Assembly (NCBI GenBank): GCA_903909505.1 | Contig: CAIVVZ010000485.1 | Location: 9,347-41,346 of the forward strand | Direction: 5' to 3' | Source of the DNA: an uncultured Desulfobacteraceae bacterium | GTDB lineage: Bacteria > Desulfobacterota > Desulfobacteria > Desulfobacterales > Desulfatirhabdiaceae | DNA length: 32,000 bases | Part shown: one piece after another, positions 1 to 32,000 of the stretch | How positions within the stretch are numbered: position 1 is the first letter of the stretch | Layout: the number at the start of each line of letters is the position of its first letter | Position numbers and translations under genes: made by a program | Notes under the pieces: generated by a model | What the model was told of the DNA's origin: nothing | Database searches by the model: none | What the model saw: the letters and a program-made list of their open reading frames with translations, nothing else

Positions 1-1
1 A

Positions 2-463
2 ACCGACGGCCTTGACCTGCTGCCGGTGGAAACGGTATTAAAAGCGCCCAAAACCACAACCCTGAGCACCTTTGAATGGAAGGGCGTTTCCGGAAAAGGC
101 TATGAAATCCACATGGGACAAACCCGACTCTTTAAAAGAAATCCCCTGTTGACCATTACGGAACGAAACGGACAGGCCTGCAATGAAGCCGACGGCGCCC
201 ATGCCGGTGATTTTTCGGTCATGGGAACCTATGTCCACGGCATCTTTGATACCCCTGGAATTACCCGGCTCTGGCTCGATCAGATCGGTCTTTGCCATGT
301 TCCGGTTTCTGTCGATCAAGGTCCTGTGGAACGGGATCAGGCATATGACCGGCTGGCAGAACATTTTGAAACCCATGTGAATGTTGAGGCCATTTTGTCA
401 ACCCTGAAAGCCGCGACAGGATGCAATATCGGGATTCAGTTTAAGGCTTCGCCGCTCAGATAA
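2..463 (+). CDS. cobQ: Cobyric acid synthase CobQ/CbiP, C-terminal part (5' end upstream of window)
   Basis: The frame is open from the window edge to TAA at 461-463. The tail contains 'GYEIHMGQT' and 'GTYVHGIFD', typical of the CobQ glutamine-amidotransferase-like C-terminal domain. Confidence 0.75.
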   Translation, partial: TDGLDLLPVETVLKAPKTTTLSTFEWKGVSGKGYEIHMGQTRLFKRNPLLTITERNGQACNEADGAHAGDFSVMGTYVHGIFDTPGITRLWLDQIGLCHVPVSVDQGPVERDQAYDRLAEHFETHVNVEAILSTLKAATGCNIGIQFKASPLR

Positions 464-824
464 ATCTTTCAACCGAAACATTGAAGATTTCCGACAGTTT
501 CCGGGCAATATTGATACTGATGGATCTTTGGCCTCTTTCCATATTGGAGATGTGTTGTCTGGGAATTCCGCCAAGTTCTTTTCCTAACTCAGCCTGAGTC
601 AGTCCCTTGTTCTCACGATATATCCTGAGAAAATCGCCTGGAAGCGTTTTCGCTTTTACCGATTTATACCAATCGGTTTCGAACACATTCAATAGATCAT
701 CATCTTCATTCTCAACGATATTAAACGCACTGCCGTATTCTTCCATCAAGGTTGACAAGACTTTTTCAGAGATATTTCCCTTGATGATAATCTCAGTATG
801 GGGCGTTTTCACGACTGCCTGCAT
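456..824 (-). CDS. XRE-family HTH antitoxin (HigA-like)
   Basis: 122 aa. The C-terminal 'LTQAELGKELGGIPRQHISNMERGQRSISINIARKL' is a classic Cro/XRE helix-turn-helix. A GAGG Shine-Dalgarno lies about 7 nt upstream. It overlaps the 3' end of the upstream toxin ORF by 32 nt. Confidence 0.8.
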   Translation of the reverse strand: MQAVVKTPHTEIIIKGNISEKVLSTLMEEYGSAFNIVENEDDDLLNVFETDWYKSVKAKTLPGDFLRIYRENKGLTQAELGKELGGIPRQHISNMERGQRSISINIARKLSEIFNVSVERFI

Positions 825-1056
825 AGAACACCTCTATTGTTATCGAATCTTTTTCACATTGCCAGCAAGCCACCCATTTTCGCGATAAATGACAATTATA
901 TTGATTTTCTCCAATCCGGCTGAAATTTGGCCACTCATACTGTTGTGGCCCTGTTTCTCTCAGGTCATAGAGAAGCCCCGCAAATTTCTGTTGGACAGAA
1001 AAGGGAAGTTTGACAATGTTTTTTAGGATCCGATTTTTGATGTAAATCTGATACAT
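793..1056 (-). CDS. RelE/ParE-superfamily (HigB-like) toxin
   Basis: 87 aa, with the toxin-first order typical of HigBA. The 'KIxKLPxxxQxK' type N-terminus and the C-terminal 'ITIEVFYAGSRENAPY' resemble RelE/ParE-fold mRNA interferases. Confidence 0.65.
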   Translation of the reverse strand: MYQIYIKNRILKNIVKLPFSVQQKFAGLLYDLRETGPQQYEWPNFSRIGENQYNCHLSRKWVACWQCEKDSITIEVFYAGSRENAPY

Positions 1057-1293
1057 ACTCCTTTGTAACCATTTTTTTATTACATGTCAAATCCTTCCTT
1101 AATCAATTCGGCTGTCAACTCCGAATAAATGAAGATCGCTGTTGCAGTAACTCAATACGTGTTAAGTTACTGCGCATTCTCAACTGCATCTTTGCAATGA
1201 GTCATGTCACAAACTCAACCGATCTTCCATAAATCCTCACATTGTTTGATCATCACAATGAAATTATTACTTTTATCTTAAAGAATCAATCCT

Positions 1294-1308
1294 TGGCACA
1301 CAACTTGT
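1294..1308 (+). promoter_or_regulatory. Possible sigma-54 (-24/-12) promoter
   Basis: TGGCAC-N5-TTGT, against the consensus TGGCAC-N5-TTGC. It lies about 240 nt upstream of the 1550 start, in a 490-bp intergenic region. Confidence 0.25.
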
Positions 1309-1549
1309 ATGATTTGCCGTGAAAATGATTTCCCCCCTTTTCCAAAGGGGAAAGAAGTCATTTCATGTATCTGAGAAAATAACGGTCATCGGCTGATTAT
1401 ATCGATTGAGTCGAACAATCATTTGTGATAGGGCTTTTTTTCTTGCTCGGCGAATCTATTACGCATCTACACCGGACATTGGACCTGTCATGAACGCATT
1501 TACATGAGGAGACAATCTGTCAATGCCATAAACGTAACCGGGAGAAATC

Positions 1550-4500
1550 ATGAAAACATGTCCCAATACCGCGTGTCATCAGACTCTTGGAGAGACCATC
1601 ACCATTTGCCCGGCCTGCGGATACCGCCTGGATCCGGTGCCTGTCCAGGTGGATGACTATACATTGATTGAAACAATACGCGAGACTTCGACCGGTACTC
1701 TCTACCGCGCACGTCGGAGTGCGGATGACCACGATGTCATGTTACGTCTGTATCCTGCAGAAACAGCGTTTTCACGGGAAAAAGCCGATCAGCTCAACCT
1801 GGAACTGATGGCCGTCAGTGCCCTGTCCCATGATGCCATGGTCCGCCACATCGATCTGCGACAATCACAGGATGGCCGATGGTATCGGGTCAGCGAGTGG
1901 ATTGAAACAGTCATCTGGGGCGATTTGATGGCAGCGCGCTTTTTTCGGGACCCGCGCAACAAAAAAGAATGGATCGGGCTGTTCATCCAGATGACATCGG
2001 CCCTGAACGTTCTTCACAAAAGCGGCCGGATCATGCCGCATGTGTCGCTCAACGATCTGTTACTTTTTAAAGGACCGGTCGATCAATGGAAAATCAAGCT
2101 CGATTACAAGCTTTCCCCCATACCGGCCGATCCCCAACAAGCCCGGCCCGAGCAGCATTTATTTCTGTCCCGGCATCCCGATTTTGCAGCTAAGCAACCG
2201 CTGGATTTCCGAAGCGACATCTGGACCCTGGGAAGACTGATGCTGGAGCTATTGGTCGGAACGGATGAAATCGACGACAGCCAGAAACTACTGGATCAAA
2301 TCTACCAACAATTCGAACCCATTGTTCTGCATCGCAAACTGAGCGGGCTGCTGCGCGCCATGATCGAAGATGATCCGGACAGGCGGACTTCAACCATGGA
2401 AACCGTCATAAAAGCACTTGACGCCATCACCGACGAAGACATCGCCAAATGGAATGAATTTGCCAAAGACCCCACAAAGACGAAAAAACTGGGCCGGAAT
2501 ATCCGGTTTTATGCAATTGCCGCAACCTGTATCGTTATCGGGATTGTCGTTTCCTTGACAATCTACCAGCGATGGCAAACCAACCGGGAACTGGAACGGG
2601 TCGCTGAGGAAGCCACGCAGCAGGCCAGCCGTTCGGTTCAAAAAATAGAGGCAATGATCCAGGGCGAAAAAGGCTATTTTGATCAGGCCATTTCAGAACA
2701 GCTTGCCAGAACGCTGGTTTCGATGAAGGAAATGCTGCCGGAGCAGAAAATAACCACTTTGACGGAGAAGTATCGCCGCTCGGTGGCGTTTGTTCTGGTG
2801 GAGTGTTCATTGGAATTGAGAGGCAAACGAATCCCGGTATCTCAGTCATCCGGGACCGCGTTTCTGGTATCATCCGATGGTTTTCTGCTGACCAATCGCC
2901 ATGTGGCCTGTCCGTGGCTTAAAAACAGCGAACTGGAAAAAGTCATTAAAAAGGCAAACACCGAAAAGGTTCCCATTAAATTGAAGTACAATCACTATGT
3001 GTGGTTTGATGGTGATCAGGCTTTTCGAACAGTGGCGGGTGTCCTTACCGATAATCTGGAAGACCAATACAAGCTTTCAACCGCTTACCGGAGTGACGGC
3101 CAAAATGGCAAGAAAGTCGAACTTCTGGGCGCGATGCAGGAGCCGGTGGAAATATTGGAAAATATGTATGGGCTTCAGGATGATGTAGCCGTTCTCAGGG
3201 TTTATCCCCCGCCTCCGGATGCCGTACCCATACCCTTGGGGGTGCATGAACCCGGCAAAAGCATGTCCAAGGGAACTTCGGTATTTGCTTTGGGCTTCCC
3301 TCATGGACGAAAGAGTATCGAGGGAGATACGGTGGTATCCCGCTGCACCGATGGAACCATTTCTCGTGTGTTTGATAATGTTCTTGCCACGAATGCGGAT
3401 TTACATCCGGGCAACAGCGGCGGTCCGGCGATCGATCTGGATGGGTTTGCCATAGGAATTACATCGGCATGTTTTGTTTCCAGATCAGGATCTAATACCC
3501 CCACGTCTCAAAACTCCATGGGCTGGATTTATCCCATCCAAAATGCCCGGCTTTTCCTGGACAGTGTGCGCGTGGGCAATCCGCAGTGGAAGGGCATGCC
3601 CACCTATACGTTTGAAGCCGCACTCGATAAAGCCCGATCAACAGCACTTGCCGGCAATTCGGCGGCAGCCACGCAAATCATGGACAGTTTAATCGCAGAG
3701 TCTCCCCACCCTGACCTGTATTTCTGGGCCGGTATTCTTTCGGCCAAAGGAGACTATCTTACCGACAGCGGAAAATCTCATCTGAAAAATGCTATAAAGC
3801 TGGAGCCCCGGAATATGCTCCCCAGATTTCTCCTGTACCGCGCGGATTTCCTGGCAGGTGTTCCCGAAACGGACCGAGCCTGTCGCGCGGATCTTGCGGC
3901 CCTGGACTGGCGTCACTCGCAGGATTTGATGCGATACCTGATGCAGATCCTCGAAGGTGGCGTACCGGCCGAGAAAGCCGCCGAAAGCGCGAGCACGCCG
4001 GAGGAAGAGGCGTTCATTCATTGGACGGCCGCATCACTGGATAAATTGCGCGGCAATCAAGCCAATTACCACCGTCACCTGCTGGCGGCCCATGCCGTTG
4101 CGGAACAGGGCTCGCCCCTTGGGTTTCTTATTCAATCCGAACTGAAGCAGACCCATATCCATCCGAAAATTGACAGACAGCCACCCTCCGCGACGGAAAC
4201 TGCCGGTGCCGTTTCTCTTGAGGCTATGCTGAATCAGCTTCTTGAAGAAAACCAACCAACACCGCAACAGCCTGAGGTTTCAAACAGCCGCGCCGCGATG
4301 ATTCAAGAAGCCTTCGATTTTACAACAAAGGGACTTTGGCAAAAAGCTCTTGCCAGGGCAGATCAGTACCTGGCCATGCCAGGTCGGGAATCGGCCAACA
4401 CGCTGGGCATGGGACTGCTGCGATGCCAGTTGCTTTATTTGATCGGAGATATACAAAAGGCGGAAAATGCCCTGAAGGAATACAGCCAACAGATCCATGA

Positions 4501-4750
4501 CCCCTGGTATCGAAGGCTGGCAGACGGCCTGTTGGGCTCGGCGAGTGAAGAATCACTTCGCGCGGAAGCCATGAACAGCCGCGAGAAAACGATCACCCTG
4601 GCAATTGCGCTGGGATTGAAGGCCGATGCGGACGGGGAAAAGTCAAAGGCCATCGAGTATTATAACGACGCACTGGATACCGGTATGATCAACTGGCTGG
4701 AATTCGGGCTTGCCAATGCACGCCGCGAAAACATTCGATCGGCTATTTGA
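1550..4750 (+). CDS. Zn-ribbon / protein-kinase-like (probable pseudokinase) / TM / trypsin-like serine protease / TPR multidomain membrane protein
   Basis: 1066 aa with a GGGAGA RBS. N-terminal CxxxxC...CPAC ribbon. The Hanks-kinase-like region keeps 'SDIWTLGRLMLELLVG' and 'DPDRR', but VAIK is 'VMLRL' and the HRDLKPxN position reads 'IMPHVSLN'. One TM helix, 'FYAIAATCIVIGIVVSLTIY'. Protease triad motifs are 'LTNRHV' (about 2891), 'DDVAVLRV' and 'GNSGGP' (about 3410-3427). The C-terminal ~350 aa are TPR-like. Confidence 0.8.
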   Translation: MKTCPNTACHQTLGETITICPACGYRLDPVPVQVDDYTLIETIRETSTGTLYRARRSADDHDVMLRLYPAETAFSREKADQLNLELMAVSALSHDAMVRHIDLRQSQDGRWYRVSEWIETVIWGDLMAARFFRDPRNKKEWIGLFIQMTSALNVLHKSGRIMPHVSLNDLLLFKGPVDQWKIKLDYKLSPIPADPQQARPEQHLFLSRHPDFAAKQPLDFRSDIWTLGRLMLELLVGTDEIDDSQKLLDQIYQQFEPIVLHRKLSGLLRAMIEDDPDRRTSTMETVIKALDAITDEDIAKWNEFAKDPTKTKKLGRNIRFYAIAATCIVIGIVVSLTIYQRWQTNRELERVAEEATQQASRSVQKIEAMIQGEKGYFDQAISEQLARTLVSMKEMLPEQKITTLTEKYRRSVAFVLVECSLELRGKRIPVSQSSGTAFLVSSDGFLLTNRHVACPWLKNSELEKVIKKANTEKVPIKLKYNHYVWFDGDQAFRTVAGVLTDNLEDQYKLSTAYRSDGQNGKKVELLGAMQEPVEILENMYGLQDDVAVLRVYPPPPDAVPIPLGVHEPGKSMSKGTSVFALGFPHGRKSIEGDTVVSRCTDGTISRVFDNVLATNADLHPGNSGGPAIDLDGFAIGITSACFVSRSGSNTPTSQNSMGWIYPIQNARLFLDSVRVGNPQWKGMPTYTFEAALDKARSTALAGNSAAATQIMDSLIAESPHPDLYFWAGILSAKGDYLTDSGKSHLKNAIKLEPRNMLPRFLLYRADFLAGVPETDRACRADLAALDWRHSQDLMRYLMQILEGGVPAEKAAESASTPEEEAFIHWTAASLDKLRGNQANYHRHLLAAHAVAEQGSPLGFLIQSELKQTHIHPKIDRQPPSATETAGAVSLEAMLNQLLEENQPTPQQPEVSNSRAAMIQEAFDFTTKGLWQKALARADQYLAMPGRESANTLGMGLLRCQLLYLIGDIQKAENALKEYSQQIHDPWYRRLADGLLGSASEESLRAEAMNSREKTITLAIALGLKADADGEKSKAIEYYNDALDTGMINWLEFGLANARRENIRSAI

Positions 4751-4756
4751 TAAAAA

Positions 4757-5098
4757 ATGATAGTCAAACCAGCTCGAACAATGAAAACACACCCTCCTCA
4801 CCCGATTCCCGTCGTCCGTCTGATTGTCCCCGATGACACCGGTCGCGTGCTGATCTTGCGCCGAAACCACATCGGCTATGCGGCCGGTGACTGGTGCCTG
4901 CCGGGCGGCAAAATCGATTACGGCGATACCGTGGAAGAATCCGCCCGCCGGGAGTTGTTTGAAGAAACCGGACTGACCTGCACAGAGATGAAATTCCTTT
5001 TTTACCAGGACAGCCTGCCCATGGAAGCCGAGGAAATGCATTGTATCAACTTCTATATAGAATGCCGGTGCTCGGGAGCCATCACCATGAACGAATAA
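4757..5098 (+). CDS. NUDIX hydrolase, ended by an in-frame TAA; the frame continues to 5227
   Basis: Nudix box 'GGKIDYGDTVEESARRELFEETGL'. After the TAA at 5096-5098 the same frame stays open for 42 more codons ('SSEFEWIRPVDFAKYSLAFRNDEALQWY...') to TAA at 5225-5227. This stretch looks like the normal NUDIX C-terminus. Confidence 0.75.
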   Translation: MIVKPARTMKTHPPHPIPVVRLIVPDDTGRVLILRRNHIGYAAGDWCLPGGKIDYGDTVEESARRELFEETGLTCTEMKFLFYQDSLPMEAEEMHCINFYIECRCSGAITMNE

Positions 5099-5268
5099 TC
5101 CAGTGAATTCGAATGGATACGTCCGGTTGATTTTGCAAAGTATTCACTGGCTTTTCGAAATGACGAAGCTTTGCAGTGGTACGGGCAATACCACAAGGAT
5201 TGGCGATCCGGTGAAGCATATCATTAATAGATCAACGTGGTAATTACCTGCATTATGAGGAGACGAAT

Positions 5269-5652
5269 ATGAATTATTTCTTACTATTTATTTGGATTGT
5301 ATTTATATCGTTTGTTTTCATAAGATTTGGAACTTTGTATGGCGTTTTAAGTATTCTCGGATCATTTATTCTTAACAAAATGTTGATGATGACCCCGTTT
5401 GGAAAAAGAAGAATAGTAATGAGGAAAATATTAAAGGAAGTGAACAGAGAATTCCCAGGAGGAATAATAAATTCAGGTGGGCGACAAATAAGTGTTTGGG
5501 AGGTTGGACCTCCAGATTATGTTTGGACCAGATGGTCGAATCTTGAGCGAGAAATCTTTGAAGAAATAGCCGCAAAACAAAGTCATCAAAGGTCTTATCA
5601 GAAGGCAGCAATTAAGTATCTTAGGAAGAGGAGTAGTGATTCCAATGATTGA
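5269..5652 (+). CDS. Small hypothetical membrane protein in an AT-rich patch
   Basis: 127 aa with a GAGGAG RBS. The N-terminus is hydrophobic (about 2 TM: 'FLLFIWIVFISFVFI', 'GVLSILGSFILNKML') and the tail is basic. I recognise no family. Confidence 0.45.
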   Translation: MNYFLLFIWIVFISFVFIRFGTLYGVLSILGSFILNKMLMMTPFGKRRIVMRKILKEVNREFPGGIINSGGRQISVWEVGPPDYVWTRWSNLEREIFEEIAAKQSHQRSYQKAAIKYLRKRSSDSND

Positions 5653-5770
5653 AAGAAAATTTACCACTGGCTGGAGCATGGAGATCGCTGGACGGGTTTT
5701 CTGTTCCCGGCCAGTACAATTTCTCACTGTTCAAGATGAAGTTTAAACCTAATGAGAGAGGAGTAGATCA

Positions 5771-6562
5771 ATGGCTGAACATGCAAAATCTCAAGAACAG
5801 GTGCTGTTGGTTGGTCTCGATGAGAATTCTATTGGTGCTCTTCGAAATACGGCAGCTCGGTATCCGCTATCTGATTGTGGAATTAATAATATACAGGAGT
5901 TTTTTGGTAGCGCGCTGGATCAAAGCTGCTCATTGTTTGCAAACTCTTGTGCGGCTGTGTTCGTTGTGAGTCCGGAAGCGCTCGATTCCAAAGAATTTAG
6001 ACATTGTATTGAGCAGGCAGTAACAGAGGTTCGCCAGCGAATCGACTTTCGATTGCTGATTCTTCTCCAAAGGATAGACCGGGACATGTTTTTTCATACT
6101 GAGGGGTCGGGGGCTAAGACAGTGAAGATAATCATGCGGAATGTACACGTCACCGGATTGCAAGACCCTGAAGACGTAATGCGTGAGTTAGTCAATTATT
6201 CTCGAACGCTACCCTCACGACGAAACATATACTCGGCTCGTCTTCGAAACCTTCGAATCAAAACAGGTATCTTCCATACGTCTCAATGGCTCAATCGTGC
6301 TTTGATTTTTGGTCTATTTATAGCTCTTGCCTTCAGCCCGGGGCCACTGTTTCGCGAAGGTTACCACCTGAGGCAGGCATTGGTGGTTATGTTGTTGATG
6401 GGGCTGGGCGTCGCCAAGGCAATGCCTGCTGTGTTGAGTCGAATCACATGGGGGCGTGGCGCATATTGGAATTCAATACTCGAATTTCGCTTTTGGTGGT
6501 CTGTTGCTACGCTTGTCATTGCTTGCTGGCTGAGCTTCCACAACTCGGCTTACTTTGGCTAA
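5771..6562 (+). CDS. Membrane protein with a divergent TIR-like N-terminal domain and about 3 C-terminal TM helices
   Basis: 263 aa with a GAGGAG RBS. 'AAVFVVSPEALDSKEFRHCIEQAV' followed by 'FRLLILLQRIDRD' matches the beta-D/alpha-D/beta-E pattern of TIR domains (xxVLSpxxxxSxWCxxE). The usual FISY-type first strand is absent. TM helices fall at about 6280-6540. Confidence 0.55.
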   Translation: MAEHAKSQEQVLLVGLDENSIGALRNTAARYPLSDCGINNIQEFFGSALDQSCSLFANSCAAVFVVSPEALDSKEFRHCIEQAVTEVRQRIDFRLLILLQRIDRDMFFHTEGSGAKTVKIIMRNVHVTGLQDPEDVMRELVNYSRTLPSRRNIYSARLRNLRIKTGIFHTSQWLNRALIFGLFIALAFSPGPLFREGYHLRQALVVMLLMGLGVAKAMPAVLSRITWGRGAYWNSILEFRFWWSVATLVIACWLSFHNSAYFG

Positions 6563-6565
6563 CTG

Positions 6566-7759
6566 GTGGTCGGATTCCTTGGCTGCGGGTTATTATCAAT
6601 GATTCGGCGCGAAAATACTAATGCAGCCATTGAACTAAAAAGTCTGAACAATGCTGCAGTCGATCAGTTTTCGCCAACAAATATTTCACGGTCTTGTAAG
6701 GCTGTCGACCATTGGGTAAACGGGGCAGCTCACGCGAGATCACAGTTCTACGAGAACTGTCCTTTGTTGACCCAGCCAGCGAAGAAGAAGTCGGTTTTAA
6801 TCAGTTACTCCCACCACGGTGAATGGGGGCCATCGACGGCCTGCGAACTCTCGCGGTTCTGCGCTCAACATGACATAGACTATTTTATTGATGAACACAC
6901 GATTCCCGAGGGTAGCGCCTGGCCGTTTTGGGTGGAGTTTGCAGGTATTCGCCAATGTGGGCTCTTCGTCTTACTGTTGGATAAATACAGCGCTTCCAGT
7001 GGCTGGACAGCAACAGAAACCGAATTCGCACTTCGTTCTATCTATGAAGTCGGCAGCCCGTATATGGTTGTCGTTTTCGAGCCAAGCTACCTCGAAGACA
7101 ACGATGATCGCAGTGAAACACTGCCGGTTTTTCACGCTATTTGCTCTCGCCTGATCGGCACTTACTACGGTCAAGGGGCCACAGCACTACCTATGTACGC
7201 ACCACAGCCATGTTTCGGTAATAGGGAAAGCCTCGAACACTTGAAGAAGCAAATCCGCGATATGACCTTTGGTACCCCTGGACTTATGGGATATAGTGTA
7301 TTTCGGGTCCTCTGCAGAATCAGCGTCGTAATGGAACACAGTGTTGCCCTGCTAACAGCCTTGGGAATGTTCCTGATCTACTTGAAATTTTTCCAACCAG
7401 ATGTCCTGCTGGCTTATTTATCACCGAACTTGGCCATCGCACTATCGAGCGTTTTTTTGTTCTCCTTCGGCTATCAATTGCGTGTTGGCTGGATTGTCTA
7501 CACAACGAGGTGTCAGACTGCTGAAACTACTCCGCTTAGGCATCGTATTAACGCTATCTGGTCTCCATGTGTCCTTCTGATTTCCCTCCTATCCACCAAT
7601 ATTTTTCAACAATTATCATGGGCTGCACGGATCGCGTCGTTGCTCATGCCTGCTTTTGGTTGGTTTGCAAATCGATTTAGCGCCAGGGAAGACAGACTCG
7701 CCCCTGTCTGGTCGATAGTGTCACATAGCCAAGCGGTTTATGGTCTGAAGAAAAAATAG
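6566..7759 (+). CDS. TIR-domain protein with about 4 C-terminal TM helices
   Basis: 397 aa. 'KKKSVLISYSHHGEWG...DIDYFIDEHTIPEGSAW...FVLLLDKYSASSGWTATETEFAL' has the TIR core motifs, including the conserved Glu. The C-terminal 160 aa are strongly hydrophobic. The start is uncertain: GTG at 6566, or in-frame ATG at 6599. It begins 4 nt after the preceding stop. Confidence 0.75.
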   Translation: MVGFLGCGLLSMIRRENTNAAIELKSLNNAAVDQFSPTNISRSCKAVDHWVNGAAHARSQFYENCPLLTQPAKKKSVLISYSHHGEWGPSTACELSRFCAQHDIDYFIDEHTIPEGSAWPFWVEFAGIRQCGLFVLLLDKYSASSGWTATETEFALRSIYEVGSPYMVVVFEPSYLEDNDDRSETLPVFHAICSRLIGTYYGQGATALPMYAPQPCFGNRESLEHLKKQIRDMTFGTPGLMGYSVFRVLCRISVVMEHSVALLTALGMFLIYLKFFQPDVLLAYLSPNLAIALSSVFLFSFGYQLRVGWIVYTTRCQTAETTPLRHRINAIWSPCVLLISLLSTNIFQQLSWAARIASLLMPAFGWFANRFSAREDRLAPVWSIVSHSQAVYGLKKK

Positions 7760-7998
7760 AAAGTTGGAAGTAAGTTATGTAAGTGCAACAGATATTACGG
7801 CACTCAAAACATGCCTTAATGGTTGGTTTTTCACCGACAAGGCCACCCGGCAGGCATCACCGTATGATATGGATGCTGGAGCCATATGAATTAACAATAG
7901 ATAATCAATTTACTCCTGCTGGATGTCTTATTCTGCAAAGCCTTGCAGTCCGCCGGATGAACAAACAATCTCCAAGTCTATCTAAAAAGGAATCGACC

Positions 7999-10635
7999 AT
8001 GAGCACTTTTATTGATCCAAAATGGCACGATAATCAGATACAACACTTCACCAAGGTCCTGCCCCACTATCAATCTTATGCCCGGTTGATGGAAGACATC
8101 CTTTCCGCTGCCTGTAAGCTCTATGCCCCTTTGGCCATTGTCCAGGCCCGGGCCAAAAACCAGTCCAGTTTCGCGGAGAAGGTAGTGCGCAAAGCTGGCA
8201 AATACCTTGACCCGGTCCACCAACTCACGGATCTGTGCGGCGCCAGGGTGATTACTCAGACCCAGGTCGAGGTGGATCGCATCAGTCAATTTATCCAGGA
8301 CAACTTTATCATCGATGTGGCCAACAGTGTGGACAAGCGAGCAACTCTTGGCGTGTCCGAATTCGGATATCTTTCTGTTCATTACATTATCCAGCTTCCC
8401 AGCCGGGAAGACGGCAAGATCATGGGCGTTCCCATCCCGACCGAGCTGATTACCGGTGGATTCAAATCAGAAATCCAGATCCGGACACTGTTGCAGCATG
8501 CCTGGGCCGGCATCAGCCATGACAGCCTGTACAAGAACATGTTCAAACCGCCCGACCAGTGGCAGCGGGAGATGAACCGTCTGGCTGCCACACTGGAGGA
8601 AGCGGACCAGAGCTTTACCCGCTTTGTCAATCGGCTGGATACCTATGCCGCCAACCACGGCGCCTATTTACCGGCTGAAGAGCGCCAGGCTGAAATCGAC
8701 ACCCTGAAAATGATTCTTGAAAAAGAACCCCAACCTGAGTTGAAACCCCGTCATGCCCTGCGCATCGCCGGGATTTGCCGGGCTGCCGAAAACTGGGCCG
8801 AGGTGGTGGACGTGCTGACCCCTTTTGACAAGGAGGATGATTTCCAACTGCTGCGGGAACTGGGTTATGCGCTTTGCCGGGCGAACAGGCAAAATCCCGG
8901 CGGCGCCGATTACCAAAGGGGGTTGCATTTGCTCGAAAAGGCAGGCAGGCTTGACCCTGCAGATGCCCAGACCCATGACTGTCTGGCCTGGACCTTACGC
9001 AATGGCCGGCAAGCCGAAGACAGTCAAAGAGTCCATGAGCATCTGGCCAGAGCTTACGAACTGCAACCCGCCAACCCCTACTATCTGGCGGCCTATCTGG
9101 AAAGCGAGATTCTTTCCCACCAAACTCTCTCCCATATTTCCCTGATGCGCCCCACCCTCCTGAAAGCCATCGACACCTGCCGCGCCCATGTTGAGGCAAA
9201 TATTGAAATTCCCTGTGCCTGTTTTACCATGGGCCGATTCTACCTGTATCTGAATATGCCGGATGCGGGTTTGCTGGCCTATCTGGACGGGATGCGCCTG
9301 TGCCTCTGTGAACAGGGGCCGGCCCAGTACGAGCTGCTTCAGGCAGAGCTTGATTTCCTTTACCAGTTGGAGCGGATCAAAAATTTGTTGCCCGGCTACG
9401 ATGCGGCGATGCGGCTGTTGACCATCGCCAGATTCATCAAAGCCGGATGCCAGGATGTTGACCAGCAGCGCGCCTGTTTACCGGTTGCGGAAAGAAAAGA
9501 GGCGGCGCCTGAATCAAACACGGCTGAGCTGGACCCAGCTGAGATCCAGCGGCAGGAAAAAGCGCGCAGAAGTTTGATAGCATTGATGACGCGGGACATC
9601 ACGTATCAGACGCCCGTGGTGGCGGTTGCCGGGTCCTGCGCCACCGCCGAGGAAACGCACATGCAACAGTATCAGGACATGCTGATCGAGGCTTTCCGCA
9701 ATTACCAGGGGATCATATTTTCAGGGGGCACCCTGAACGGCATCGGGCGACTGATAGGGAACCTGATGGAGAAAATGCCTCCAGACGCCTCCAAACCGGC
9801 CAGTGCCTTTGCCTATCTGCCCCGATACCTGCCGGCGCATGCCAAGCCGGATGCCCGCTATCACCGGCATATCCACACACATGGCCAGGACTTCAGCCCC
9901 CTGGAACCGCTTCAGATGTGGATCGACCTTCTGGCTTCCGGTATCGATCCCCGGCAGGTGAAACTCCTGGGAATCGGCGGCGGAGCCATTTCGGCCTTTG
10001 AGTATCGTCTTGCCATTACACTGGGTGCGCAGGTCGGCATCATTCAAAACAGCGGTCGCGAGGCTGATGCCCTCTTGATTGATTCAAACTGGAAAGCTGC
10101 TGGCTGTCTGCTGCCCCTTGCCGAAGACCGGATGACCATCAAGTCGTTTATCACCGACCCGAATCCGATGATTGCACCAGACCGGATAGAGGAAATGGCC
10201 ATCAATGTCCATGAAGCCTTTCGCCAGCAGCGGATGAAAGCTCCGCGCAAGGAACCCAATCTCCAGCCCTGGGAGAAACTCTTGCCGGATTTCCAAAATT
10301 CCAACCGGCAGCAGGTTGTCTACGCGGTGGAGATCTTGCGTCAGGCCGGGTTCAACATTGAGGTGGCTTCAACCGGAGAAGATTTTATGTCCCCTGATTT
10401 TACCAAAGATGAAATCGATTTTATGGCCGAGATGGAGCATGGCCGCTGGAATGTGGAGCGTCTCCGGTCCGGCTGGCGCTATGGCCCTGAAAAAGATGAG
10501 GCAAGCAAACTCAGCCCCTATTTGATCCCCTGGAAATATCTCAACGATGAAATCAAAGGATACGATCGCGAGGCGGTGTGCAATTTTCCCGGTTTGCTGA
10601 GGCAGGTCGGGCTGAAAGTCGTACGAAAAAAATAA
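7999..10635 (+). CDS. RelA/SpoT-homolog (RSH) nucleotidyltransferase / TPR-like / SLOG (LOG-like) / RyR-domain fusion protein
   Basis: I place the start at ATG 7999, which has an AAAGGA RBS. The track's 7783 start adds 72 aa with no recognisable motifs. RSH synthetase motifs are all present at about 8140-8540: 'ARAKNQSSFAEK', 'DLCGARVI', 'GYLSVHY', 'EIQIRTLLQHAWAGISHDSLYK'. SLOG/LOG glycine motifs lie at about 9600-10070: 'VVAVAGS', 'IIFSGGTLNGIG', 'GIGGGAISAFEYRLAITLGAQVGII'. The RyR-type repeats lie at about 10180-10620: 'INVHEAFR...' and 'EMEHGRWNVERLRSGWRYGPEKDEASKLSPYLIPWKYLNDEIKGYDREAV'. Confidence 0.8.
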   Translation: MSTFIDPKWHDNQIQHFTKVLPHYQSYARLMEDILSAACKLYAPLAIVQARAKNQSSFAEKVVRKAGKYLDPVHQLTDLCGARVITQTQVEVDRISQFIQDNFIIDVANSVDKRATLGVSEFGYLSVHYIIQLPSREDGKIMGVPIPTELITGGFKSEIQIRTLLQHAWAGISHDSLYKNMFKPPDQWQREMNRLAATLEEADQSFTRFVNRLDTYAANHGAYLPAEERQAEIDTLKMILEKEPQPELKPRHALRIAGICRAAENWAEVVDVLTPFDKEDDFQLLRELGYALCRANRQNPGGADYQRGLHLLEKAGRLDPADAQTHDCLAWTLRNGRQAEDSQRVHEHLARAYELQPANPYYLAAYLESEILSHQTLSHISLMRPTLLKAIDTCRAHVEANIEIPCACFTMGRFYLYLNMPDAGLLAYLDGMRLCLCEQGPAQYELLQAELDFLYQLERIKNLLPGYDAAMRLLTIARFIKAGCQDVDQQRACLPVAERKEAAPESNTAELDPAEIQRQEKARRSLIALMTRDITYQTPVVAVAGSCATAEETHMQQYQDMLIEAFRNYQGIIFSGGTLNGIGRLIGNLMEKMPPDASKPASAFAYLPRYLPAHAKPDARYHRHIHTHGQDFSPLEPLQMWIDLLASGIDPRQVKLLGIGGGAISAFEYRLAITLGAQVGIIQNSGREADALLIDSNWKAAGCLLPLAEDRMTIKSFITDPNPMIAPDRIEEMAINVHEAFRQQRMKAPRKEPNLQPWEKLLPDFQNSNRQQVVYAVEILRQAGFNIEVASTGEDFMSPDFTKDEIDFMAEMEHGRWNVERLRSGWRYGPEKDEASKLSPYLIPWKYLNDEIKGYDREAVCNFPGLLRQVGLKVVRKK

Positions 10636-10657
10636 AACCAGTTAATACTGGTTTTTC
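10634..10657 (+). terminator. Rho-independent terminator
   Basis: AAAACCAGT-TAAT-ACTGGTTTT hairpin followed directly by a T-run. It overlaps the stop codon of the RSH-SLOG-RyR gene. Confidence 0.55.
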
Positions 10658-10789
10658 ATCCCCCCATTTCAAAAGCACGATTTTTTAATGGGATGGTGTA
10701 GTTGCAAATCGTCTATTATTGAATGGCGTGGGTAAGAAACATGTCAAACGAACCACAAAAAAAGGTAAGAATGAAGAAAGGAGAAGATC

Positions 10790-13663
10790 ATGAATCCATT
10801 TTCCTGGCTACGAAGGCGCAAAGATGATAGGCATGACGCCGCCATGGTTACACGGCTATCGCAAGCCATTCACCATGGTGAGTTGGGTGAAATCAGGCGC
10901 CTGCTCAGAGAGGGGGTCCGTCCCGATAGTACCGATGGGTCAGAAAGACTACCGATATGCATCGCGGCGGAGATTGGTAACGCACAGGCTCTGGAACTGC
11001 TCCTGGTAAATATCAGCCCGAATGCACTGGACCATGGGCGTCCCCCCTTGTTCTTCTCTGCAGCACGACTCCATATAGACTGTATCAAGCTTCTCCTCGA
11101 ATCAGGGGCAGACACAAATCTTGGGACTATCCAGCACAAGCATTTGAATCGGGAATTTTCCGAAATAGGCTCAACGCCTTTGCATGCTGCAATGCTAGCA
11201 TATAGCCCTCCATATCGAACTACTATGGACCGCTGGATACCTGAAACCCACTATGTCTCAGATGATATCCTCAGAAGAAAACACCAGTGTATTGAGCTTC
11301 TGCTCAAGGCGGGTTCGAATCCCGCGATTCAGAATGACGAGGGAGTCTCCCCCCTGGAGCTTGCACATGATCACCAGAGAGACTTATTATCAAAACATGC
11401 TGAACAATGCCAAACGGATTGCATCCTTGTCAACCCCCACCGGGGGTGGCCAGTATTCATCGCCAGCCGCCTCAGATCTGCGGGTTTGAAGGCTTTCGGG
11501 ATCTGCTCAGAAACGCCACTTGTTGACTGGAAACATGAATTGCTTGAGCACTGTAGTCCACGAACTTTAATTCTGGCAGAAGGCGATGGGATCGGCGATC
11601 TGTGCAAGCGTCTGACCGGTCAGAGCATGATAGACCTCCGTCACGATCTGAAACCGGGCATCTCAGCCTTCGAACAACTTGAAAACACTTGGAGATTGGT
11701 TTTTCGCTATCTCGATCTCACAGGCGACCAATCAGACTGTCTTTTCGGATTACGAAATCGAGACAAAACGTTCGATATTTTTGTTAGCTATAAAAGCCAA
11801 GATGTAAGAGCTGCCCGCAAGTTGACAGATGCCCTGTTGCAGCTTGGGCTAAGTGTCTGGATGGCTGAATATGAGGTGCTATTGACCGGCCAATTTGCCT
11901 TCCAGTCATCCATAAATGAAGGGTTGGCATTATCGAAACGTGCCGTGATTTTTAGCAATTCACGGTTCTCTGAGTCAGCCTATTGCCAGATGGAGGTCTT
12001 GCTGGCATTGCAGCTCATTCCAAGTTCGAACGTTCTTGAAATCAGGATGCCAGACGAGCGGCATCGTTTCTCGTCGCTGTTTCAGGAAAGGCCAATCCGA
12101 AGGATCGACTGGGACAACACGAGGCCCGATCTATCCGTTAATGCCGTATGTGAGCTTCTCGACCTCCCAGAATTCACCTGCGCTGGCACTGCCAGTGACC
12201 CTGTTGATTCATCTCATATGGAACTGACCTACCGCGACATCTGTGTACACTTGCAGATCGGTAAATGGCAGGCCCAGCCGAGTGAGCTTAATCTTTGGGA
12301 GAACATCTCCACCACCGCTGCAGAATTCACTATTCCATCCACAGACGATTCTCTGACAGGCCGACTGATGATTATGGACGCTGGCTTCGGAATACCAGCA
12401 GCAGAAGATGGCTCCTTAAAATTCCAGATCTCCCTTGACGATGATCGAGAACTCGCCCGGATCACAAGACAGTGTTTCGCTAACCACCACCGCTTCACTG
12501 CGCAGTTCGAATGCAGGGGAGTTCACATCTGGTGTTGGAGAGGACTAATGATGCCTGCGTTCACTTGGTTTCAGTCACCGCTCCTTTTGGAACCGGGTGA
12601 GTTCCGAGATGCGGCAATAGACACTTCATGGGATTTAGTCCGGCAGTACTCGCTATTTGTTGAGCATCCAGTTTCTGGCAGACGACTGGAGTGCCGCTTT
12701 ATTTTTAAGCAGCGAGGTGGGTCGGACGATGCGGATGAACGCTTTCGCAGATTCCTCGAACACTCTGACCAGATGGAGCAGATCGTATCCTCAACAAATT
12801 TGTCTCAACGACAAGAGCTGCCCTCTACAGACTTGGATCGCCCTATACATGTCGTTGAACGAGCAATCCGTAGAGCTATAGCTCTGATGGTTCTTGTTGG
12901 GCGAGCCTCTGATGAAGAGGAATATGCGGCTGCGGACGCTCCTCTCAGAAGTAAACTGACGGAGCGACTTAAGTCCATCGACGCTTGGATAGAGAACGAT
13001 GAGATAGCGCGTTTTCTCTCCCCGAGGGAGAGAAATCATCTATCGGAACCGTTAGGCAGTTGGCCGCCATATGTCCGGTTGGTCATGAAGCGAAAGCAGG
13101 CTCAGGTACCGGTTCTCCTGTGGCATGCGGGGATCGAACAGCGTCCGGCAGTCGCAACACATCTCCTTGCGGATATTTACAAAACAATCCATTTCGGAGT
13201 GATGGACGGATGGCAAATCCTGGTAGACAAAGCCATGGTCGCCACAGCACCTTCGGGAGGTAGTCTGAGCGATTTTGCAGTTGTCTGCATTATGACGATT
13301 GCCCGACTTCGAAACTTCCGCCAAGGAGTGAAGCATAATCCGAGATTTATTGAGGATTTTGAAGAGCATTTGGCGATGCACCAATGGAAGCGGCCGCTTG
13401 ACGCGACCCTGTTTCGGAGGAGCAGCTCCGGCGATCTGTATCTGTCACTGTTCAACCGGCCAATTGAGCAGATGTCGGATTACGAATGCATTATCGTCGA
13501 AGGTTATTCACAAAATCAGCTCATCGCATGTGATAATTTATCGATTCCATCTCCCGGGAGGGATTTCCGATCACAGTATACTGCGGACGACAACCTGAAC
13601 CGAATTCTACCAGCGTTCGCAACTCAGTACGCCGCTGCATGGCCGGAGGAAATGTGGATATAA
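10790..13663 (+). CDS. Ankyrin-repeat / TIR / large uncharacterised C-terminal region protein
   Basis: 957 aa with an AAAGGAG RBS. Ankyrin repeats fall at about 10850-11400 ('GNAQALELLL', 'TPLHAAM', 'IELLLKAGSNPAIQNDEGVSPLELA'). The TIR falls at about 11770-12150 ('FDIFVSYKSQDVRAARKL...SVWMAEYEV...AVIFSNSRFSESAYCQMEVLLAL'). The last ~500 aa have no motifs I recognise. Confidence 0.8.
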   Translation: MNPFSWLRRRKDDRHDAAMVTRLSQAIHHGELGEIRRLLREGVRPDSTDGSERLPICIAAEIGNAQALELLLVNISPNALDHGRPPLFFSAARLHIDCIKLLLESGADTNLGTIQHKHLNREFSEIGSTPLHAAMLAYSPPYRTTMDRWIPETHYVSDDILRRKHQCIELLLKAGSNPAIQNDEGVSPLELAHDHQRDLLSKHAEQCQTDCILVNPHRGWPVFIASRLRSAGLKAFGICSETPLVDWKHELLEHCSPRTLILAEGDGIGDLCKRLTGQSMIDLRHDLKPGISAFEQLENTWRLVFRYLDLTGDQSDCLFGLRNRDKTFDIFVSYKSQDVRAARKLTDALLQLGLSVWMAEYEVLLTGQFAFQSSINEGLALSKRAVIFSNSRFSESAYCQMEVLLALQLIPSSNVLEIRMPDERHRFSSLFQERPIRRIDWDNTRPDLSVNAVCELLDLPEFTCAGTASDPVDSSHMELTYRDICVHLQIGKWQAQPSELNLWENISTTAAEFTIPSTDDSLTGRLMIMDAGFGIPAAEDGSLKFQISLDDDRELARITRQCFANHHRFTAQFECRGVHIWCWRGLMMPAFTWFQSPLLLEPGEFRDAAIDTSWDLVRQYSLFVEHPVSGRRLECRFIFKQRGGSDDADERFRRFLEHSDQMEQIVSSTNLSQRQELPSTDLDRPIHVVERAIRRAIALMVLVGRASDEEEYAAADAPLRSKLTERLKSIDAWIENDEIARFLSPRERNHLSEPLGSWPPYVRLVMKRKQAQVPVLLWHAGIEQRPAVATHLLADIYKTIHFGVMDGWQILVDKAMVATAPSGGSLSDFAVVCIMTIARLRNFRQGVKHNPRFIEDFEEHLAMHQWKRPLDATLFRRSSSGDLYLSLFNRPIEQMSDYECIIVEGYSQNQLIACDNLSIPSPGRDFRSQYTADDNLNRILPAFATQYAAAWPEEMWI

Positions 13664-13888
13664 AACATTGAGACAGAAGTGTGTGGTTGTTTTTGGGGAC
13701 AGGGACACCACCCAAAAGACGGACGCCACGTTTGGAAAAATCACTTCAGAAACTCCTCTTGCCCTTGTGTCACAGATGCCCGAAAACGGGGTCATATTCA
13801 GTGATGGCATCGAATCGGATTTCCTGCAGTTCAATTCGGGAACCACCGCGACCATTGGCGTAGCTGCGAAGAAAGGACACCTGGTCAC

Positions 13889-14449
13889 ATGAAGGAAACA
13901 GGCAAAGCGGGCGGCATAACCTTCTGGCATCAGAAAGCGTACGCCACGGCATATCAGTTCGCCGCCGAGGCGCACAAAGGTCAGTTGCTGCCGGGGAGTG
14001 ATCTGCCGTACATCGTGCATGTCACTCTGGTCGCCATGGAAATCATGGCGTCGCTACAGTTCGAGCGGCAGCACGACGGCGAGCTGGCTATCCAGTGCGC
14101 CCTGCTTCACGATGTGATCGAGGATACGGCGGTTACCTATGAGCAGGTTGCCGAGACCTTTGGGAAGCGGGTGGCAGATGGCGTTCTGGCCCTGAGCAAG
14201 AACAAATGCCTTGAGAAAACAGCGCAGATGGAGGACAGCCTGCTCCGCATCCGGCAGCAAATGCCAGAGATCCGGATGGTCAAGCTGGCCGACCGGATCA
14301 TCAATCTGCAACCACCATTTCCATCCCACTGGAACAAAGAGAAGATCTTCCGATATCGGCAGAAGGCCATCACGATCTACAAGGCGCTGAAGGATGCAAG
14401 CCCATATCTTTCCCTGAGGTTAAGGATGATGATTTCAGCGTGTGGGTAA
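13889..14449 (+). CDS. HD-domain small alarmone hydrolase (SpoT/Mesh1-like (p)ppGpp/(p)ppApp hydrolase domain only)
   Basis: 186 aa. 'AAEAHKGQLLPGSDLPYIVHVTLVA' and 'ALLHDVIEDTAVTYEQVAETFGKRVADGVLALSK' match the RelA/SpoT HD hydrolase motifs (H...HD...ED). Confidence 0.8.
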   Translation: MKETGKAGGITFWHQKAYATAYQFAAEAHKGQLLPGSDLPYIVHVTLVAMEIMASLQFERQHDGELAIQCALLHDVIEDTAVTYEQVAETFGKRVADGVLALSKNKCLEKTAQMEDSLLRIRQQMPEIRMVKLADRIINLQPPFPSHWNKEKIFRYRQKAITIYKALKDASPYLSLRLRMMISACG

Positions 14450-14555
14450 ATTGCTGTACAAATGGCAACAGGGCCTGGCGTCCCCTTAATGATAATATGT
14501 GAACAAGGCGACGGAGAGACAGAGGATGCGGACTCATGCCAAAGCCGTCAAAGTC

Positions 14556-14584
14556 TTGACTTCGGCATAAATAAGTGTACACTT
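14556..14584 (+). promoter_or_regulatory. Putative sigma-70 promoter with a palindromic operator for the phd/vapC module
   Basis: TTGACT (14556-14561), a 16-nt spacer, then TACACT. The perfect 12-bp palindrome AAGTGTACACTT (14573-14584) overlaps the -10. A TACACTT half-site repeats at 14591-14597. Confidence 0.4.
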
Positions 14585-14618
14585 CAAATATACACTTATG
14601 AAACATGGAGGTTGTAAG

Positions 14619-14867
14619 ATGAAAATCACTGCAAAAGAATTACGGGGCAAGCCCGGACAGATAATCGAGATGGCATCTCGCGGAACTGAAGTCGTGATAA
14701 CGATTCGCGGGAAAAAGCTTGCCAGAATTATCCCTTACGCAAGCAAAAAAGGAAATTACTCAGATAAGGGAAATGAAGATGAGATATTCGGTTTATGGCA
14801 GAACAGGGAAGATATCGAAAATGTCGATGACTATATGAGGAATATGCGGAAAAGGAGGGCATTTTGA
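14619..14867 (+). CDS. Phd/YefM-family antitoxin
   Basis: Start at ATG 14619, with GGAGG 7 nt upstream. 'MKITAKELRGKPGQIIEMASRGTEVVITIRGKKLARIIPY' is the typical Phd/YefM N-terminal fold motif. The stop overlaps the start of the downstream PIN gene (TTGA). Confidence 0.75.
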   Translation: MKITAKELRGKPGQIIEMASRGTEVVITIRGKKLARIIPYASKKGNYSDKGNEDEIFGLWQNREDIENVDDYMRNMRKRRAF

Positions 14868-15241
14868 TTATTGATACGGATGTTCTCGTCTGGCATTTGC
14901 GCGGGAATGAGAAAGCACGGGATACAATTCACAGCAGCTTTCCTTTCGGCATATCCGTAGTCACCTACATAGAGTTGATTCAGGGTATGAAAGACAAGAA
15001 ACAGATGAACAGCTTCATAAAGCAATTAGCCAAATGGAATATCGAAATCGTTCAAATAAGCGATGATATATCCACTCGGGCCATGATCTACGTGGAACAA
15101 TACCATCACAGCAATTCAATGGAACTGGCCGATGCCTTGATTGCCGCTACCTGTACAAACAAGGCTGAAGTATTGCTGACAGCAAACGATAAACATTACA
15201 AGTTTGTACCAAATATCCAGATCAAGAGATTTATTCCATAA
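14864..15241 (+). CDS. vapC: PIN-domain toxin (VapC family)
   Basis: 125 aa, TTG start. The four PIN acidic positions are present: 'IIDTD', 'YIELIQG', 'LADALIAAT', 'TANDKHY'. Confidence 0.8.
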   Translation: MIIDTDVLVWHLRGNEKARDTIHSSFPFGISVVTYIELIQGMKDKKQMNSFIKQLAKWNIEIVQISDDISTRAMIYVEQYHHSNSMELADALIAATCTNKAEVLLTANDKHYKFVPNIQIKRFIP

Positions 15242-15248
15242 CTCAGCG

Positions 15249-15428
15249 GAGCTTGATTTCCTTTACCAACTGGAACGACTCAAGGATCAGTTGCCCGGTT
15301 ACGATGTGGCGATGCGTCTTTTGACCATCGCCAGATTTATCAAAGGCGAAGGCTTCCCTTGGAGTCGGCAGCGGGACCATTTCGGCCTTCGAGTATCGTC
15401 TGGCCATTACACTGGGTGCGCAGGTCGG
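15249..15428 (+). pseudogene. Collapsed remnant of a second RSH-TPR-SLOG-RyR gene copy
   Basis: 15249-15345 aligns to 9346-9442 (83/97 identical by hand count). 15367-15428 aligns to 9976-10037 (57/62). About 533 nt of the parent gene are replaced by 21 nt, and the two blocks are in different frames. Confidence 0.8.
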
Positions 15429-15506
15429 TAGCTCATAACCGATGCTGGAATCCAATCGCTAAACATGATATCTCAACTTTCTTGAATAAGTGGAGAATAG
15501 AACGTT

Positions 15507-16943
15507 ATGAAAGAACATTGGACAAATGATCACTGGTACGATTTCCTTGACGATCTGAGTTCGAACTCCGGCAGGTACGTGCCAGTCGTCGGGTCCGAAT
15601 TGATGGTGTATCAAGAAGCAGGGAAACGCATTAGTGTTCACCAAAAGTTGGCAAAACGACTGGCTGCTAAACTACGAGTCGATACGAAGGAACTGTCGGA
15701 ACCATTTGGGCTGATTGAAGTTATACGCACTTATCAATTGCGCCGCAAAGATTTCGTTTCCGCCAAGCCTTACTCCTCTATCGTGGAAATTCTTAACGAA
15801 GAAAAATGGCCCATTCCCGAACCTGTGCGCAAACTGGCATCCATTCGGCATTTCAATTTCTTTTTGAACGCCAGTTGGTTGCCGTTTCTTAAGCTCGCGC
15901 TGGAGCAGGAACGGCAATTCCCAGTGTTTGAGGCAAGCAATATCGTGGGGAAGCCGATGCAGGACTTTGATGATGAAAGTATTGGTGTCGGTCTCTGCGT
16001 ATTCAACTTGTTTGGCAGTGCATCGGCATCATCTTCGGCCAATTCAAACACATTTTCGGTCACCGATGATGACTTACTTGAGTGTATGCATCGCTTGCTG
16101 TCCAACCCTCCATCGAGAACGAGTGCCCACCTACTCGAAAAGAACCGTGAGTTACTTGTTTGGGGATGCAGTTTTTCCAGTTGGTTGGCCCGTTTTTTTC
16201 TCTATAGCCTTGTCAGGACAGTTCCCCTCCAAGCCGGCCAGGCGCGCCGCATGCGGGTGGTTGCAGACGGGCGCTGCACCGGTGATGATTCCTTGCAAGC
16301 GTTTTGGACCAGTCTCAATGCTCCCATCTACGACGGAGAATCCGCAGTGGATTTCATCGATGAGCTTTTTGAACGGTGGCACAAGGAGTTTCCCGCCGTA
16401 CCGGACCCACTGGCGGACGCGCCCCAGTCAATCCTCCTGGACCATAATCCTTTTTCGACCGGAGAAATCTTTATCAGTTATGCGCGAAAAGACGCAGAAG
16501 CGGCAAAAGAAATTGCGGCATGCCTCAGAAATAATGGATTATCGGTCTGGTTGGACTTGGACTGCCTTCAGAATGGTGACCTCTACCGCGCCAAAATCCG
16601 GTCCAACATTCAATATTGTTCTTGTTTCATCCCCCTGATCTCCTCTGAAGCCATTGGAAATGTCGTGGAACTCGGCTTCATGTACAAAGAGGAATGGCTT
16701 TTTGCCAAGGAGCAGGCCGAGTTGAGGCGTGATGGCGGCATGGCGCTTAGCGAATTCATCCTGCCGGTCTGCATCGATCCGAGTATTGATCTCTACGATC
16801 CTCGACTGCCCGACTTTATCCGGGAGCGGCACATCGAGTCATGGGCGGACGGCCCCCCGTCTTCGTGGACCGGGCGAGTGCGAGAGGCCCGCAAGCAATT
16901 TGCAAGAGCAAAAAAGGGGCAACCAAGAAAGGAACAACAATGA
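15507..16943 (+). CDS. C-terminal TIR-domain protein with a possibly degenerate SIR2-like N-terminal region
   Basis: 478 aa. The TIR falls at about 16460-16850: 'GEIFISYARKDAEAAKEIAACLRNNGLSVWLDLDCL...CFIPLISSEAI...YKEEWLFA'. The N-terminal layout ('YVPVVGSEL', 'VFNLFGSAS', 'LLVWGCSFSSW') resembles SIR2_2 strand/loop spacing but lacks the usual His. The stop overlaps the next gene's start (ATGA). Confidence 0.7.
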   Translation: MKEHWTNDHWYDFLDDLSSNSGRYVPVVGSELMVYQEAGKRISVHQKLAKRLAAKLRVDTKELSEPFGLIEVIRTYQLRRKDFVSAKPYSSIVEILNEEKWPIPEPVRKLASIRHFNFFLNASWLPFLKLALEQERQFPVFEASNIVGKPMQDFDDESIGVGLCVFNLFGSASASSSANSNTFSVTDDDLLECMHRLLSNPPSRTSAHLLEKNRELLVWGCSFSSWLARFFLYSLVRTVPLQAGQARRMRVVADGRCTGDDSLQAFWTSLNAPIYDGESAVDFIDELFERWHKEFPAVPDPLADAPQSILLDHNPFSTGEIFISYARKDAEAAKEIAACLRNNGLSVWLDLDCLQNGDLYRAKIRSNIQYCSCFIPLISSEAIGNVVELGFMYKEEWLFAKEQAELRRDGGMALSEFILPVCIDPSIDLYDPRLPDFIRERHIESWADGPPSSWTGRVREARKQFARAKKGQPRKEQQ

Positions 16944-19900
16944 AGAGCACGGGAGCATGCTCAACCGAACGGCCATGGCCGGGTTTATTTTCTTACACCG
17001 AGGCTGATGCAGGCTTTTTCTTCGGCAGGACGCGGGAACTGACGCAGGTCTCATCCAGCATTCTTGCAAATCGCACGACTGTCATATTCGGCCCTTCCGG
17101 AACCGGGAAAACATCTCTACTGCAAGCCGGGGTGTTTCCTGGTTTGCGAGAGAAAGCCATGTTGCCAATTACCGTGCGCCCTCTCGAGTTCAGCCGCTGC
17201 GCGAACTCCCTCTGTACCTACGTCAAGAGTCATTTGCGCGCTAACTGCCTTGAAGAAGGAATCGAACTCGACGAGGAAAGACTTCCGCCCTTGACCTCCG
17301 AAGCAGATGAGTCGCTTTGGGAATACCTCCAACGTGTTGAGATGTGGGGCGCATCTCTCGAACTGGTTGAACCCGTCCTCGTTTTTGATCAGTTCGAAGA
17401 GTGGATGCGTTTGTTTGCCATCGACGATCCGGCCACGCATGAACTTGCCGATGTGATCGAAAACTACGTCCCGCATGCCATCGAGTCACTTCCCCCGTCC
17501 ACAGCGTGGGGGCAGGTTATCGCATCCCGTAATCATCCCTGGCGCGTTGTCTTGTGTCTACGCGAGGATTGCATCGGCCAACTGGAAGACCTCAGCAGAC
17601 GCATGCCTTCCGTCATGCGCAACCGGATACCCTTGCGGCGGATGACCCGCCAACAAGGGCACGAAGTCATCCTTGGTCCTGGTGCTGACATTATCCACAA
17701 AGAGATGGCAGAACGTCTGCTCGATTTTGCCGTCACCGGCGGCCCGCCAAACAGCGGATCCAATTTGCCGTCGATGCAAGACAACCACCCGGTTGAACCG
17801 GCTATCTTAAGCCTGATCTGCCGGGAATTGAACGAAAGACGCATCACAGAGGGAACCCCACAGATCACAGCTCCCGATATGGAAGAAGCGGGGGGCCAAA
17901 TCCTGCACAACTTCTACAAGCAGTGTTTTTCATCGTTCCGCTCATTAACTGCCCAGTGCTTTGTTGAAGATTACCTCATCGACCCCTCGATCACGCCGGG
18001 CCGAACCTTCGCCACAGATGCTCAAGCGATCAACTCAGGGGTGCGCCCGGACGAAATCGAACACTTGATCGGGCAACGTCTGCTCCGACGGGAAACGCGT
18101 CAGAGCGGCACGCACCTCGAACTGAGCCATGACGTACTCATCCAGCCCGTCAAGGAGAGTCGCGACAGCAGGCTGGAACAGCTTGTCCGTGAGGAGGCGA
18201 AACGGACGGCCCGAGAACTGAAAAAACTAAAACGGCAGCGCCAAGCTATTGCCTACATTTTTGCGATCACCGTCGTTGCGCTGGTCATTTCGGTACTTGC
18301 AGTTTTTGCTGTGATCCAGCGAAAGGAGGCGGACCGACAGCGCCGCTTGGTCGAGCTAAAGCTGGATCTGGTCCTTGGTGCCATAGACAAACTAATTTAT
18401 CAGATTCCCGATCAACTGGGCAAGCTGCCGGGCAGCATCCCCATCATCTCCCGCATTCTGGAAGAGAATCTCGATCTCATGCAGCGCCTTCTGCAGTTCA
18501 ATCCCGATTCGGGTTCGCCACGTGCCCAGCGCAATCTGGCCGCCAATCACCTGAAACTCGGAGACCGCTGGCTGCTTATCGGCGACACGAAACACGCCAT
18601 ATCCGCCTATGGCGAGGCGGAAAAACTGCTTCAGACGCTGGACCAACAGCAACAGAGCGCCCGATCGCAACGAGACATTGCCTATCTCAACGAACGCATG
18701 GGCTCGGCACTGCTACGGCGGGGCGACATCGAAGATGCCCGGCAGCGCTACCAGACAGCGCTCTCGATTGACACGGCGCTGTTCAGTCAGCACCCGGATG
18801 AGGTCGAAAACCTGCGCTCTCTGGCGGTGGATTATCAGCATTTGGGGGACGTGGCAGCGCGCGTGGTGGACCATCCCGGCGCCCTGACATTCTATACCCA
18901 GTTCCTATTGGCAGCCGAACGGCTTGCCGACCGACCCGGCACTCCAATGGATCGACGCTACCTGGCCACATCCCAGGACAAGCTGGCCTTGGTTCATGGG
19001 TGGCTCGGGAATCTGCAAGCGGCGCGTTGGCATGCATCCAACTGTGTCGAGCTGACCCGCAGCCTGGCCAACGACGTTCATGATTTGCCGTTTCGACGAG
19101 ATTTTGTCACGGCGCTGCAGAGACTGGGCAATCTCCAGAAGAAAATGGGTGATCCCGGCCAGGCACTGATGACCTTCCGGGAGATGGAGGCCGTTGCCAG
19201 ACAACTGCCGCTGGATCCAGCCAACCTGGACACCCGATTCAACCACGCTTTGGCAATGCGACAAAGTGCCGACTGTCTGGTAGACCTTAACCGTGTCGAA
19301 GAGGCCCTGGCGGTCTATGATGAAACCGAACGGGTTTTTCGTGGCGCCATTCTTGGTGCGGATCCTGAAGACCATACCGTCTATCTGCAGTTGGCGGAGA
19401 TTTTCGGGGGGCGTGCCTGGGCTCATGCTTTGCGGCAAGAACTGAATCCGGCCATTAAGGATTATCTGCGGTGCATCGATACACTGGAGACAATCCCTGA
19501 GATATCACGTGACAAGGTAGTACAGAACAAACTCATGGCCGCCCACACCCGTGTGGCAAAGTTGCTGGACGATCTCGGAGACGTGCCCGGGCGCAACACC
19601 CATTGGCAAGCAGCCGGACACCTGTTCCGCCAGCAATACGGGGATACTTTCCCGGTTGAGGCATGGACGCCCGTCACGCGGGGCCTGCTCTTTCACATCA
19701 TCGGCGAAAGCAACACCACCATCATCGCCGACCTGCGAGAGGATGAGGCGGATAAACACAAGGCGGTACAGGCATCCCGCACACGCGAATCTCTGCGGGC
19801 CTGGAATATGACCTGTGCAAGCCTGGCCACAGCGCTTGCGGATGCGGGCCAATTGCAGGAAGCGGCGCAGATCTACGCGCAGATGCTGGCCACTGCCTCG

Positions 19901-20869
19901 GATTACCTCAAAAACAACGACGATGCAGTGATCCGCGGCGATCTTGCCTACAGCTATCTGAAACAGGGCGAACTCCTGAAACGCGCGGGAGACCGGAATG
20001 GGGCGCTACAGGCACTGACGAGCGCACACGCGCTGTTTAAAAAAGTCGCGGCGGGACAATCCAGGCAGTTCAACATCGTTTACGGTCTTGCCACCATCCA
20101 GCGCGCCCTGGCGGATGAATGTCTTCACCACGCCGCGTCTGGAGACAATCTGCCAAAACGCCTTGAACTTGCCGAAACCTGTCTGGGATACGCCAGCGAG
20201 CTGATCGGTCTGGACGGCGCTCTGCTAAAAACGGGAAAAGCACCCGGAATCAGCGGCATGACGATCCTCCAGGATGCCGAACGCATCGCCCGTCTGTGCA
20301 GCCTGATCCAAAACCGGGAAGAAGCGGCAAAATCGTGGAAACACGTGGGCGATCTATCGCTAACACTCTGGGGGGACGAATCGACCGTTCCCGCAAGAGC
20401 GCTGCTCTTGCAATATGCCAGTACCGCCGCTGACGGTATGTGTGCCGCGGGCCAGCCTGACCAGGCGGTTTCCCTGATCGAGTCCGTGAGCCAGCGCATC
20501 GAGAAAACCATCTCCGGTCCGGCCGACTTCGCAGGGCACCAGCACCTGGCATCGGCCCTTGGTAACCTTTGCTGGCTGCAGCTTCTTGCCGGAAACGGTC
20601 AGGCTGCCATGACTACCGGGTCCCGCGCCGTTGCCCTGATCCCCAATGAGCGCCCCAACCCCGCACGTTTGAACCTTGCCCATGCCTATCTGCTGAGCGG
20701 TTCATTCGACCATGCGAAGGGCCTCCACGAAAAATATTCCGGCACGGTCTTTGAAGACGGCCGACACTGGAACAGCGAGGTGCGTAACGACTTCAGGCTG
20801 TTGCGCGAGGCGGGATTTGACCACCCGGATTTCAAGAAAATCGAGGCGATGCTGAAGGATATGGATTAA
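16940..20869 (+). CDS. STAND NTPase (nSTAND-like P-loop) / single TM helix / long TPR array
   Basis: I place the start at ATG 16940, an ATGA overlap with the upstream stop. The track's 16841 start would overlap the upstream gene by about 100 nt. Walker A is 'IFGPSGTGKTSLLQAG' (about 17090). Walker B is 'VLVFDQFEEW' (about 17378). The TM helix is 'IAYIFAITVVALVISVLAVFAVI' (18247-18316). About 850 aa of TPR-like repeats follow. Confidence 0.8.
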   Translation: MKSTGACSTERPWPGLFSYTEADAGFFFGRTRELTQVSSSILANRTTVIFGPSGTGKTSLLQAGVFPGLREKAMLPITVRPLEFSRCANSLCTYVKSHLRANCLEEGIELDEERLPPLTSEADESLWEYLQRVEMWGASLELVEPVLVFDQFEEWMRLFAIDDPATHELADVIENYVPHAIESLPPSTAWGQVIASRNHPWRVVLCLREDCIGQLEDLSRRMPSVMRNRIPLRRMTRQQGHEVILGPGADIIHKEMAERLLDFAVTGGPPNSGSNLPSMQDNHPVEPAILSLICRELNERRITEGTPQITAPDMEEAGGQILHNFYKQCFSSFRSLTAQCFVEDYLIDPSITPGRTFATDAQAINSGVRPDEIEHLIGQRLLRRETRQSGTHLELSHDVLIQPVKESRDSRLEQLVREEAKRTARELKKLKRQRQAIAYIFAITVVALVISVLAVFAVIQRKEADRQRRLVELKLDLVLGAIDKLIYQIPDQLGKLPGSIPIISRILEENLDLMQRLLQFNPDSGSPRAQRNLAANHLKLGDRWLLIGDTKHAISAYGEAEKLLQTLDQQQQSARSQRDIAYLNERMGSALLRRGDIEDARQRYQTALSIDTALFSQHPDEVENLRSLAVDYQHLGDVAARVVDHPGALTFYTQFLLAAERLADRPGTPMDRRYLATSQDKLALVHGWLGNLQAARWHASNCVELTRSLANDVHDLPFRRDFVTALQRLGNLQKKMGDPGQALMTFREMEAVARQLPLDPANLDTRFNHALAMRQSADCLVDLNRVEEALAVYDETERVFRGAILGADPEDHTVYLQLAEIFGGRAWAHALRQELNPAIKDYLRCIDTLETIPEISRDKVVQNKLMAAHTRVAKLLDDLGDVPGRNTHWQAAGHLFRQQYGDTFPVEAWTPVTRGLLFHIIGESNTTIIADLREDEADKHKAVQASRTRESLRAWNMTCASLATALADAGQLQEAAQIYAQMLATASDYLKNNDDAVIRGDLAYSYLKQGELLKRAGDRNGALQALTSAHALFKKVAAGQSRQFNIVYGLATIQRALADECLHHAASGDNLPKRLELAETCLGYASELIGLDGALLKTGKAPGISGMTILQDAERIARLCSLIQNREEAAKSWKHVGDLSLTLWGDESTVPARALLLQYASTAADGMCAAGQPDQAVSLIESVSQRIEKTISGPADFAGHQHLASALGNLCWLQLLAGNGQAAMTTGSRAVALIPNERPNPARLNLAHAYLLSGSFDHAKGLHEKYSGTVFEDGRHWNSEVRNDFRLLREAGFDHPDFKKIEAMLKDMD

Positions 20870-20949
20870 TACAATATTTTGCAATTTGAATAACCCCTTA
20901 CAGGTTTAGAACCCAATGTGATAGGCTAAGGCGATCAAAAGGAATCATC

Positions 20950-21426
20950 TTGAAATCGATCAACAACACATCACCAGTCTACCAGCATCCGGCTGCGTTA
21001 CTCCAGCACCTCATTCAGTTCGATACCACCAACCCACCCGGCAACGAGGCTGAATGTATCACCTTCAGTAATGGCCTGCTGAACATCCCGGGCAAATTGG
21101 GCAAACAGGTTAGTTTCTTTGATCCGCTTTTACACAACACAGTAGATGCTACCGTTTTGCACGGCAGCGATAAATGCAACGCGATACCGGGCGAAATCTC
21201 CGTGGAACTGGACGGTCGATTGCTGCCGGGTTATCGCCCGGAAGATATGATCGCGGAACTTCATCAAATTGTCGGCAAAGACATAGCGTTTGATGTGATG
21301 ATGCACGATCCAGGGGCATCTGAGCCAGATATGGGGCTGTTCGATACATTGGCCGGCATTTTGCGCAAGGCCGACCCAGATGCAATACCGGTCCCGCTCC
21401 TATGGAGTAAACCATGCCCCACTTGA
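20950..21426 (+). pseudogene. Internally deleted, 3'-truncated M20-family peptidase (ArgE/DapE-like) remnant
   Basis: The N-terminal 'LLQHLIQFDTTNPPGNEAE' is joined almost directly to the dimerisation/C-terminal part ('NAIPGEISVELDGRLLPGYRPEDMIAELHQIV...'). The ~200-aa metal-binding core is missing, and the ORF ends prematurely after 'PVPLL'. Confidence 0.65.
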
Positions 21427-21662
21427 TTCATCGCCCCAAATGCGATAAACATCTTACGATAGTTGGCAAGTTTCTGATCTGTCCAGAGCATGTGCAGGTG
21501 ATTTTGGTCAGGCCCTTCGTACCAATGTGGATCTTTCTCAGCTATGGCCACGACAGCAACGAAGCCCTTGTCAGGCTGGTCACGACTGAACTGGTGAAAC
21601 GCGGACACGATGTCTGGTTCGACAAGGCCGTTTCTTTACATGAGAACCATTGTTCATTCTGA
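21414..21662 (+). pseudogene. Truncated Zn-ribbon + TIR N-terminal fragment (paralog of the 25239 gene's 5' end)
   Basis: 'KCDKH...ICPEHVQVILVRPFVPMWIFLSYGHDSNEALVRLVTTELVKRGHDVWFD' parallels 'KCPEC...CVDCSHEFTVEKPFVPYRVFISYGHDEHASLALRLRDDLRERGHEAWFD'. A stop follows about 55 aa into the TIR. Confidence 0.65.
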
Positions 21663-21911
21663 AGCCTGGAACCGCCTGAGAATACATTGCCTTTTCACTG
21701 CTATAGTTGAAGGCCGGCAACACTGGTGGAAAAATCATCCTTTAACATCTACAATCAATTTGCCTTACATGAATAGCCGGGGATCCTGTTCGAGAAGTTG
21801 GTGATAACGGAATTGCTTCAGTATATCAGGTTTTATTTGCGTGGTTTGACTGGAAGAAGTATGAAACATTTCGATAAATAATATTTTGCTGCTCACTCAA
21901 AAGGAGGCGTT

Positions 21912-24563
21912 ATGACCGTAAAACAGATTCTGGTCACAGGCGATTTTGTTCACGACAACCATATCTATGAAGGACGGCGTTCCCATTACGGTGACAATAC
22001 GAGTGCAGGCGTAAATCTTAAATCGCAACTCGGCGGGGCGGCCCTGGTGCATGATCTTCTGGATCAGCTCTTGATGGTTAAGAATGAGTCGGAGCGGAAG
22101 TGGAAATCAATCTGTGCGCTGGAGCATACTGCAAACAGCAGCGAGGACTGCCATCTCACCCCGGCAGAGCAGGCATTTGCCTTCTGGCGCCCGTTTCAGA
22201 ATGCAGCGACTGATAAACAATTCTGGCGGGTCAGCGAGGCTATGGGGTTTGGTCCCGCCGAAACAACGCCGATGTGTAAAGTATTGCCCCCAGTGGAAAC
22301 AACCAACAAACCTGAAATTTTGGTTTATTCTGAAGGGGGCATGGGTTTTCGGGAATGCAGGGGGAATTGGTGTGAAGACATGCTATCGGATGCCAAATGG
22401 ATCGTGCTTAAAACCACTTCTCCCGTGGCAACCGGGGCTTTATGGATGCACCTTTCGGAAAAATATCATAATAAACTGATCGTGATCGTTTCTGCCCGAG
22501 AACTCCGCAAATCTCCTGCAAGAATGAATGCCGAGCTGTCGTGGGAAGAAACCATTGAGGGACTTATCCGGGAGGTCGGGCCGGAAGGTACTTTACATGC
22601 GTTATCAAATTGCCGTCACCTGATAGTGGCATTTGAATCGGAGGGTGCTCTCTGGCTCGACATAAAAACTGGTTTTTCTGATGCAAGCGCCTGCCTGATT
22701 TATGAGTCCGGTTCAATTGAAGGTGAACATGCTTACGTGACCAAAGGGACGGCCTTCGGTTATCTCTCCTGTCTTGCTGCTGCCGTTACCTGGGGATTAA
22801 CCTCCGACTCCACCAACTTAGATCTTGCCGCGTCCCTTGAGGGAGGGCTTTCTGCGATGAGGGACCTGAGGGAAAAAGGCCACGGACCTGCCAATGACAA
22901 ACCTGATGGTTTCCCAGCCAAGCGTCTTGCAGACGAAATAAAAAAGACTTCATTGCGTTATTCGCGAGCTTTTTTCCGAACAACAGACCTGGCTGCTAAT
23001 GCTAGCCCCGGCTCGGTTTCCGAATGGAGTTTTCTTCGCCAGGCGCAGCGCAACGATGGGCCGGCCTATGACCTTGCACGGCTTGTTCTTCTCCGTGGCC
23101 CCATTGCTCTTGATAACCTGCCGCATCTGAAAGTAGGCAACCTTTTAACAGCTGACCGCATGGAAATTGAAGCCTTTCGCACCCTTGCCCAGGTCATCCG
23201 AAGATATGTGGAGAAGGATTCCGGCAAGAAGCCCCTCTCCATCGGCGTCTTCGGCCCTCCCGGAGCTGGTAAATCCTTTGCGGTTGAGCAAATTGCCAAA
23301 AACCTTGTAAAAAATGTTGAGTGGCGGGAGTTCAACCTTTCTCAGTTCAATGATCCAGTGGACTTAATTGGAGCCTTCCATCAGATCCGTGACCATGTTT
23401 TGCAAGGTAAACTCCCTGTAGCTTTTTTTGACGAGTTTGATTCACAAAATTTTAAATGGCTTCAGTACCTCCTTGCGCCGATGCAGGACGGAAAGTTTCA
23501 GGAAGGGCAACTTACCCATACCTTGGGAAAATGCCTTTTCGTTTTTGCCGGTGGAACCAGTCCTACGTATGATGCCTTCGGCCCCCCGGAAACTTCGGAC
23601 AAAGATGGCATGGAGACTGAACTTCGACAAAAATTTCGTCTTGCAAAAGGTCCTGATTTTAAAAGCCGCATTGAAGCCTATTTAGATGTATTAGGGCCGA
23701 ACCAGCGTCAAATCCTCCAGACAGTTATACCCGAAGACAAGAGGCTTGTTGAGAAAATTAGTGGTCGCGATTTCATCATCGACCAATCTGACATCGTTTT
23801 TCCGGTACGCAGGGCTTTGATGATACGCGCTCAGTTAAAGTGCGGAACGGATGACAAGCTGGAAATGGACGAGGGGTTGATTCATGCCTTGCTACATGTT
23901 GAAAAATATATCCATGGCAACAGGTCCCTGGAAAAAATTTTGCAACCCTTTGCAGCGGCCCAGACCAGTAGCCTGCACAGCTCCCTCCTCATGCCCTTAA
24001 CCCAGCTCTGCATGTACACTGATGGAAAAGCATTTATCTCGTTCTGCTCAAGTGCACCGAAACTGTTTTCCCCTGAAGCGCCTCTGACCAAGGTGCAAAT
24101 TGAAAAAATCGCTCCGGCAATTCATGAAACTTACTGTGAACTTGAAGATAAAAAAGATGAGAAGAAGCCGAAGACAAATAAGGATTTCGAGAGTCTTAAC
24201 GAGTTTTTCAAGAATTCCAATCTCGCCGCTGCAACACGAATGTTAAAATTAATGGCTATTGTGGGACTAACTTTAGAGAATGGAATTGCAAGCGAAGAAG
24301 AGGAAAATTCCGTCAGACACTATCTGGAATATTATCTCCTGGCACTGGCCGATGCTGAGCATGAAGAGTGGATGGAGTGGCACTTCTCTCAAGGATGGCA
24401 TTACAACAAAGATCGAATTAATGAAAAGAAACTCCACCCCTGCTTACTCCCGTTTTCAAAATTGACCGATCCGGATAAGGAAAAAGACCGGAATGCGATC
24501 CGGCATTTCCCTGATTTTGTCCGCAAGGCGGATATGAAAATCATATTCCAAAAACAGCTCTGA
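21912..24563 (+). CDS. PfkB/ribokinase-like (degenerate) / AAA+ ATPase / RyR-domain protein
   Basis: 883 aa with an AGGAGG RBS. The N-terminal 'ILVTGDFVHDNHIYEG...LGGAALVHDLLDQL' resembles the PfkB sugar/nucleoside-kinase N-terminus, and the GAGD anion-hole position reads 'TKGTAFG'. AAA+ Walker A is 'GVFGPPGAGKSFAVEQIAK' (about 23254) and Walker B is 'VAFFDEFDS'. The RyR repeats fall at about 24100-24540 ('IHETYCEL...', 'AEHEEWMEWHFSQGWHYNKDRINEKKLHPCLLPFSKLTDPDKEKDRNAI'). Confidence 0.75.
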   Translation: MTVKQILVTGDFVHDNHIYEGRRSHYGDNTSAGVNLKSQLGGAALVHDLLDQLLMVKNESERKWKSICALEHTANSSEDCHLTPAEQAFAFWRPFQNAATDKQFWRVSEAMGFGPAETTPMCKVLPPVETTNKPEILVYSEGGMGFRECRGNWCEDMLSDAKWIVLKTTSPVATGALWMHLSEKYHNKLIVIVSARELRKSPARMNAELSWEETIEGLIREVGPEGTLHALSNCRHLIVAFESEGALWLDIKTGFSDASACLIYESGSIEGEHAYVTKGTAFGYLSCLAAAVTWGLTSDSTNLDLAASLEGGLSAMRDLREKGHGPANDKPDGFPAKRLADEIKKTSLRYSRAFFRTTDLAANASPGSVSEWSFLRQAQRNDGPAYDLARLVLLRGPIALDNLPHLKVGNLLTADRMEIEAFRTLAQVIRRYVEKDSGKKPLSIGVFGPPGAGKSFAVEQIAKNLVKNVEWREFNLSQFNDPVDLIGAFHQIRDHVLQGKLPVAFFDEFDSQNFKWLQYLLAPMQDGKFQEGQLTHTLGKCLFVFAGGTSPTYDAFGPPETSDKDGMETELRQKFRLAKGPDFKSRIEAYLDVLGPNQRQILQTVIPEDKRLVEKISGRDFIIDQSDIVFPVRRALMIRAQLKCGTDDKLEMDEGLIHALLHVEKYIHGNRSLEKILQPFAAAQTSSLHSSLLMPLTQLCMYTDGKAFISFCSSAPKLFSPEAPLTKVQIEKIAPAIHETYCELEDKKDEKKPKTNKDFESLNEFFKNSNLAAATRMLKLMAIVGLTLENGIASEEEENSVRHYLEYYLLALADAEHEEWMEWHFSQGWHYNKDRINEKKLHPCLLPFSKLTDPDKEKDRNAIRHFPDFVRKADMKIIFQKQL

Positions 24564-24666
24564 AATGTCCAAGTTTGATAACCTGGGAATTGAGGCGGAA
24601 GTGCATAGAAGGTTGCCGGAGTTCCGCCTCATCACAACAAAATTGTTGGGACTGGAGGCAAAAATT

Positions 24667-25084
24667 ATGAAATCTTATCGAGTTTTCGTCAGCTATTCTC
24701 ATGAAAACAAAGACGAAGCGGAAAAAGTTCGCAAACACCTGAAGAACATTGGCACAACGTCTATGTCGGATCATAATTTGGCGCCCGGCATGTCTTTCAC
24801 CGACGAAATCAAGCGCTACATAGCCTATTCTCATCTTTTTATCCCCATCCGTTGGCGATTGGTTCCTTGCAGAAGCAGTCGTTCCGCTGAAAGGTGACTC
24901 CTATCGCCTGACCATGTTCACGCGCCATGGACCGACGGTTATCGATCGCGTAACGGAGTTTGACAATGAACTTGAAGACCTGCTGAAGATGACCGACCTC
25001 AAGGGAAAATCATCGCGATGTTTTGCCATAGACCATCTTAATGATTTGATTGAAAATATCAGAAAAGGGGAATCTGCAAACTAA
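24667..25084 (+). pseudogene. Small stand-alone TIR-like protein, apparently frameshifted near 24826-24850
   Basis: ATG 24667 has GGAGG 8 nt upstream; ATG 24565 is an alternative start. 'YRVFVSYSHENKDEAEKVRKHLKNIG...' is the TIR first strand. The ORF frame stops at 24897. The +1 frame continues with 'LSPSVGDWFLAEAVVPLKGD...' (the expected SxW..E TIR motif) and stays open to TAA at 25082-25084. Confidence 0.6.
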
Positions 25085-25238
25085 ATCATTATTGGAGCAA
25101 TACCCTTGGCCATCTGTTCAGACGATCGAAACCCTCATAACATTCGTTAGGGAGCAACTCACCATGGGCCGCAAAACAGACAAAAACATGAAATAATGGC
25201 AGTAAATCATGTGAATTCAGCAAGAAGGAAATATAATC

Positions 25239-28200
25239 ATGGAAATTAAGTGCCCTGAATGCAGCTCGCCGGAGCCGATGTGGAACAAAAAACGGCAGGT
25301 CCATGTCTGCGTGGATTGCAGTCATGAATTTACGGTCGAAAAGCCCTTTGTGCCTTACCGGGTATTCATCAGTTACGGCCATGACGAACATGCCTCGCTG
25401 GCGCTGCGGCTGCGGGATGATTTGCGAGAAAGGGGACACGAGGCATGGTTCGACGATGATCTCCTCATGCCCGGTCATGATTGGGAGTCGCATATCGAGG
25501 AGGGGCTTCAATGGGCAGCTGCGGGCAAGCCGAATGCCGCAGTGGCTCTGCTGTTGACCCCGCATTCGGTGCGCCGCCCGGACGGCTATTGCCTGAACGA
25601 GGTGGCCCGCGCCCTGATTCTGGGACTGCGGATTATCCCGCTGATGGTGGTGGAAAGCGAGCCGCCGCTCTCCATTTGCCGCATTCAGTGGCTTGACATG
25701 CGGGAGTGCATCCCGATCCATGAAAAGGAAGCACTTTATGCCCCTCGGTTCGAGCGGTTTCTGGCTGCGCTGGAGCAGGGAAAGCTGGATTTCGAGGGAG
25801 TTCAGAGTCGTCTGCTCCGCGTATTACAGCCCATCCATTTCTCCGCCGACCTGCTCAAACTGCTCCGTGATTTCACCGGGAGGCAGTGGGTGTTCGATGA
25901 GGTGGACACCTGGTTTGCCAATCCCGCCGGCGCAAAAGTGTTCTGGCTGACAGGCGCACCCGGTGTGGGCAAAAGCGCAATCGCCGCCTGGATCAGGGAG
26001 CATCGCCGTGAAGTCGCCGCCTTTCACTTCTGCGACATTTACAGCGAAGAAAAACGCAACCCCGCCAAACTCGTCTGCTCCATAGTGTACCAGCTCACAA
26101 CCCAGCTACCGGAATACGAGGCCCGTCTTGCCCGTCTCGATCTGGAGTCCATCGTTCAGGAATATCACGAGGCCTACACCCTCTTCGACAAACTCCTTGT
26201 CCAGCTTCTGGCTGACGCTTTTCCCGTCCCCGATCGCCCCATCGTCGTGCTCATTGACGCCCTTGACGAGGCCACATCCGACCGCCGCAACGAGATCGTC
26301 CGCTTCCTCAGCCAATGCGCGGACAAAACCCCTCCCTGGATGCGTTTTCTTGTCACCTCGCGCCCCGAACCGGAAATCACCGCCTCGTTCCAGGCGCTTT
26401 CCCCCTACATCCTTGACACCAGCAGAGAGGAAAACATCAACGATCTAAGACGTTACCTCATTATGGGCCTTCCCGGCATTACCCCGGAGCAGACCGGGGA
26501 AATCCTGCGCAGAAGCGAAGGCGTTTTCCTCTACGTTATCCATGTGATGGAAGCCATTCGGGGCGAAACTCTCAGCCTGCAACGCATGGAGGAATTTCCT
26601 CGCGGCCTGGGCGATGTATACCAGCGGTACTTCGATCGCCAGTTTGGAAAGGATCTGACCTACTACGAAAGCAAAATCACCCCGATTCTCCAACCCATCT
26701 TCGCAGCTTATGAGCCGCTCACCCTGAACCATCTCAAACGGATCTGTGATATCACCGACGACACCGAACTGCTGCGCCGCCTCAACCGCCTCGGTTCGCT
26801 TTTTCCCACCAGCGGCGAAGGCGAAACAGAGACAATCCGCCCCTTTCACCGTTCGCTCTGCGACTGGATCACCGACCGTAACTCCGCGGGACACTTCGTC
26901 ATCGCCATATCCGACGGCCGCCGCATCCTGGCTGAGCATTGCTGGCGCGAATTCCAGCATGGCCTGGACGCGCTTTCCCCCTACGCCCTGCGCTATTTAC
27001 CGGCTCACCTATGCGCGGCCGAACGCTGGGATGACCTGATCGGTAATGAAACGAATCCTGGCCCGCTGACAGATCTGCGCTATATCGAAGCCAAATGCAC
27101 CGCCGGATTAACGCACGATCTTGTTCGAGACTACAACTCGGCCCTCACCGACCTTCCGGAGTTCCGGGAGGAGAACGAACGGCTCCAGCGGCGGGACGAG
27201 GCAATGCATAGATACAACCAGGCCCTGCGGGATTACGCGGTAAAGCATTATGACTGGTTGCAGTCTAAAGATAGCGGTGAATTGGTCGCTGAACCAGAAT
27301 ACCCTCCGTTGCCTCCCGAGCTGCAAATCAAAGCCGAAATGGAGATCCCAGAAGAACATTCGCCACGCGCCGCCCGTTTGCGGCATTTCGCCAACTTCGT
27401 GTCGGGCCACATGAATACTCTTGCAGCGTTTCCACGCGAAACTCTGCCGCTCGCTTTCAACTATGCAGAAAATGGGCCTGTCCACGACCTTGCCAAGCGA
27501 CATATCGATGATCGCAAACTGCCTTTCCTGAAACGTTCTCCCCGCCCTCCCATGCCCCCTTTTCAACCGCAATGCATGCAAACTCTTGAAGGACACAGCG
27601 GCTCAGTCGAAAGCGTGTGCGTGTGCCCAGATGGACGCCGCGCCGTCTCGGCAAGTTGGGGCATCACCCTTCGGATATGGGACCTGCAGAGCGGACAATG
27701 CCTGCAAACACTTGTAGGACACATCTCCCGGGTCTACAGCGTATACGTGTGCCCCGATGGGCGTCACGCTGTCTCGGCAAGTGATGACAATACCCTTCGA
27801 ATCTGGGATCTGGAAAGCGGGCAATGCCTGCAAACACTTGAATGCTACAGAAACCATGTTGACAGCGTGAGCGTGTGCCCAGATGGACGCCGCGTCGTCT
27901 CGGCAAGTGCAGACAATACCCTTCGAATCTGGGACCTGCAAAGTGGACAATGCCTGTTAACACTTGTAGGCGACGATTCCCCCGTCACCAGTGTATGCGT
28001 GTGCCCAGATGGACGCCGCGCCGTCTCGGCAAGTGCAGACAATACCCTTCGAATCTGGGACCTGCAAAGTGGACAATGCCTGCAAACACTTGAATGCGAC
28101 AGCTCCCAGCACTCCCAAGTGAGCGTGTGCGTATGCCCAGATGGACGCCGCGCCGTTTCGGCAAGTGCAGAGAATACCCTTCGGATCTGGGACCTGCAAA

Positions 28201-28928
28201 GTGGACAATACCTGCAAACACTTGAAGGCCACACCGACTCGGTCTACAGCGTGTGCGTGTGCCCAGATGGACGTCGCGCCGTCTCGGCAAGTTGGGACAA
28301 AACCCTTCGAATCTGGGACCTTGAGAACGGGCAATGCCTGCAAACACTTGTAGGACACAGCTCCGGGGTCCACAGCGTGTGCGTATGCCCAGATGGACGT
28401 CGCGCCGTTTCGGCAAGTTGGGACAAAACCCTTCGAATCTGGGACCTTGAGAACGGGCAATGCCTGCAAACACTTGAATTCCAAAGCTTCTTGGACGGCA
28501 GCGTGTGCGTGTGCCCCGATGGACGCCGCGCCGTCTTGACAAGTGATTACGGTGTCCTTCGAATCTGGGACCTTCAGAGCGGCGAGATTCTGGCCATATA
28601 CTGTGGTAGTGCCGTTTCGATGACATTATCACCGGCTGGCGACCATATCATCTGCGGAACGGCGGATGGCCAGGTTCATTTCCTCACCCTTGTCAACTTC
28701 CCGCCTTCCGGCCCAGCAATCATCACCGCAATCAATTCATCCAAAGCCCGCTGCCCCTATTGCAGCAAGGAGTTTGTGCCTCCTCTGGATGTAGCCAATG
28801 CAATAAATGCTCATGCTGACTTCAGTGATCCGCAATCTGAGATCCTTTCGGCCTGCCCCAACTGCGGCAAGACACTCAAGTACAACCCATTTTTCATACA
28901 CACTTTCGAGCCAACCCAGATCCGGTGA
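25239..28928 (+). CDS. Zn-ribbon / TIR / NACHT-type STAND NTPase / WD40 beta-propeller / C-terminal Zn-ribbon (bacterial NLR-like protein)
   Basis: 1229 aa. 'CPECSS...CVDCSHEF'. TIR: 'YRVFISYGHDEHASLALRL...AWFDDD...LLLTPHSVRRPDGYCLNEVARAL'. Walker A: 'FWLTGAPGVGKSAIAAWI' (about 25952). Walker B: 'IVVLIDALDEA' (about 26241). Eight near-identical WD40 units plus one degenerate unit. C-terminal 'CPYCSKEF...CPNCGKTL'. Confidence 0.9.
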   Translation: MEIKCPECSSPEPMWNKKRQVHVCVDCSHEFTVEKPFVPYRVFISYGHDEHASLALRLRDDLRERGHEAWFDDDLLMPGHDWESHIEEGLQWAAAGKPNAAVALLLTPHSVRRPDGYCLNEVARALILGLRIIPLMVVESEPPLSICRIQWLDMRECIPIHEKEALYAPRFERFLAALEQGKLDFEGVQSRLLRVLQPIHFSADLLKLLRDFTGRQWVFDEVDTWFANPAGAKVFWLTGAPGVGKSAIAAWIREHRREVAAFHFCDIYSEEKRNPAKLVCSIVYQLTTQLPEYEARLARLDLESIVQEYHEAYTLFDKLLVQLLADAFPVPDRPIVVLIDALDEATSDRRNEIVRFLSQCADKTPPWMRFLVTSRPEPEITASFQALSPYILDTSREENINDLRRYLIMGLPGITPEQTGEILRRSEGVFLYVIHVMEAIRGETLSLQRMEEFPRGLGDVYQRYFDRQFGKDLTYYESKITPILQPIFAAYEPLTLNHLKRICDITDDTELLRRLNRLGSLFPTSGEGETETIRPFHRSLCDWITDRNSAGHFVIAISDGRRILAEHCWREFQHGLDALSPYALRYLPAHLCAAERWDDLIGNETNPGPLTDLRYIEAKCTAGLTHDLVRDYNSALTDLPEFREENERLQRRDEAMHRYNQALRDYAVKHYDWLQSKDSGELVAEPEYPPLPPELQIKAEMEIPEEHSPRAARLRHFANFVSGHMNTLAAFPRETLPLAFNYAENGPVHDLAKRHIDDRKLPFLKRSPRPPMPPFQPQCMQTLEGHSGSVESVCVCPDGRRAVSASWGITLRIWDLQSGQCLQTLVGHISRVYSVYVCPDGRHAVSASDDNTLRIWDLESGQCLQTLECYRNHVDSVSVCPDGRRVVSASADNTLRIWDLQSGQCLLTLVGDDSPVTSVCVCPDGRRAVSASADNTLRIWDLQSGQCLQTLECDSSQHSQVSVCVCPDGRRAVSASAENTLRIWDLQSGQYLQTLEGHTDSVYSVCVCPDGRRAVSASWDKTLRIWDLENGQCLQTLVGHSSGVHSVCVCPDGRRAVSASWDKTLRIWDLENGQCLQTLEFQSFLDGSVCVCPDGRRAVLTSDYGVLRIWDLQSGEILAIYCGSAVSMTLSPAGDHIICGTADGQVHFLTLVNFPPSGPAIITAINSSKARCPYCSKEFVPPLDVANAINAHADFSDPQSEILSACPNCGKTLKYNPFFIHTFEPTQIR
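27594..28607 (+). repeat. Tandem array of 8 highly conserved 126-bp (one 132-bp) WD40-coding units
   Basis: Units start at 27594, 27720, 27846, 27972, 28098, 28230, 28356 and 28482. The consensus is 'H..xVxSVCVCPDGRRAVSASxDxTLRIWDLQSGQCLQTLxG'. Units 6 and 7 differ at 2 of the 102 nt in codons 7-40. Confidence 0.9.
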
Positions 28929-29241
28929 ACCTCGTTCACATCGGCGCCCGAGCCAGGTGATACCGAATTGGATATAACCAGCATGTTTGATGCGTTACTT
29001 CCGGAAATACGCAAGATGCTGGAAAAAGTGACGAAAAAAATGGAGTCGGGCAATGATCCCGGAGAGACCATTGATGCGCTGTGAAAGGCAAGCCGGGTGA
29101 GGGTCCTGACGGTGATGCTCGTGCCCGAAGAGGCTTGCCCAAGTCATTCGAAAGTTACTTACACGGTTTATCACGACGAAATATACCTTGGACAATACCA
29201 ATGGCCGTTTGACAAAATATAGTTTGAAATATTCCTAAAAA

Positions 29242-29296
29242 TGATATAATCTAATGGTGTTTGGATTTAATATATGTCATTATCCAATGGTGTTTG
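29242..29296 (+). promoter_or_regulatory. Extended -10 promoter element plus an 11-bp direct repeat upstream of the ATPase gene
   Basis: TGATATAAT (29242-29250) matches the extended -10 TGnTATAAT. AATGGTGTTTG occurs at 29253-29263 and again at 29286-29296, a 33-bp period, just before ATG 29300. Confidence 0.35.
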
Positions 29297-29299
29297 AGC

Positions 29300-30679
29300 A
29301 TGAAAAGACAATTAGAAAATGACCTCGATGCATGGAAGGGCCGTGTTGACAGAAAGCCGTTGATCGTGCGTGGAGCGCGGCAGGTGGGCAAAACCTTTCT
29401 CGTTGAGGATTTCGGCCACCGCTGTTTTGAGTCCGTCCTGACGGTCAACCTGGAGCAAAAGGAGAACCTGCATCGTCTGTTCGAGGGGATGGAACCGCAA
29501 TGGATCATTCAGGAGCTGGGTCTGTATTTCAATCAGTCTGTTGTGCCGGGTAAGACGTTGTTGTTTCTGGACGAGGTGCAGGCCTGTCCAAAGGCTATTG
29601 CCTGCCTGCGCTATTTTCAGGAAGCGCTTCCCGACCTTCATGTCATTGCCGCCGGGTCGCTGCTGGAGTTCGCATTACGGGAATTCAAGCATTCCATGCC
29701 GGTGGGCCGCATCGAATATCTTTACCTCTATCCGCTGACCTTTTCCGAGTTTCTCTCGGCGCTCGGTGAGGACAGGCTTGTCACATGGCTGGAAAACTAC
29801 CATGTCGGCGATCCATTCAGCGATACGGCGGATATCAGACTGCGGGAATTTCTACGCCTCTATTTTTTCATCGGAGGCATGCCGGCGGCTGTCGCCGCCT
29901 ACCGGGAGCGACGGGATCTGGTCGAAGTACAGCGCGTGCTGACGTCCATTATCACCACATTGCAGGACGATTTCGCCAAATACGGCACGCGTGCACAACA
30001 GCGCAATATGCGCCGGGTTTTGCGCCATATCCCGCTGTCCATCGGACGGAAAGTGCGTTACGTGAACATTGATCGCGAGACCAGGGCGGGAGATTTGCGG
30101 ACCGCGCTTGAGTTACTTGAACTCGCTGGGTTTGTTTCTCTTGTCCGTCACAGTTCGGCGAACGGTGTGCCGCTTGGAGCCGAGGCATCGAATGACCGGT
30201 TCAAGCCGCTGCTGCTGGACATCGGGCTATGTGGAAATCTCTGTGGTTTAAATTTGCCTGATGATGCCAAACTACTGACCGTTCAGGAGGGGAGCCTGGC
30301 CGAGCAATTGGTTGGACAGGAGCTTCGAGCCGTCGGCCCATGCTTCGCCGAACACCCCCTTTTCTACTGGCACCGGGAAGCAAGGAACGCGAATGCGGAG
30401 GTGGATTATCTCTGGACCCATGATGGAATCGTTATTCCTGTGGAAGTGCGGGCCGGAACGTCGGGCAGCCTTAAATCCACACATGTCTTTCTGGCAGAGA
30501 AAGCGCGGCGTTTTGCGGTCCGCTTCAACCTGGATCGCCCGTCCATCGGTGACTTCTCTGTTGACCTTGGCAGCAAAACCGACGCAAAATCTGTATCGTA
30601 CACCCTCTTGTCCCTGCCGATTTACCTGGCCGGGCAGTTGGATCGTCTGATTCGTGAGCAATACGCCACGGGCGGATAG
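29300..30679 (+). CDS. AAA_14-type ATPase with DUF4143-like C-terminal domain
   Basis: I prefer the start at ATG 29300 ('MKRQLENDL...'). Walker A is 'RGARQVGKTFLV' and Walker B is 'LLFLDEVQ'. The C-terminal 'EVDYLWTHDGIVIPVEVRAG' is typical of the DUF4143 (restriction-endonuclease-like) module. Confidence 0.75.
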   Translation: MKRQLENDLDAWKGRVDRKPLIVRGARQVGKTFLVEDFGHRCFESVLTVNLEQKENLHRLFEGMEPQWIIQELGLYFNQSVVPGKTLLFLDEVQACPKAIACLRYFQEALPDLHVIAAGSLLEFALREFKHSMPVGRIEYLYLYPLTFSEFLSALGEDRLVTWLENYHVGDPFSDTADIRLREFLRLYFFIGGMPAAVAAYRERRDLVEVQRVLTSIITTLQDDFAKYGTRAQQRNMRRVLRHIPLSIGRKVRYVNIDRETRAGDLRTALELLELAGFVSLVRHSSANGVPLGAEASNDRFKPLLLDIGLCGNLCGLNLPDDAKLLTVQEGSLAEQLVGQELRAVGPCFAEHPLFYWHREARNANAEVDYLWTHDGIVIPVEVRAGTSGSLKSTHVFLAEKARRFAVRFNLDRPSIGDFSVDLGSKTDAKSVSYTLLSLPIYLAGQLDRLIREQYATGG

Positions 30680-30821
30680 AGGACATTACATTATTTTATC
30701 AATTGATGCTCTGAATTTAAATTGATTATTGCATTAGAATACAATCTTTTATAGAATTTCATTGCATTGGAATACAAATCACTTCATTGCCGTCCCTCAC
30801 CCGAAACAAGCGCGGAGCATC

Positions 30822-32000
30822 ATGGGCATCGACCACTTGATTCTGCTTTCCCATATGACCCTCGGGATGAAAACGGAAAAGTACAAGCGTTTCCTCCATC
30901 CAAAGCTGAGTCCCGAGTCAAGGCTTATCGGCATCAAGGGTCCGAGGGGCGCCGGAAAAACCACCCTTGTCAGGCAATATATCGAAGCCTCCGGTCATGC
31001 TGCAACGGAAGTTCTCTATATCACCGCCGATCATCCCCGTGTCAATGCAGCACGGGTTTTTGACATTGCGGAAGCCTTTGAAAAAATCGGCGGAAAACTG
31101 CTTGTGATCGATGAAATTCACAAACAAAACGGGTTCGCCGCCGATCTCAAGGCCATCTACGACACATTTCCCCTGAAGGTGGTATTTACCGGGTCCTCGG
31201 CTCTGCACATCGATCATGCCAAAGTGGACCTTTCCCGAAGGGCCGTGATTCATAGCCTTCCCTGTCTGTCATTTCGTGAATTCGTTGAGCTGGAAACCGG
31301 CATCACCCTTTCGTCGATGGACCTGAAGACGCTCGTTCAGGAGCATCCGGCAATTACCATCGACATCGTCAATCTTCTCAAAGATCATAAAATACTAAAG
31401 CTGTACCGGGACTATCTCACCTATGGCGCATATCCATTTTACCGGGAAGGGATACGGGATTATCCGATCAAGTTGATCGAGGTGGTCCGGCAGATGATCG
31501 ATTCGGATTTGTCGGTCATATACGCCATCGACAAGGAAAATATCCACAAACTGAACCGGATCATGGAACTCATCTGCCAGTCCCCGCCCATGGAACTCAA
31601 GATCACCAAACTGGCCGGTGCAGCGGGTATCAACGTTCGCACCCTTTATGCCTACCTGGGATACATGGAAACAGGAAGCCTCATCCGAAAGGTGAATTCC
31701 AAAAGCCTTTTGAACAAGCCGGAAAAACTGTATCTCGACAACCCGAACCTTTTAAGTGTACTCTGCGACAATCCCCTGGAGGGCACGATTCGGGAAACCT
31801 ATGCCGCCGCCATGATCGGCAATGCCGGATACCGCTTGCATTACCCCCCCAAGGGGGATTTCCTGGTGGAGGATAGATATCTTTTTGAAGTTGGGGGAAA
31901 AAATAAATCTTTCGGCCAGATCGCCAACATTCCGGAAAGCTATGTGCTGAGAGACGATGAGGAGTATGGCGTCGGGAACAGGATCCCGCTCTGGCTGCTG
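30822..32000 (+). CDS. Second AAA_14/DUF4143-type ATPase (3' end beyond window; not in the supplied ORF track)
   Basis: By my own translation the frame is open from ATG 30822 (GGAG 6 nt upstream) to the window end. Walker A is 'IKGPRGAGKTTLV' and Walker B is 'LLVIDEIHK'. The C-terminal 'GDFLVEDRYLFEVGGKNKSF...RIPLWLL' is typical of this family. Confidence 0.75.
   Translation, partial: MGIDHLILLSHMTLGMKTEKYKRFLHPKLSPESRLIGIKGPRGAGKTTLVRQYIEASGHAATEVLYITADHPRVNAARVFDIAEAFEKIGGKLLVIDEIHKQNGFAADLKAIYDTFPLKVVFTGSSALHIDHAKVDLSRRAVIHSLPCLSFREFVELETGITLSSMDLKTLVQEHPAITIDIVNLLKDHKILKLYRDYLTYGAYPFYREGIRDYPIKLIEVVRQMIDSDLSVIYAIDKENIHKLNRIMELICQSPPMELKITKLAGAAGINVRTLYAYLGYMETGSLIRKVNSKSLLNKPEKLYLDNPNLLSVLCDNPLEGTIRETYAAAMIGNAGYRLHYPPKGDFLVEDRYLFEVGGKNKSFGQIANIPESYVLRDDEEYGVGNRIPLWLL

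Follow-up and report, generated by a model that had tools for sequence, protein, structure and literature searches.

A RelA/SpoT domain fused to TRPM-type SLOG and RyR folds: a candidate ADPR-signal-gated effector in a putative conflict-island patchwork

A contig from an uncultured Desulfobacteraceae bacterium encodes a RelA/SpoT (RSH) nucleotidyltransferase joined to two predicted nucleotide sensors, which raises the question of what such a protein responds to and with which of its neighbors it works. An initial annotation of the stretch of DNA analyzed here (the window; 32,000 nucleotides) proposed that five genes form one dedicated, co-evolved system: two TIR-TM genes (genes 1 and 2), an RSH-SLOG-RyR gene (gene 3), an ankyrin-TIR gene (gene 4) and a small alarmone hydrolase (SAH; gene 5). 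All five open reading frames are present on the + strand as annotated, and Pfam supports RelA_SpoT, RyR, Ank_2, TIR_2 (in genes 2 and 4) and HD_4 among their products. The view that the gene set belongs to no named, characterized system also holds, in that none of the PADLOC or NCBIfam models of named defense systems matched.

5771..7759, + strand: a single gene (genes 1 and 2 of the initial annotation) encoding an unknown N-terminal domain, a TM segment, a TIR_2 domain and a second TM segment, interrupted at 6560-6562 by an in-frame TAA
7999..10635, + strand: the core gene (gene 3), 878 aa, encoding a RelA/SpoT synthetase, a TPR/helical linker, a TRPM-type SLOG (LSDAT) domain and a RyR (R12) domain
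10790..13663, + strand: gene 4, encoding ankyrin repeats, a TIR_2 domain and an unknown 500-aa C-terminal region (Pfam)
13889..14449, + strand: gene 5, a small alarmone hydrolase (HD_4; Pfam, PDB matches)

The start of gene 3 at the ATG at 7999 is backed by an 878-aa database entry (P0001) and by homologs that align from residues 1-5. Pfam, an AF2 model of the whole protein (pLDDT 85), Foldseek matches of that model (RelQ/SAS1, RyR3 Repeat12 and TPR proteins) and the homologs agree on the four domains initially annotated, and they specify the SLOG domain as TRPM-type. There are 678 full-length homologs, and the family occurs in at least 591 species genomes. Its distribution is patchy: many phyla, the archaea included, have members, but only ~0.3% of species do. 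No description of this family was found in the literature searched, and no curated model for it in the libraries searched.

7999..8658, + strand: RelA/SpoT (SAS-like) nucleotide pyrophosphokinase domain with intact catalytic motifs (Pfam, alignment, PDB matches)
8674..9588, + strand: all-helical TPR-like linker (DSSP of the model, Pfam matches of homologs, Foldseek)
9574..10185, + strand: LSDAT-type (TRPM MHR1/2) SLOG domain, predicted to sense nucleotides (AF2 fold, PDB matches)
10177..10632, + strand: R12-like RyR domain, predicted to be the other nucleotide sensor (Pfam, sequence, Foldseek)

The RelA_SpoT domain scores 55.6 bits in Pfam, and its best PDB matches are RelQ/RelP (2be3, 3l9d and 5ded; E 6e-8). 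The motifs RxKxxxSxxxK, DxxGxR, GYxSxH and ExQxRT are invariant in 32 homologs (R51/K53/S57/K61, D78/G81, Y124/H128 and E158/Q160/T163/H167 in alignment A1), and judged by these motifs the nucleotidyltransferase is apparently active, as was first supposed. Among mobile elements, a 3.5-kb plasmid and a phage-plasmid encode the closest relatives of the domain, in both cases as single-gene proteins. Beyond it, DSSP of the AF2 model places helices at residues 226-528; this linker matches the TPR regions of SPY/OGT in Foldseek, and several homologs carry TPR Pfam families.

The SLOG domain is of the TRPM (LSDAT) type by its modeled fold. LSDAT_prok reaches 20.1 bits in gene 3, under the cut-off of 25.4, and PF18171 is carried by 39 of 120 homologs among the matches listed. 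AF2 models the domain at pLDDT 93.8, and nearly all top PDB matches of this model are TRPM MHR1/2 regions (TRPM4, TRPM2 with ADPR, and TRPM8/3/5/7), with the Moco carrier protein also among them (TMq ~0.6), and the glycine motifs SGGT..G and GGG..A..E are invariant in the homolog alignment. The RyR domain is found by Pfam with 54 bits (PF02026; cut-off 27.4), aligns to RyR2 repeats with an E of 1e-20, and in Foldseek matches both RyR3 Repeat12 with AMP-PCP/ADP and a Bacteroides thetaiotaomicron RyR chimera (Bt-RyR). H814 and D856 are invariant and W817 is near-invariant, with the spacing of the ligand residues H75, W78 and D117 of the phage RyDEP proteins, from which spacing we infer their correspondence. 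The equivalent of the phosphate-binding H100 of RyDEP appears to be Ser839, again placed by spacing with no direct alignment. The family fuses two predicted sensor domains, SLOG and RyR, to an RSH domain with intact motifs.

To ask which genes accompany this protein, we compared 80 species-genome loci with a gene-3 homolog and five loci of close relatives (63-80% identity), 85 in all. The usual partner is a small NUDIX hydrolase, of which the window holds a copy:

4757..5227, + strand: NUDIX hydrolase, conserved partner of the gene-3 family (Pfam), with an in-frame TAA at 5096-5098; upstream of the five genes first annotated

This gene had been overlooked in the initial annotation. NUDIX genes occur in 49 of the 80 loci, adjacent to the RSH gene in 40 and on the same strand in 39 of those 40, as well as in all five close-relative loci, and the pairing is tight, with a gap often below 130 nt. 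The window copy (4757-5098, or as far as 5227; 64.5 bits in Pfam) resembles MutT/NUDT1 in sequence and falls below every NCBIfam cut-off. It retains the Nudix box GX5EX7REUXEEXGU with REx2EE intact and Glu7 changed to Asp. Its homologs are intact ORFs, whereas its premature TAA stands in place of a Glu that is invariant in six homologs, and conserved sequence goes on in frame beyond.

In three Bacteroidota loci (L037, L043 and L050) an HD/SAH-like gene occupies the NUDIX slot and NUDIX is absent; overall, HD_4 was found in 3 of 68 upstream neighbors of the RSH gene. A Thermoplasmatota locus (L071) has NUDIX, RSH, HD and TIR together. The suggestion that an SAH acts as reset or antitoxin gains indirect support, at the level of the family, from these three HD swaps; gene 5 of the window is itself rare near RSH genes, whose usual partner is NUDIX.

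TIR proteins are a less regular accompaniment. TIR_2 proteins were found in 28 of the 80 loci, and Pfam confirmed 34 of 34 proteins. Of the genes directly next to the RSH gene, 11 of 144 encode them, versus 12 of 566 genes that lie at least three positions off (odds ratio 3.8, p 0.002), and a TIR gene adjoins the RSH gene in about 12-14 of the 80 loci, which is enrichment and not the rule. Because no TIR lies within 10 kb in 52 of the 80 loci, TIR input in cis cannot be obligatory, and the association could reflect shared island residence. In the neighboring TIR sensor proteins, the fusion partner is a STAND NTPase, TPR, WD40 or FGE-sulfatase domain, and DUF4062 and STAND NTPases recur near the RSH gene. 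For the initially suggested logic, in which a TIR signal is read by SLOG or RyR and switches on the RSH domain, the family-level domains and the TIR count speak indirectly in favor, but the TIR-TM and ankyrin-TIR genes of the window are not conserved together with the RSH gene.

We suspect that the 878-aa protein, set in a conflict-island patchwork, is a RelA/SpoT effector that an ADPR-type signal gates and a hydrolase resets, and we give this reading about an even chance of being right. In this scenario, infection would lead a neighboring TIR sensor to turn NAD+ into an ADPR-derived signal, which RyR and/or SLOG would bind, lifting the autoinhibition of the RSH domain. Growth would stop once this domain pyrophosphorylated tRNA 3' ends or a purine nucleotide, while the NUDIX (or SAH) enzyme may clear basal product, or the ligand, thereby setting a threshold and resetting the switch. 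There are precedents for these steps: the MHR1/2 SLOG of TRPM2 binds ADPR (PDB entries), phage RyR-domain proteins bind or cleave 2'/3'cADPR via H, W, H and D residues and bind cADPR isomers at nanomolar affinity (PMC13232231), and SAH enzymes neutralize toxSAS and reverse tRNA pyrophosphorylation (PMC7229694; 10.1101/2021.04.30.441581). More tentatively, and at somewhat less than an even chance, we propose that this widespread family, which unites a TRPM MHR1/2 SLOG and a RyR R12 domain with an alarmone-type pyrophosphokinase, is an RSH effector gated by a TIR/ADPR signal and switched off by Nudix or SAH.

An alternative that we consider unlikely, but that keeps perhaps a one-in-four share of our expectation, is a two-gene toxin and antidote. 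Here SLOG and RyR would monitor the cell's own adenine nucleotides (ATP, ADP, ADPR and the state of NAD+ breakdown) and not a TIR-made messenger, the NUDIX or SAH enzyme would detoxify the RSH product, and the TIR neighbors would be fellow island residents. Such a pair would agree with NUDIX adjacency as the sole majority association and with the majority of loci that have no TIR nearby, and the interchange of NUDIX and HD in one slot suits product hydrolysis. ATP is bound by the SLOG of TRPM4, and ATP/ADP by R12 of RyR3 (PDB entries). Against it stand the TIR enrichment, which is specific to the adjacent position, and the nanomolar binding of cADPR isomers by RyR-domain proteins (PMC13232231).

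It is improbable, in our view, that the RSH domain is a signal generator and not a killing effector, producing an alarmone-like messenger that is read by nearby RyR or SLOG proteins and degraded by NUDIX or SAH. Candidate readers would be AAA-RyR, TM-TrkA_N-RyR and SLOG/SLATT proteins, and TrkA_N and SLATT_1 are indeed found among the neighbors of the RSH gene. RyR-domain proteins additional to the RSH protein occur in 8 of the 80 loci and in the window itself:

21912..24563, + strand: MoxR-like AAA+ ATPase that carries RyR at its C-terminus (RyR 51 bits, bpMoxR 28 bits)

This is the island's second RyR-domain protein, and its C-terminus resembles the RyR region of gene 3. Neighbors of the RyR or SLOG type are nevertheless a minority, and RyR and SLOG share a polypeptide with the RSH domain, for which regulation in cis fits better. 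Moreover, we know of no RyR or SLOG domain that binds 3'-pyrophosphorylated nucleotides.

Returning to the five genes, the paired TIR-TM genes proved to be one. Genes 1 and 2 lie in the same frame, parted by a single TAA (6560-6562) and one codon, and a 693-aa protein (P0141) spans both halves (34% identity for residues 3-268, 39% for residues 267-691). TIR_2 is confined to the gene-2 part (30.6 bits, above cut-off), where a candidate catalytic Glu aligns. The N-terminal TIR assigned to gene 1 was not recovered, with no Pfam match and an hhalign probability below 1% against TIR alignments, and the N-terminal domain has no similarity to gene 2. A word-indexed search with gene 2 returned no homologs besides itself. 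Of the intergenic gaps first given, those of 239, 154 and 225 nt stand if gene 3 starts at the ATG at 7999, but the one separating genes 1 and 2 does not mark two genes. The TIR-TM gene is a variable insert between the NUDIX and RSH genes.

The annotations of genes 4 and 5 are borne out. Gene 4 has Ank_2 (49 bits) and TIR_2 (48.8 bits, above cut-off) matches in Pfam, with a candidate catalytic Glu that aligns, so that it is a possible signal-producing sensor. It is a rare, independently mobile gene with four full-length homologs in all among 5.8 billion proteins; one of these has a DUF4062-WD40 protein and an AAA_21/DUF4276 pair as its neighbors, and neither an RSH nor an SAH gene accompanies it. 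The identity of gene 5 rests on HD_4 (47.5 bits versus a cut-off of 27.2) and on nearly full-length matches to the solved SAHs 6yvc, 6z3n and 6z3o (E 9e-29), with the LLHDVIEDT motif aligned. The 9.4-kb contig of its closest relative (78% identity) has no RSH, and gene 5 is tied to the RSH gene here by proximity only. Both genes are rare and lack a conserved link to the core, but a part in feeding or resetting it is plausible for each.

That the five genes are a single system is very unlikely. The reading has in its favor their close spacing on one strand, domain functions that complement each other and the archaeal locus L071 with a similar domain set, but it is largely refuted because co-conservation is lacking across the 85 related loci. 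Homologs of genes 1, 2 and 4 were found by tblastn in none of the 80 species-genome loci and are also missing from the five close-relative loci, and gene 5 is in just 2 of the 80, adjacent in neither. Relatives of genes 4 and 5 are found in other contexts, a nonsense codon accounts for the division of a single gene into genes 1 and 2, and gene remnants in the spacers indicate recent rearrangement. A possible terminator after gene 3 also counts against the reading; it and the remnants are:

10634..10655, + strand: hairpin with a T-run after it, in overlap with the RSH stop codon; perhaps a weak terminator separating gene 3 from gene 4
15246..15428, + strand: two fragments of a decayed second RSH-SLOG gene copy (sequence identity to gene 3)

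The hairpin is only suggestive as a terminator, because its G-C pairs are few. The fragments are 84% and 90% identical to nt 1345-1447 and 1968-2039 of gene 3.

With moderate confidence, we regard the region as a patchwork piece of a conflict (defense) island and not as a five-gene operon. On balance of much the same weight, the core in the window would be ringed by lineage-specific cargo, with the RSH-SLOG-RyR protein as the one deeply conserved element. Some of the other residents have relatives beside RSH genes elsewhere:

1550..4750, + strand: Zn-ribbon, (pseudo)kinase, TM, trypsin-like protease and TPR protein (Pfam)
15507..16943, + strand: third TIR protein, 478 aa, with a weak SIR2-like N-terminus and TIR_2 (Pfam, 57.1 bits, above cut-off)
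~16937-20869: nSTAND1-TPR NTPase (nSTAND1 103 bits), next after the third TIR protein

The first is co-conserved with the RSH gene in close relatives, with homologs of 45-71% identity adjoining the RSH gene in L001 and L081-L085, and homologs of the other two lie near the RSH gene in L022. A housekeeping or stress alarmone synthetase, a stringent-response variant that chances to sit in a variable region, would suit the RSH domain's best PDB matches, the housekeeping RelQ/RelP, but is highly improbable given the patchy distribution, neighborhoods dominated by STAND, TIR, WD40, trypsin and TA genes, and single-gene relatives on a plasmid and a phage-plasmid.

Our best reading is that the RSH-SLOG-RyR family is uncharacterized and represents a variant of Thoeris/toxSAS logic not described before. 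If it is ADPR-gated, TIR immune signaling would gain an alarmone or tRNA-pyrophosphorylating output, an effector class not known before, and Thoeris-type signaling and toxSAS/alarmone toxins, which have been studied apart, would become joined. Both sensor domains are otherwise known from animal calcium channels, and direct cADPR-type action on RyR is a long-standing question. Viral R12 domains bind cADPR isomers (May 2026 preprint). The 878-aa protein, with a TRPM-type SLOG beside RyR R12, offers a simple bacterial test bed for ligand recognition; if our reading is true, it would be a bacterial setting where SLOG, R12 and Nudix modules recognize ADPR/cADPR together, and would hint at the ancestry of TRPM2 ADPR gating and of the disputed cADPR-RyR link.

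Among known systems, Thoeris combines a TIR protein that produces the signal with an effector gated through SLOG or Macro. It likewise has a SLOG sensor fused to a growth-arresting enzyme, as is predicted here, and TIR proteins with a candidate catalytic Glu lie near the RSH gene; by analogy, an ADPR-derived second messenger may be common to both. The effector here is a RelA/SpoT pyrophosphokinase, whereas that of Thoeris is SIR2, a pore or a protease, and no effector of this kind appears in a survey from December 2025 that covers Thoeris types I-XI (10.64898/2025.12.03.692087). The SLOG is TRPM (LSDAT) type and not ThsA type, RyR is added as a second sensor, and the majority partner is NUDIX. 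Thoeris pairs a TIR gene with its effector in a conserved operon, but the window's TIR-TM and ankyrin-TIR genes recur in 0 of 85 loci, and the family's TIR partners are large STAND/TPR/WD40 fusions in about a third of loci.

As in toxSAS (FaRel/ATfaRel SAH, FaRel2, PhRel) and CapRel, an RSH synthetase domain is the predicted growth-arrest enzyme. A hydrolase gene adjoins it in a type IV-like manner, in some loci an HD/SAH of the enzyme class of ATfaRel, and, as in CapRel, the regulatory/sensor region is C-terminal to RSH in one polypeptide. However, toxSAS are small single-domain toxins of 200-400 aa in tight bicistronic operons, whereas gene 3 encodes 878 aa and four domains, its sensors are nucleotide-binding folds and not a protein-binding antitoxin domain, and its usual partner is NUDIX. 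We found no report of a NUDIX partner together with toxSAS in the literature searched, and RyR, TPR and Nudix are unmentioned in Jimmy et al. 2020.

TRPM2 and the TRPM2 chanzyme (SLOG MHR1/2 with a NUDT9-H Nudix) share the SLOG subtype, by fold, and its pairing with a Nudix hydrolase. The SLOG domain of TRPM2 binds ADPR, and in the chanzyme the Nudix domain hydrolyzes ADPR. Unlike these, the family has an RSH enzyme as output and not an ion channel, and its Nudix is a separate gene, not fused, and MutT-like by sequence. With phage RyDEP (PMC13232231) it shares PF02026, and the ligand-contact H..W and D appear conserved, but the phosphate-binding His appears swapped for Ser; RyDEP are stand-alone viral anti-defense glycosidases or sponges, whereas here a multidomain enzyme of the host carries RyR as its C-terminal domain and putative receptor. 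The surroundings resemble the NTP-dependent conflict systems of Kaur, Burroughs, Iyer and Aravind 2020 (PMC7159879) in nSTAND1-TPR, NPHP3_N-WD40, MoxR-like AAA, trypsin-like protease and TIR genes, and in FGE-sulfatase and vWA in relatives of the island. RelA nucleotidyltransferase domains are rare signaling modules in those systems (PMC7159879); the RSH-TPR-SLOG-RyR and NUDIX unit is undescribed there and reaches far beyond multicellular lineages, into the archaea.

All five ORFs of the initial annotation are present on the plus strand at the coordinates assigned to them, and the gaps of 239, 154 and 225 nt between them are correct if gene 3 starts at ATG 7999. This is the most likely start, giving a predicted protein of 878 aa, because it agrees with the entry P0001 in the database and because alignments to homologues begin at residues 1-5. 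The ORFs lie in an island with the following features.

456-1056, minus strand: toxin-antitoxin-like pair at the left edge of the island, an HTH/XRE-type ORF and a small ORF that overlap
4757-5098: NUDIX gene, just outside the five-gene block, stopping at an in-frame TAA (5096-5098)
5269-5652: 127-aa ORF (orf127) with a hydrophobic N-terminus, GC 0.41, between the NUDIX and TIR-TM genes; no family match
5771-7759, plus strand: genes 1 and 2, TIR-TM
7999-10635, plus strand: gene 3, RelA/SpoT (RSH)-TPR-SLOG-RyR
10790-13663, plus strand: gene 4, ankyrin-TIR
13889-14449, plus strand: gene 5, small alarmone hydrolase (SAH)
14598-15241, plus strand: Phd-like antitoxin and PIN (VapC) toxin, 3' of the SAH gene
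15246-15428: decayed second RSH copy after the Phd/VapC pair, in two adjacent fragments with 84% and 90% identity to nt 1345-1447 and 1968-2039 of the RSH gene
15507-20869: 478-aa TIR protein with a weak SIR2-like N-terminus, then an nSTAND1-TPR NTPase
20950-21426: 158-aa ORF matching the M20 peptidase dimerisation domain only, probably a gene fragment
21912-24563: MoxR-like AAA+ ATPase of 883 aa with a C-terminal RyR, the second RyR-domain protein of the island
27569-28582: tandem 126-nt repeats (~80% identity) in the WD40-coding part of the gene for an NPHP3_N-WD40 protein of 1229 aa (25239-28928)

The domains read into gene 3 are upheld. Pfam recovers RelA_SpoT (55.6 bits) and RyR (54 bits), and by sequence the RyR region matches RyR2 with an E value of 1e-20. 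The SLOG domain is below the Pfam threshold (LSDAT_prok, 20.1 bits vs a cut-off of 25.4), yet homologues, motifs and fold speak for it: PF18171 is carried by 39 of the 120 listed gene-3 homologues, the glycine-rich SLOG motifs are invariant in the family, and the AlphaFold model of the domain alone has a pLDDT of 93.8. The top PDB matches of this model are nearly all TRPM MHR1/2 (TRPM4, ADPR-bound TRPM2 and TRPM8/3/5/7), and it also matches a LOG-like Moco carrier protein. The domain is of the TRPM2 subtype, for which PDB entries record ADPR binding. SLOG spans residues 526-729 of the protein and RyR residues 727-878. Structural matches to the full-length model (pLDDT 85) are RelQ/SAS1, TPR proteins and Repeat12 of RyR3. 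Catalytic motifs of the RSH domain are intact: they are invariant in 32 diverse homologues and line up with those of RelQ. In the phage RyR-domain proteins known as RyDEP, the residues that contact cADPR-isomer ligands are H75, W78, H100 and D117 (PMC13232231). H814, W817 and D856 of gene 3 are kept in the family with the same spacing as the RyDEP residues, and the equivalent of His100, at a position inferred from spacing, is apparently Ser.

A scan with each species represented by one genome recovered full-length relatives of gene 3 in at least 591 genomes, distributed over many bacterial phyla and archaea. The plasmid and phage collections gave matches to the RSH domain only, with no full-length family member. 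Among mobile elements, the nearest relatives of the RSH domain (L091:436-1572 and L092:3881-4954) are single-gene proteins of ~360-380 aa, one on a 3.5-kb Klebsiella ColE1-type plasmid and the other on a Bacteroides phage-plasmid, flanked by terminase and HNH genes; each matches the PADLOC candidate PDC-S33 weakly. One locus (L037:9947-15166) encodes two tandem full-length RSH-SLOG-RyR paralogues of 872 and 862 aa, preceded by an HD/SAH-like gene rather than a NUDIX gene.

The proposal that the five genes form one nucleotide-signalling system, which the initial annotation had staked on their being co-conserved in other genomes, fails on that point. By tblastn, genes 1, 2 and 4 were found in none of the 80 fetched loci with a gene-3 homologue, and a gene 5 homologue was found in two, adjacent to the gene-3 homologue in neither. 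Genes 1, 2, 4 and 5 are also missing from the five close-relative loci (63-80% identity). What had been observed in the window is confirmed in part; its interpretation as a five-gene system is unsupported. The proposed signalling logic is partly supported, but for a different core, RSH-TPR-SLOG-RyR with NUDIX, which is far more widespread than the five-gene set. The closest match to the domain set of the window is an archaeal locus (L071:8795-13502, Thermoplasmatota), where an HD hydrolase gene, a NUDIX gene, a gene for a shorter member of the RSH family and a TIR gene lie in a row. At the end of gene 3, a hairpin and T-run (10634-10655) overlap the stop codon; apart from this hairpin, the promoter and terminator scan was uninformative, with counts equal or close to those expected from shuffled sequence.

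Among the neighbours of gene 3, the one that recurs is a small NUDIX hydrolase. It occurs in 49 of the 80 loci, and in 40 it adjoins the gene-3 homologue, 28 times immediately upstream and 11 times immediately downstream on the same strand. It accompanies all close relatives of gene 3. An intact pair of NUDIX and RSH genes is found in Desulfotignum balticum (the P0006 locus). In the window, the TAA at 5096-5098 replaces a Glu that is invariant in six NUDIX homologues, and the conserved C-terminal sequence runs on in frame for 42 codons, to 5227; this stop reflects a recent nonsense mutation or else an error of assembly. Searches of PDB and NCBIfam gave generic MutT/NUDT1-like similarity only. 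A conserved proline lies 15 residues past the Nudix box, which we take to be a mark of ADP-ribose pyrophosphatases and treat as a lead only. In three Bacteroidota loci (L037, L043 and L050), all without NUDIX, an HD/SAH-like gene precedes the RSH gene by 4-40 nt and occupies the exact NUDIX position. Given this displacement, we suggest that NUDIX and SAH serve one function, the most economical candidate being hydrolysis of the RSH product. SAHs neutralise toxSAS enzymes, which are RSH-type toxins, and undo tRNA pyrophosphorylation (PMC7229694; 10.1101/2021.04.30.441581).

Genes 1 and 2, annotated as two TIR-TM genes, are a single reading frame, with a TAA (6560-6562) and one codon between the halves. 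A 693-aa protein from an exhaustive representative search (P0141) spans both in one chain, with 34% identity to gene 1 (residues 3-268) and 39% to gene 2 (residues 267-691). This TAA is the second in-frame stop of its kind, 1.5 kb from that of the NUDIX gene. Recoding of TAA was considered as the cause of both and rejected, since TAA terminates genes 3, 4, 5 and others; given that it is an ordinary stop elsewhere in the window, the TAA at 6560-6562 is due either to nonsense mutation or to faulty assembly. The TIR call holds for gene 2, with TIR_2 at 30.6 bits, barely over the cut-off. For the N-terminal domain of gene 1, Pfam gave no match, BLAST no similarity to gene 2, and hhalign a probability <1% against TIR alignments, and the TIR reading was dropped because evidence for it is lacking. 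A word-indexed search with gene 2 returned no word-sharing homologue beyond itself.

Gene 4 encodes an ankyrin-TIR protein, as annotated (Pfam Ank_2 and TIR_2, 48.8 bits), for which 5.8 billion proteins yielded just four full-length homologues; the one in L086 has a DUF4062-WD40 protein on one side and an AAA_21/DUF4276 pair on the other. The alarmone hydrolase call for gene 5 is likewise borne out (HD_4, 47.5 bits in Pfam; E 9e-29 to 6yvc/6z3n/6z3o), and the gene encodes a genuine SAH. Its sole close relative found in metagenomes (78% identity) adjoins a WD40 protein, in a 9.4-kb contig with no RSH gene. The ORF of this relative (L089:7215-8411) has a possible upstream extension of ~200 residues, a part without family match. 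Genes 4, 2 and 5 seem to be independent of gene 3.

Rearrangement has left traces in the window. One is the decayed second RSH copy at 15246-15428. Another lies between genes 3 and 4, where the spacer (10652-10778) is ~74% identical to the end of an ABC-transporter gene in the close relative L081 (4201-4329) and is a remnant of the ancestral block of genes. The close relatives also share a kinase-trypsin-TPR protein (1550-4750 in the window) and an ABC-unknown-vWA block. The interval between the NUDIX and RSH genes is a variable cargo slot, because its contents differ: the genes abut with a 27-nt gap in the close relative L085, are separated by an nSTAND1-FGE-sulfatase gene in L081, and in the window enclose a low-GC stretch with orf127 and the TIR-TM gene. 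Further along the island, the likely start of the nSTAND1-TPR NTPase gene overlaps the end of the gene for the 478-aa TIR protein; homologues of these two genes are paired in L022, 7 kb from an RSH gene.

TIR proteins recur around the family. Iterated HMM searches identified 34 in 28 of the 80 loci, all confirmed as TIR_2 by Pfam; their fusion partners are STAND NTPases or TPR, WD40 or FGE-sulfatase domains. Neighbouring TIR proteins include a TIR-FGE protein in L001 and, in the close relative L085, a TIR-TPR protein. They are enriched next to the RSH gene, accounting for 11 of 144 directly adjacent genes vs 12 of 566 genes at least three positions off (odds ratio 3.8, p 0.002). Downstream of the RSH gene, DUF4062 and STAND NTPases are common as well. 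TrkA_N-like membrane proteins with a C-terminal RyR adjoin RSH family genes (L066:7864-9780, L073, L042, L006 and others), and SLATT_1 proteins with a SLOG-like N-terminus also occur in the loci (e.g., L009:8166-9761).

We suspect, with moderate confidence, that the family represents a composite in which an RSH effector is gated by a TIR signal and reset by a hydrolase. A TIR sensor would make an ADPR-derived signal, which the RyR and/or SLOG domain of the gene-3 protein would bind, freeing the RSH domain from autoinhibition. The active RSH could then pyrophosphorylate a nucleotide or tRNA 3' ends and cause growth arrest, and the NUDIX or SAH protein may set the threshold and reset the switch. 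The main rival, which we consider rather unlikely, is that toxin and antidote form a self-contained pair, that its sensors respond to adenine nucleotides of the cell itself and that TIR is a mere neighbour; the 52 of 80 loci without a TIR within 10 kb speak for it. It is quite improbable that the RSH domain instead generates a signal for other RyR- or SLOG-domain proteins, for which the AAA-RyR protein of the island and the TM-TrkA_N-RyR and SLATT proteins of several loci are candidate readers.

The block is assigned to no named defence system: PADLOC gave only weak domain-level matches (PDC-S33 for the RSH domain; PDC-S66/ThsB-like for TIR) and NCBIfam none at cut-off, and neither contains a model for the RSH-SLOG-RyR module. 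Literature searches joining RyR domain, SLOG, Nudix, toxSAS, cADPR and RelA-SpoT returned no description of the family, and an earlier computational notice is possible. Burroughs et al. (NAR, 2015), reportedly the work that defined SLOG/LSDAT, may mention the RSH-SLOG-RyR architecture. The logic of a TIR signal and a SLOG-gated effector resembles that of Thoeris, although the TIR-effector pairing is not conserved in the gene-3 family, and a survey covering Thoeris types I-XI, from December 2025, mentions no RelA/SpoT, RyR or Nudix component (10.64898/2025.12.03.692087). With toxSAS/SAH pairs and the fused CapRel it has in common an RSH toxin with a C-terminal regulator, but the gene-3 protein is no small single-domain SAS, and its majority partner is a NUDIX hydrolase, which was not reported with toxSAS in the literature searched. 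On account of these differences, the RSH-SLOG-RyR module is a member of neither Thoeris nor toxSAS.

Follow-up and report, generated by a model that had tools for sequence, protein, structure and literature searches.

The locus and its fused RSH gene

The window analysed here is a 32,000-nucleotide stretch of one contig from an uncultured Desulfobacteraceae bacterium. It contains a complete gene for an 878-residue protein that joins, in this order, a RelA/SpoT-homologue (RSH) synthetase domain, TPR-like helical repeats, a TRPM-type SLOG domain and a tandem RyR domain of the Repeat12 type (Table 1). The open reading frame (7783–10635, forward strand) is longer than the gene and includes the ATG at 7999; because homologue alignments begin at residues 1–5 of the 878-residue protein, 7999 is the real start. 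The fused architecture had been proposed in the initial annotation from the letters of the sequence, and is confirmed by Pfam, by the full-length AF2 model (pLDDT 85.7, pTM 0.80) and by Foldseek. Pfam and NCBIfam detected no HD, TGS, ACT or ribosome-binding domain in the protein, so that the absence of HD and ribosome-binding domains, likewise annotated, holds with Pfam. The long RSH class (Rel/RelA/SpoT) is ruled out, as HD, TGS, ZFD and ACT are all missing and the C-terminus is instead TPR-SLOG-RyR.

Table 1. Features of the RSH gene and its neighbours in the window
Feature	Residues	Position	Strand	Evidence and remarks
Nudix hydrolase gene		4757..5227	+	Pfam NUDIX 1.3e-17; conserved family partner
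TIR gene, immediately upstream of RSH gene		6566..7759	+	Pfam TIR_2 5.4e-7; same-strand gene run
RSH-TPR-SLOG-RyR protein, complete ORF	878 aa plus stop	7999..10635	+	ORF list, Pfam, AF2 model
RelA/SpoT-homologue synthetase domain	1–200	7999..8598	+	Pfam RelA_SpoT, profile vs PDB, Foldseek
Motif R-x-K-x3-S-x3-K, ARAKNQSSFAEK	50–61	8149–8181	+	
Motif DLCGARVI	78–85	8230–8253	+	
Motif GYLSVHY	123–129	8365–8385	+	
Motif EIQIRT...YK, EIQIRTLLQHAWAGISHDSLYK	158–179	8470–8535	+	
TPR-like alpha-helical solenoid	204–485	8608..9453	+	AF2: 14 helices; Foldseek
SLOG domain, TRPM/LSDAT type	510–725	9526..10173	+	LSDAT_prok, Foldseek
Tandem RyR (Repeat12-like) domain	727–878	10177..10632	+	Pfam RyR, PDB matches, Foldseek
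Ankyrin-repeat + TIR gene, 155 bp downstream of RSH gene		10790..13663	+	Ank_2 8.4e-13, TIR_2 1.2e-12
Small alarmone hydrolase (SAH, HD_4)		13889..14449	+	Pfam HD_4 2.1e-12
Third TIR protein, C-terminal TIR		15507..16943	+	TIR_2 3.2e-15; PADLOC TIR models
AAA ATPase + RyR gene, second RyR protein of the window		21912..24563	+	RyR 1.5e-13, AAA/bpMoxR
Small TIR-like ORF, 110 aa, 2 bp after AAA-RyR gene		24565..24897	+	Local TIR HMM

Three TIR genes flank the RSH gene. The protein of the upstream one has a hydrophobic C-terminal half, putatively membrane-spanning by eye, and the N-terminus of the third gives a weak SIR2_2 match (0.0099). The SAH gene lies 3.3 kb downstream of the RSH gene, on the same strand and in the same gene run; its product matches the P. 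aeruginosa SAH (6yvc/6z3n) at 8.7e-29 with the HD motif intact, and a homologue was found in none of the other 80 of the 81 family loci compared. The Nudix gene of the window carries an in-frame TAA at positions 5096–5098, where a relative of 80% identity has GAA, and the C-terminal coding sequence after this codon stays in frame. As read from the sequences, the nonsense codon and the nearby SAH would fit a non-orthologous replacement of the product hydrolase.

The RSH-TPR-SLOG-RyR proteins are a large, uncharacterised family. A 100% identical database protein and more than 120 full-length homologues were found. The family, which retains the full-length architecture, comprises 4,613 representatives at 50% identity (E ≤ 1e-30), and among bacteria and archaea it is present in at least 550 species genomes. 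It is widespread across many phyla, in lineages of anaerobic sediment and soil; bacterial and archaeal members are 33–40% identical, and its patchy distribution looks like that left by horizontal transfer.

Synthetase domain and C-terminal modules

In the N-terminal domain, Pfam RelA_SpoT (PF04607) matches residues 51–180 (E = 6.8e-15; 55.8 bits, cutoff 27), and the four synthetase motifs that the initial annotation had found readable, R-x-K-x3-S-x3-K, D-x-x-G-x-R, G-Y-x-S-x-H and E-x-Q-x-R-T, are all present and invariant across 57 family members, with R51, K53, S57, K61, D78, G81, Y124, H128, E158, Q160, H174, Y178 and K179 as the invariant catalytic residues. The motifs line up with those of RelQ-type structures, and RelQ/RelP (YjbM/YwaC) are the best structural and profile match for residues 40–210, with the ATP/Mg-binding and catalytic motifs in common. 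Foldseek places the domain in the nucleotidyltransferase fold, returning 5dec, 6fgk and 6ewz (target-normalised TM-score 0.63–0.71 for 5dec), and the family profile scores RelQ/RelP at 1e-19 to 2e-12 in the PDB, CapRel (7ztb) at 5.5e-4 and FaRel2 at 0.32, with no match to Tas1. Judged by these intact motifs and by the fold and profile match, the synthetase is apparently active. It differs from RelQ/RelP in several ways: identity is about 21–23%, RelQ lacks the ≈680 additional residues of sensor domains, nothing in the protein points to a RelQ-like tetramer or allosteric site, and the acceptor loop of the RSH family has a two-residue insertion and reads S-E-F-G-Y, where RelQ/Rel has K-x-S/N-G-Y. 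Because of this difference in the loop, the acceptor need not be GDP or GTP.

The validated toxSAS subfamilies (CapRel, FaRel, FaRel2, PhRel, PhRel2 and Tas1) do not include this domain by profile score, RelQ/RelP scoring far better. Neither does it look like a housekeeping small alarmone synthetase (SAS), since its RSH core shares 40% identity with RSH proteins of ≈330 aa found on plasmids and a filamentous phage; clustering with housekeeping enzymes, the outcome that the initial annotation had set against its own reading, was thus not observed in these comparisons, the nearest RSH relatives being plasmid- and phage-borne. The PADLOC model PDC-S33 (349 positions) matches partially, with model positions 49–175 on the RSH core (E = 1.2e-12), as it also does in the ≈330-aa plasmid and phage relatives. 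Membership in PDC-S33 was rejected because the match covers the core and not the full length.

The helices that follow the synthetase match the TPR regions of SPY and OGT in Foldseek. Pfam finds TPRs in many homologues and calls none on the 878-residue protein itself, so that of the annotated TPR segment the alpha-solenoid stands, through the AF2 model and the homologues, and a Pfam TPR assignment for the window protein does not.

The SLOG domain is modelled with high confidence (residues 505–728, pLDDT 92) as a Rossmann-like fold and carries the glycine motifs VAVAGS, FSGGTLNGIGRLIG and LGIGGGAISAFEY, with G545, G571, G581, G661, G662 and E668 invariant in the 57 members. On the whole protein LSDAT_prok (PF18171) matches residues 539–590 below the Pfam cutoff (E = 3.5e-4); on the isolated SLOG segment it just passes (25.5 bits, cutoff 25.4), and it is found in 22 of 23 homologues (best 1.6e-9). 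The best Foldseek matches of the model are the MHR1/2 domains of TRPM2, TRPM4, TRPM5 and TRPM8 (E from 2.4e-6), several of the top TRPM2 matches being structures with ADP-ribose bound, followed by the LOG-like proteins 1rcu, 2iz5 and 9us2. Both HMM and fold therefore uphold the SLOG/LOG-like C-terminus of the initial annotation, which had itself proposed the structure prediction and Foldseek search that recover the fold here.

The two annotated RyR-type segments are indeed a tandem RyR domain: Pfam RyR (PF02026) matches in two stretches (E = 1.7e-14, 54.3 bits), the region matches the RyR1–3 repeats and a Bacteroides RyR protein in the PDB (1e-16), and Foldseek aligns it with both halves of Repeat12 in 6uhi, 6uhh (ATP) and 9l9b (ADP) at target-normalised TM-scores of 0.5–0.63. 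RyR is a nucleotide/cADPR-binding module; phage proteins with this domain use H75, W78, H100 and D117 to bind or cleave 2'/3'cADPR, and outside animals no RyR ligand other than 2'/3'cADPR has been defined by experiment (PMC13232231). The phage RyDEP and RyR-domain proteins, the animal Repeat12 and the RSH family have the same fold in a tandem or dimeric arrangement, and the H, W and D of the RyDEP ligand/catalytic site (PMC13232231) are conserved in repeat 2 of the RSH family, with H814 in 81 of 81 proteins, W817 as W in 75 and F/Y in 6, and D856 in 77 of 81. The phosphate-contacting His of RyDEP, in contrast, is mostly Ser or Asn in the same 81 proteins, and the ligand site of the module is a predicted one. 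Unlike RyDEP, the host RyR modules are fused to RSH, to a TrkA-type membrane protein or to an AAA ATPase, so a sensor role would be expected rather than that of a sponge or anti-defence enzyme. The SLOG glycine motifs, E668 and the RyR ligand-site residues are all kept from bacteria to archaea. Since RyR, which the initial annotation had left without an explanation, is a nucleotide/cADPR-binding module common to the co-located effectors, it may be the main predicted sensor, instead of SLOG or jointly with it.

Gene neighbourhoods of the family

A MutT/NudG-like Nudix gene is found in 50 of the 81 loci (the neighbour cluster itself in 48) and is missing from the other 31. It is directly adjacent to the RSH gene on the same strand in 41 and fused to it in 2. 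The pairs are tight and often overlapping, and the fusions take N-terminal, doubled N-terminal and C-terminal forms in different members; in close relatives, variable cargo is inserted between the two genes. The Nudix box is intact in the family proteins. By sequence they resemble NTP pyrophosphatases (MutT/NudG/NudI) and not ADP-ribose pyrophosphatases, which leaves their substrate ambiguous.

TIR genes are present in 35 of the 81 loci by raw count, with none in the flanking DNA covered at the other 46. Of 52 such genes, 46 are co-directional with the RSH gene and 22 lie within 650 bp of it; 51 of the 52 local TIR HMM matches were confirmed as Pfam TIR_2 with its near-invariant Glu, and 10 match the ThsB_TIR model. 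Their proteins bear WD40, TPR, ankyrin or apparently membrane-spanning regions. TIR and RSH genes share one tight gene run in 23 loci, while the RSH gene is alone in its run in 24 and alone or with Nudix only in 47. Because 24 RSH genes stand alone and 46 loci have no TIR gene, the TIR coupling is facultative or acts in trans.

Additional RyR effector-like proteins (membrane TrkA-RyR and AAA-RyR) occur in 30 of the 81 loci, and STAND NTPases and proteases are also found around the RSH gene. The AAA-RyR family lies beside it in 13 loci, with the RyDEP-equivalent positions again largely kept (H 13/13, W 12/13 with one F, H 10/13, D 13/13), and the tandem RyR module of TrkA-RyR is homologous to that of the RSH protein over both repeats. 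Seventeen tight runs combine the RSH gene with an extra RyR protein, 11 of them without a TIR gene in the run. As an independent anchor, loci were also collected through the TrkA-RyR family, 22 of which extend for 3 kb or more to either side: TIR genes are present in 12 and RSH genes in 8, with TIR but no RSH in 9 and RSH but no TIR in 5. The 9 loci with TIR alone demonstrate that the RyR module travels with TIR even without RSH. The main text and part of the supplements of a systematic scan of TIR-associated effectors (10.64898/2025.12.03.692087) mention no RSH or RyR effector.

Proposed signal gating and competing readings

We believe, with the balance about even, that the RSH protein is a signal-gated pyrophosphokinase, one of the effectors in a TIR-linked conflict system that is Thoeris-like and variable. 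When triggered, for instance by infection, the co-encoded TIR proteins would convert NAD+ to an ADP-ribose-derived signal, which would be bound by the tandem RyR and/or the TRPM-type SLOG of the RSH protein, the TPR solenoid possibly serving as a scaffold or oligomerisation element. Ligand binding would release the N-terminal synthetase to transfer pyrophosphate from ATP to the 3'-OH of a purine nucleotide, and the resulting (p)ppGpp- or (p)ppApp-type alarmone would arrest growth. The MutT/NudG-like Nudix would clear the product, and possibly the ligand too, averting self-intoxication and resetting the switch; in this window the reset would fall to the SAH. The precedent is that SAH enzymes neutralise toxic SAS proteins by breaking down the SAS product (PMC7229694). 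The initial annotation's idea of an RSH gated by a small molecule, unlike CapRel, is strengthened by the TIR genes, by the Nudix partner and its fusions, and by the SAH.

The arrangement resembles type I Thoeris (ThsA, SIR2-SLOG, with ThsB) in that an enzymatic effector is fused to SLOG and adjoins TIR genes, and the expected logic would be the same, a TIR-made ADP-ribose derivative switching on a growth-arresting enzyme. The effector here is an RSH pyrophosphokinase, however, and not a SIR2 NADase; its SLOG belongs to the TRPM/LSDAT branch and is joined by a TPR solenoid, tandem RyR and a conserved Nudix partner; more than half of the RSH loci have no TIR in the DNA covered, and the RSH protein has no match among the PADLOC Thoeris models. 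With the toxSAS systems (CapRel, FaRel with its SAH antitoxin ATfaRel, FaRel2, PhRel2, Tas1) it would share, by analogy, an RSH synthetase as growth-arresting effector on mobile or island DNA and a product-degrading hydrolase among its neighbours, here SAH and in other loci Nudix, and with CapRel a C-terminal regulatory extension on the same polypeptide. Sequence similarity to toxSAS is weak, the protein has 878 aa against their 200–370 aa, its partner is a Nudix enzyme, and its regulatory part is SLOG, RyR and TPR where CapRel has a pseudo-zinc-finger domain.

The RSH protein could instead generate the signal, a 3'-pyrophosphorylated adenine second messenger read by the channel-like TrkA-RyR and by AAA-RyR and degraded by Nudix, its own RyR giving feedback. 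We regard this as unlikely. RSH activation would then come, for example, through SLOG or TPR. RelQ is allosterically controlled by its own product, RyR Repeat12 domains bind ATP and ADP (6uhh, 9l9b), the TrkA-RyR and RSH modules are homologous over both repeats, and no nucleotide-making enzyme other than the RSH is recognised in the 11 of 17 tight runs noted above. Set against this are the 51 of 81 RSH loci with no second RyR protein, the excess of TIR without RSH over the reverse at TrkA-RyR loci (9 against 5 of 22), and the non-animal RyR ligands, which are experimentally 2'/3'cADPR only (PMC13232231).

Lower again we place a housekeeping or stress regulator that would tune (p)ppGpp to adenine-nucleotide, NAD or ADP-ribose status via SLOG and RyR, with Nudix as a metabolic partner and the conflict genes as coincidental neighbours. 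Among solved structures the RSH domain is indeed nearest to the RelQ/RelP (p)ppGpp synthetases, ordinary ATP and ADP are ligands of TRPM4 SLOG and RyR Repeat12, the RSH gene is alone or accompanied only by Nudix in 47 of 81 gene runs, and the family is widespread in sediment and soil lineages. Such a role sits poorly, however, with a patchy spread resembling horizontal transfer at 33–40% identity between bacteria and archaea, with the 23 of 81 loci where TIR is tightly co-directional, with a neighbourhood that holds RyR effectors, STAND NTPases and proteases, with the variable cargo between Nudix and RSH in close relatives, and with nearest RSH relatives on plasmids and phages.

TPR arrays are common as protein sensors, and the solenoid might recognise an invader protein, as CapRel senses a capsid protein. 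A toxSAS-like toxin of this kind, restrained by autoinhibition and an enzymatic (type IV-like) Nudix or SAH antitoxin, with SLOG and RyR structural or secondary, would suit the tight Nudix-RSH pairs (41 of 81 adjacent), which recall toxSAS operons with a product-degrading SAH (PMC7229694), and the 40% core identity to single-gene plasmid and filamentous-phage RSH proteins that partly match PDC-S33, but it is most doubtful: the RyR ligand-site residues, SLOG glycine motifs and E668 kept from bacteria to archaea speak for a role in binding, the protein is no obligate toxin in the absence of Nudix, which 31 of 81 loci lack, and the association with TIR and other RyR effectors is left unaccounted for.

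An equally doubtful elaboration is a two-tier relay, in which SLOG would read the TIR signal, RSH would make a 3'-pyrophosphorylated adenine messenger ((p)ppApp-like or a pyrophosphorylated ADP-ribose derivative), the RyR modules of RSH itself, TrkA-RyR and AAA-RyR would read it, and Nudix would clear it. Were it true, alarmone-type nucleotides would count as genuine second messengers of immunity, received by RyR domains, and the ligand-sensing modules of TRPM2 (SLOG + Nudix) and RyR (Repeat12) would have a prokaryotic origin.

To our knowledge, characterised RSH effectors fall into three classes only: long RSHs controlled by the ribosome, small synthetases that are constitutive or transcriptionally controlled, and toxins switched by a protein antitoxin or phage protein. 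If the signal-gated pyrophosphokinase is the correct reading, gating by a small-molecule signal would be a fourth control principle, in a family of thousands of distinct members that join an intact RSH to two nucleotide-binding folds, and would link alarmone chemistry to TIR/NAD+-derived immune signalling. The one role in which we know the RyR domain to have been characterised outside animals is that of an anti-Thoeris protein of phages; the family offers a hypothesis for its host-side function in bacteria and archaea, and would extend the possible TIR-associated effectors to an alarmone synthetase, a TrkA-type membrane protein and an AAA ATPase with one common sensor module.

The combination of SLOG and Nudix mirrors the TRPM2 channel/chanzyme (MHR1/2 SLOG and C-terminal NUDT9-H), just as the RyR module mirrors Repeat12 of the ryanodine receptor. 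The SLOG subfamily is the same and is paired with Nudix in both, here as a neighbour or fusion, in a protein whose output is switched. The output differs, an RSH enzyme rather than a cation channel, as does the Nudix, which by sequence is MutT/NudG/NudI-like and not NUDT9-like, and the family here is prokaryotic. It may thus show pre-channel ligand sensing by modules later recruited to animal channels. Phage RyR proteins are found among the viral structure matches.

Domain architecture and class of the RSH protein

The RSH gene lies in a single long frame on the plus strand (7783–10635), in which the ATG at 7999 was taken as the start because alignments with the homologues of many genomes begin at residues 1–5, giving a protein of 878 aa. 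All four synthetase motif strings quoted in the initial annotation are present, at residues 50–61, 78–85, 123–129 and 158–179. On the whole protein, Pfam identifies RelA_SpoT (residues 51–180, 6.8e-15), RyR in two stretches (1.7e-14) and, under its own cutoff, LSDAT_prok (“SLOG in TRPM, prokaryote,” 3.5e-4). As had been claimed, there is no HD domain in the Pfam and NCBIfam results, and TGS and ACT are likewise absent, which rules out a long RSH.

The AlphaFold2 model, built on a 57-sequence alignment (A1; mean pLDDT 85.7, pTM 0.80), is composed of an alpha/beta RSH domain (residues 1–200), a solenoid of 14 helices (204–485), a disordered linker (488–508), a Rossmann-like domain (510–725) and a helical domain of two repeats (727–878). 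Each part was matched on its own against the PDB with Foldseek: the RSH domain to the RelQ/RelP small alarmone synthetases (target-normalised TM-score up to 0.71), the solenoid to the TPR arrays of SPY/OGT, and the C-terminal repeats to RyR Repeat12, including entries with ATP, ADP and dantrolene. Pfam makes no TPR call on the window protein, and the predicted TPR assignment stands on structure and homologues.

The SLOG-like C-terminus proposed in the initial annotation was borne out by the fold match and by LSDAT_prok. Residues 505–728, modelled alone, reach a pLDDT of 92 and in the PDB most resemble the MHR1/2 SLOG domains of TRPM2 (several with ADP-ribose), TRPM4, TRPM5 and TRPM8, then the LOG-like proteins TM1055, MCP and YgdH; with domains scanned singly, 22 of 23 family members match LSDAT_prok. 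The sequence profile of the segment gives nothing significant against the PDB (TRPM2/7 at E 0.4–1.4, among eL30 and designed proteins), so it is the fold comparison, and not the PDB sequence profile, that settles the assignment. SLOG and LSDAT were reportedly defined by Burroughs and co-workers in NAR in 2015.

Thirteen residues of the synthetase are invariant in 57/57 sequences (R51, K53, S57, K61, D78, G81, Y124, H128, E158, Q160, H174, Y178 and K179), and they line up with the matching motifs of RelQ-type structures. Against the PDB, the RSH-domain profile finds RelQ/RelP at E 1e-19 to 2e-12, CapRel (7ztb) at 5.5e-4, FaRel2 at 0.32 and Tas1 not at all; the weak similarity together with the different C-terminus rules out a “CapRel-like” protein. 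The acceptor loop, S-E-F-G-Y, is lengthened by an insertion of two residues when compared with K-x-S/N-G-Y in RelQ/Rel. Identity to RelQ/RelP is only about 21–23% in structural alignments, whereas tblastn of plasmids and phages finds much closer cores, 30–40% identical over about 170–200 aa, in proteins of about 325–336 aa. Examples come from a Bacillus thuringiensis megaplasmid, a Bacteroides plasmid, a 3.5-kb Klebsiella plasmid, Ralstonia megaplasmids and a filamentous Vibrio phage. This places the catalytic module in a clade that mobile DNA often carries, with varied C-terminal regions attached. PADLOC candidate PDC-S33 is matched by the RSH part alone, in the window protein and in the plasmid and phage relatives alike.

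Two of these relatives, both uncharacterised and about 330 aa long, are WP_080495965.1 of B. thuringiensis plasmid p_4F5-1 (L082) and gene 12 of the filamentous Vibrio phage 10N.261.45.F7_PE002A (L083). They are 36–40% identical to the RSH core, F-G-Y acceptor loop included, their C-terminal halves are unrelated, and each could be a toxSAS-like protein of defence or addiction encoded by a single gene.

The full-length family is large. A word-indexed search returned 678 matches, the best 120 of which are all full length at 36–80% identity, and an exhaustive HMM search over 1.84 billion 50%-identity representatives returned 4,613 proteins at E ≤ 1e-30, of which the top 150 are likewise all full length. 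At least 550 stretches in GTDB contigs (one genome per species) encode a relative. A pseudogene or chance ORF is ruled out, since full-length homologues number in the hundreds and their catalytic residues are invariant. The best 80 relatives come from bacteria (Desulfobacterota, Chloroflexota, Planctomycetota, Verrucomicrobiota, Acidobacteriota, Bacteroidota, Gemmatimonadota, Actinomycetota and KSB1) and archaea (Bathyarchaeia, Halobacteriota, Methanobacterium and Thermoplasmata). The sequences most similar to the window protein are uncultured and Desulfobacterales-like (80% to database protein P0002, 67% to a Desulfocicer MAG); the only named isolate among the matches listed is Desulfotignum balticum, whose protein is annotated “RyR domain-containing protein.”

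Conserved neighbours and a possible ligand of the RyR module

Neither the window protein nor the identical database protein P0001 has an exact match in the contig index, so gene context was read from relatives. ORFs were called and clustered in 81 loci, the window and 80 relatives. The sole strongly conserved neighbour of the RSH gene is a Nudix protein of 135–155 aa, a separate gene in 48/81 loci and, in 41 of these 48, immediately next to the RSH gene on its strand, in many cases with an overlap. In two further loci (L042 and L062) it is fused to the RSH protein, and matches of the exhaustive search add N-terminal (P0195, P0214), doubled N-terminal (P0245) and C-terminal (P0198, P0235) fusions; these, of at least three kinds, are independent Rosetta-stone fusions. 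The partner has an intact Nudix box and among named families comes nearest to MutT, NudG and NudI, not to the ADP-ribose pyrophosphatases.

TIR-domain proteins are the second recurrent element: local HMM searches found 52 in 35 of the 81 loci, with Pfam TIR_2 confirmed for 51, ThsB_TIR also matched by 10, and a near-invariant Glu. Forty-six of the 52 genes point the same way as the RSH gene, 22 are no more than 650 bp from it, and in 23/81 loci a TIR gene shares a tight run (gaps ≤200 bp) with it. Gene orders with TIR include TIR-Nudix-RSH-TIR (L015), TrkA-RyR/TIR-WD40/Nudix/RSH/TIR (L014) and, in another compact operon, TrkA-RyR/RSH/Nudix/AAA-RyR/TIR (L063). STAND NTPases with DUF4062, NACHT, TPR or WD40 domains are frequent neighbours too. 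In close relatives the order Nudix ... RSH persists, with differing insertions between and around the two genes, which fits a modular locus of fast turnover.

Further RyR-domain proteins, of two families, occur in 30/81 loci. AAA-RyR, an AAA ATPase with an RyR domain, recurs in 13; TrkA-RyR combines a TrkA_N domain and a tandem RyR module as in the RSH protein with a hydrophobic region at its N-terminus. TrkA-RyR proteins are about 600 aa long with an apparently transmembrane N-terminus, and were seen in L014, L017, L053, L058, L063 and others, and in metagenome loci L087–L166.

Whether RyR reads the TIR product or the RSH product was addressed with TrkA-RyR as anchor, using a metagenome scan from a 10-sequence alignment, with neighbours scored by local HMMs in the 22 loci having at least 3 kb on each side. 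TIR is present in 12/22 and the RSH protein in 8/22; TIR occurs without RSH in 9/22 and RSH without TIR in 5/22. A channel-like RyR-bearing protein thus often pairs with TIR where RSH is absent, and TrkA-RyR could be a TIR-gated channel-type effector; in a Sorek-lab TIR survey, type X Thoeris has an ‘ion channel’ effector (10.64898/2025.12.03.692087).

Phage RyR-domain proteins bind 2'/3'cADPR with nanomolar affinity, or cleave it, through residues H75, W78, H100 and D117 that are common to animal Repeat12 (PMC13232231, 2026 preprint). In the 81 RSH proteins the corresponding positions are H814 (H in 81/81), W817 (W in 75, F/Y in 6), S839 (S in 53, N in 13, T in 6, H in 6) and D856 (D in 77/81), and conservation in the AAA-RyR family extends mostly to all four equivalents (H 13/13, W 12/13, H 10/13, D 13/13). 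The anchor loci and these residues make it the likelier reading that RyR is the receptor of an ADP-ribose derivative produced by TIR, and leave standing the alternative that it reads an adenine-nucleotide product of RSH. The rival built on that alternative, in which the RSH protein generates the messenger and the RyR modules receive it, we consider unlikely.

A possible ligand-gated effector

For the RSH protein as a ligand-gated effector in a Thoeris-like, TIR-linked system, with alarmone-type arrest and clearance by Nudix or a small alarmone hydrolase (SAH), we see about an even chance. A TIR-made signal of the ADP-ribose type would bind RyR and/or SLOG; binding would free the synthetase, whose alarmone-type nucleotide would arrest growth; and the Nudix protein (in the window, the SAH) would remove this product, possibly the ligand too. 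The family is large, its catalytic and ligand-site residues are clearly conserved, and the cADPR isomers for a direct test of the hypothesis are available.

The window itself bears on the clearance step. Its Nudix gene has an in-frame TAA at 5096–5098, where the 80%-identity relative has GAA, and the 43 codons past it are still clearly homologous to the Nudix C-terminus; either a nonsense mutation has recently made the gene a pseudogene, or the TAA is a sequencing error or is read through. The nearby HD_4 protein matches the Pseudomonas aeruginosa SAH (6yvc/6z3n) at 8.7e-29 with its HD motif intact and, judged by sequence, is a genuine SAH; the other 80 RSH loci contain no SAH gene. A (p)ppGpp/(p)ppApp hydrolase where the Nudix gene is broken is what would be expected if Nudix normally removes the RSH product, and SAH enzymes neutralise toxic SAS proteins by product removal (PMC7229694). 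The SAH may functionally replace the broken Nudix protein, which as one case is only suggestive.

In 24/81 loci nothing else shares the run of the RSH gene, and in 23/81 only Nudix does. A metabolic or stress regulator with no tie to defence ranks slightly below the messenger rival and is improbable. About as improbable is a toxSAS-like toxin that is paired with an antitoxin enzyme and set off by a protein sensed via the TPR region; a small rest of the probability goes to none of these readings. The RSH locus does resemble toxSAS systems with a product-degrading hydrolase, and the protein matches no validated toxSAS subfamily.

Closest in workings to the proposed ligand-gated effector is ThsA of type I Thoeris, a fusion of enzyme and SLOG sensor with TIR genes alongside. 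The RSH protein differs in its TRPM-type SLOG, RSH as effector, added RyR sensor-type module and Nudix partner, and it matches no PADLOC Thoeris model; it is therefore probably a member of neither Thoeris nor toxSAS, and we rate the family as a variant among the signal-gated effectors of nucleotide-based immunity. The combination of SLOG and Nudix is paralleled in TRPM2, and the RyR module in ryanodine-receptor Repeat12. The searchable literature, which does not extend to Burroughs et al. 2015, so that an earlier in-silico mention is possible, contains no experimental tests of any family member. In Kaur et al. 2020, RelA domains figure only among the rare effectors of vWA-MoxR systems, Jimmy et al. 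2020 do not mention TPR, Nudix or RyR, and the text and accessible supplements of the TIR survey (10.64898/2025.12.03.692087) do not mention RelA, ppGpp, RyR or Nudix.

Gene content of the window

The whole 32-kb window is one co-directional island of conflict-type cargo.

Features of the window, with positions in nucleotides
Feature	Position	Strand	Remarks
Kinase-trypsin fusion	1550-4750	+	1066 aa; kinase domain similar to PADLOC PD-T4-6
Nudix, interrupted	4757-5227	+	in-frame stop ends frame at 5098
Low-GC stretch	~5000-6000		small ORFs, hydrophobic/apparently membrane-spanning by eye
TIR	6566-7759	+	hydrophobic C-terminal half
RSH gene	7999-10635	+	
Ank-TIR	10790-13663	+	
74-aa ORF	13668-13892	+	after Ank-TIR gene
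HD_4 protein	13889-14449	+	4-bp overlap with 74-aa ORF
Another TIR protein	15507-16943	+	
nSTAND1-TPR NTPase	16841-20869	+	overlaps preceding TIR gene by ~100 bp
158-aa ORF	20950-21426	+	sole match: dimerisation domain of M20 peptidases
82-aa TIR-like ORF	21414-21662	+	after 158-aa ORF
AAA-RyR	21912-24563	+	883 aa; N-terminal 420 aa without domain assignment
Small TIR-like ORF	24565-24897	+	110 aa; 2 bp after AAA-RyR gene
TIR-NACHT(NPHP3_N)-WD40	25239-28928	+	
AAA_14/DUF4143 ATPase	29261-30679	+	

In the closest relatives (L084/L085), too, a gene of the kinase-trypsin type lies beside the RSH locus, and in D. balticum a trypsin gene does. Nudix and RSH, adjacent in most relatives, are parted here by the low-GC stretch (40.8% GC at 5001–6000 vs 55–57% in the RSH gene), whose hydrophobic-looking small ORFs are 5269–5652 and the start of 5771–6562, and by the first TIR gene; stretch and gene together look like inserted cargo. 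The 158-aa and 82-aa ORFs look like gene fragments.

Scans of the window with Rfam and for tRNAs gave no hits, so it holds no ppGpp riboswitch and no tRNA integration site. Promoter-like sites show no excess (9 vs 11.6 expected from shuffles) and terminator-like sites a modest one (19 vs 11.3); these sites delimit no operons. One scan hit, a palindrome at 10634–10655 with a 9-bp stem (AAAACCAGT...ACTGGTTTT), overlaps the RSH stop codon, is terminator-like on the minus strand, and may serve between the RSH and Ank-TIR genes as a terminator in both directions or as a regulatory hairpin.

What the first reader, a model, noticed from the sequence alone, without database searches (positions are those of the whole stretch)
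15507..20869. Translationally coupled TIR effector and nSTAND-TM-TPR NTPase pair
The TIR gene's stop and the STAND gene's start overlap (ATGA at 16940-16943), which suggests stoichiometric co-expression. The STAND protein carries no effector domain of its own, so the split TIR protein probably supplies it. A strongly hydrophobic 23-aa helix (18247-18316) separates the P-loop module from about 850 aa of TPR repeats. If it is a true transmembrane segment, the NTPase and the TPR sensor sit on opposite sides of the membrane. That would be unusual for STAND/Avs-like defence sensors, which normally detect cytoplasmic phage proteins. The TIR protein's N-terminal ~300 aa has SIR2_2-like spacing but lacks the catalytic His.
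Basis: partly seen in the sequence, partly recalled or inferred. Interest (0 to 1): 0.7.

Follow-up and report, generated by a model that had tools for sequence, protein, structure and literature searches.

The report
Membrane-spanning STAND sensor with TIR partner
Two overlapping genes encode a TIR enzyme carrying a dead sirtuin-like domain and a STAND ATPase that probably crosses the inner membrane, so its TPR repeats face the periplasm; the pair recurs in hundreds of bacterial species, has no name and has not been studied experimentally.

Summary
Gene A (15507-16943) encodes a sirtuin (SIR2)-fold domain plus a TIR domain. Gene B (16940-20869) encodes nSTAND1 NTPase, one very hydrophobic helix (aa 436-459), then about 850 aa of TPR. 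The genes overlap by ATGA.

The SIR2 domain is catalytically dead across its whole family: the catalytic His is Phe169 here and the catalytic Asn is lost. The TIR domain keeps its catalytic Glu (E396).

The pairing is not a local accident.
- 531 relatives of gene A were found in species-representative genomes.
- In 65 of 69 loci with enough flank, an nSTAND1 gene lies directly downstream, 47 with the same 4-nt overlap.
- 60 of 61 full-length partners carry the helix at the same position.
- Its flanks obey the positive-inside rule (98 of 103 homologues).
- Homologues place muramidase plus peptidoglycan-binding, phosphoesterase, FGE-sulfatase, subtilase or PDZ domains after it. GAF-SpoIIE and ankyrin variants lack it.

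Periplasmic sensing by transmembrane bacterial NACHT proteins has already been suggested in print.

Best reading: an unnamed two-gene STAND conflict system with an extracytoplasmic sensor and a cytoplasmic TIR NADase. It is a new variant of a known kind. Topology and function remain untested.

The parts
15507..16943 (+). Gene A: 478-aa protein with a dead SIR2-fold domain and a TIR domain
   Evidence: ORF. An identical 478-aa protein is in the public collection (P0121). The AF2 model has pLDDT 82.7.
15507..16406 (+). N-terminal SIR2-fold domain (aa 1 to about 300), predicted catalytically inactive
   Evidence: Foldseek matches EfAvs5 SIR2 (1.9e-8), ThsA, KomC, DSR2, SIR2-HerA and SPARSA. The Pfam SIR2_2 match is below threshold.
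16011..16013 (+). Phe169 codon at the position of the SIR2 catalytic histidine
   Evidence: Profile alignment: the His-Gly of ThsA 'KLHG' and of KomC 'KFHG' aligns with 'llG' in the family consensus and 'NLFG' in the window. The KomC entry whose chain has Ala at that position aligns the same way. One KomBC entry in the Foldseek list is titled as the H146N mutant. The column is Leu or Phe in all 31 family members.
16467..16808 (+). TIR domain (aa 321-434)
   Evidence: Pfam TIR_2, E 3.2e-15. PDB profile hits to PdTIR, TIR-1/SARM1, SPARTA TIR, BtTir and AbTir.
16692..16694 (+). Glu396 codon, the putative TIR catalytic glutamate
   Evidence: Invariant E396-W397 in 31 family members. It aligns with the Glu of 'WVHKE' in C. 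elegans TIR-1. That this Glu is the catalytic residue of SARM1 and TIR-1 is from general knowledge.
16930..16943 (+). Coupling junction: AGGA (16930-16933), a 6-nt spacer, then ATGA (16940-16943) where B's start overlaps A's stop
   Evidence: Sequence. The same NTGA overlap occurs in 47 of 65 related loci and in L085, L086, L088, L090-L093 and L095.
16940..20869 (+). Gene B: 1309-aa nSTAND1 NTPase, membrane helix and TPR protein
   Evidence: ORF. The exact 1309-aa product is in the public collection (P0154). Pfam result.
16973..18148 (+). nSTAND1 NTPase module (aa 12-403), with Walker A GPSGTGKT at 17090-17113 and Walker B VLVFDQFEE at 17375-17401
   Evidence: PF20703 at 103.5 bits. Motifs located. 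G54, G56, K57, D150, Q151, E153 and E154 are invariant in 46 homologues. AF2 pLDDT is 88.2, with Foldseek matches to Cdc6/Orc1, archaeal ATPases and NLRPs.
18245..18316 (+). Predicted single transmembrane helix (aa 436-459), N-terminus inside and C-terminus outside
   Evidence: Kyte-Doolittle mean 3.03. Conserved position. Positive-inside bias. Lies within one long helix, aa 398-488, in the AF2 model. It is also the breakpoint of a sensor swap relative to L085.
18317..20536 (+). TPR array (aa 460 to about 1199), predicted periplasmic sensor
   Evidence: Pfam TPR_12, TPR_14, TPR_1, TPR_19 and TPR_7 hits between aa 580 and 1012. The location is inferred from the helix and from homologues.
20537..20866 (+). 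C-terminal cap module of about 105 aa (aa ~1200-1308)
   Evidence: 782 representative proteins match at E<=1e-3, nearly always at their extreme C-terminus. It is shared with the partners in L085, L088 and the gene upstream in L086.

Best explanation
This is a two-gene, translationally coupled STAND conflict (probably anti-phage or abortive-infection) system.

**Gene B** encodes a single-pass inner-membrane receptor.
- Its nSTAND1 NTPase switch is cytoplasmic.
- One transmembrane helix follows, oriented N-in and C-out.
- Its TPR array lies in the periplasm.

**Gene A** encodes the cytoplasmic effector, a TIR domain with its catalytic Glu intact. It is joined to a sirtuin-fold domain that has lost the catalytic His and Asn.

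**Proposed sequence of events (all inferred).**
1. An extracytoplasmic cue binds or clusters the TPR arrays. Candidates are a phage component at the envelope stage or envelope damage.
2. This drives NTP-dependent oligomerisation of the NTPase modules on the inner face of the membrane.
3. The oligomer recruits and concentrates the gene A protein. The dead SIR2 domain probably serves as docking or filament scaffold, since active defence SIR2 domains assemble into helices.
4. TIR domains are brought head to tail and switch on NAD+ cleavage. That means NAD+ depletion, possibly also a nucleotide signal.
5. The cell is arrested or killed.

**Shown here:** gene structure, domain identities, loss and retention of catalytic residues, conserved pairing and overlap, conserved helix with positive-inside bias, and modular swapping of the C-terminal part.

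**Inferred:** topology, direction of signalling, physical contact between the two proteins, NADase activity and a defence role.
For: **Pairing.**
- 531 relatives of gene A were found in GTDB species representatives.
- In 65 of 69 loci with room, an nSTAND1 gene is directly downstream on the same strand; 47 have a 4-nt overlap.
- The reverse search agrees: the three top nSTAND1 homologues looked up (P0001, P0004, P0007) each have a TIR gene of 436-467 aa directly upstream with a 4-nt overlap. The products of two also carry a SIR2_2 hit.
- The most distant family member (23% identity, gut metagenome) is paired too.
- So is a cultured strain, Paraburkholderia caribensis MBA4.
- Fused TIR-nSTAND1-TM proteins exist.

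**Effector.**
- The SIR2 fold is supported by Foldseek.
- His is replaced by Phe or Leu, and Asn by Thr or Ser, family-wide.
- The TIR Glu is invariant and aligns with the Glu of 'WVHKE' in TIR-1.

**Membrane helix.**
- Kyte-Doolittle mean 3.03.
- Present in 105 of 120 homologues and 60 of 61 partners at a fixed distance from the P-loop.
- Sequence is not conserved, only hydrophobicity.
- K+R in the flanks averages 6.3 (N) against 3.2 (C), with N>C in 98 of 103 and 64 of 66.
- Part of one continuous helix, aa 398-488, after the last strands of the NTPase module in the AF2 model.

**Outside location.**
- Homologues carry, after the helix, muramidase plus PG_binding_1, phosphoesterase PF04185, FGE-sulfatase, Peptidase_S8, PDZ or Sel1.
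- The GAF-SpoIIE homologue has no such helix.
- In the closest relatives, ankyrin-repeat partners lack the helix while the others keep it.

**Context.** The window is packed with conflict-type genes: kinase-trypsin, several TIR proteins, RelA/SpoT-SLOG-RyR, TIR-NACHT-WD40, PDC-S01 and a PIN/Phd pair.
Against: - No topology predictor or experiment was available. The outside location rests on hydrophobicity, charge bias and analogy with homologues.
- In this particular protein the C-side flank is unusually basic: 6 K/R in 15 residues and net +3, against 8 K/R and net +7 on the N side. The bias is therefore weaker here than the family average.
- The C-terminal cap module of about 105 aa also occurs in the helix-less partner of L085 and in many proteins with no predicted membrane segment. 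At least that module is not compartment-specific.
- TPR and WD40 partners exist both with and without the helix.
- No PADLOC or NCBIfam model recognises the pair, and there are no phage-resistance data.
- Many loci of the main clade sit among housekeeping genes rather than in defence islands.
- Homologues with enzymes after the helix (muramidase, phosphoesterase, subtilase) suggest the outer part can be an output rather than a sensor.
Confidence: 0.5

Rival explanations
1. Inside-out signalling. The NTPase, possibly with the SIR2-TIR protein, senses a cytoplasmic cue. The part beyond the membrane helix is an output or anchoring module at the envelope rather than the sensor. In this locus the TPR array would tether the complex to envelope components.
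For: Some homologues have enzymes after the helix that look like effectors: N-acetylmuramidase plus PG_binding_1 (P0098), phosphoesterase PF04185 (P0026) and Peptidase_S8 (P0116). The dead SIR2 pocket could still bind a nucleotide ligand in the cytoplasm; the SIR2 fold is shown.
Against: In this locus and most partners the outer part is a non-enzymatic repeat array (TPR, WD40) or an unknown domain. In STAND proteins that class of domain is the sensor. The outer part is also the swapped, fast-diversifying module: the NTPase is 87% identical to L085 up to aa 435, then unrelated. That pattern is typical of receptors.
Confidence: 0.2
2. The hydrophobic helix is only a membrane tether or an oligomerisation helix. 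The TPR array stays in the cytoplasm and senses cytoplasmic phage proteins, as in characterised Avs proteins.
For: The C-terminal cap module and TPR/WD40 arrays also occur in helix-less relatives. The C-side flank of this protein is quite basic. Translocating 850 aa after an internal signal-anchor is demanding.
Against: A single uninterrupted stretch of 22-24 hydrophobic residues with no central Pro, Gly or charge must span the bilayer, not dip into it. The positive-inside bias is strong and consistent. Muramidase and peptidoglycan-binding domains after the helix can only work outside. Ankyrin and GAF-SpoIIE variants lack the helix.
Confidence: 0.12
3. Thoeris-like signalling. The TIR domain mainly makes a nucleotide signal (a cADPR-type isomer) that activates SLOG-domain proteins encoded nearby, rather than killing by NAD+ depletion itself.
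For: Genes carrying a SLOG-type (LSDAT_prok) hit lie close by in three loci. The window has RelA/SpoT-SLOG-RyR at 7783-10635, where the hit is below Pfam's cut-off. L001 has the same architecture, with the hit marked weak. L091 has SLOG-DUF4231-SLATT_1 directly upstream. In the main clade a TPR-S protein with a weak cyclase-like match is adjacent in about 28 of 63 loci.
Against: No SLOG gene is consistently linked. The upstream and downstream neighbours of the 80 loci are otherwise not conserved. The window holds several other TIR genes that could pair with the SLOG protein.
Confidence: 0.15
4. Not antiviral. The pair is a cell-cell or self/non-self recognition or programmed-death module, of the kind proposed for multicellular or aggregating bacteria, that responds to neighbour-derived periplasmic cues.
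For: The island composition matches the conflict systems described for multicellular prokaryotes (Kaur et al. 2020 and 2021). An extracytoplasmic sensor suits signals coming from outside the cell.
Against: The main clade occurs in many ordinary soil and water Burkholderiales, Lysobacterales and Opitutaceae. No direct evidence points either way.
Confidence: 0.1

Closest known systems
nSTAND1 conflict systems (Kaur, Burroughs, Iyer and Aravind, eLife 2021, PMC8195603)
   Same: The NTPase is a clear PF20703 member. That paper defines nSTAND1 as a new STAND clade. It appears there as one of the alternative central NTPases in systems whose effector domains include TIR, caspase and trypsin.
   Different: The paper text I searched does not describe the helix after the NTPase as a family trait. 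It also does not describe the conserved operon with a dead-SIR2-TIR protein. Here the effector is a separate, overlapping gene, and no effector-associated adaptor domain was detected on the NTPase.
Avs5 / AVAST type 5 (SIR2-STAND; EfAvs5, PDB 9jap; PaAvs5)
   Same: The best structural match of the N-terminal domain of gene A is the Avs5 SIR2 domain. Both combine a SIR2-fold domain, a STAND NTPase and C-terminal repeats, with NAD+ as the expected target.
   Different: In Avs5 the SIR2 domain is active and fused to a soluble STAND protein that senses a cytoplasmic phage protein. Here SIR2 is dead and sits on a separate protein, a TIR domain supplies the chemistry, and the STAND protein has a membrane helix. 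No Avs model in PADLOC hits either protein.
Thoeris (ThsA SIR2-SLOG plus ThsB TIR)
   Same: It uses the same two folds, SIR2 and TIR, around NAD+. ThsA is among the top structural matches.
   Different: In Thoeris the two folds are on separate proteins, SIR2 is the active killer and a SLOG domain receives the TIR signal. Here both folds are on one protein, SIR2 lacks His and Asn, the pair has no SLOG domain, and a STAND NTPase is the partner.
Bacterial NACHT proteins with transmembrane C-terminal regions (Kibby et al., bioRxiv 2022.07.19.500537)
   Same: The authors note a class of bacterial STAND proteins with membrane segments. [quoted passage not shown]
   Different: Those are NACHT-clade proteins, typically with multiple membrane segments. 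Here a different STAND clade has exactly one helix placed between the NTPase and a large repeat array. That gives a receptor-kinase-like single-pass layout.
Single-pass receptor kinases such as PknB, and animal Toll-like receptors (architectural analogues only)
   Same: A cytoplasmic signalling module, one membrane helix and an external ligand-binding repeat domain. Relatives found here have TIR-TM-TPR or TIR-TM-WD40 layouts.
   Different: There is no homology of the sensing parts. Domain order is reversed relative to Toll-like receptors. The kinase comparison is from general knowledge and was not tested here.

Membership tests
nSTAND1 STAND NTPase (PF20703) | Match to the family model above the curated cut-off | tested here: met
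   103.5 bits against a cut-off of 27.1, aa 12-403.
nSTAND1 STAND NTPase (PF20703) | Intact Walker A and Walker B motifs | tested here: met
   GPSGTGKT at aa 51-58 and VLVFDQFEE at aa 146-154. The key residues are invariant in 46 homologues.
nSTAND1 STAND NTPase (PF20703) | AAA+/STAND-type fold, followed by repeats | tested here: met
   AF2 pLDDT 88.2. Foldseek matches Cdc6/Orc1, archaeal PF01637-type ATPases and NLRP2/3/7/9/14. TPR repeats follow. The sub-domain layout (nucleotide-binding, helical, winged-helix) is inferred from these matches, not shown separately.
nSTAND1 STAND NTPase (PF20703) | Nucleotide-dependent oligomerisation switch | not testable with these tools
   Needs biochemistry or cryo-EM.
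TIR NADase | TIR domain model above cut-off | tested here: met
   TIR_2 at 57.1 bits against 28. PDB profile hits to bacterial and animal TIR NADases.
TIR NADase | Catalytic glutamate present | tested here: met
   E396 is invariant in 31 members. It aligns with the Glu of 'WVHKE' in C. elegans TIR-1. That this is the catalytic residue is from general knowledge.
TIR NADase | NAD+ cleavage activity | not testable with these tools
   Needs an enzyme assay.
Defence-type SIR2 (SIR2_2, PF13289) | Match to the family model above the cut-off | tested here: not met
   16.4 bits against a cut-off of 24.5 for the window protein. More typical family members do carry a precomputed PF13289 hit.
Defence-type SIR2 (SIR2_2, PF13289) | SIR2 fold | tested here: met
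   Foldseek probability 1.00 to EfAvs5, ThsA, KomC, DSR2, SIR2-HerA and SPARSA.
Defence-type SIR2 (SIR2_2, PF13289) | Catalytic His (ThsA 'KLHG', KomC 'KFHG') and the Asn of 'TTNYD' | tested here: not met
   His is replaced by Phe169 (Leu or Phe family-wide). Asn is replaced by Thr in the family consensus and by Ser in the window's 'NASWL'. The domain is therefore a SIR2-fold pseudoenzyme, not a working sirtuin.
Avs (antiviral STAND) systems | Recognised by existing Avs or defence-system models | tested here: not met
   PADLOC gives only generic TIR hits for A and a weak P-loop hit (mad8, E 1.7e-4) for B. NCBIfam gives nothing specific.
Avs (antiviral STAND) systems | Protection against phage | not testable with these tools
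   No experimental data. No related sequence in the phage collection.
Thoeris | Active SIR2 (or other effector) fused to a SLOG signal receiver, with a separate TIR protein | tested here: not met
   No SLOG domain in either protein. SIR2 is dead. SIR2 and TIR are on one chain.
Single-pass (N-in, C-out) inner-membrane protein | One hydrophobic segment of at least 19 residues, conserved in position | tested here: met
   Kyte-Doolittle mean 3.03 at aa 436-459. Present in 105 of 120 homologues and 60 of 61 partners.
Single-pass (N-in, C-out) inner-membrane protein | Positive-inside charge bias | tested here: met
   Family mean K+R is 6.3 on the N side and 3.2 on the C side, with N>C in 98 of 103 and 64 of 66. 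In the window protein it is 8 against 6, net +7 against +3.
Single-pass (N-in, C-out) inner-membrane protein | Extracytoplasmic-type domains on the C-terminal side in relatives | tested here: met
   Muramidase plus PG_binding_1, phosphoesterase, FGE-sulfatase, Peptidase_S8, PDZ and Sel1 occur after the helix. The GAF-SpoIIE homologue has no helix.
Single-pass (N-in, C-out) inner-membrane protein | Experimentally determined topology, or a dedicated predictor such as DeepTMHMM | not testable with these tools
   No topology predictor is available here. Reporter fusions are needed.

The most novel reading that the evidence does not exclude
This is a bacterial counterpart of a transmembrane pattern-recognition receptor. 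A STAND (NLR-like) NTPase has its ligand-binding repeats in the periplasm. There they would detect phage or foreign material before or during genome entry, or signals from neighbouring cells. The event is relayed across the inner membrane to a cytoplasmic TIR NADase, which assembles on a dead-sirtuin scaffold. That would be the first extracytoplasmic sensing mode for bacterial STAND immunity. With the related TIR-TM-TPR and TIR-TM-WD40 proteins, it would form a broad class of Toll-like single-pass immune receptors in bacteria.
Probability: 0.3. Interest if true: 0.85.

Novelty: new variant of a known kind. Interest (0 to 1): 0.55.

Why it matters
The characterised bacterial STAND sensors I compared here (Avs proteins, bacterial NACHT proteins) are described as working inside the cell. 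This pair is widespread: 531 relatives in species-representative genomes, from Burkholderiales to Opitutaceae, Acidobacteria and gut metagenomes. Its conserved layout puts the variable 'sensor' part outside the inner membrane.

If that is right, bacteria have an NLR-like system that watches the periplasm. This makes an open question testable: can bacterial innate immunity detect phages at the envelope stage?

The pair also offers a natural case of a sirtuin fold turned into a non-catalytic scaffold for a TIR enzyme. A version exists in a cultured strain, Paraburkholderia caribensis MBA4, so experiments are feasible.

Tried and rejected
- **Locus search with the full alignment.** The search for related loci with the 31-sequence alignment failed because no stretch was conserved enough. 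An 11-sequence alignment worked.
- **Source contig.** The window's own contig could not be retrieved; P0121 and P0154 are not on record. The source organism therefore stays unknown (window GC 51%).
- **Named systems.** PADLOC and NCBIfam have no model specific to either protein. Full-text searches for a SIR2-TIR fusion or a described dead-SIR2-TIR plus STAND operon found nothing relevant.
- **C-terminal cap as a topology marker.** I hoped the cap of about 105 aa would mark a compartment. It occurs after membrane helices, after N-terminal hydrophobic segments and in proteins with none, so it does not discriminate.
- **A conserved third gene.** A TPR-S protein is adjacent in about 28 of 63 main-clade loci but is absent from the window. 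The core is therefore two genes.
- **Regulatory signals.** Promoter and terminator scans across 15100-21950 gave fewer sites than shuffled controls and nothing at the gene borders.
- **Other features.** There are no tRNA genes and no Rfam matches in the window, and no relatives in the phage collection.
- **Apparent fusions rejected.** Long 'fused' ORFs in high-GC loci came from my ORF caller taking the earliest start codon. Junctions were re-derived from the P-loop position.
- **Longer start rejected.** The start at 16841 for gene B was rejected in favour of 16940.

Full report
**1. What is in the sequence**

Two same-strand ORFs occupy 15507-20869. Gene A (15507-16943, 478 aa) ends in TGA at 16941-16943. 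Gene B starts at the ATG at 16940, so the two share ATGA. AGGA lies at 16930-16933, 6 nt upstream of that ATG.

A longer reading of B from 16841 is possible. The 1309-aa product from 16940 is the one held in the public collection; the 1342-aa version is not. The 16940 start also puts the P-loop at residue 51, as in homologues.

Pfam results:
- Gene A: TIR_2 at aa 321-434 (E 3e-15), and a sub-threshold SIR2_2 match.
- Gene B: nSTAND1 at aa 12-403 (103.5 bits against a cut-off of 27.1), followed by many TPR hits.

The hydrophobic stretch AIAYIFAITVVALVISVLAVFAVI (aa 436-459; 18245-18316) has a 19-residue Kyte-Doolittle mean of 3.03. It is the only such segment in either protein.

**2. The effector protein (gene A)**

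An AF2 model built on 31 family members is confident (pLDDT 82.7). Foldseek against the PDB gives these matches:
- The N-terminal ~300 aa match defence-type sirtuin folds: EfAvs5 SIR2-STAND, ThsA, KomC, DSR2, SIR2-HerA and SPARSA.
- The C-terminal part matches TIR NADases: SPARTA TIR, BtTir, AbTir and SARM1.

A profile of the N-terminal domain aligns with ThsA and KomC.
- The His-Gly of ThsA 'KLHG' and KomC 'KFHG' aligns with 'NLFG' in the window (Phe169). That column is Leu or Phe throughout the family.
- The Asn of 'TTNYD' aligns with Thr in the family consensus and with Ser in the window.

The sirtuin domain is therefore a pseudoenzyme family-wide. In contrast, E396-W397 in the TIR domain is invariant. 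It aligns with the Glu of 'WVHKE' in C. elegans TIR-1, which I take from general knowledge to be the catalytic residue of SARM1 and TIR-1. The TIR domain is thus probably active.

**3. The NTPase (gene B)**

Walker A (GPSGTGKT, aa 51-58) and Walker B (VLVFDQFEE, aa 146-154) are intact, and their key residues are invariant in 46 homologues. An AF2 model of aa 1-520 is confident (pLDDT 88.2). It matches Cdc6/Orc1, archaeal PF01637-type ATPases and NLRP proteins, as expected for a STAND module.

In that model residues 398-488 form one continuous helix that contains the hydrophobic stretch. It comes after the last strands of the NTPase module, not among that module's short helices and strands. The tool reports no contacts, so burial cannot be ruled out directly.

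**4. Is the helix a real membrane span, and which way round?**

- *Position.* Of the 120 best nSTAND1 homologues (30-41% identity), 105 have one hydrophobic 19-mer about 385-395 residues after the P-loop. Three more score just under my threshold. Most of the rest are truncated.
- *Conservation.* Sequence in the segment is not conserved; only its hydrophobic character is.
- *Charge bias.* K+R counts in the 15-residue flanks average 6.3 on the N side and 3.2 on the C side. N exceeds C in 98 of 103 homologues and in 64 of 66 operon partners. This is the positive-inside signature of an N-in, C-out span.
- *Domains after the helix.* Homologues carry N-acetylmuramidase plus PG_binding_1, phosphoesterase PF04185, FGE-sulfatase, Peptidase_S8, PDZ and Sel1 there. 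A homologue with GAF plus SpoIIE has no helix.
- *Closest relatives.* The partners of P0122 (86% identical gene A) and P0127 (56%) carry ankyrin repeats and no helix. The partners of P0123 (75%) and P0125 (58%) keep it.
- *Sensor swap.* The window NTPase is 87% identical to the L085 partner up to residue 435, then unrelated until the last ~104 residues. The breakpoint falls exactly at the start of the helix.

*Caveats.*
- This protein's C-side flank is more basic than the family average.
- The C-terminal cap module of about 105 aa also occurs in helix-less proteins.
- No topology predictor or experiment was available.

**5. Do the two genes belong together?**

A scan of one genome per species found 531 relatives of gene A, and the best 80 loci were fetched. 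I built an nSTAND1 model from the homologues and searched those loci.

| Measure | Count |
|---|---|
| Loci with at least 1.5 kb downstream | 69 |
| nSTAND1 gene directly downstream, same strand | 65 of 69 |
| Start overlaps the stop by 4 nt (ATGA, GTGA or TTGA) | 47 of 65 |
| Full-length partners carrying the helix | 60 of 61 |

Further support:
- The three top nSTAND1 homologues looked up each have a TIR gene of 436-467 aa directly upstream with a 4-nt overlap. Two of those products also carry a SIR2_2 hit.
- The most distant member of the gene A family (23% identity, gut metagenomes) is paired in the same way. It is followed by a second pair made of an unknown gene and an nSTAND1 gene.
- The cultured strain Paraburkholderia caribensis MBA4 carries the pair with an ATGA junction.
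- Fused TIR-nSTAND1-TM proteins exist (P0092; the gene upstream in L086).

The C-terminal part of the partner varies:
- TPR in the window and in P0001;
- WD40 in P0007, L082 and L044;
- ankyrin in L001 and L085;
- an unassigned ~600-aa region in the main clade.

**6. Most likely mechanism**

Gene B encodes a single-pass inner-membrane receptor with a cytoplasmic NTPase switch and an external TPR array. Gene A encodes its cytoplasmic effector. I propose these steps:
1. Ligand-driven clustering outside the membrane promotes oligomerisation of the NTPase inside.
2. The oligomer recruits the gene A protein.
3. The dead SIR2 domain acts as scaffold. Its structural relatives (Avs5, ThsA, KomC) are solved as helical assemblies, according to the entry titles.
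4. The clustered TIR domains cleave NAD+.

All of these steps are inference. What is shown is the anatomy, the state of the catalytic residues, the conserved coupling, and the conserved helix with its charge bias.

Rivals considered:
- Inside-out control of an envelope-side output, suggested by homologues with enzymes after the helix.
- A mere membrane tether with cytoplasmic repeats.
- A Thoeris-like signalling role for the TIR domain towards SLOG proteins encoded nearby.
- A role other than antiviral defence.

**7. Comparison with what is known**

- nSTAND1 was defined by Kaur et al. 2021 as a STAND clade in conflict systems whose effectors include TIR, caspase and trypsin. The text I searched does not describe the helix or this operon.
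[quoted passage not shown] The idea is therefore not new in principle.
- A DGR study annotated TM, NACHT and nSTAND1 domains in its target proteins. It predicted periplasmic sensor domains for one NACHT target and for a non-STAND target.
- Avs5 is the closest characterised system by fold. There SIR2 is active, fused and cytoplasmic.
- The pair is not Thoeris: there is no SLOG domain, and SIR2 is dead.
- No PADLOC or NCBIfam model captures it.

I therefore file it as a new variant of a known kind: a split, membrane-spanning STAND system with a TIR effector on a pseudo-sirtuin scaffold.

**8. Verdict**

The correction is that the helix is the norm in this nSTAND1 group. Interest is moderate to good (0.55). 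The system is large, coherent, unnamed and experimentally untouched, with a testable and unusual sensing geometry. Specialists have already anticipated periplasmic sensing by STAND proteins, and nothing here demonstrates function.

Noticed in passing
window 1550-4750: The kinase-trypsin protein (Pkinase match below Pfam's cut-off at aa 38-285; Trypsin_2 at aa 435-637) has one hydrophobic segment at aa 317-340 between the two domains. That gives a PknB-like single-pass layout with the peptidase presumably outside. PADLOC gives partial matches to PD-T4-6 and RT-Protease models.
   Followed up: partly
window 1-32000: Nearly every large ORF is on the + strand and is a conflict-type gene. They are a TIR protein (6566-7759), RelA/SpoT-SLOG-RyR (7783-10635), ankyrin-TIR (10790-13663), an HD_4 protein (13889-14449), a Phd/PIN pair (14598-15241), AAA(MoxR-like)-RyR (21912-24563), a NACHT-WD40 protein with weak N-terminal TIR-model hits (25239-28928) and a PDC-S01 AAA_14/DUF4143 protein (29261-30679, E 1.5e-143).
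   Followed up: partly
window 7783-10635; L001 1-2515; L091 710-2470: Genes with a SLOG-type (LSDAT_prok) hit lie near the pair in three loci. The window and L001 have RelA/SpoT-SLOG-RyR, where the SLOG hit is weak or below the cut-off. L091 has SLOG-DUF4231-SLATT_1 directly upstream. They could be receivers of a TIR-made signal.
   Followed up: no
L004 10687-12561; L005 3379-5250 (- strand) and about 26 other loci: In the main proteobacterial and verrucomicrobial clade, a protein of about 620 aa lies next to the pair in about 28 of 63 loci. It has a TPR-S domain (PF20308) and a weak C-terminal cyclase-like match. It is downstream on the same strand in 8 loci and upstream and divergent in about 20. 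It is absent from the window. It may be a third component of that clade.
   Followed up: partly
window 20537-20866 (gene B aa ~1200-1308): This is a C-terminal module of about 105 aa. It matches 782 representative proteins (E<=1e-3), nearly always at their extreme C-terminus. It follows TIR-TM-TPR and TIR-TM-WD40 layouts (P0155, P0163, P0176, P0177), TM-WD40 proteins with no Pfam hit shown for the N-terminal part (P0161, P0167), and nSTAND1-TM proteins. It also occurs in proteins with no membrane segment. Its role is unknown.
   Followed up: partly
P0155, P0163, P0176, P0177 (relatives found through the cap module): Several proteins have an N-terminal TIR domain, one hydrophobic helix at about aa 190-230, then long TPR or beta-propeller arrays, with no NTPase. 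The layout is Toll-like-receptor-like, with the domain order reversed.
   Followed up: no
window 20950-21426 and 21414-21662: Downstream of gene B are short ORFs with partial matches: M20 peptidase dimerisation domain (158 aa) and the first ~30 residues of a TIR domain (82 aa, E 0.0024). They look like gene remnants.
   Followed up: no
L085 621-3842, L088 3743-5254, L086 1830-5024: In the closest relatives, another TIR gene sits immediately or a few kb upstream of the pair: TIR-TPR proteins of 1073 and 503 aa, and a TIR-nSTAND1-TM-TPR protein of 1064 aa. The window has an ankyrin-TIR protein and a Phd/PIN pair in the corresponding region. This suggests arrays of related TIR systems.
   Followed up: no
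L093 8880-11422: In the gut-metagenome locus, a second pair directly follows the first: an unknown 483-aa protein and an nSTAND1 protein of 1156 aa. nSTAND1 genes may take different upstream effector genes in tandem.
   Followed up: no

Follow-up and report, generated by a model that had tools for sequence, protein, structure and literature searches.

In bacteria, plants and animals alike, TIR enzymes produce immune signals derived from ADPR, and few of the domains that receive them are known. The NTPase-centred conflict proteins reportedly described by Kaur, Burroughs, Iyer and Aravind are STAND or AAA+ proteins with an N-terminal effector and a C-terminal sensor, and are said to include bpMoxR ternary systems; we take the Pfam entries PF20030 and PF20703 to come from that work. 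In Thoeris, a ThsB TIR protein is paired with an effector that carries a signal-binding domain (SIR2-SLOG in type I, Macro-TM in type II), and type VII pairs TIR with the SLATT effector ThsH (bioRxiv 10.64898/2025.12.03.692087). Binding or cleavage of TIR signals by RyR (Repeat12, R12) domains was demonstrated in 2026 only for phage anti-defence proteins, which bind or cleave 2'/3'cADPR (Lopez Rivera et al, 2026 preprint, PMC13232231). In that work, RyDEP residues H75, W78, H100 and D117 contact 3'cADPR/ADPR (PDB 35TM), and homologs of RyDEP have nanomolar affinity for 2'/3'cADPR. RyDEP is a glycosidase with H75 and D117 as its catalytic dyad, and sponge-type homologs retain the dyad without cleavage. 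The four residues are conserved throughout the R12 family, including in ATP/ADP-binding animal channels (PMC13232231).

Here we describe an 883-aa protein, encoded in a 32,000-nucleotide stretch of bacterial DNA (the window), that joins a PfkB-like domain, an AAA+ ATPase and a tandem RyR domain. Its family is uncharacterised and large, and adjoins TIR and membrane-pore genes in many phyla.

Domain architecture of the 883-aa protein

The gene occupies 21912..24563 on the + strand as an intact ORF. Database searches returned 724 homologs, more than 120 of them full-length with 40-81% identity, so the ORF is a real, conserved gene. Counted from cluster representatives at E<=1e-30, with clustering at 50% identity, the family comprises 1,778 clusters or more, spread over many phyla of bacteria and archaea. 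An initial annotation had proposed the three modules and had called the architecture unlike that of any characterised defence system. Pfam, AlphaFold2 and Foldseek uphold the layout. No PADLOC or NCBIfam model matches the family, and we found no paper on it in the searchable literature.

The N-terminal domain (aa 1-350; 21912..22961, + strand) models confidently with a ribokinase/PfkB fold, as that annotation had suggested. An AlphaFold2 model of the aa 1-420 region (pLDDT 85.8, pTM 0.89) found PfkB-family kinases only among its best 50 Foldseek matches in the PDB (probability 1.0, TM 0.46-0.56, E down to 1.3e-10). At the sequence level, aa 1-420 match no Pfam, NCBIfam or PADLOC model, PF00294 included, and hhalign against six PfkB sequences gave a probability of only 19.8% (E 0.0012), with aa 1-346 collinear with RbsK 2-308. 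The domain shares its overall fold with PfkB/ribokinase kinases (RbsK, PsuK/PUKI, FruK, HldA) and retains the RbsK substrate-site Asp (RbsK D16, here D15) and Gly-Gly (G41-G42), whereas the equivalents of K43 and N46 are gone.

All PfkB kinases need the NXXE and GAGD motifs for phosphotransfer. We recovered neither NXXE nor a GAGD with its catalytic Asp: in the better of the weak but collinear alignments to the six kinases the NXXE position is a gap in the query, and in the same weak alignments RbsK D255 falls on L285 or S286 within TAFGYLSC. Across the family, aa 279-291 contain no conserved acidic residue. These absences support the earlier proposal that the domain is not a kinase. Some doubt about the loss of the motif comes from E270-G-[E/D]272, which is invariant and lies in a family-specific insertion just upstream of the GAGD-aligned position. 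The domain's invariant residues are D11, D15, R23, G41-G42, R147, R199, E270 and H324, and the polar cluster formed by all of these except the glycines suggests a conserved active or binding site.

The AAA+ ATPase with its lid spans aa 421-726 (23172..24089, + strand) and was identified by Pfam, AlphaFold2, Foldseek and invariant columns. Pfam AAA and bpMoxR models match at aa 446-554, the former with 23.3 bits against a cutoff of 21.2 and the latter (PF20030) marginally, with 28.0 bits against a cutoff of 27 over a partial profile (36-151 of 205). An AlphaFold2 model of the region (pLDDT 88.3) matches FtsH, Skd3/ClpB, HslU, RuvB and MgsA in Foldseek searches; in contrast to bpMoxR systems, the fold matches are to classical AAA+ proteins (FtsH/ClpB/HslU) and not specifically to MoxR. 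The bpMoxR ternary system consists of ATPase, vWA and beta-propeller components, and no vWA or beta-propeller partner was present among the window ORFs scanned. Walker A (GPPGAGKS, aa 448-455; 23253-23276, + strand) and Walker B (FFDEFD, aa 505-510; 23424-23441, + strand) are invariant in 46 homologs, bearing out the description of a classical AAA+ module with both motifs intact. An invariant K579-G-P-D-F-x-S-R586 is a candidate arginine finger/SRH region, resembling the classical SRH (second region of homology) in sequence. With Walker A, Walker B and R586 all invariant, the module is predicted to be an active ATPase.

The C-terminal region (aa 727-883; 24090..24560, + strand) is a tandem RyR Repeat12-like domain, identified by Pfam, Foldseek, alignment to RyDEP and conservation. 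The first repeat (aa ~727-795, + strand) is degenerate, and the second is Pfam RyR PF02026 (aa 801-866; 24312-24509, + strand; 51.2 bits against 27.4, E 1.5e-13). PDB RyR sequences match the C-terminus with E down to 1.4e-17, and Foldseek aligns 181-207 columns onto whole R12 domains (6uhi, RyR3; TM 0.5-0.6 normalised by target). The RyR domain noted from the sequence is thus present, but as a full tandem unit and not a single repeat. Its claimed close likeness to the other RyR domain of the window did not hold up: the two belong to a common family and align with only 27% identity (E 8e-15).

Of 46 homologs, 45-46 keep each of H817, W820, H842 and D859, and these residues align without gaps and with identical spacing to RyDEP 35tm_A index 76/79/101/118, an index equal to the published RyDEP numbering (H75/W78/H100/D117) plus one. 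Because these residues are also kept in ATP/ADP-binding animal channels, they are no proof of cADPR specificity. RyDEP and the 883-aa protein have in common the Pfam family (PF02026), the H/W/H/D spacing and a connection to TIR/Thoeris signalling. RyDEP is a homodimeric viral anti-defence protein of ~140 aa, whereas the 883-aa protein carries two repeats in one chain, C-terminal to the AAA+ and PfkB-like modules, with host TIR genes adjacent; it may bind or cleave cADPR-type ligands.

TIR and SLOG-SLATT genes around the family and in the window

We surveyed the neighbourhoods of 80 family loci from many phyla, scoring TIR genes within 8 kb. A TIR gene was found at 35 of the 80 loci and was directly adjacent at 14. 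Within 1 kb of the gene there were 1.61 TIR genes per 10 kb; at a distance of 4-8 kb the same loci had 0.05 per 10 kb, a ~30-fold local enrichment. The second recurrent neighbour, a SLOG-like + SLATT_3 + SLATT_1 protein, occurs at 26 of the 80 loci (14 adjacent) and is ~11-fold denser near the gene by the same kind of internal control. TIR without SLOG-SLATT was seen at 23 loci, and SLOG-SLATT without TIR within 8 kb at 14, nine of which have SLOG-SLATT directly adjacent. At 40 loci both flanks reach 5 kb or more, and 10 of these have neither TIR nor SLOG-SLATT; the neighbours scanned at loci lacking both are housekeeping genes (Lhr helicase, acyl-CoA dehydrogenase, arginine deiminase). The predicted association of homologs with TIR genes is therefore strong in this survey. 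A fixed two-gene TIR operon is not what we see: the partners are TIR and/or SLOG-like/SLATT genes, and roughly one well-flanked locus in four lacks both.

Tight three-gene operons occur at five loci (L024, L053, L055, L066, L079), and gaps between genes measure 5-35 nt in operons of unrelated phyla. The catalytic Glu is present in every adjacent TIR (17 intact neighbours aligned). In two independent assemblies a family member is naturally fused to a C-terminal TIR, and the closest ortholog on a long contig is followed, after 186 nt, by an intact TIR gene of 356 aa. Domains are also exchanged: TIR holds the N-terminal position in paralogs L079 and L043, with L079 having an AAA-RyR module and TIR in place of PfkB; P0224 has NACHT-TPR in place of RyR; and L002 includes a TIR-NACHT protein with RyR in place of the C-terminal TPR/WD40. 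Other RyR fusions beside the family join RyR to RelA/SpoT, NUDIX or TrkA_N enzymes. Together with the RyDEP work (PMC13232231), these recurrent fusions lend support to the suggested role of RyR as a shared module for ligands in TIR-linked signalling. Stand-alone RyR genes of 74-122 aa are present near family loci, and Wadjet JetC/JetD adjoins a family member at one locus.

The window contains a second RyR protein with a RelA_SpoT + SLOG (LSDAT_prok) + RyR architecture (7783..10635, + strand; Pfam), which also lies beside family members in L016 and L007. Pfam-matched TIR genes flank it at 6566-7759 and 10790-13663. The initial annotation had placed both RyR proteins next to TIR genes. This is right for the RelA_SpoT-SLOG-RyR protein; the TIR neighbour of the 883-aa gene is a remnant.

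The 110-aa ORF at 24565-24897, which had been read as a small TIR-only gene, covers the first half of a TIR domain only (TIR_2 profile positions 1-56 of 122). A tblastn search with the TIR protein of the L001 ortholog placed its aa 1-61 at 24664-24846 (frame 1) and its aa 274-341 at 24851-25054 (frame 2; E 2e-08). The region thus holds two pieces of a 356-aa TIR protein gene, both on the + strand. The 5' remnant (24667..24846; aa 1-61), identified by the TIR_2 profile, tblastn and alignment with intact TIRs, starts at the ATG at 24667 and not at 24565. The 3' remnant (24851..25084; ortholog aa 274-341), identified by tblastn, includes a 56-aa ORF at 24914-25084. Between them, an internal deletion has removed ~212 codons (ortholog residues 62-273), and the frame has changed as well, so the simple frame repair once proposed cannot restore the TIR. 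The catalytic Glu is absent from the remnant, and ORF 24565-24897 stops before the column kept in the 17 intact neighbours. Further gene debris, a TIR N-terminus plus an HLTIVG segment, lies upstream of the 883-aa gene (21414..21662, + strand) and was detected by a weak Pfam TIR_2 match, a local TIR HMM (1.2e-10) and tblastn; its HLTIVG segment resembles the C-terminal part of the 356-aa TIR protein. Downstream, an intact TIR-NACHT(NPHP3_N)-WD40 STAND protein (25239..28928, + strand) has Pfam and PADLOC TIR matches and keeps the catalytic Glu, making it the nearest catalytically plausible TIR to the 883-aa gene.

A proposed ligand-gated switch and its alternatives

We propose, with a probability of about 0.45, that the 883-aa protein acts as an AAA+ switch, gated by ligand, in TIR-based (Thoeris-like) conflict systems, and that its RyR domain receives ADPR-type TIR signals. 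The domain swaps in L079, L002 and P0224, and the other RyR fusions, lead us to place the sensor at RyR and the output at the N-terminus. The C-terminal tandem RyR domain would be the input; its ligand would be an adenine nucleotide or a derivative of ADP-ribose, most likely a cADPR-type molecule made by catalytically competent TIR proteins encoded nearby. Binding would control AAA+ assembly or ATP turnover, and the AAA+ module would in turn drive the PfkB-fold pseudokinase domain in the output (effector) position, where it probably still binds a ribose-containing molecule without phosphorylating it. In many genomes, the protein may act with a SLOG-like/SLATT membrane protein as pore-type effector and a TIR protein. 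In the window, where deletion has destroyed the cis TIR, it would depend on the island's other TIR proteins. The data show the architecture, the folds, the conserved motifs, the neighbourhood enrichment and the fusions; we infer the identity of the ligand, the direction of signalling and the role in defence.

Like the NTPase-centred conflict proteins, the 883-aa protein has an output-NTPase-sensor tripartite layout and its gene lies inside nSTAND/NACHT/TIR-rich islands; unlike in those proteins, the sensor is RyR and the output PfkB-like, both undescribed as far as the searchable literature shows. Like Thoeris, the family pairs a competent TIR gene with the gene of a nucleotide-binding-sensor protein, and SLATT membrane proteins occur within its operons. 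RyR, AAA+ and PfkB-like domains are all missing from the described Thoeris effectors (no RyR terms in bioRxiv 10.64898/2025.12.03.692087 or in the supplements searched), and no PADLOC or NCBIfam Thoeris model matches the protein. The family's partners, unlike those of Thoeris, are variable and often large TIR-STAND proteins, and its role in defence is putative. A catalytically competent TIR gene of the Thoeris kind is absent from beside the 883-aa gene in the window. The best reading is that the system may be a new variant of Thoeris-like signalling.

Several observations count against the switch. It gives no defined output to a PfkB fold that lacks the kinase motifs; the 10 of 40 well-flanked loci without TIR or SLOG-SLATT speak against it, as do the dead cis TIR in the window and the lack of a PADLOC or NCBIfam model. 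The 14 loci with SLOG-SLATT and no TIR fit poorly with a receptor-only role.

Some of these contexts would suit an accessory regulator that clears or buffers the signal, with RyR cleaving TIR-made cADPR isomers as a RyDEP-like glycosidase, or sequestering them, to set a threshold or reset. Such a protein would be the host's own equivalent of CRISPR ring nucleases, its AAA+ and PfkB-like modules processing the product or disassembling TIR/SLATT assemblies. It would account for TIR-only, SLOG-SLATT-only, combined and solitary contexts; TIR-dense islands like the window would need protection from self-activation, and the RyDEP dyad H75/D117 is invariant here as H817/D859. However, non-cleaving sponge-type RyDEP homologs keep the same dyad, so catalysis cannot be read from the sequence. 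A small RyR protein would suffice as sponge or hydrolase, as the stand-alone genes nearby illustrate, and the conserved 700-aa PfkB-AAA+ part would be left unexplained. We consider this role unlikely.

The solitary loci, with their housekeeping neighbours, also raise the question of whether the protein belongs to immunity at all. A housekeeping AAA+ protein responsive to nucleotides (e.g. ATP/ADP/NAD status) might have entered variable islands by chance or hitch-hiking; animal RyR R12 domains bind ATP/ADP (PDB hit descriptions; PMC13232231), and no defence database model matches the protein. This is hard to reconcile with the internally controlled local enrichment of TIR (~30-fold) and SLOG-SLATT (~11-fold) genes, the short gene gaps in operons of unrelated phyla, the natural fusions to TIR and NACHT-TPR, and the co-clustering of other RyR fusion proteins and, at one locus, Wadjet, and we regard it as quite improbable.

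The SLOG-SLATT loci without TIR, nine with the gene adjacent, would otherwise have no signal source, and could be explained if the protein acted upstream. An atypical PfkB-like enzyme would make or modify a nucleotide second messenger that the SLATT pore senses through its SLOG-like domain, RyR would sense the trigger or give feedback, and TIR would be an alternative or additional generator. A signal-making TIR does hold the N-terminal position in L079 and L043, and the invariant polar cluster would suit an enzyme. But NXXE and GAGD were not recovered, 23 loci have TIR without SLOG-SLATT, and we know of no precedent for a PfkB-fold signal synthase in defence; we therefore find this idea more doubtful still.

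That the 883-aa gene and the small TIR ORF form a working pair after mere frame repair can be dismissed: the ORF follows on the same strand and the ortholog has an intact TIR gene at the corresponding position, but the catalytic Glu region (within ortholog residues 62-273) is missing, the remnants lie in different frames with more debris upstream, and the deletion and frame change found by tblastn refute a functional two-gene pair, the TIR being a remnant.

Implications for RyR domains and TIR signalling

In this locus and its relatives, archaea included, RyR domains with RyDEP-type ligand residues sit inside large cellular proteins, beside TIR genes and pore-forming SLATT genes. We tentatively suggest, at clearly less than even odds, that cellular RyR (Repeat12) domains are unrecognised, widespread receptors for TIR-made ADPR-derived messengers, and that the 883-aa family is a Thoeris-like effector or relay acting with TIR and SLOG-SLATT proteins. 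If so, cellular RyR domains would stand beside SLOG, Macro, CARF or SAVED domains as sensors, and the R12 domain of the animal ryanodine receptor would descend from an immune cADPR receptor. Were RyR the host's own receptor, TIR signalling would gain a new branch of very large size and a concrete three-gene system open to testing, with consequences for the long-standing question of a direct cADPR action on ryanodine receptors via R12.

Architecture and spread of the 883-aa protein

The ORF at 21912-24563 (+) is uninterrupted, encodes 883 amino acids and is a real gene. Of 724 relatives identified among 5.8 billion proteins, more than 120 are of similar length and match at 99-100% query coverage and 40-81% identity. 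Among 1.84 billion representatives clustered at 50% identity, searched exhaustively, 1,778 match at E<=1e-30. When one genome per GTDB species was scanned, we found relatives in at least 335 species, with hosts including Syntrophobacteraceae, Verrucomicrobiota, Planctomycetota, Chloroflexota, Actinomycetota, Bacteroidota, Clostridia and methanogenic archaea. The window copy is intact, as none of the columns invariant across 46 aligned sequences is altered in it. A promoter and terminator scan of 21300-25400 gave matches at chance level only, and the composition profile was unremarkable. PADLOC and NCBIfam matches (QatA and similar) reach only the level of the P-loop, and we did not accept them as a family assignment.

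Residues 1-420 match no Pfam, NCBIfam or PADLOC model, and a PDB profile search with the whole family alignment was dominated by RyR matches and left the N-terminus uninformed. A structure model of this region built from 52 sequences (pLDDT 85.8, pTM 0.89) agrees with the PfkB fold proposed in the initial annotation: all 50 top PDB matches are PfkB-family kinases (E 1.3e-10 to 1e-7; TM 0.46-0.56 by target), including pseudouridine kinase, fructose-1-phosphate kinase, HldA and ribokinase. With hhalign, the family profile did not match the single sequence of E. coli RbsK; a collinear match (residues 1-346 to RbsK 2-308) was obtained only in local mode against a small alignment of six PfkB sequences, and was weak (probability 20%, E 0.0012). 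In this alignment D15 pairs with the ribose-binding D16 of RbsK and G41-G42 with G41-G42, NXXE falls into a gap, and GAGD lies opposite 'TAFGYLSC', with the acidic residue absent. We considered whether the motif I-E270-G-[E/D]272, with its invariant E270-G-[E/D]272, is the true GAGD, which would indicate an active kinase, and rejected this with some doubt: the weak profile alignments place it in an insertion directly before the GAGD-equivalent strand. We conclude, with residual doubt, that the N-terminus is PfkB-like in fold, with the kinase machinery lost and the sugar site partly kept, in line with the earlier proposal that it does not act as a kinase.

An AlphaFold2 model of residues 421-883 (pLDDT 88.3) matches the classical AAA+ ATPases FtsH, Skd3/ClpB, HslU and RuvB. 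The Walker A (GPPGAGKS, 448-455) and Walker B (FFDEFD, 505-510) motifs are invariant in the family alignment, as is an SRH-like K-G-P-D-F-x-S-R586 motif. Together with a Pfam match to RyR (PF02026, residues 801-866, E 1.5e-13), the Walker motifs and structure-model matches confirm the PfkB-like/AAA+/RyR architecture first read from the sequence.

A tandem RyR domain with conserved ligand residues

All PDB sequence matches for the C-terminus are ryanodine-receptor repeats, and the model of residues 421-883 aligns over 181-207 columns with complete Repeat12 (R12) domains, namely 6UHI, a Bacteroides/human chimera, and the R12 of human RyR3 with ATP or dantrolene. The protein therefore contains two tandem RyR repeats, a degenerate first repeat (residues ~727-795) and a canonical second repeat (800-880).

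The phage PF02026 protein RyDEP cleaves 2'/3'cADPR, and other phage homologs have nanomolar affinity for these Thoeris signals (PMC13232231, May 2026 preprint). The 3'cADPR contacts in the RyDEP complex PDB 35TM are H75, W78, H100 and D117 (PMC13232231). We searched a phage collection for the RyDEP sequence by tblastn with the RyR domain and obtained four weak matches, with DyoEdafos absent; the residue mapping therefore rests on the coordinates of an ungapped match to 35tm_A (query 814-859 to chain 73-118). This match pairs H817, W820, H842 and D859 with chain indices 76, 79, 101 and 118, each one higher than in the published numbering, and each of the four is conserved in 45 or 46 of the 46 homologs. 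The match does not establish specificity for cADPR, because ATP/ADP-binding R12 domains of animals have the same H/W/H/D residues (PMC13232231).

Association with TIR and SLOG-SLATT genes

We called ORFs in 80 non-redundant loci carrying the family and searched them with locally built HMMs. The TIR association suspected in the initial annotation recurs: a TIR gene lies within 8 kb of the family gene in 35 loci and is its immediate neighbor in 14. A second partner, which we term SLOG-SLATT, is present in 26 loci (immediate neighbor in 14); both partners occur in 12 loci, and in 14 SLOG-SLATT is present with no TIR within 8 kb. Where both flanks are 5 kb or longer (40 loci), 30 loci have at least one of the two. 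The outer flanks of these loci served as the control: TIR genes number 1.61 per 10 kb up to 1 kb from the family gene and 0.05 per 10 kb at 4-8 kb, and SLOG-SLATT genes 1.19 and 0.10. Lineages as unrelated as Geobacteraceae (L024), Alphaproteobacteria (L053), Ignavibacteriota (L055), Bacteroidales (L066) and Methanobacteriaceae (L079) carry tight three-gene operons; in L024 the order is SLOG-SLATT, TIR, PfkB-AAA-RyR, and the genes are 27 and 35 nt apart. Ordinary housekeeping genes adjoin the family gene in loci with neither partner.

In SLOG-SLATT proteins (L017:1684-3606, L024:3443-5143, L068:10626-12263, L074:10625-12277 and 22 others), the N-terminal domain carries the motifs GVTGHR...LAEGADR...WDG...GGTA, and the transmembrane domains SLATT_3 and SLATT_1 come after it. 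We call the N-terminal domain only 'SLOG-like', because its Pfam matches are all sub-threshold, to SLOG-clan families (Nuc_deoxyrib_tr 6.5e-4, DprA, cpYpsA, YAcAr), and it has no sequence relative in the PDB. In Chloroflexota (L062, L069, L073, L076) this domain is encoded on its own, by a 193-aa gene lying 5-6 nt downstream of the family gene.

In the window, the 883-aa gene and the small TIR ORF do not form the working two-gene pair first proposed. The 110-aa ORF at 24565-24897 covers only positions 1-56 of 122 in the TIR_2 profile. The closest long-contig ortholog of the 883-aa gene (69% identity, in a Syntrophobacteraceae MAG) has an intact gene for a 356-aa TIR protein 186 nt downstream, and in tblastn residues 1-61 of this protein match 24664-24846 in frame 1 and residues 274-341 match 24851-25054 in frame 2, the 3' remnant ending at a stop at 25084, which is the end coordinate given in the initial annotation. 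The window gene has therefore lost ~212 codons and its frame is broken. The deleted part includes the catalytic Glu column, kept in 17 of 17 intact neighboring TIRs, and repair of a single frameshift is excluded, as ~636 nt are missing. The nearest intact TIR is in a TIR-NACHT-WD40 gene (25239-28928), over which long antisense ORFs (25089-25721 (-), 27100-28650 (-)) are most likely artefacts of repetitive WD40 coding sequence.

The interval separating the nSTAND1-TPR and 883-aa genes holds a fragment of an M20 peptidase dimerisation domain (20950-21426) and a TIR fragment ORF (21414-21662), in which a 'RPKCDKHLTIVG' segment resembling the C-terminal portion of the 356-aa TIR protein is joined to a TIR N-terminus. 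These fragments suggest that this part of the island has repeatedly undergone rearrangement and decay. The ~220-aa C-terminal region of the 356-aa TIR protein (L001:12842-13912) has no Pfam match, and a short 'LGDWF..' segment of an Ank-TIR protein (window 11655-11780) resembles it, hinting at an unnamed domain common to TIR proteins of these islands. The 1,342-aa nSTAND1-TPR ORF (16841-20869) probably begins further downstream than annotated, because a SIR2-like + TIR gene (15507-16943) overlaps its annotated start by ~100 nt.

Domain shuffling agrees with the neighborhood evidence. One variant (P0129), found in two independent assemblies and adjoining Wadjet genes, adds an HTH and a C-terminal TIR to the whole PfkB-AAA-RyR architecture; another (P0224) keeps the PfkB-like and AAA+ parts with NACHT-TPR in place of RyR; and L079 encodes a TIR-AAA-RyR paralog next to the family gene. 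A 797-aa TIR-NACHT-winged helix-RyR protein (L002:13593-15986; also L003, L004, L006) is an NLR-like STAND with RyR at the C-terminal position usual for TPR/WD40/LRR sensors. About 13 of the 80 loci carry a further, different RyR protein (RelA/SpoT-SLOG-RyR, NUDIX-RelA/SpoT-RyR or TrkA_N-RyR): the first, with the same architecture as in the window, adjoins the family gene in a Cytophagia MAG (L016), and the second does so in a Verrucomicrobiota MAG (L007). The third, another undescribed RyR fusion of ~600 aa with an NAD-binding Rossmann (TrkA_N) domain, recurs in five loci of different phyla, one an archaeon (L030:2-1300, L040:52-1824, L046:12010-13782, L054:6108-7916, L080:6630-8456), where it is either immediately upstream of the family gene or near it. 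The earlier idea of RyR as a shared ligand module holds up.

Three further observations concern these islands. The family + HTH + TIR fusion described above, of 1,322 aa (L089:5091-9059), is in a defence-island setting, with the Wadjet genes JetD/JetC ~1.8 kb away and a 179-aa TIR gene nearby. Stand-alone RyR genes of 74-122 aa also occur (L001:5278-5526, L091:13371-13739). In the window, the RelA_SpoT-SLOG-RyR gene (7783-10635) is followed 3 kb downstream by an HD_4 gene of RelA/SpoT-type hydrolase fold (13889-14449) and then a PIN gene (14864-15241); the first two would fit a toxic small-alarmone synthetase with a hydrolase antidote.

A candidate receptor for TIR-made signals

We propose with fair confidence that the 883-aa protein is a nucleotide-gated AAA+ machine with RyR input, acting within TIR and SLOG-SLATT signaling modules. 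In our preferred, still tentative reading (probability roughly 0.45), the RyR domain would receive a TIR-made ADPR-type signal, the AAA+ module would assemble or turn over ATP, and the PfkB-like pseudokinase, at the N-terminal 'effector' position, would serve as output or as a second ribosyl-ligand site. A host regulator that clears or buffers the signal would agree with the conservation of the H/D dyad and with partners that vary, but leaves the large non-RyR part unexplained, and we consider it unlikely. Less probable still is a housekeeping nucleotide sensor with no link to immunity, which both the enrichment of neighbors and the fusions contradict. Of these readings we give least credence to a generator acting upstream, in which the PfkB-like domain would make the signal for SLOG-SLATT, since its kinase motifs are missing, even though the 14 SLOG-SLATT loci without TIR and the PfkB-like/TIR swap fit it.

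The logic of our preferred reading resembles that of Thoeris, in which a TIR signal maker is paired with a sensor-bearing effector, and type VII Thoeris uses a SLATT effector (bioRxiv 10.64898/2025.12.03.692087). The 883-aa protein belongs to no described Thoeris type and has no PADLOC or NCBIfam model. Full-text searches for papers linking cellular RyR proteins to TIR, SLOG or SLATT found only the RyDEP preprint. We class the system as a candidate TIR-linked nucleotide signaling module, new in its proposed receptor type (RyR/R12) and in its PfkB-like/AAA+ chassis.

Follow-up and report, generated by a model that had tools for sequence, protein, structure and literature searches.

The fungal NLRs HET-E, HET-D and HET-R of Podospora anserina (HNWD/NWD proteins) carry a death-inducing domain at the N-terminus, followed by a NACHT-type NTPase and, at the C-terminus, WD40 repeats of 42 residues, and positions 10, 11, 12, 14, 30, 32 and 39 of the HET-E/D repeats show high dN/dS (PMC12222747). 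For the HIC/HR class of WD40 proteins, diversity at hotspots on the top face and a link to STAND ATPases are already documented (PMC5587647; bioRxiv 10.1101/2020.01.06.895854; PMC13449251). Bacterial NLR-like proteins with highly conserved internal repeats have already been published. The accessible text of the HR/HIC surveys names Actinobacteria, Cyanobacteria and Archaea, and does not mention Verrucomicrobiota or Planctomycetota. WD40 sensors, termed 'Apaf1-like WD40 beta-propellers', are recognised among defence-associated prokaryotic STANDs (PMC13581612), and in the DGR-diversified STAND sensors of multicellular bacteria the ligand-binding residues are diversified and the scaffold is kept (PMC10907252). 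We found no DNA-level dN/dS analysis resolved by position in the repeat for arrays of bacterial NLR-like proteins in the accessible portions of the HR/HIC literature; such an analysis is given here for seven arrays.

We analysed a window of 32,000 nucleotides (the whole stretch of DNA under study), in which one gene encodes a TIR-NACHT-WD40 protein. Its repeat array probably forms the beta-propeller with which a bacterial NLR-like STAND protein senses its ligand, with blades diversified on the top face and a homogenised scaffold. The source is probably an organism of the Verrucomicrobiota/PVC type. The features of the locus are summarized in Table 1.

Table 1. Features of the TIR-NACHT-WD40 locus, in window positions.
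Feature	Position	Strand	Basis or remark
AAA ATPase with C-terminal RyR domain, 883 aa	21912..24563	+	Pfam RyR E 1.5e-13 and AAA/bpMoxR
Whole gene, 1229 aa	25239..28928	+	ORF list; Pfam domains; homologues; full-length AF2 model
N-terminal CxxC...CxxC zinc ribbon (CPECSS ... CVDCSH)	25248..25328	+	Sequence motifs
TIR domain, predicted effector	25362..25706	+	Pfam TIR_2 E 2.1e-16
GYCLNEV motif in TIR domain	25584-25604	+	Glu is E121
NACHT-like STAND NTPase core	25884..26363	+	Pfam NPHP3_N E 2.2e-28
Walker A GAPGVGKS	25953-25976 (aa 239-246)	+	Sequence motif
Walker B VVLIDALDEA	26244-26273 (aa 336-345)	+	Sequence motif
Winged-helix domain of STAND module	26670..27020	+	Pfam HTH_TANC1 E 2.1e-7
QCMQTLE, strand-D-like segment preceding u1	27570..27590	+	Pattern of unit positions 36-42
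Eight in-frame WD40 units	27591..28604	+	126 nt each except one of 132 nt
u1	27591-27716	+	
u2	27717-27842	+	
u3	27843-27968	+	
u4	27969-28094	+	
u5	28095-28226	+	44 codons (+2 codons)
u6	28227-28352	+	
u7	28353-28478	+	
u8	28479-28604	+	
Ninth, degenerate blade GSAVSMTLSPAGDHIICGTADGQVHFLTLVNF	28605..28700	+	Three strands in alignment-based AF2 model
C-terminal CxxC...CxxC zinc ribbon (CPYCSKEF ... CPNCGKTLKYNPFF)	28752..28895	+	Motifs; weak Pfam zinc-ribbon matches

The 1229-residue protein is built, in order, from a zinc ribbon, a TIR domain, a NACHT-like STAND NTPase, a winged helix, a WD40 region and a second zinc ribbon. This is a tripartite layout with an N-terminal effector, an NTPase with winged helix, and a C-terminal repeat sensor. 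The same architecture is found in 852 homologues, several of which are labelled 'TIR domain-containing protein' at source. Pfam Zn-ribbon matches to the N-terminal ribbon are weak and under the cut-off; the ribbon is kept in the relatives P0002-P0005 and in the archaeal P0028, and the CPxCG...NPF pattern of the C-terminal ribbon is also kept in relatives including P0028. The TIR domain (residues 42-156) scores 60.9 bits against TIR_2 (cut-off 28), and the solved sequence closest to it is the bacterial TIR 3h16. In plant and bacterial TIR NADases the catalytic glutamate is part of a WCxxE motif. E121 of the GYCLNEV motif, which does not vary among the close relatives in the alignment, sits at the corresponding place, and by analogy with the known motif it would be the catalytic residue.

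The NTPase core (residues 216-375) matches NPHP3_N (PF24883) with 99.9 bits (cut-off 24.8); NACHT (PF05729) reaches 23.7 bits, under its cut-off of 26.7, and the nSTAND3 and APAF1_C matches are weak. Both elements of the P-loop NTPase pattern, Walker A (GxxxxGK[ST]) and Walker B (hhhhDxxDE), are present. The winged helix (residues 478-594; HTH_TANC1, 31.3 bits against a cut-off of 27) is followed by a linker up to 27569, helical in the AF2 model, and by the WD40 region (residues 785-1154). The full-length AF2 model has a mean pLDDT of 83.5. Among PDB entries it matches full-length Apaf-1 best (3sfz; E 2.9e-35 over 1106 columns), with a TM-score of about 0.3 and an rmsd of 23 Å, and the likeness is therefore one of domain order and folds, not of global superposition. 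We found no solved structure of any close relative. Among the PADLOC profiles, no Avs or bNACHT model matched at E <= 0.01 and no model of a validated system matched the NTPase module; the matches of the gene are confined to domain-level TIR matches and a WD-repeat match to HEAT-ARM_XIII. A search of NCBIfam gave nothing above cut-off.

Tandem Repeats Finder reports one array (27570-28582, period 126, 8.0 copies, 80% matches, score 1118). The initial annotation had described eight tandem WD40 units at 27594-28607. Their number is borne out by Tandem Repeats Finder and the frame of the ORF, their WD40 nature by the Pfam WD40 match (E 4e-75), and their location holds, except that the in-frame units begin one codon earlier, at 27591. 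The units had also been called nearly identical at the nucleotide level, which is true of u6 and u7 (92%) but not of the other pairs: u1-u7 share 77-92% and u8 64-67% in pairwise comparisons. The counts given for u6 and u7 are exact, with six nonsynonymous nucleotide differences at the start of the units (CAC ACC GAC TCG GTC TAC versus CAC AGC TCC GGG GTC CAC) and then just two synonymous ones (GTG/GTA, GTC/GTT) before the last codon; the peptide strings quoted there are all found in the units. Mean nucleotide identity is 88% at scaffold codons, and the longest exact stretches shared within the array measure 67 bp and 39 bp. At the protein level, mean pairwise identity is 0.70 for the eight units and 0.76 for u1-u7, with a similarity to the consensus of 0.81. 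The ninth, degenerate blade lies outside the homogenised set and recurs as the terminal blade in P0002-P0009. QCMQTLE may serve as a 'velcro' strand and, together with the last blade, close the propeller; this role is a candidate one, since the models are not confident at this segment (pLDDT <50).

Variation within the units is clustered, as had been claimed: when u1-u7 are compared in pairs, 11 of the 42 codons account for 155 of the 212 amino acid differences. The six most variable codons per unit are at positions 3, 4, 5, 7, 23 and 25 (HV6), and codons 1, 2, 24 and 42 are also hypervariable in the window protein. The HV6 set was defined independently of the window, by within-protein entropy across 58 further homologues, and coincides exactly with the top six codons of the window array, a coincidence that none of 1e6 random six-codon sets reproduced. 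Two independent AlphaFold models give an identical four-strand assignment in every unit (A, 6-11; B, 17-22; C, 26-31; D, 37-42). On the predicted propeller the variable sites map to the D-A loop, the second residue of strand A and the B-C turn, in agreement with the surface-loop location proposed earlier. Unit positions 5, 7 and 23 are equivalent to R1-2, R1 and D-1, hotspots published for the top face (PMC3419727).

At these positions selection for diversity is supported. In the window array dN at HV6 is 1.00, compared with a scaffold dS of 0.36 and a scaffold dN of 0.07; the corresponding proportions, pN 0.55 at HV6 and pS 0.29 in the scaffold, differ by 0.26 (bootstrap CI 0.10-0.42), which upholds the earlier suggestion of diversifying selection. 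Five of the six related arrays (L001, L002, L004, L005 and L006) also have dN(HV6) above scaffold dS, and the bootstrap interval is off zero in four of these five, L002 being the exception. It could be argued that one blade was recently amplified and has since decayed neutrally, so that the variable codons would mark nothing more than the surface sites under least constraint, with neither diversity selection nor continuing exchange. Loops are indeed the expected least constrained positions, and the Nostoc 'highly repetitive propeller' 2ymu and its WRAP derivatives are among the best structural matches. However, neutral sites should accumulate changes about as fast as silent ones, whereas dN at HV6 exceeds scaffold dS 2.8-fold in the window and 1.4- to 4.9-fold in the five other arrays. 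Moreover, the remaining surface loops are almost invariant (the A-B loop PDGR is fixed, and the C-D loop LQSGQ differs slightly, at positions 33/34 only). We consider neutral decay unlikely.

The scaffold bears the signature of concerted evolution, as the initial annotation had surmised. Scaffold nucleotide identity within arrays is 0.82-0.90 in six of the seven arrays and 0.74 in L003, compared with 0.51-0.73 between arrays, and the nearest scaffold neighbour lies in the same array for 65 of 67 units. In the window, 25 of 55 pairs of informative scaffold sites fail the four-gamete test, incompatibilities that no simple duplication tree of the units, as expected from amplification and decay, would produce. 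Concerted evolution is supported by these three observations together: scaffolds are homogenised within the gene, differ between orthologues, and the units are mosaic. The mean scaffold dS of 0.36 between units means that most of them were not recently homogenised, and it lends no support to the rapid re-programming of the surface suggested in the initial annotation. In L003 scaffold dS is saturated (1.3), so in this family purifying selection alone can also keep repeats highly identical at the protein level; similar blades kept there without recent homogenisation are a point in favour of amplification and decay.

An excess of dN over dS between paralogous blades fits three readings: continuing diversification, a one-off specialisation of each blade to an asymmetric ligand, and old diversity preserved against conversion. 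The synonymous proportion at HV codons (pS 0.52, versus 0.29 in the scaffold) hints at the last of these. It is also consistent with a fixed, asymmetric binding site in which each blade touches a different part of one constant partner and the differences are old and conserved; an asymmetric ligand demands non-identical blades in any propeller. The constant partner could be, for example, a host protein or the neighbouring AAA-RyR protein, which recurs in related loci. The comparison with relatives makes such a fixed site quite improbable. The best-match HV6 identity of window units to units of six relatives equals that of column-shuffled controls (p 0.44-0.99), while identity across the remainder of the protein is 55-68% and the AAA-RyR protein can be aligned over almost its full length at 29% identity. 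Repeat number also varies, from 6 to 15 across relatives. The diversified propeller has further support in a relative: in L005, two adjacent STAND genes with unlike N-terminal halves have a common WD40 scaffold at 85% nucleotide identity.

The window protein has 9 repeats, which is odd beside the 13-15 of its closest relatives, and the GH dipeptide is retained in just four of the eight units. These features would fit a contracted and possibly weakened allele, or a faulty assembly; the propeller would have 8 or 9 blades. Chimerism or collapse during short-read metagenome assembly, possibly with merged strain variants, is an alternative origin of the array or of its repeat number, in which case no single real gene would carry the pattern. 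Contigs and proteins of relatives often end at the start of the array (L007 at about residue 603; P0016 and P0078, 791 aa), the two models differ on the fit to 8-bladed templates, and fungal arrays of this kind could not be rebuilt from Illumina data (PMC12222747). Yet the reading frame is unbroken across 3.7 kb, all units are distinct, and even the longest exact repeats are below ordinary read length. Collapse loses units and would not create position-specific variation, and the same positional pattern is present in six arrays assembled independently; we therefore hold an artefact to be very unlikely. No strain-level alleles turned up: the protein is the sole member of its cluster, no record carries exactly the same product, two metagenome scans were empty, and a genome scan returned a single match, a 67%-identical, truncated locus.

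The gene lies within a co-directional island that contains five TIR domains, RelA/SpoT-SLOG-RyR, HD, nSTAND1-TPR and the PADLOC candidate PDC-S01; the surrounding genes are of defence type. In L005 a full-length homologue of the AAA-RyR protein is encoded beside the TIR-NACHT-WD40 gene (E 3e-100), and in L002 one is encoded near it (E 5e-90). The AAA-RyR gene is a recurrent neighbour of the TIR-NACHT-WD40 family and a possible partner, and the two may be linked in function.

For the diversified propeller sensor that we favour, we propose the following model. The 126-nt units would exchange sequence by unequal recombination and by short-tract gene conversion, which would keep the scaffold uniform and alter the number and order of the blades. 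Selection would keep or promote differing residues on the ligand-binding top face, so that the recognition surface would change far faster than the rest of the protein. The propeller may bind a phage protein or another non-self or altered-self protein, which would free the NTPase module for oligomerisation, as in Apaf-1 and other NLRs. The oligomer would bring the N-terminal TIR domains together, and the resulting cleavage of NAD+ (depletion or signal production) may lead to growth stop or cell death.

Compared with known systems, the array shares its biological idea with the DGR-diversified sensors, but the mechanism is different. None of the scanned ORFs of 150 aa or more contains a reverse-transcriptase domain, no template copy of the repeat is present outside the array (a conserved 30-mer of the unit occurs in the array only), and variation affects all four bases and is not restricted to adenine; we therefore rejected a DGR target. 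Apaf-1 likewise consists of a STAND NTPase, a winged helix and a helical domain, followed by WD40 propeller sensors. However, its effector is a CARD domain, its NTPase is of the NB-ARC type and its propellers, of 7+8 blades, are non-repetitive, whereas the window protein has a TIR domain, an NPHP3_N/NACHT-type NTPase and homogenised blades, and sequence identity is 16%. The single-polypeptide logic of effector, NTPase and repeat sensor is common to the bacterial TIR-STAND, bNACHT and Avs proteins, but the sensors of the characterised ones are mostly TPR-like. The array falls within the identity/similarity threshold of at least 0.7 stated in the HIC/HR literature (PMC5587647, PMC13449251), and its variation is also concentrated at the predicted top-face hotspots.

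The resemblance to the HNWD/NWD proteins extends to high internal repeat conservation, signatures of concerted evolution and diversity selection, and repeat sharing between paralogues, which is paralleled in L005. The likeness to the fungal NLR pattern proposed in the initial annotation is supported: assuming a register offset of 7 between the fungal and window unit numbering, six of the seven HET-E/D sites coincide with unit positions 3, 4, 5, 7, 23 and 25, whereas the remaining fungal site, 39 (unit position 32), is invariant in the window array. Repeat nucleotide identity is 77-92% here, compared with the 80-100% quoted for the fungal repeats. In contrast to HNWD proteins, which have a HET domain, the window protein has a zinc ribbon and TIR_2 at its N-terminus and no HET match in Pfam, carries an additional C-terminal zinc ribbon, and comes from a bacterial host. 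It probably works like a HNWD protein, but it is not a member of that family. That the window array adds one more case to a pattern already described from fungi and remarked on in bacteria, rather than a system of a new type, is well supported.

Tandem Repeats Finder reports one array in the window (27570-28582; period 126, 8.0 copies, 80% matches), which forms eight in-frame WD40 units (u1 to u8) in the gene of a TIR–NACHT–WD40 protein. A 384-nt period has 77% matches, against 80% for the 126-nt period; having no better support, it was not taken as a higher-order repeat. Unit 5 carries two additional codons in its first loop. By pair, nucleotide identity is 77-92% within units 1-7 and 64-67% for unit 8, so that the description of the units as nearly identical at the nucleotide level in the initial annotation is too strong. 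The peptide strings cited there are all found in the array, and its counts for units 6 and 7 are exact: the 18 nt following the first codon hold six nonsynonymous nucleotide differences, and the stretch from there until the last codon holds two synonymous ones. The longest exact stretch shared in the array is 67 bp (u6/u7), followed by one of 39 bp.

Because we wanted to avoid picking sites from the window itself, we defined the hypervariable positions from the in-register 42-residue units of 58 other homologues, using the mean within-protein entropy per position. Positions 3, 4, 5, 7, 23 and 25 stand out (1.45-2.27 bits), and the tetrad Asp at position 24 and the GH dipeptide hardly vary. In the window array, the six most variable codons are exactly this set, which accounts for 102 of the 212 amino-acid differences counted over pairs of units; of 1e6 random sets of six codons, none equalled it. 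A set of 11 variable codons picked from the window itself gave a dN/dS of only 1.0 at those codons, but such a choice is circular, and the six-codon set was used instead.

Two independent models place the strands alike in every unit (A 6-11, B 17-22, C 26-31, D 37-42). Positions 1-5 therefore form the loop between strands D and A, and positions 23-25 the turn between strands B and C; position 7 comes second in strand A. In the established WD40 topology, the D-A loop, the start of strand A and the B-C turn are elements of the top face. Based on the predicted secondary structure and this general topology, the variable positions are likely to be located on the top face. The loops of the opposite face vary little, with an invariant A-B loop (PDGR) and changes at positions 33/34 only in the C-D loop (LQSGQ). 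Wu et al. (PMC3419727) define as general interaction hotspots of WD40 proteins R1 and R1-2, where strand A begins with the pattern (V/L/I)-R1-R2-(V/L/I), and D-1, which precedes the tetrad Asp; they correspond to unit positions 7, 5 and 23. The GH dipeptide and tetrad Asp positions are almost invariant in relatives (0.25 and 0.18 bits), and in the window GH is kept in four of the eight units (CY, GD, CD and FQ in the remainder) and the Asp is substituted in three. The scaffold, comprising the other 36 codons, is unusually Cys-rich in the window (23 Cys in the array; positions 10, 12 and 37).

Nonsynonymous divergence is in excess at the six positions. In the window, dN is 1.00 at these positions, and dS and dN are 0.36 and 0.07 in the scaffold, as estimated with the Nei-Gojobori counting method on pooled units 1-7, a comparison of paralogous repeats with recombination present and the hypervariable codons near saturation. 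The difference between pN at the six positions and pS of the scaffold is 0.26 (95% codon-bootstrap interval 0.10-0.42). The DNA of six related arrays (loci L001-L006) was analysed by the same method and with the same limits: five of them have a dN at the six positions that is 1.4 to 4.9 times the scaffold dS, and in four of these zero lies outside the bootstrap interval. The exception is L003, where the ratio is 0.58 and silent sites are saturated (dS about 1.3). The blades encoded at this locus (protein P0004) are alike in protein (0.65 identity), with a scaffold dN/dS of 0.13; their similarity is maintained by purifying selection rather than recent homogenisation. Similar blades in the TIR–NACHT–WD40 family thus do not always result from recent homogenisation. 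The synonymous proportion in the window is also higher at the six hypervariable codons than in the scaffold (0.52 vs 0.29). The data are compatible both with continuing diversification and with selection that has kept old differences in the face of conversion; the higher synonymous proportion fits the second.

The scaffold is homogenised within arrays, a sign of concerted evolution. Between arrays its nucleotide identity is 0.51-0.73; inside an array it is 0.82-0.90 for all of the seven but L003 (0.74). The nearest scaffold neighbour lies in the same array for 65 of the 67 units. The window units are mosaics: two sites eight codons apart join u5 and u7, and other sites join u6 and u7 or u3, u4 and u5. 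In a four-gamete test on 11 informative scaffold sites, 25 of 55 pairs are incompatible, which indicates exchange among the units, although recurrent third-position mutation could account for some of the incompatibility. No counterparts of the window's residue combinations at the six positions were detectable in the closest relatives, where the best matches score like column-shuffled controls (p 0.44-0.99); identity to these relatives over the whole protein is 55-68%. At locus L005, two adjacent STAND genes have different N-terminal halves and WD40 arrays with the same scaffold (85% DNA identity over about 2.1 kb), and the differences between these arrays fall at hypervariable codons. The pair suggests that paralogues exchange repeats or the sensor. 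Repeat sharing between paralogues has been described for fungal NWD genes, and the L005 pair shows the same.

We considered whether the array could be an artefact of assembly, which would also affect the number of repeats. The reading frame, however, is unbroken, every unit is unique, the exact repeats are below ordinary read length, and the same positional pattern is present in six independent assemblies. On the other hand, contigs or proteins of relatives often stop at the start of the array. Among the closest, locus L007 and proteins P0016 and P0078 (791 aa each) reach no further than this point or stop shortly before it, suggesting that the array start is a common break in short-read assemblies. 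The window array has nine repeats (27591-28700), namely the eight units and a terminal degenerate blade, compared with 13-15 in the closest relatives (P0002-P0007) and about 6 in the orthologue P0009. Nine is an unusual blade count for WD40 proteins. Furthermore, two AF2 models differ in their fit to 8-bladed propellers, the single-sequence model superimposing at 2.1-2.2 Å over about 330 columns and the alignment-based model at about 4 Å (4.0 Å) over about 372 columns. Because of the breaks in relatives, the different repeat numbers and the disagreement between models, we regard the repeat number as provisional.

The domains of the focal protein are listed in the table. It has Walker A (GAPGVGKS) and Walker B (VVLIDALDEA) motifs and a TIR motif, GYCLNEV, the Glu of which is at the place of the catalytic Glu in TIR NADases and is a putative catalytic residue. 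CxxC...CxxC zinc ribbons are located at both protein ends, and both are conserved in bacterial relatives and in an archaeal homologue (P0028, Methanofollis). The alignment-based AlphaFold model (aa 30-1229) has a mean pLDDT of 83.5, and its top PDB match is full-length Apaf-1 (E 2.9e-35, 1106 columns, 16% identity). The global superposition is poor (TM-score about 0.3, rmsd 23 Å), and the match therefore reflects domain order and folds in common. When the first 780 aa were searched against PDB sequences, both singly and in a profile of three sequences, the matches were weak ones to TIR only.

In a database search, 852 homologues share this architecture, several of them named ‘TIR domain-containing protein’ by their sources, in Lentisphaerae, Verrucomicrobia (Haloferula), Planctomycetes, Nitrospiraceae (Nitrospirae), Acidobacteriota, Armatimonadota and methanogens. 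Identity is 60-66% for the closest homologues, and the cluster of the focal protein has one member. The sole related genome locus in a genome-collection scan is L007 (Verrucomicrobiota MAG JBAXOP010000274.1, 67% identity), which is cut before the array. An exact-product look-up returned no record, and neither a protein-pattern scan nor an exact-DNA scan of a metagenome collection gave a match. No PADLOC or NCBIfam model of a validated defence system scored above noise for the NTPase module, and none of the curated Avs or bNACHT models in PADLOC matches the focal protein.

Features of the window, the focal protein and related loci
Feature	Position	Strand	Detail
Kinase and trypsin	1550-4750		
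Region with a low-GC stretch	5001-6562		GC 0.41, GC skew +0.20
263-aa ORF	5771-6562		
TIR	6566-7759		
RelA/SpoT, SLOG and RyR	7783-10635		
Ankyrin and TIR	10790-13663		
HD	13889-14449		
TIR	15507-16943		
nSTAND1 and TPR	16841-20869		
AAA and RyR	21912-24563		883 aa, RyR C-terminal
Short TIR ORF	24565-24897		+1 frame stop codon ends 25085
Zinc ribbon, N-terminal	25248-25328		
Eight in-frame units, 42 codons (44 in unit 5)	27591-28604	+	Inside 1229-aa ORF 25239-28928
Zinc ribbon, C-terminal	28752-28895		
AAA_14/DUF4143 gene	29261-30679		PADLOC candidate PDC-S01, E 1.5e-143
TIR_2	aa 42-156		Pfam E 2e-16
NPHP3_N	aa 216-375		NACHT-type STAND NTPase profile, Pfam E 2e-28
TANC1-type winged helix	aa 478-594		Pfam
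WD40			Pfam E 4e-75
L005 AAA-RyR gene	867-3440		
L005 STAND gene, TIR-NACHT	3461-7594		
L005 STAND gene, DUF4062-AAA_16	7699-11949		
L002 AAA-RyR gene	3960-6521	-	
L003 locus (P0004)	10001-14443		

The large ORFs of the window are all co-directional and of conflict-system type, with five TIR domains in 32 kb. AAA-RyR proteins of about 860-880 aa recur beside TIR-NACHT-WD40 genes, immediately upstream in L005 and nearby in L002, and are full-length homologues (29% identity across some 800 aa; E 3e-100 in L005 and 5e-90 in L002). The AAA-RyR protein, which is without a PADLOC or NCBIfam assignment, may be a functional partner of the family. RyR, TIR and RelA/SpoT-SLOG proteins are also present at L001 and L002. 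The short TIR ORF runs on in the +1 frame as ...SPSVGDWFLAEAVVPLKGDSYRL... and looks like a small TIR gene (24565-25085) interrupted by a single frameshift; it may be a pseudogene, or the shift may be a sequencing error. The low-GC stretch adjoins the 263-aa ORF, which has no match in Pfam or PADLOC. Scanning the window for Rfam families and tRNAs gave no hits.

The 126-nt units probably undergo unequal recombination and short-tract conversion, which would preserve the scaffold while changing blade number and order, and selection would keep the diversity of the top face. Like Apaf-1 and other NLRs, the protein may be licensed for NTP-dependent oligomerisation when ligand binds to the propeller, and the TIR domains, once clustered, would hydrolyse NAD+, by which the cell would be arrested or killed. 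Targeted mutagenesis of the DGR type was rejected: none of the scanned ORFs of at least 150 aa has a reverse-transcriptase domain, the repeat has no template copy outside the array, and the changes are not confined to adenines. We further speculate, while considering it rather unlikely, that the Zn-ribbon–TIR–NACHT–WD40, AAA–RyR and TIR/RelA-SpoT-SLOG/HD genes constitute an immune or allorecognition module of bacteria and archaea. In this module, blades would recombine within a gene and also, as in L005, between neighbouring paralogues to make strain-specific receptor repertoires, and it would be the prokaryotic counterpart, possibly the ancestor, of fungal HET-E/NWD diversification.

The phenomenon itself has already been described, and current understanding is unchanged by the window locus. 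Hu et al. (2017, PMC5587647) reported highly repetitive prokaryotic WD40 proteins with predicted hotspot sites that are still diverse. With a pairwise identity of 0.70-0.76, and 0.81 to the consensus, the focal protein belongs in this class by its published thresholds. WD40 sensors in defence-associated prokaryotic STANDs are also recognised (PMC13581612). PMC13449251 asks whether the high internal repeat conservation of non-fungal NLR sensors has the same mechanism and whether it is adaptive. On this question, the window locus and the six related arrays provide DNA-level evidence for a widespread TIR–NACHT–WD40 family: the same six blade positions are hypervariable, and nonsynonymous divergence at them is above the silent divergence of the scaffold in most arrays. 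The family is a reasonable candidate for experiments on specificity change in a bacterial NLR-like receptor. Having no HET domain, the focal protein falls outside the fungal HNWD family. In fungal HET-E/D, the repeats are sorted into classes by positions 10, 11, 12, 14, 30, 32 and 39, chosen for their high dN/dS (PMC12222747), and six of these seven coincide with the hypervariable positions described here at a register shift of 7, which we infer from the position of the GH dipeptide.
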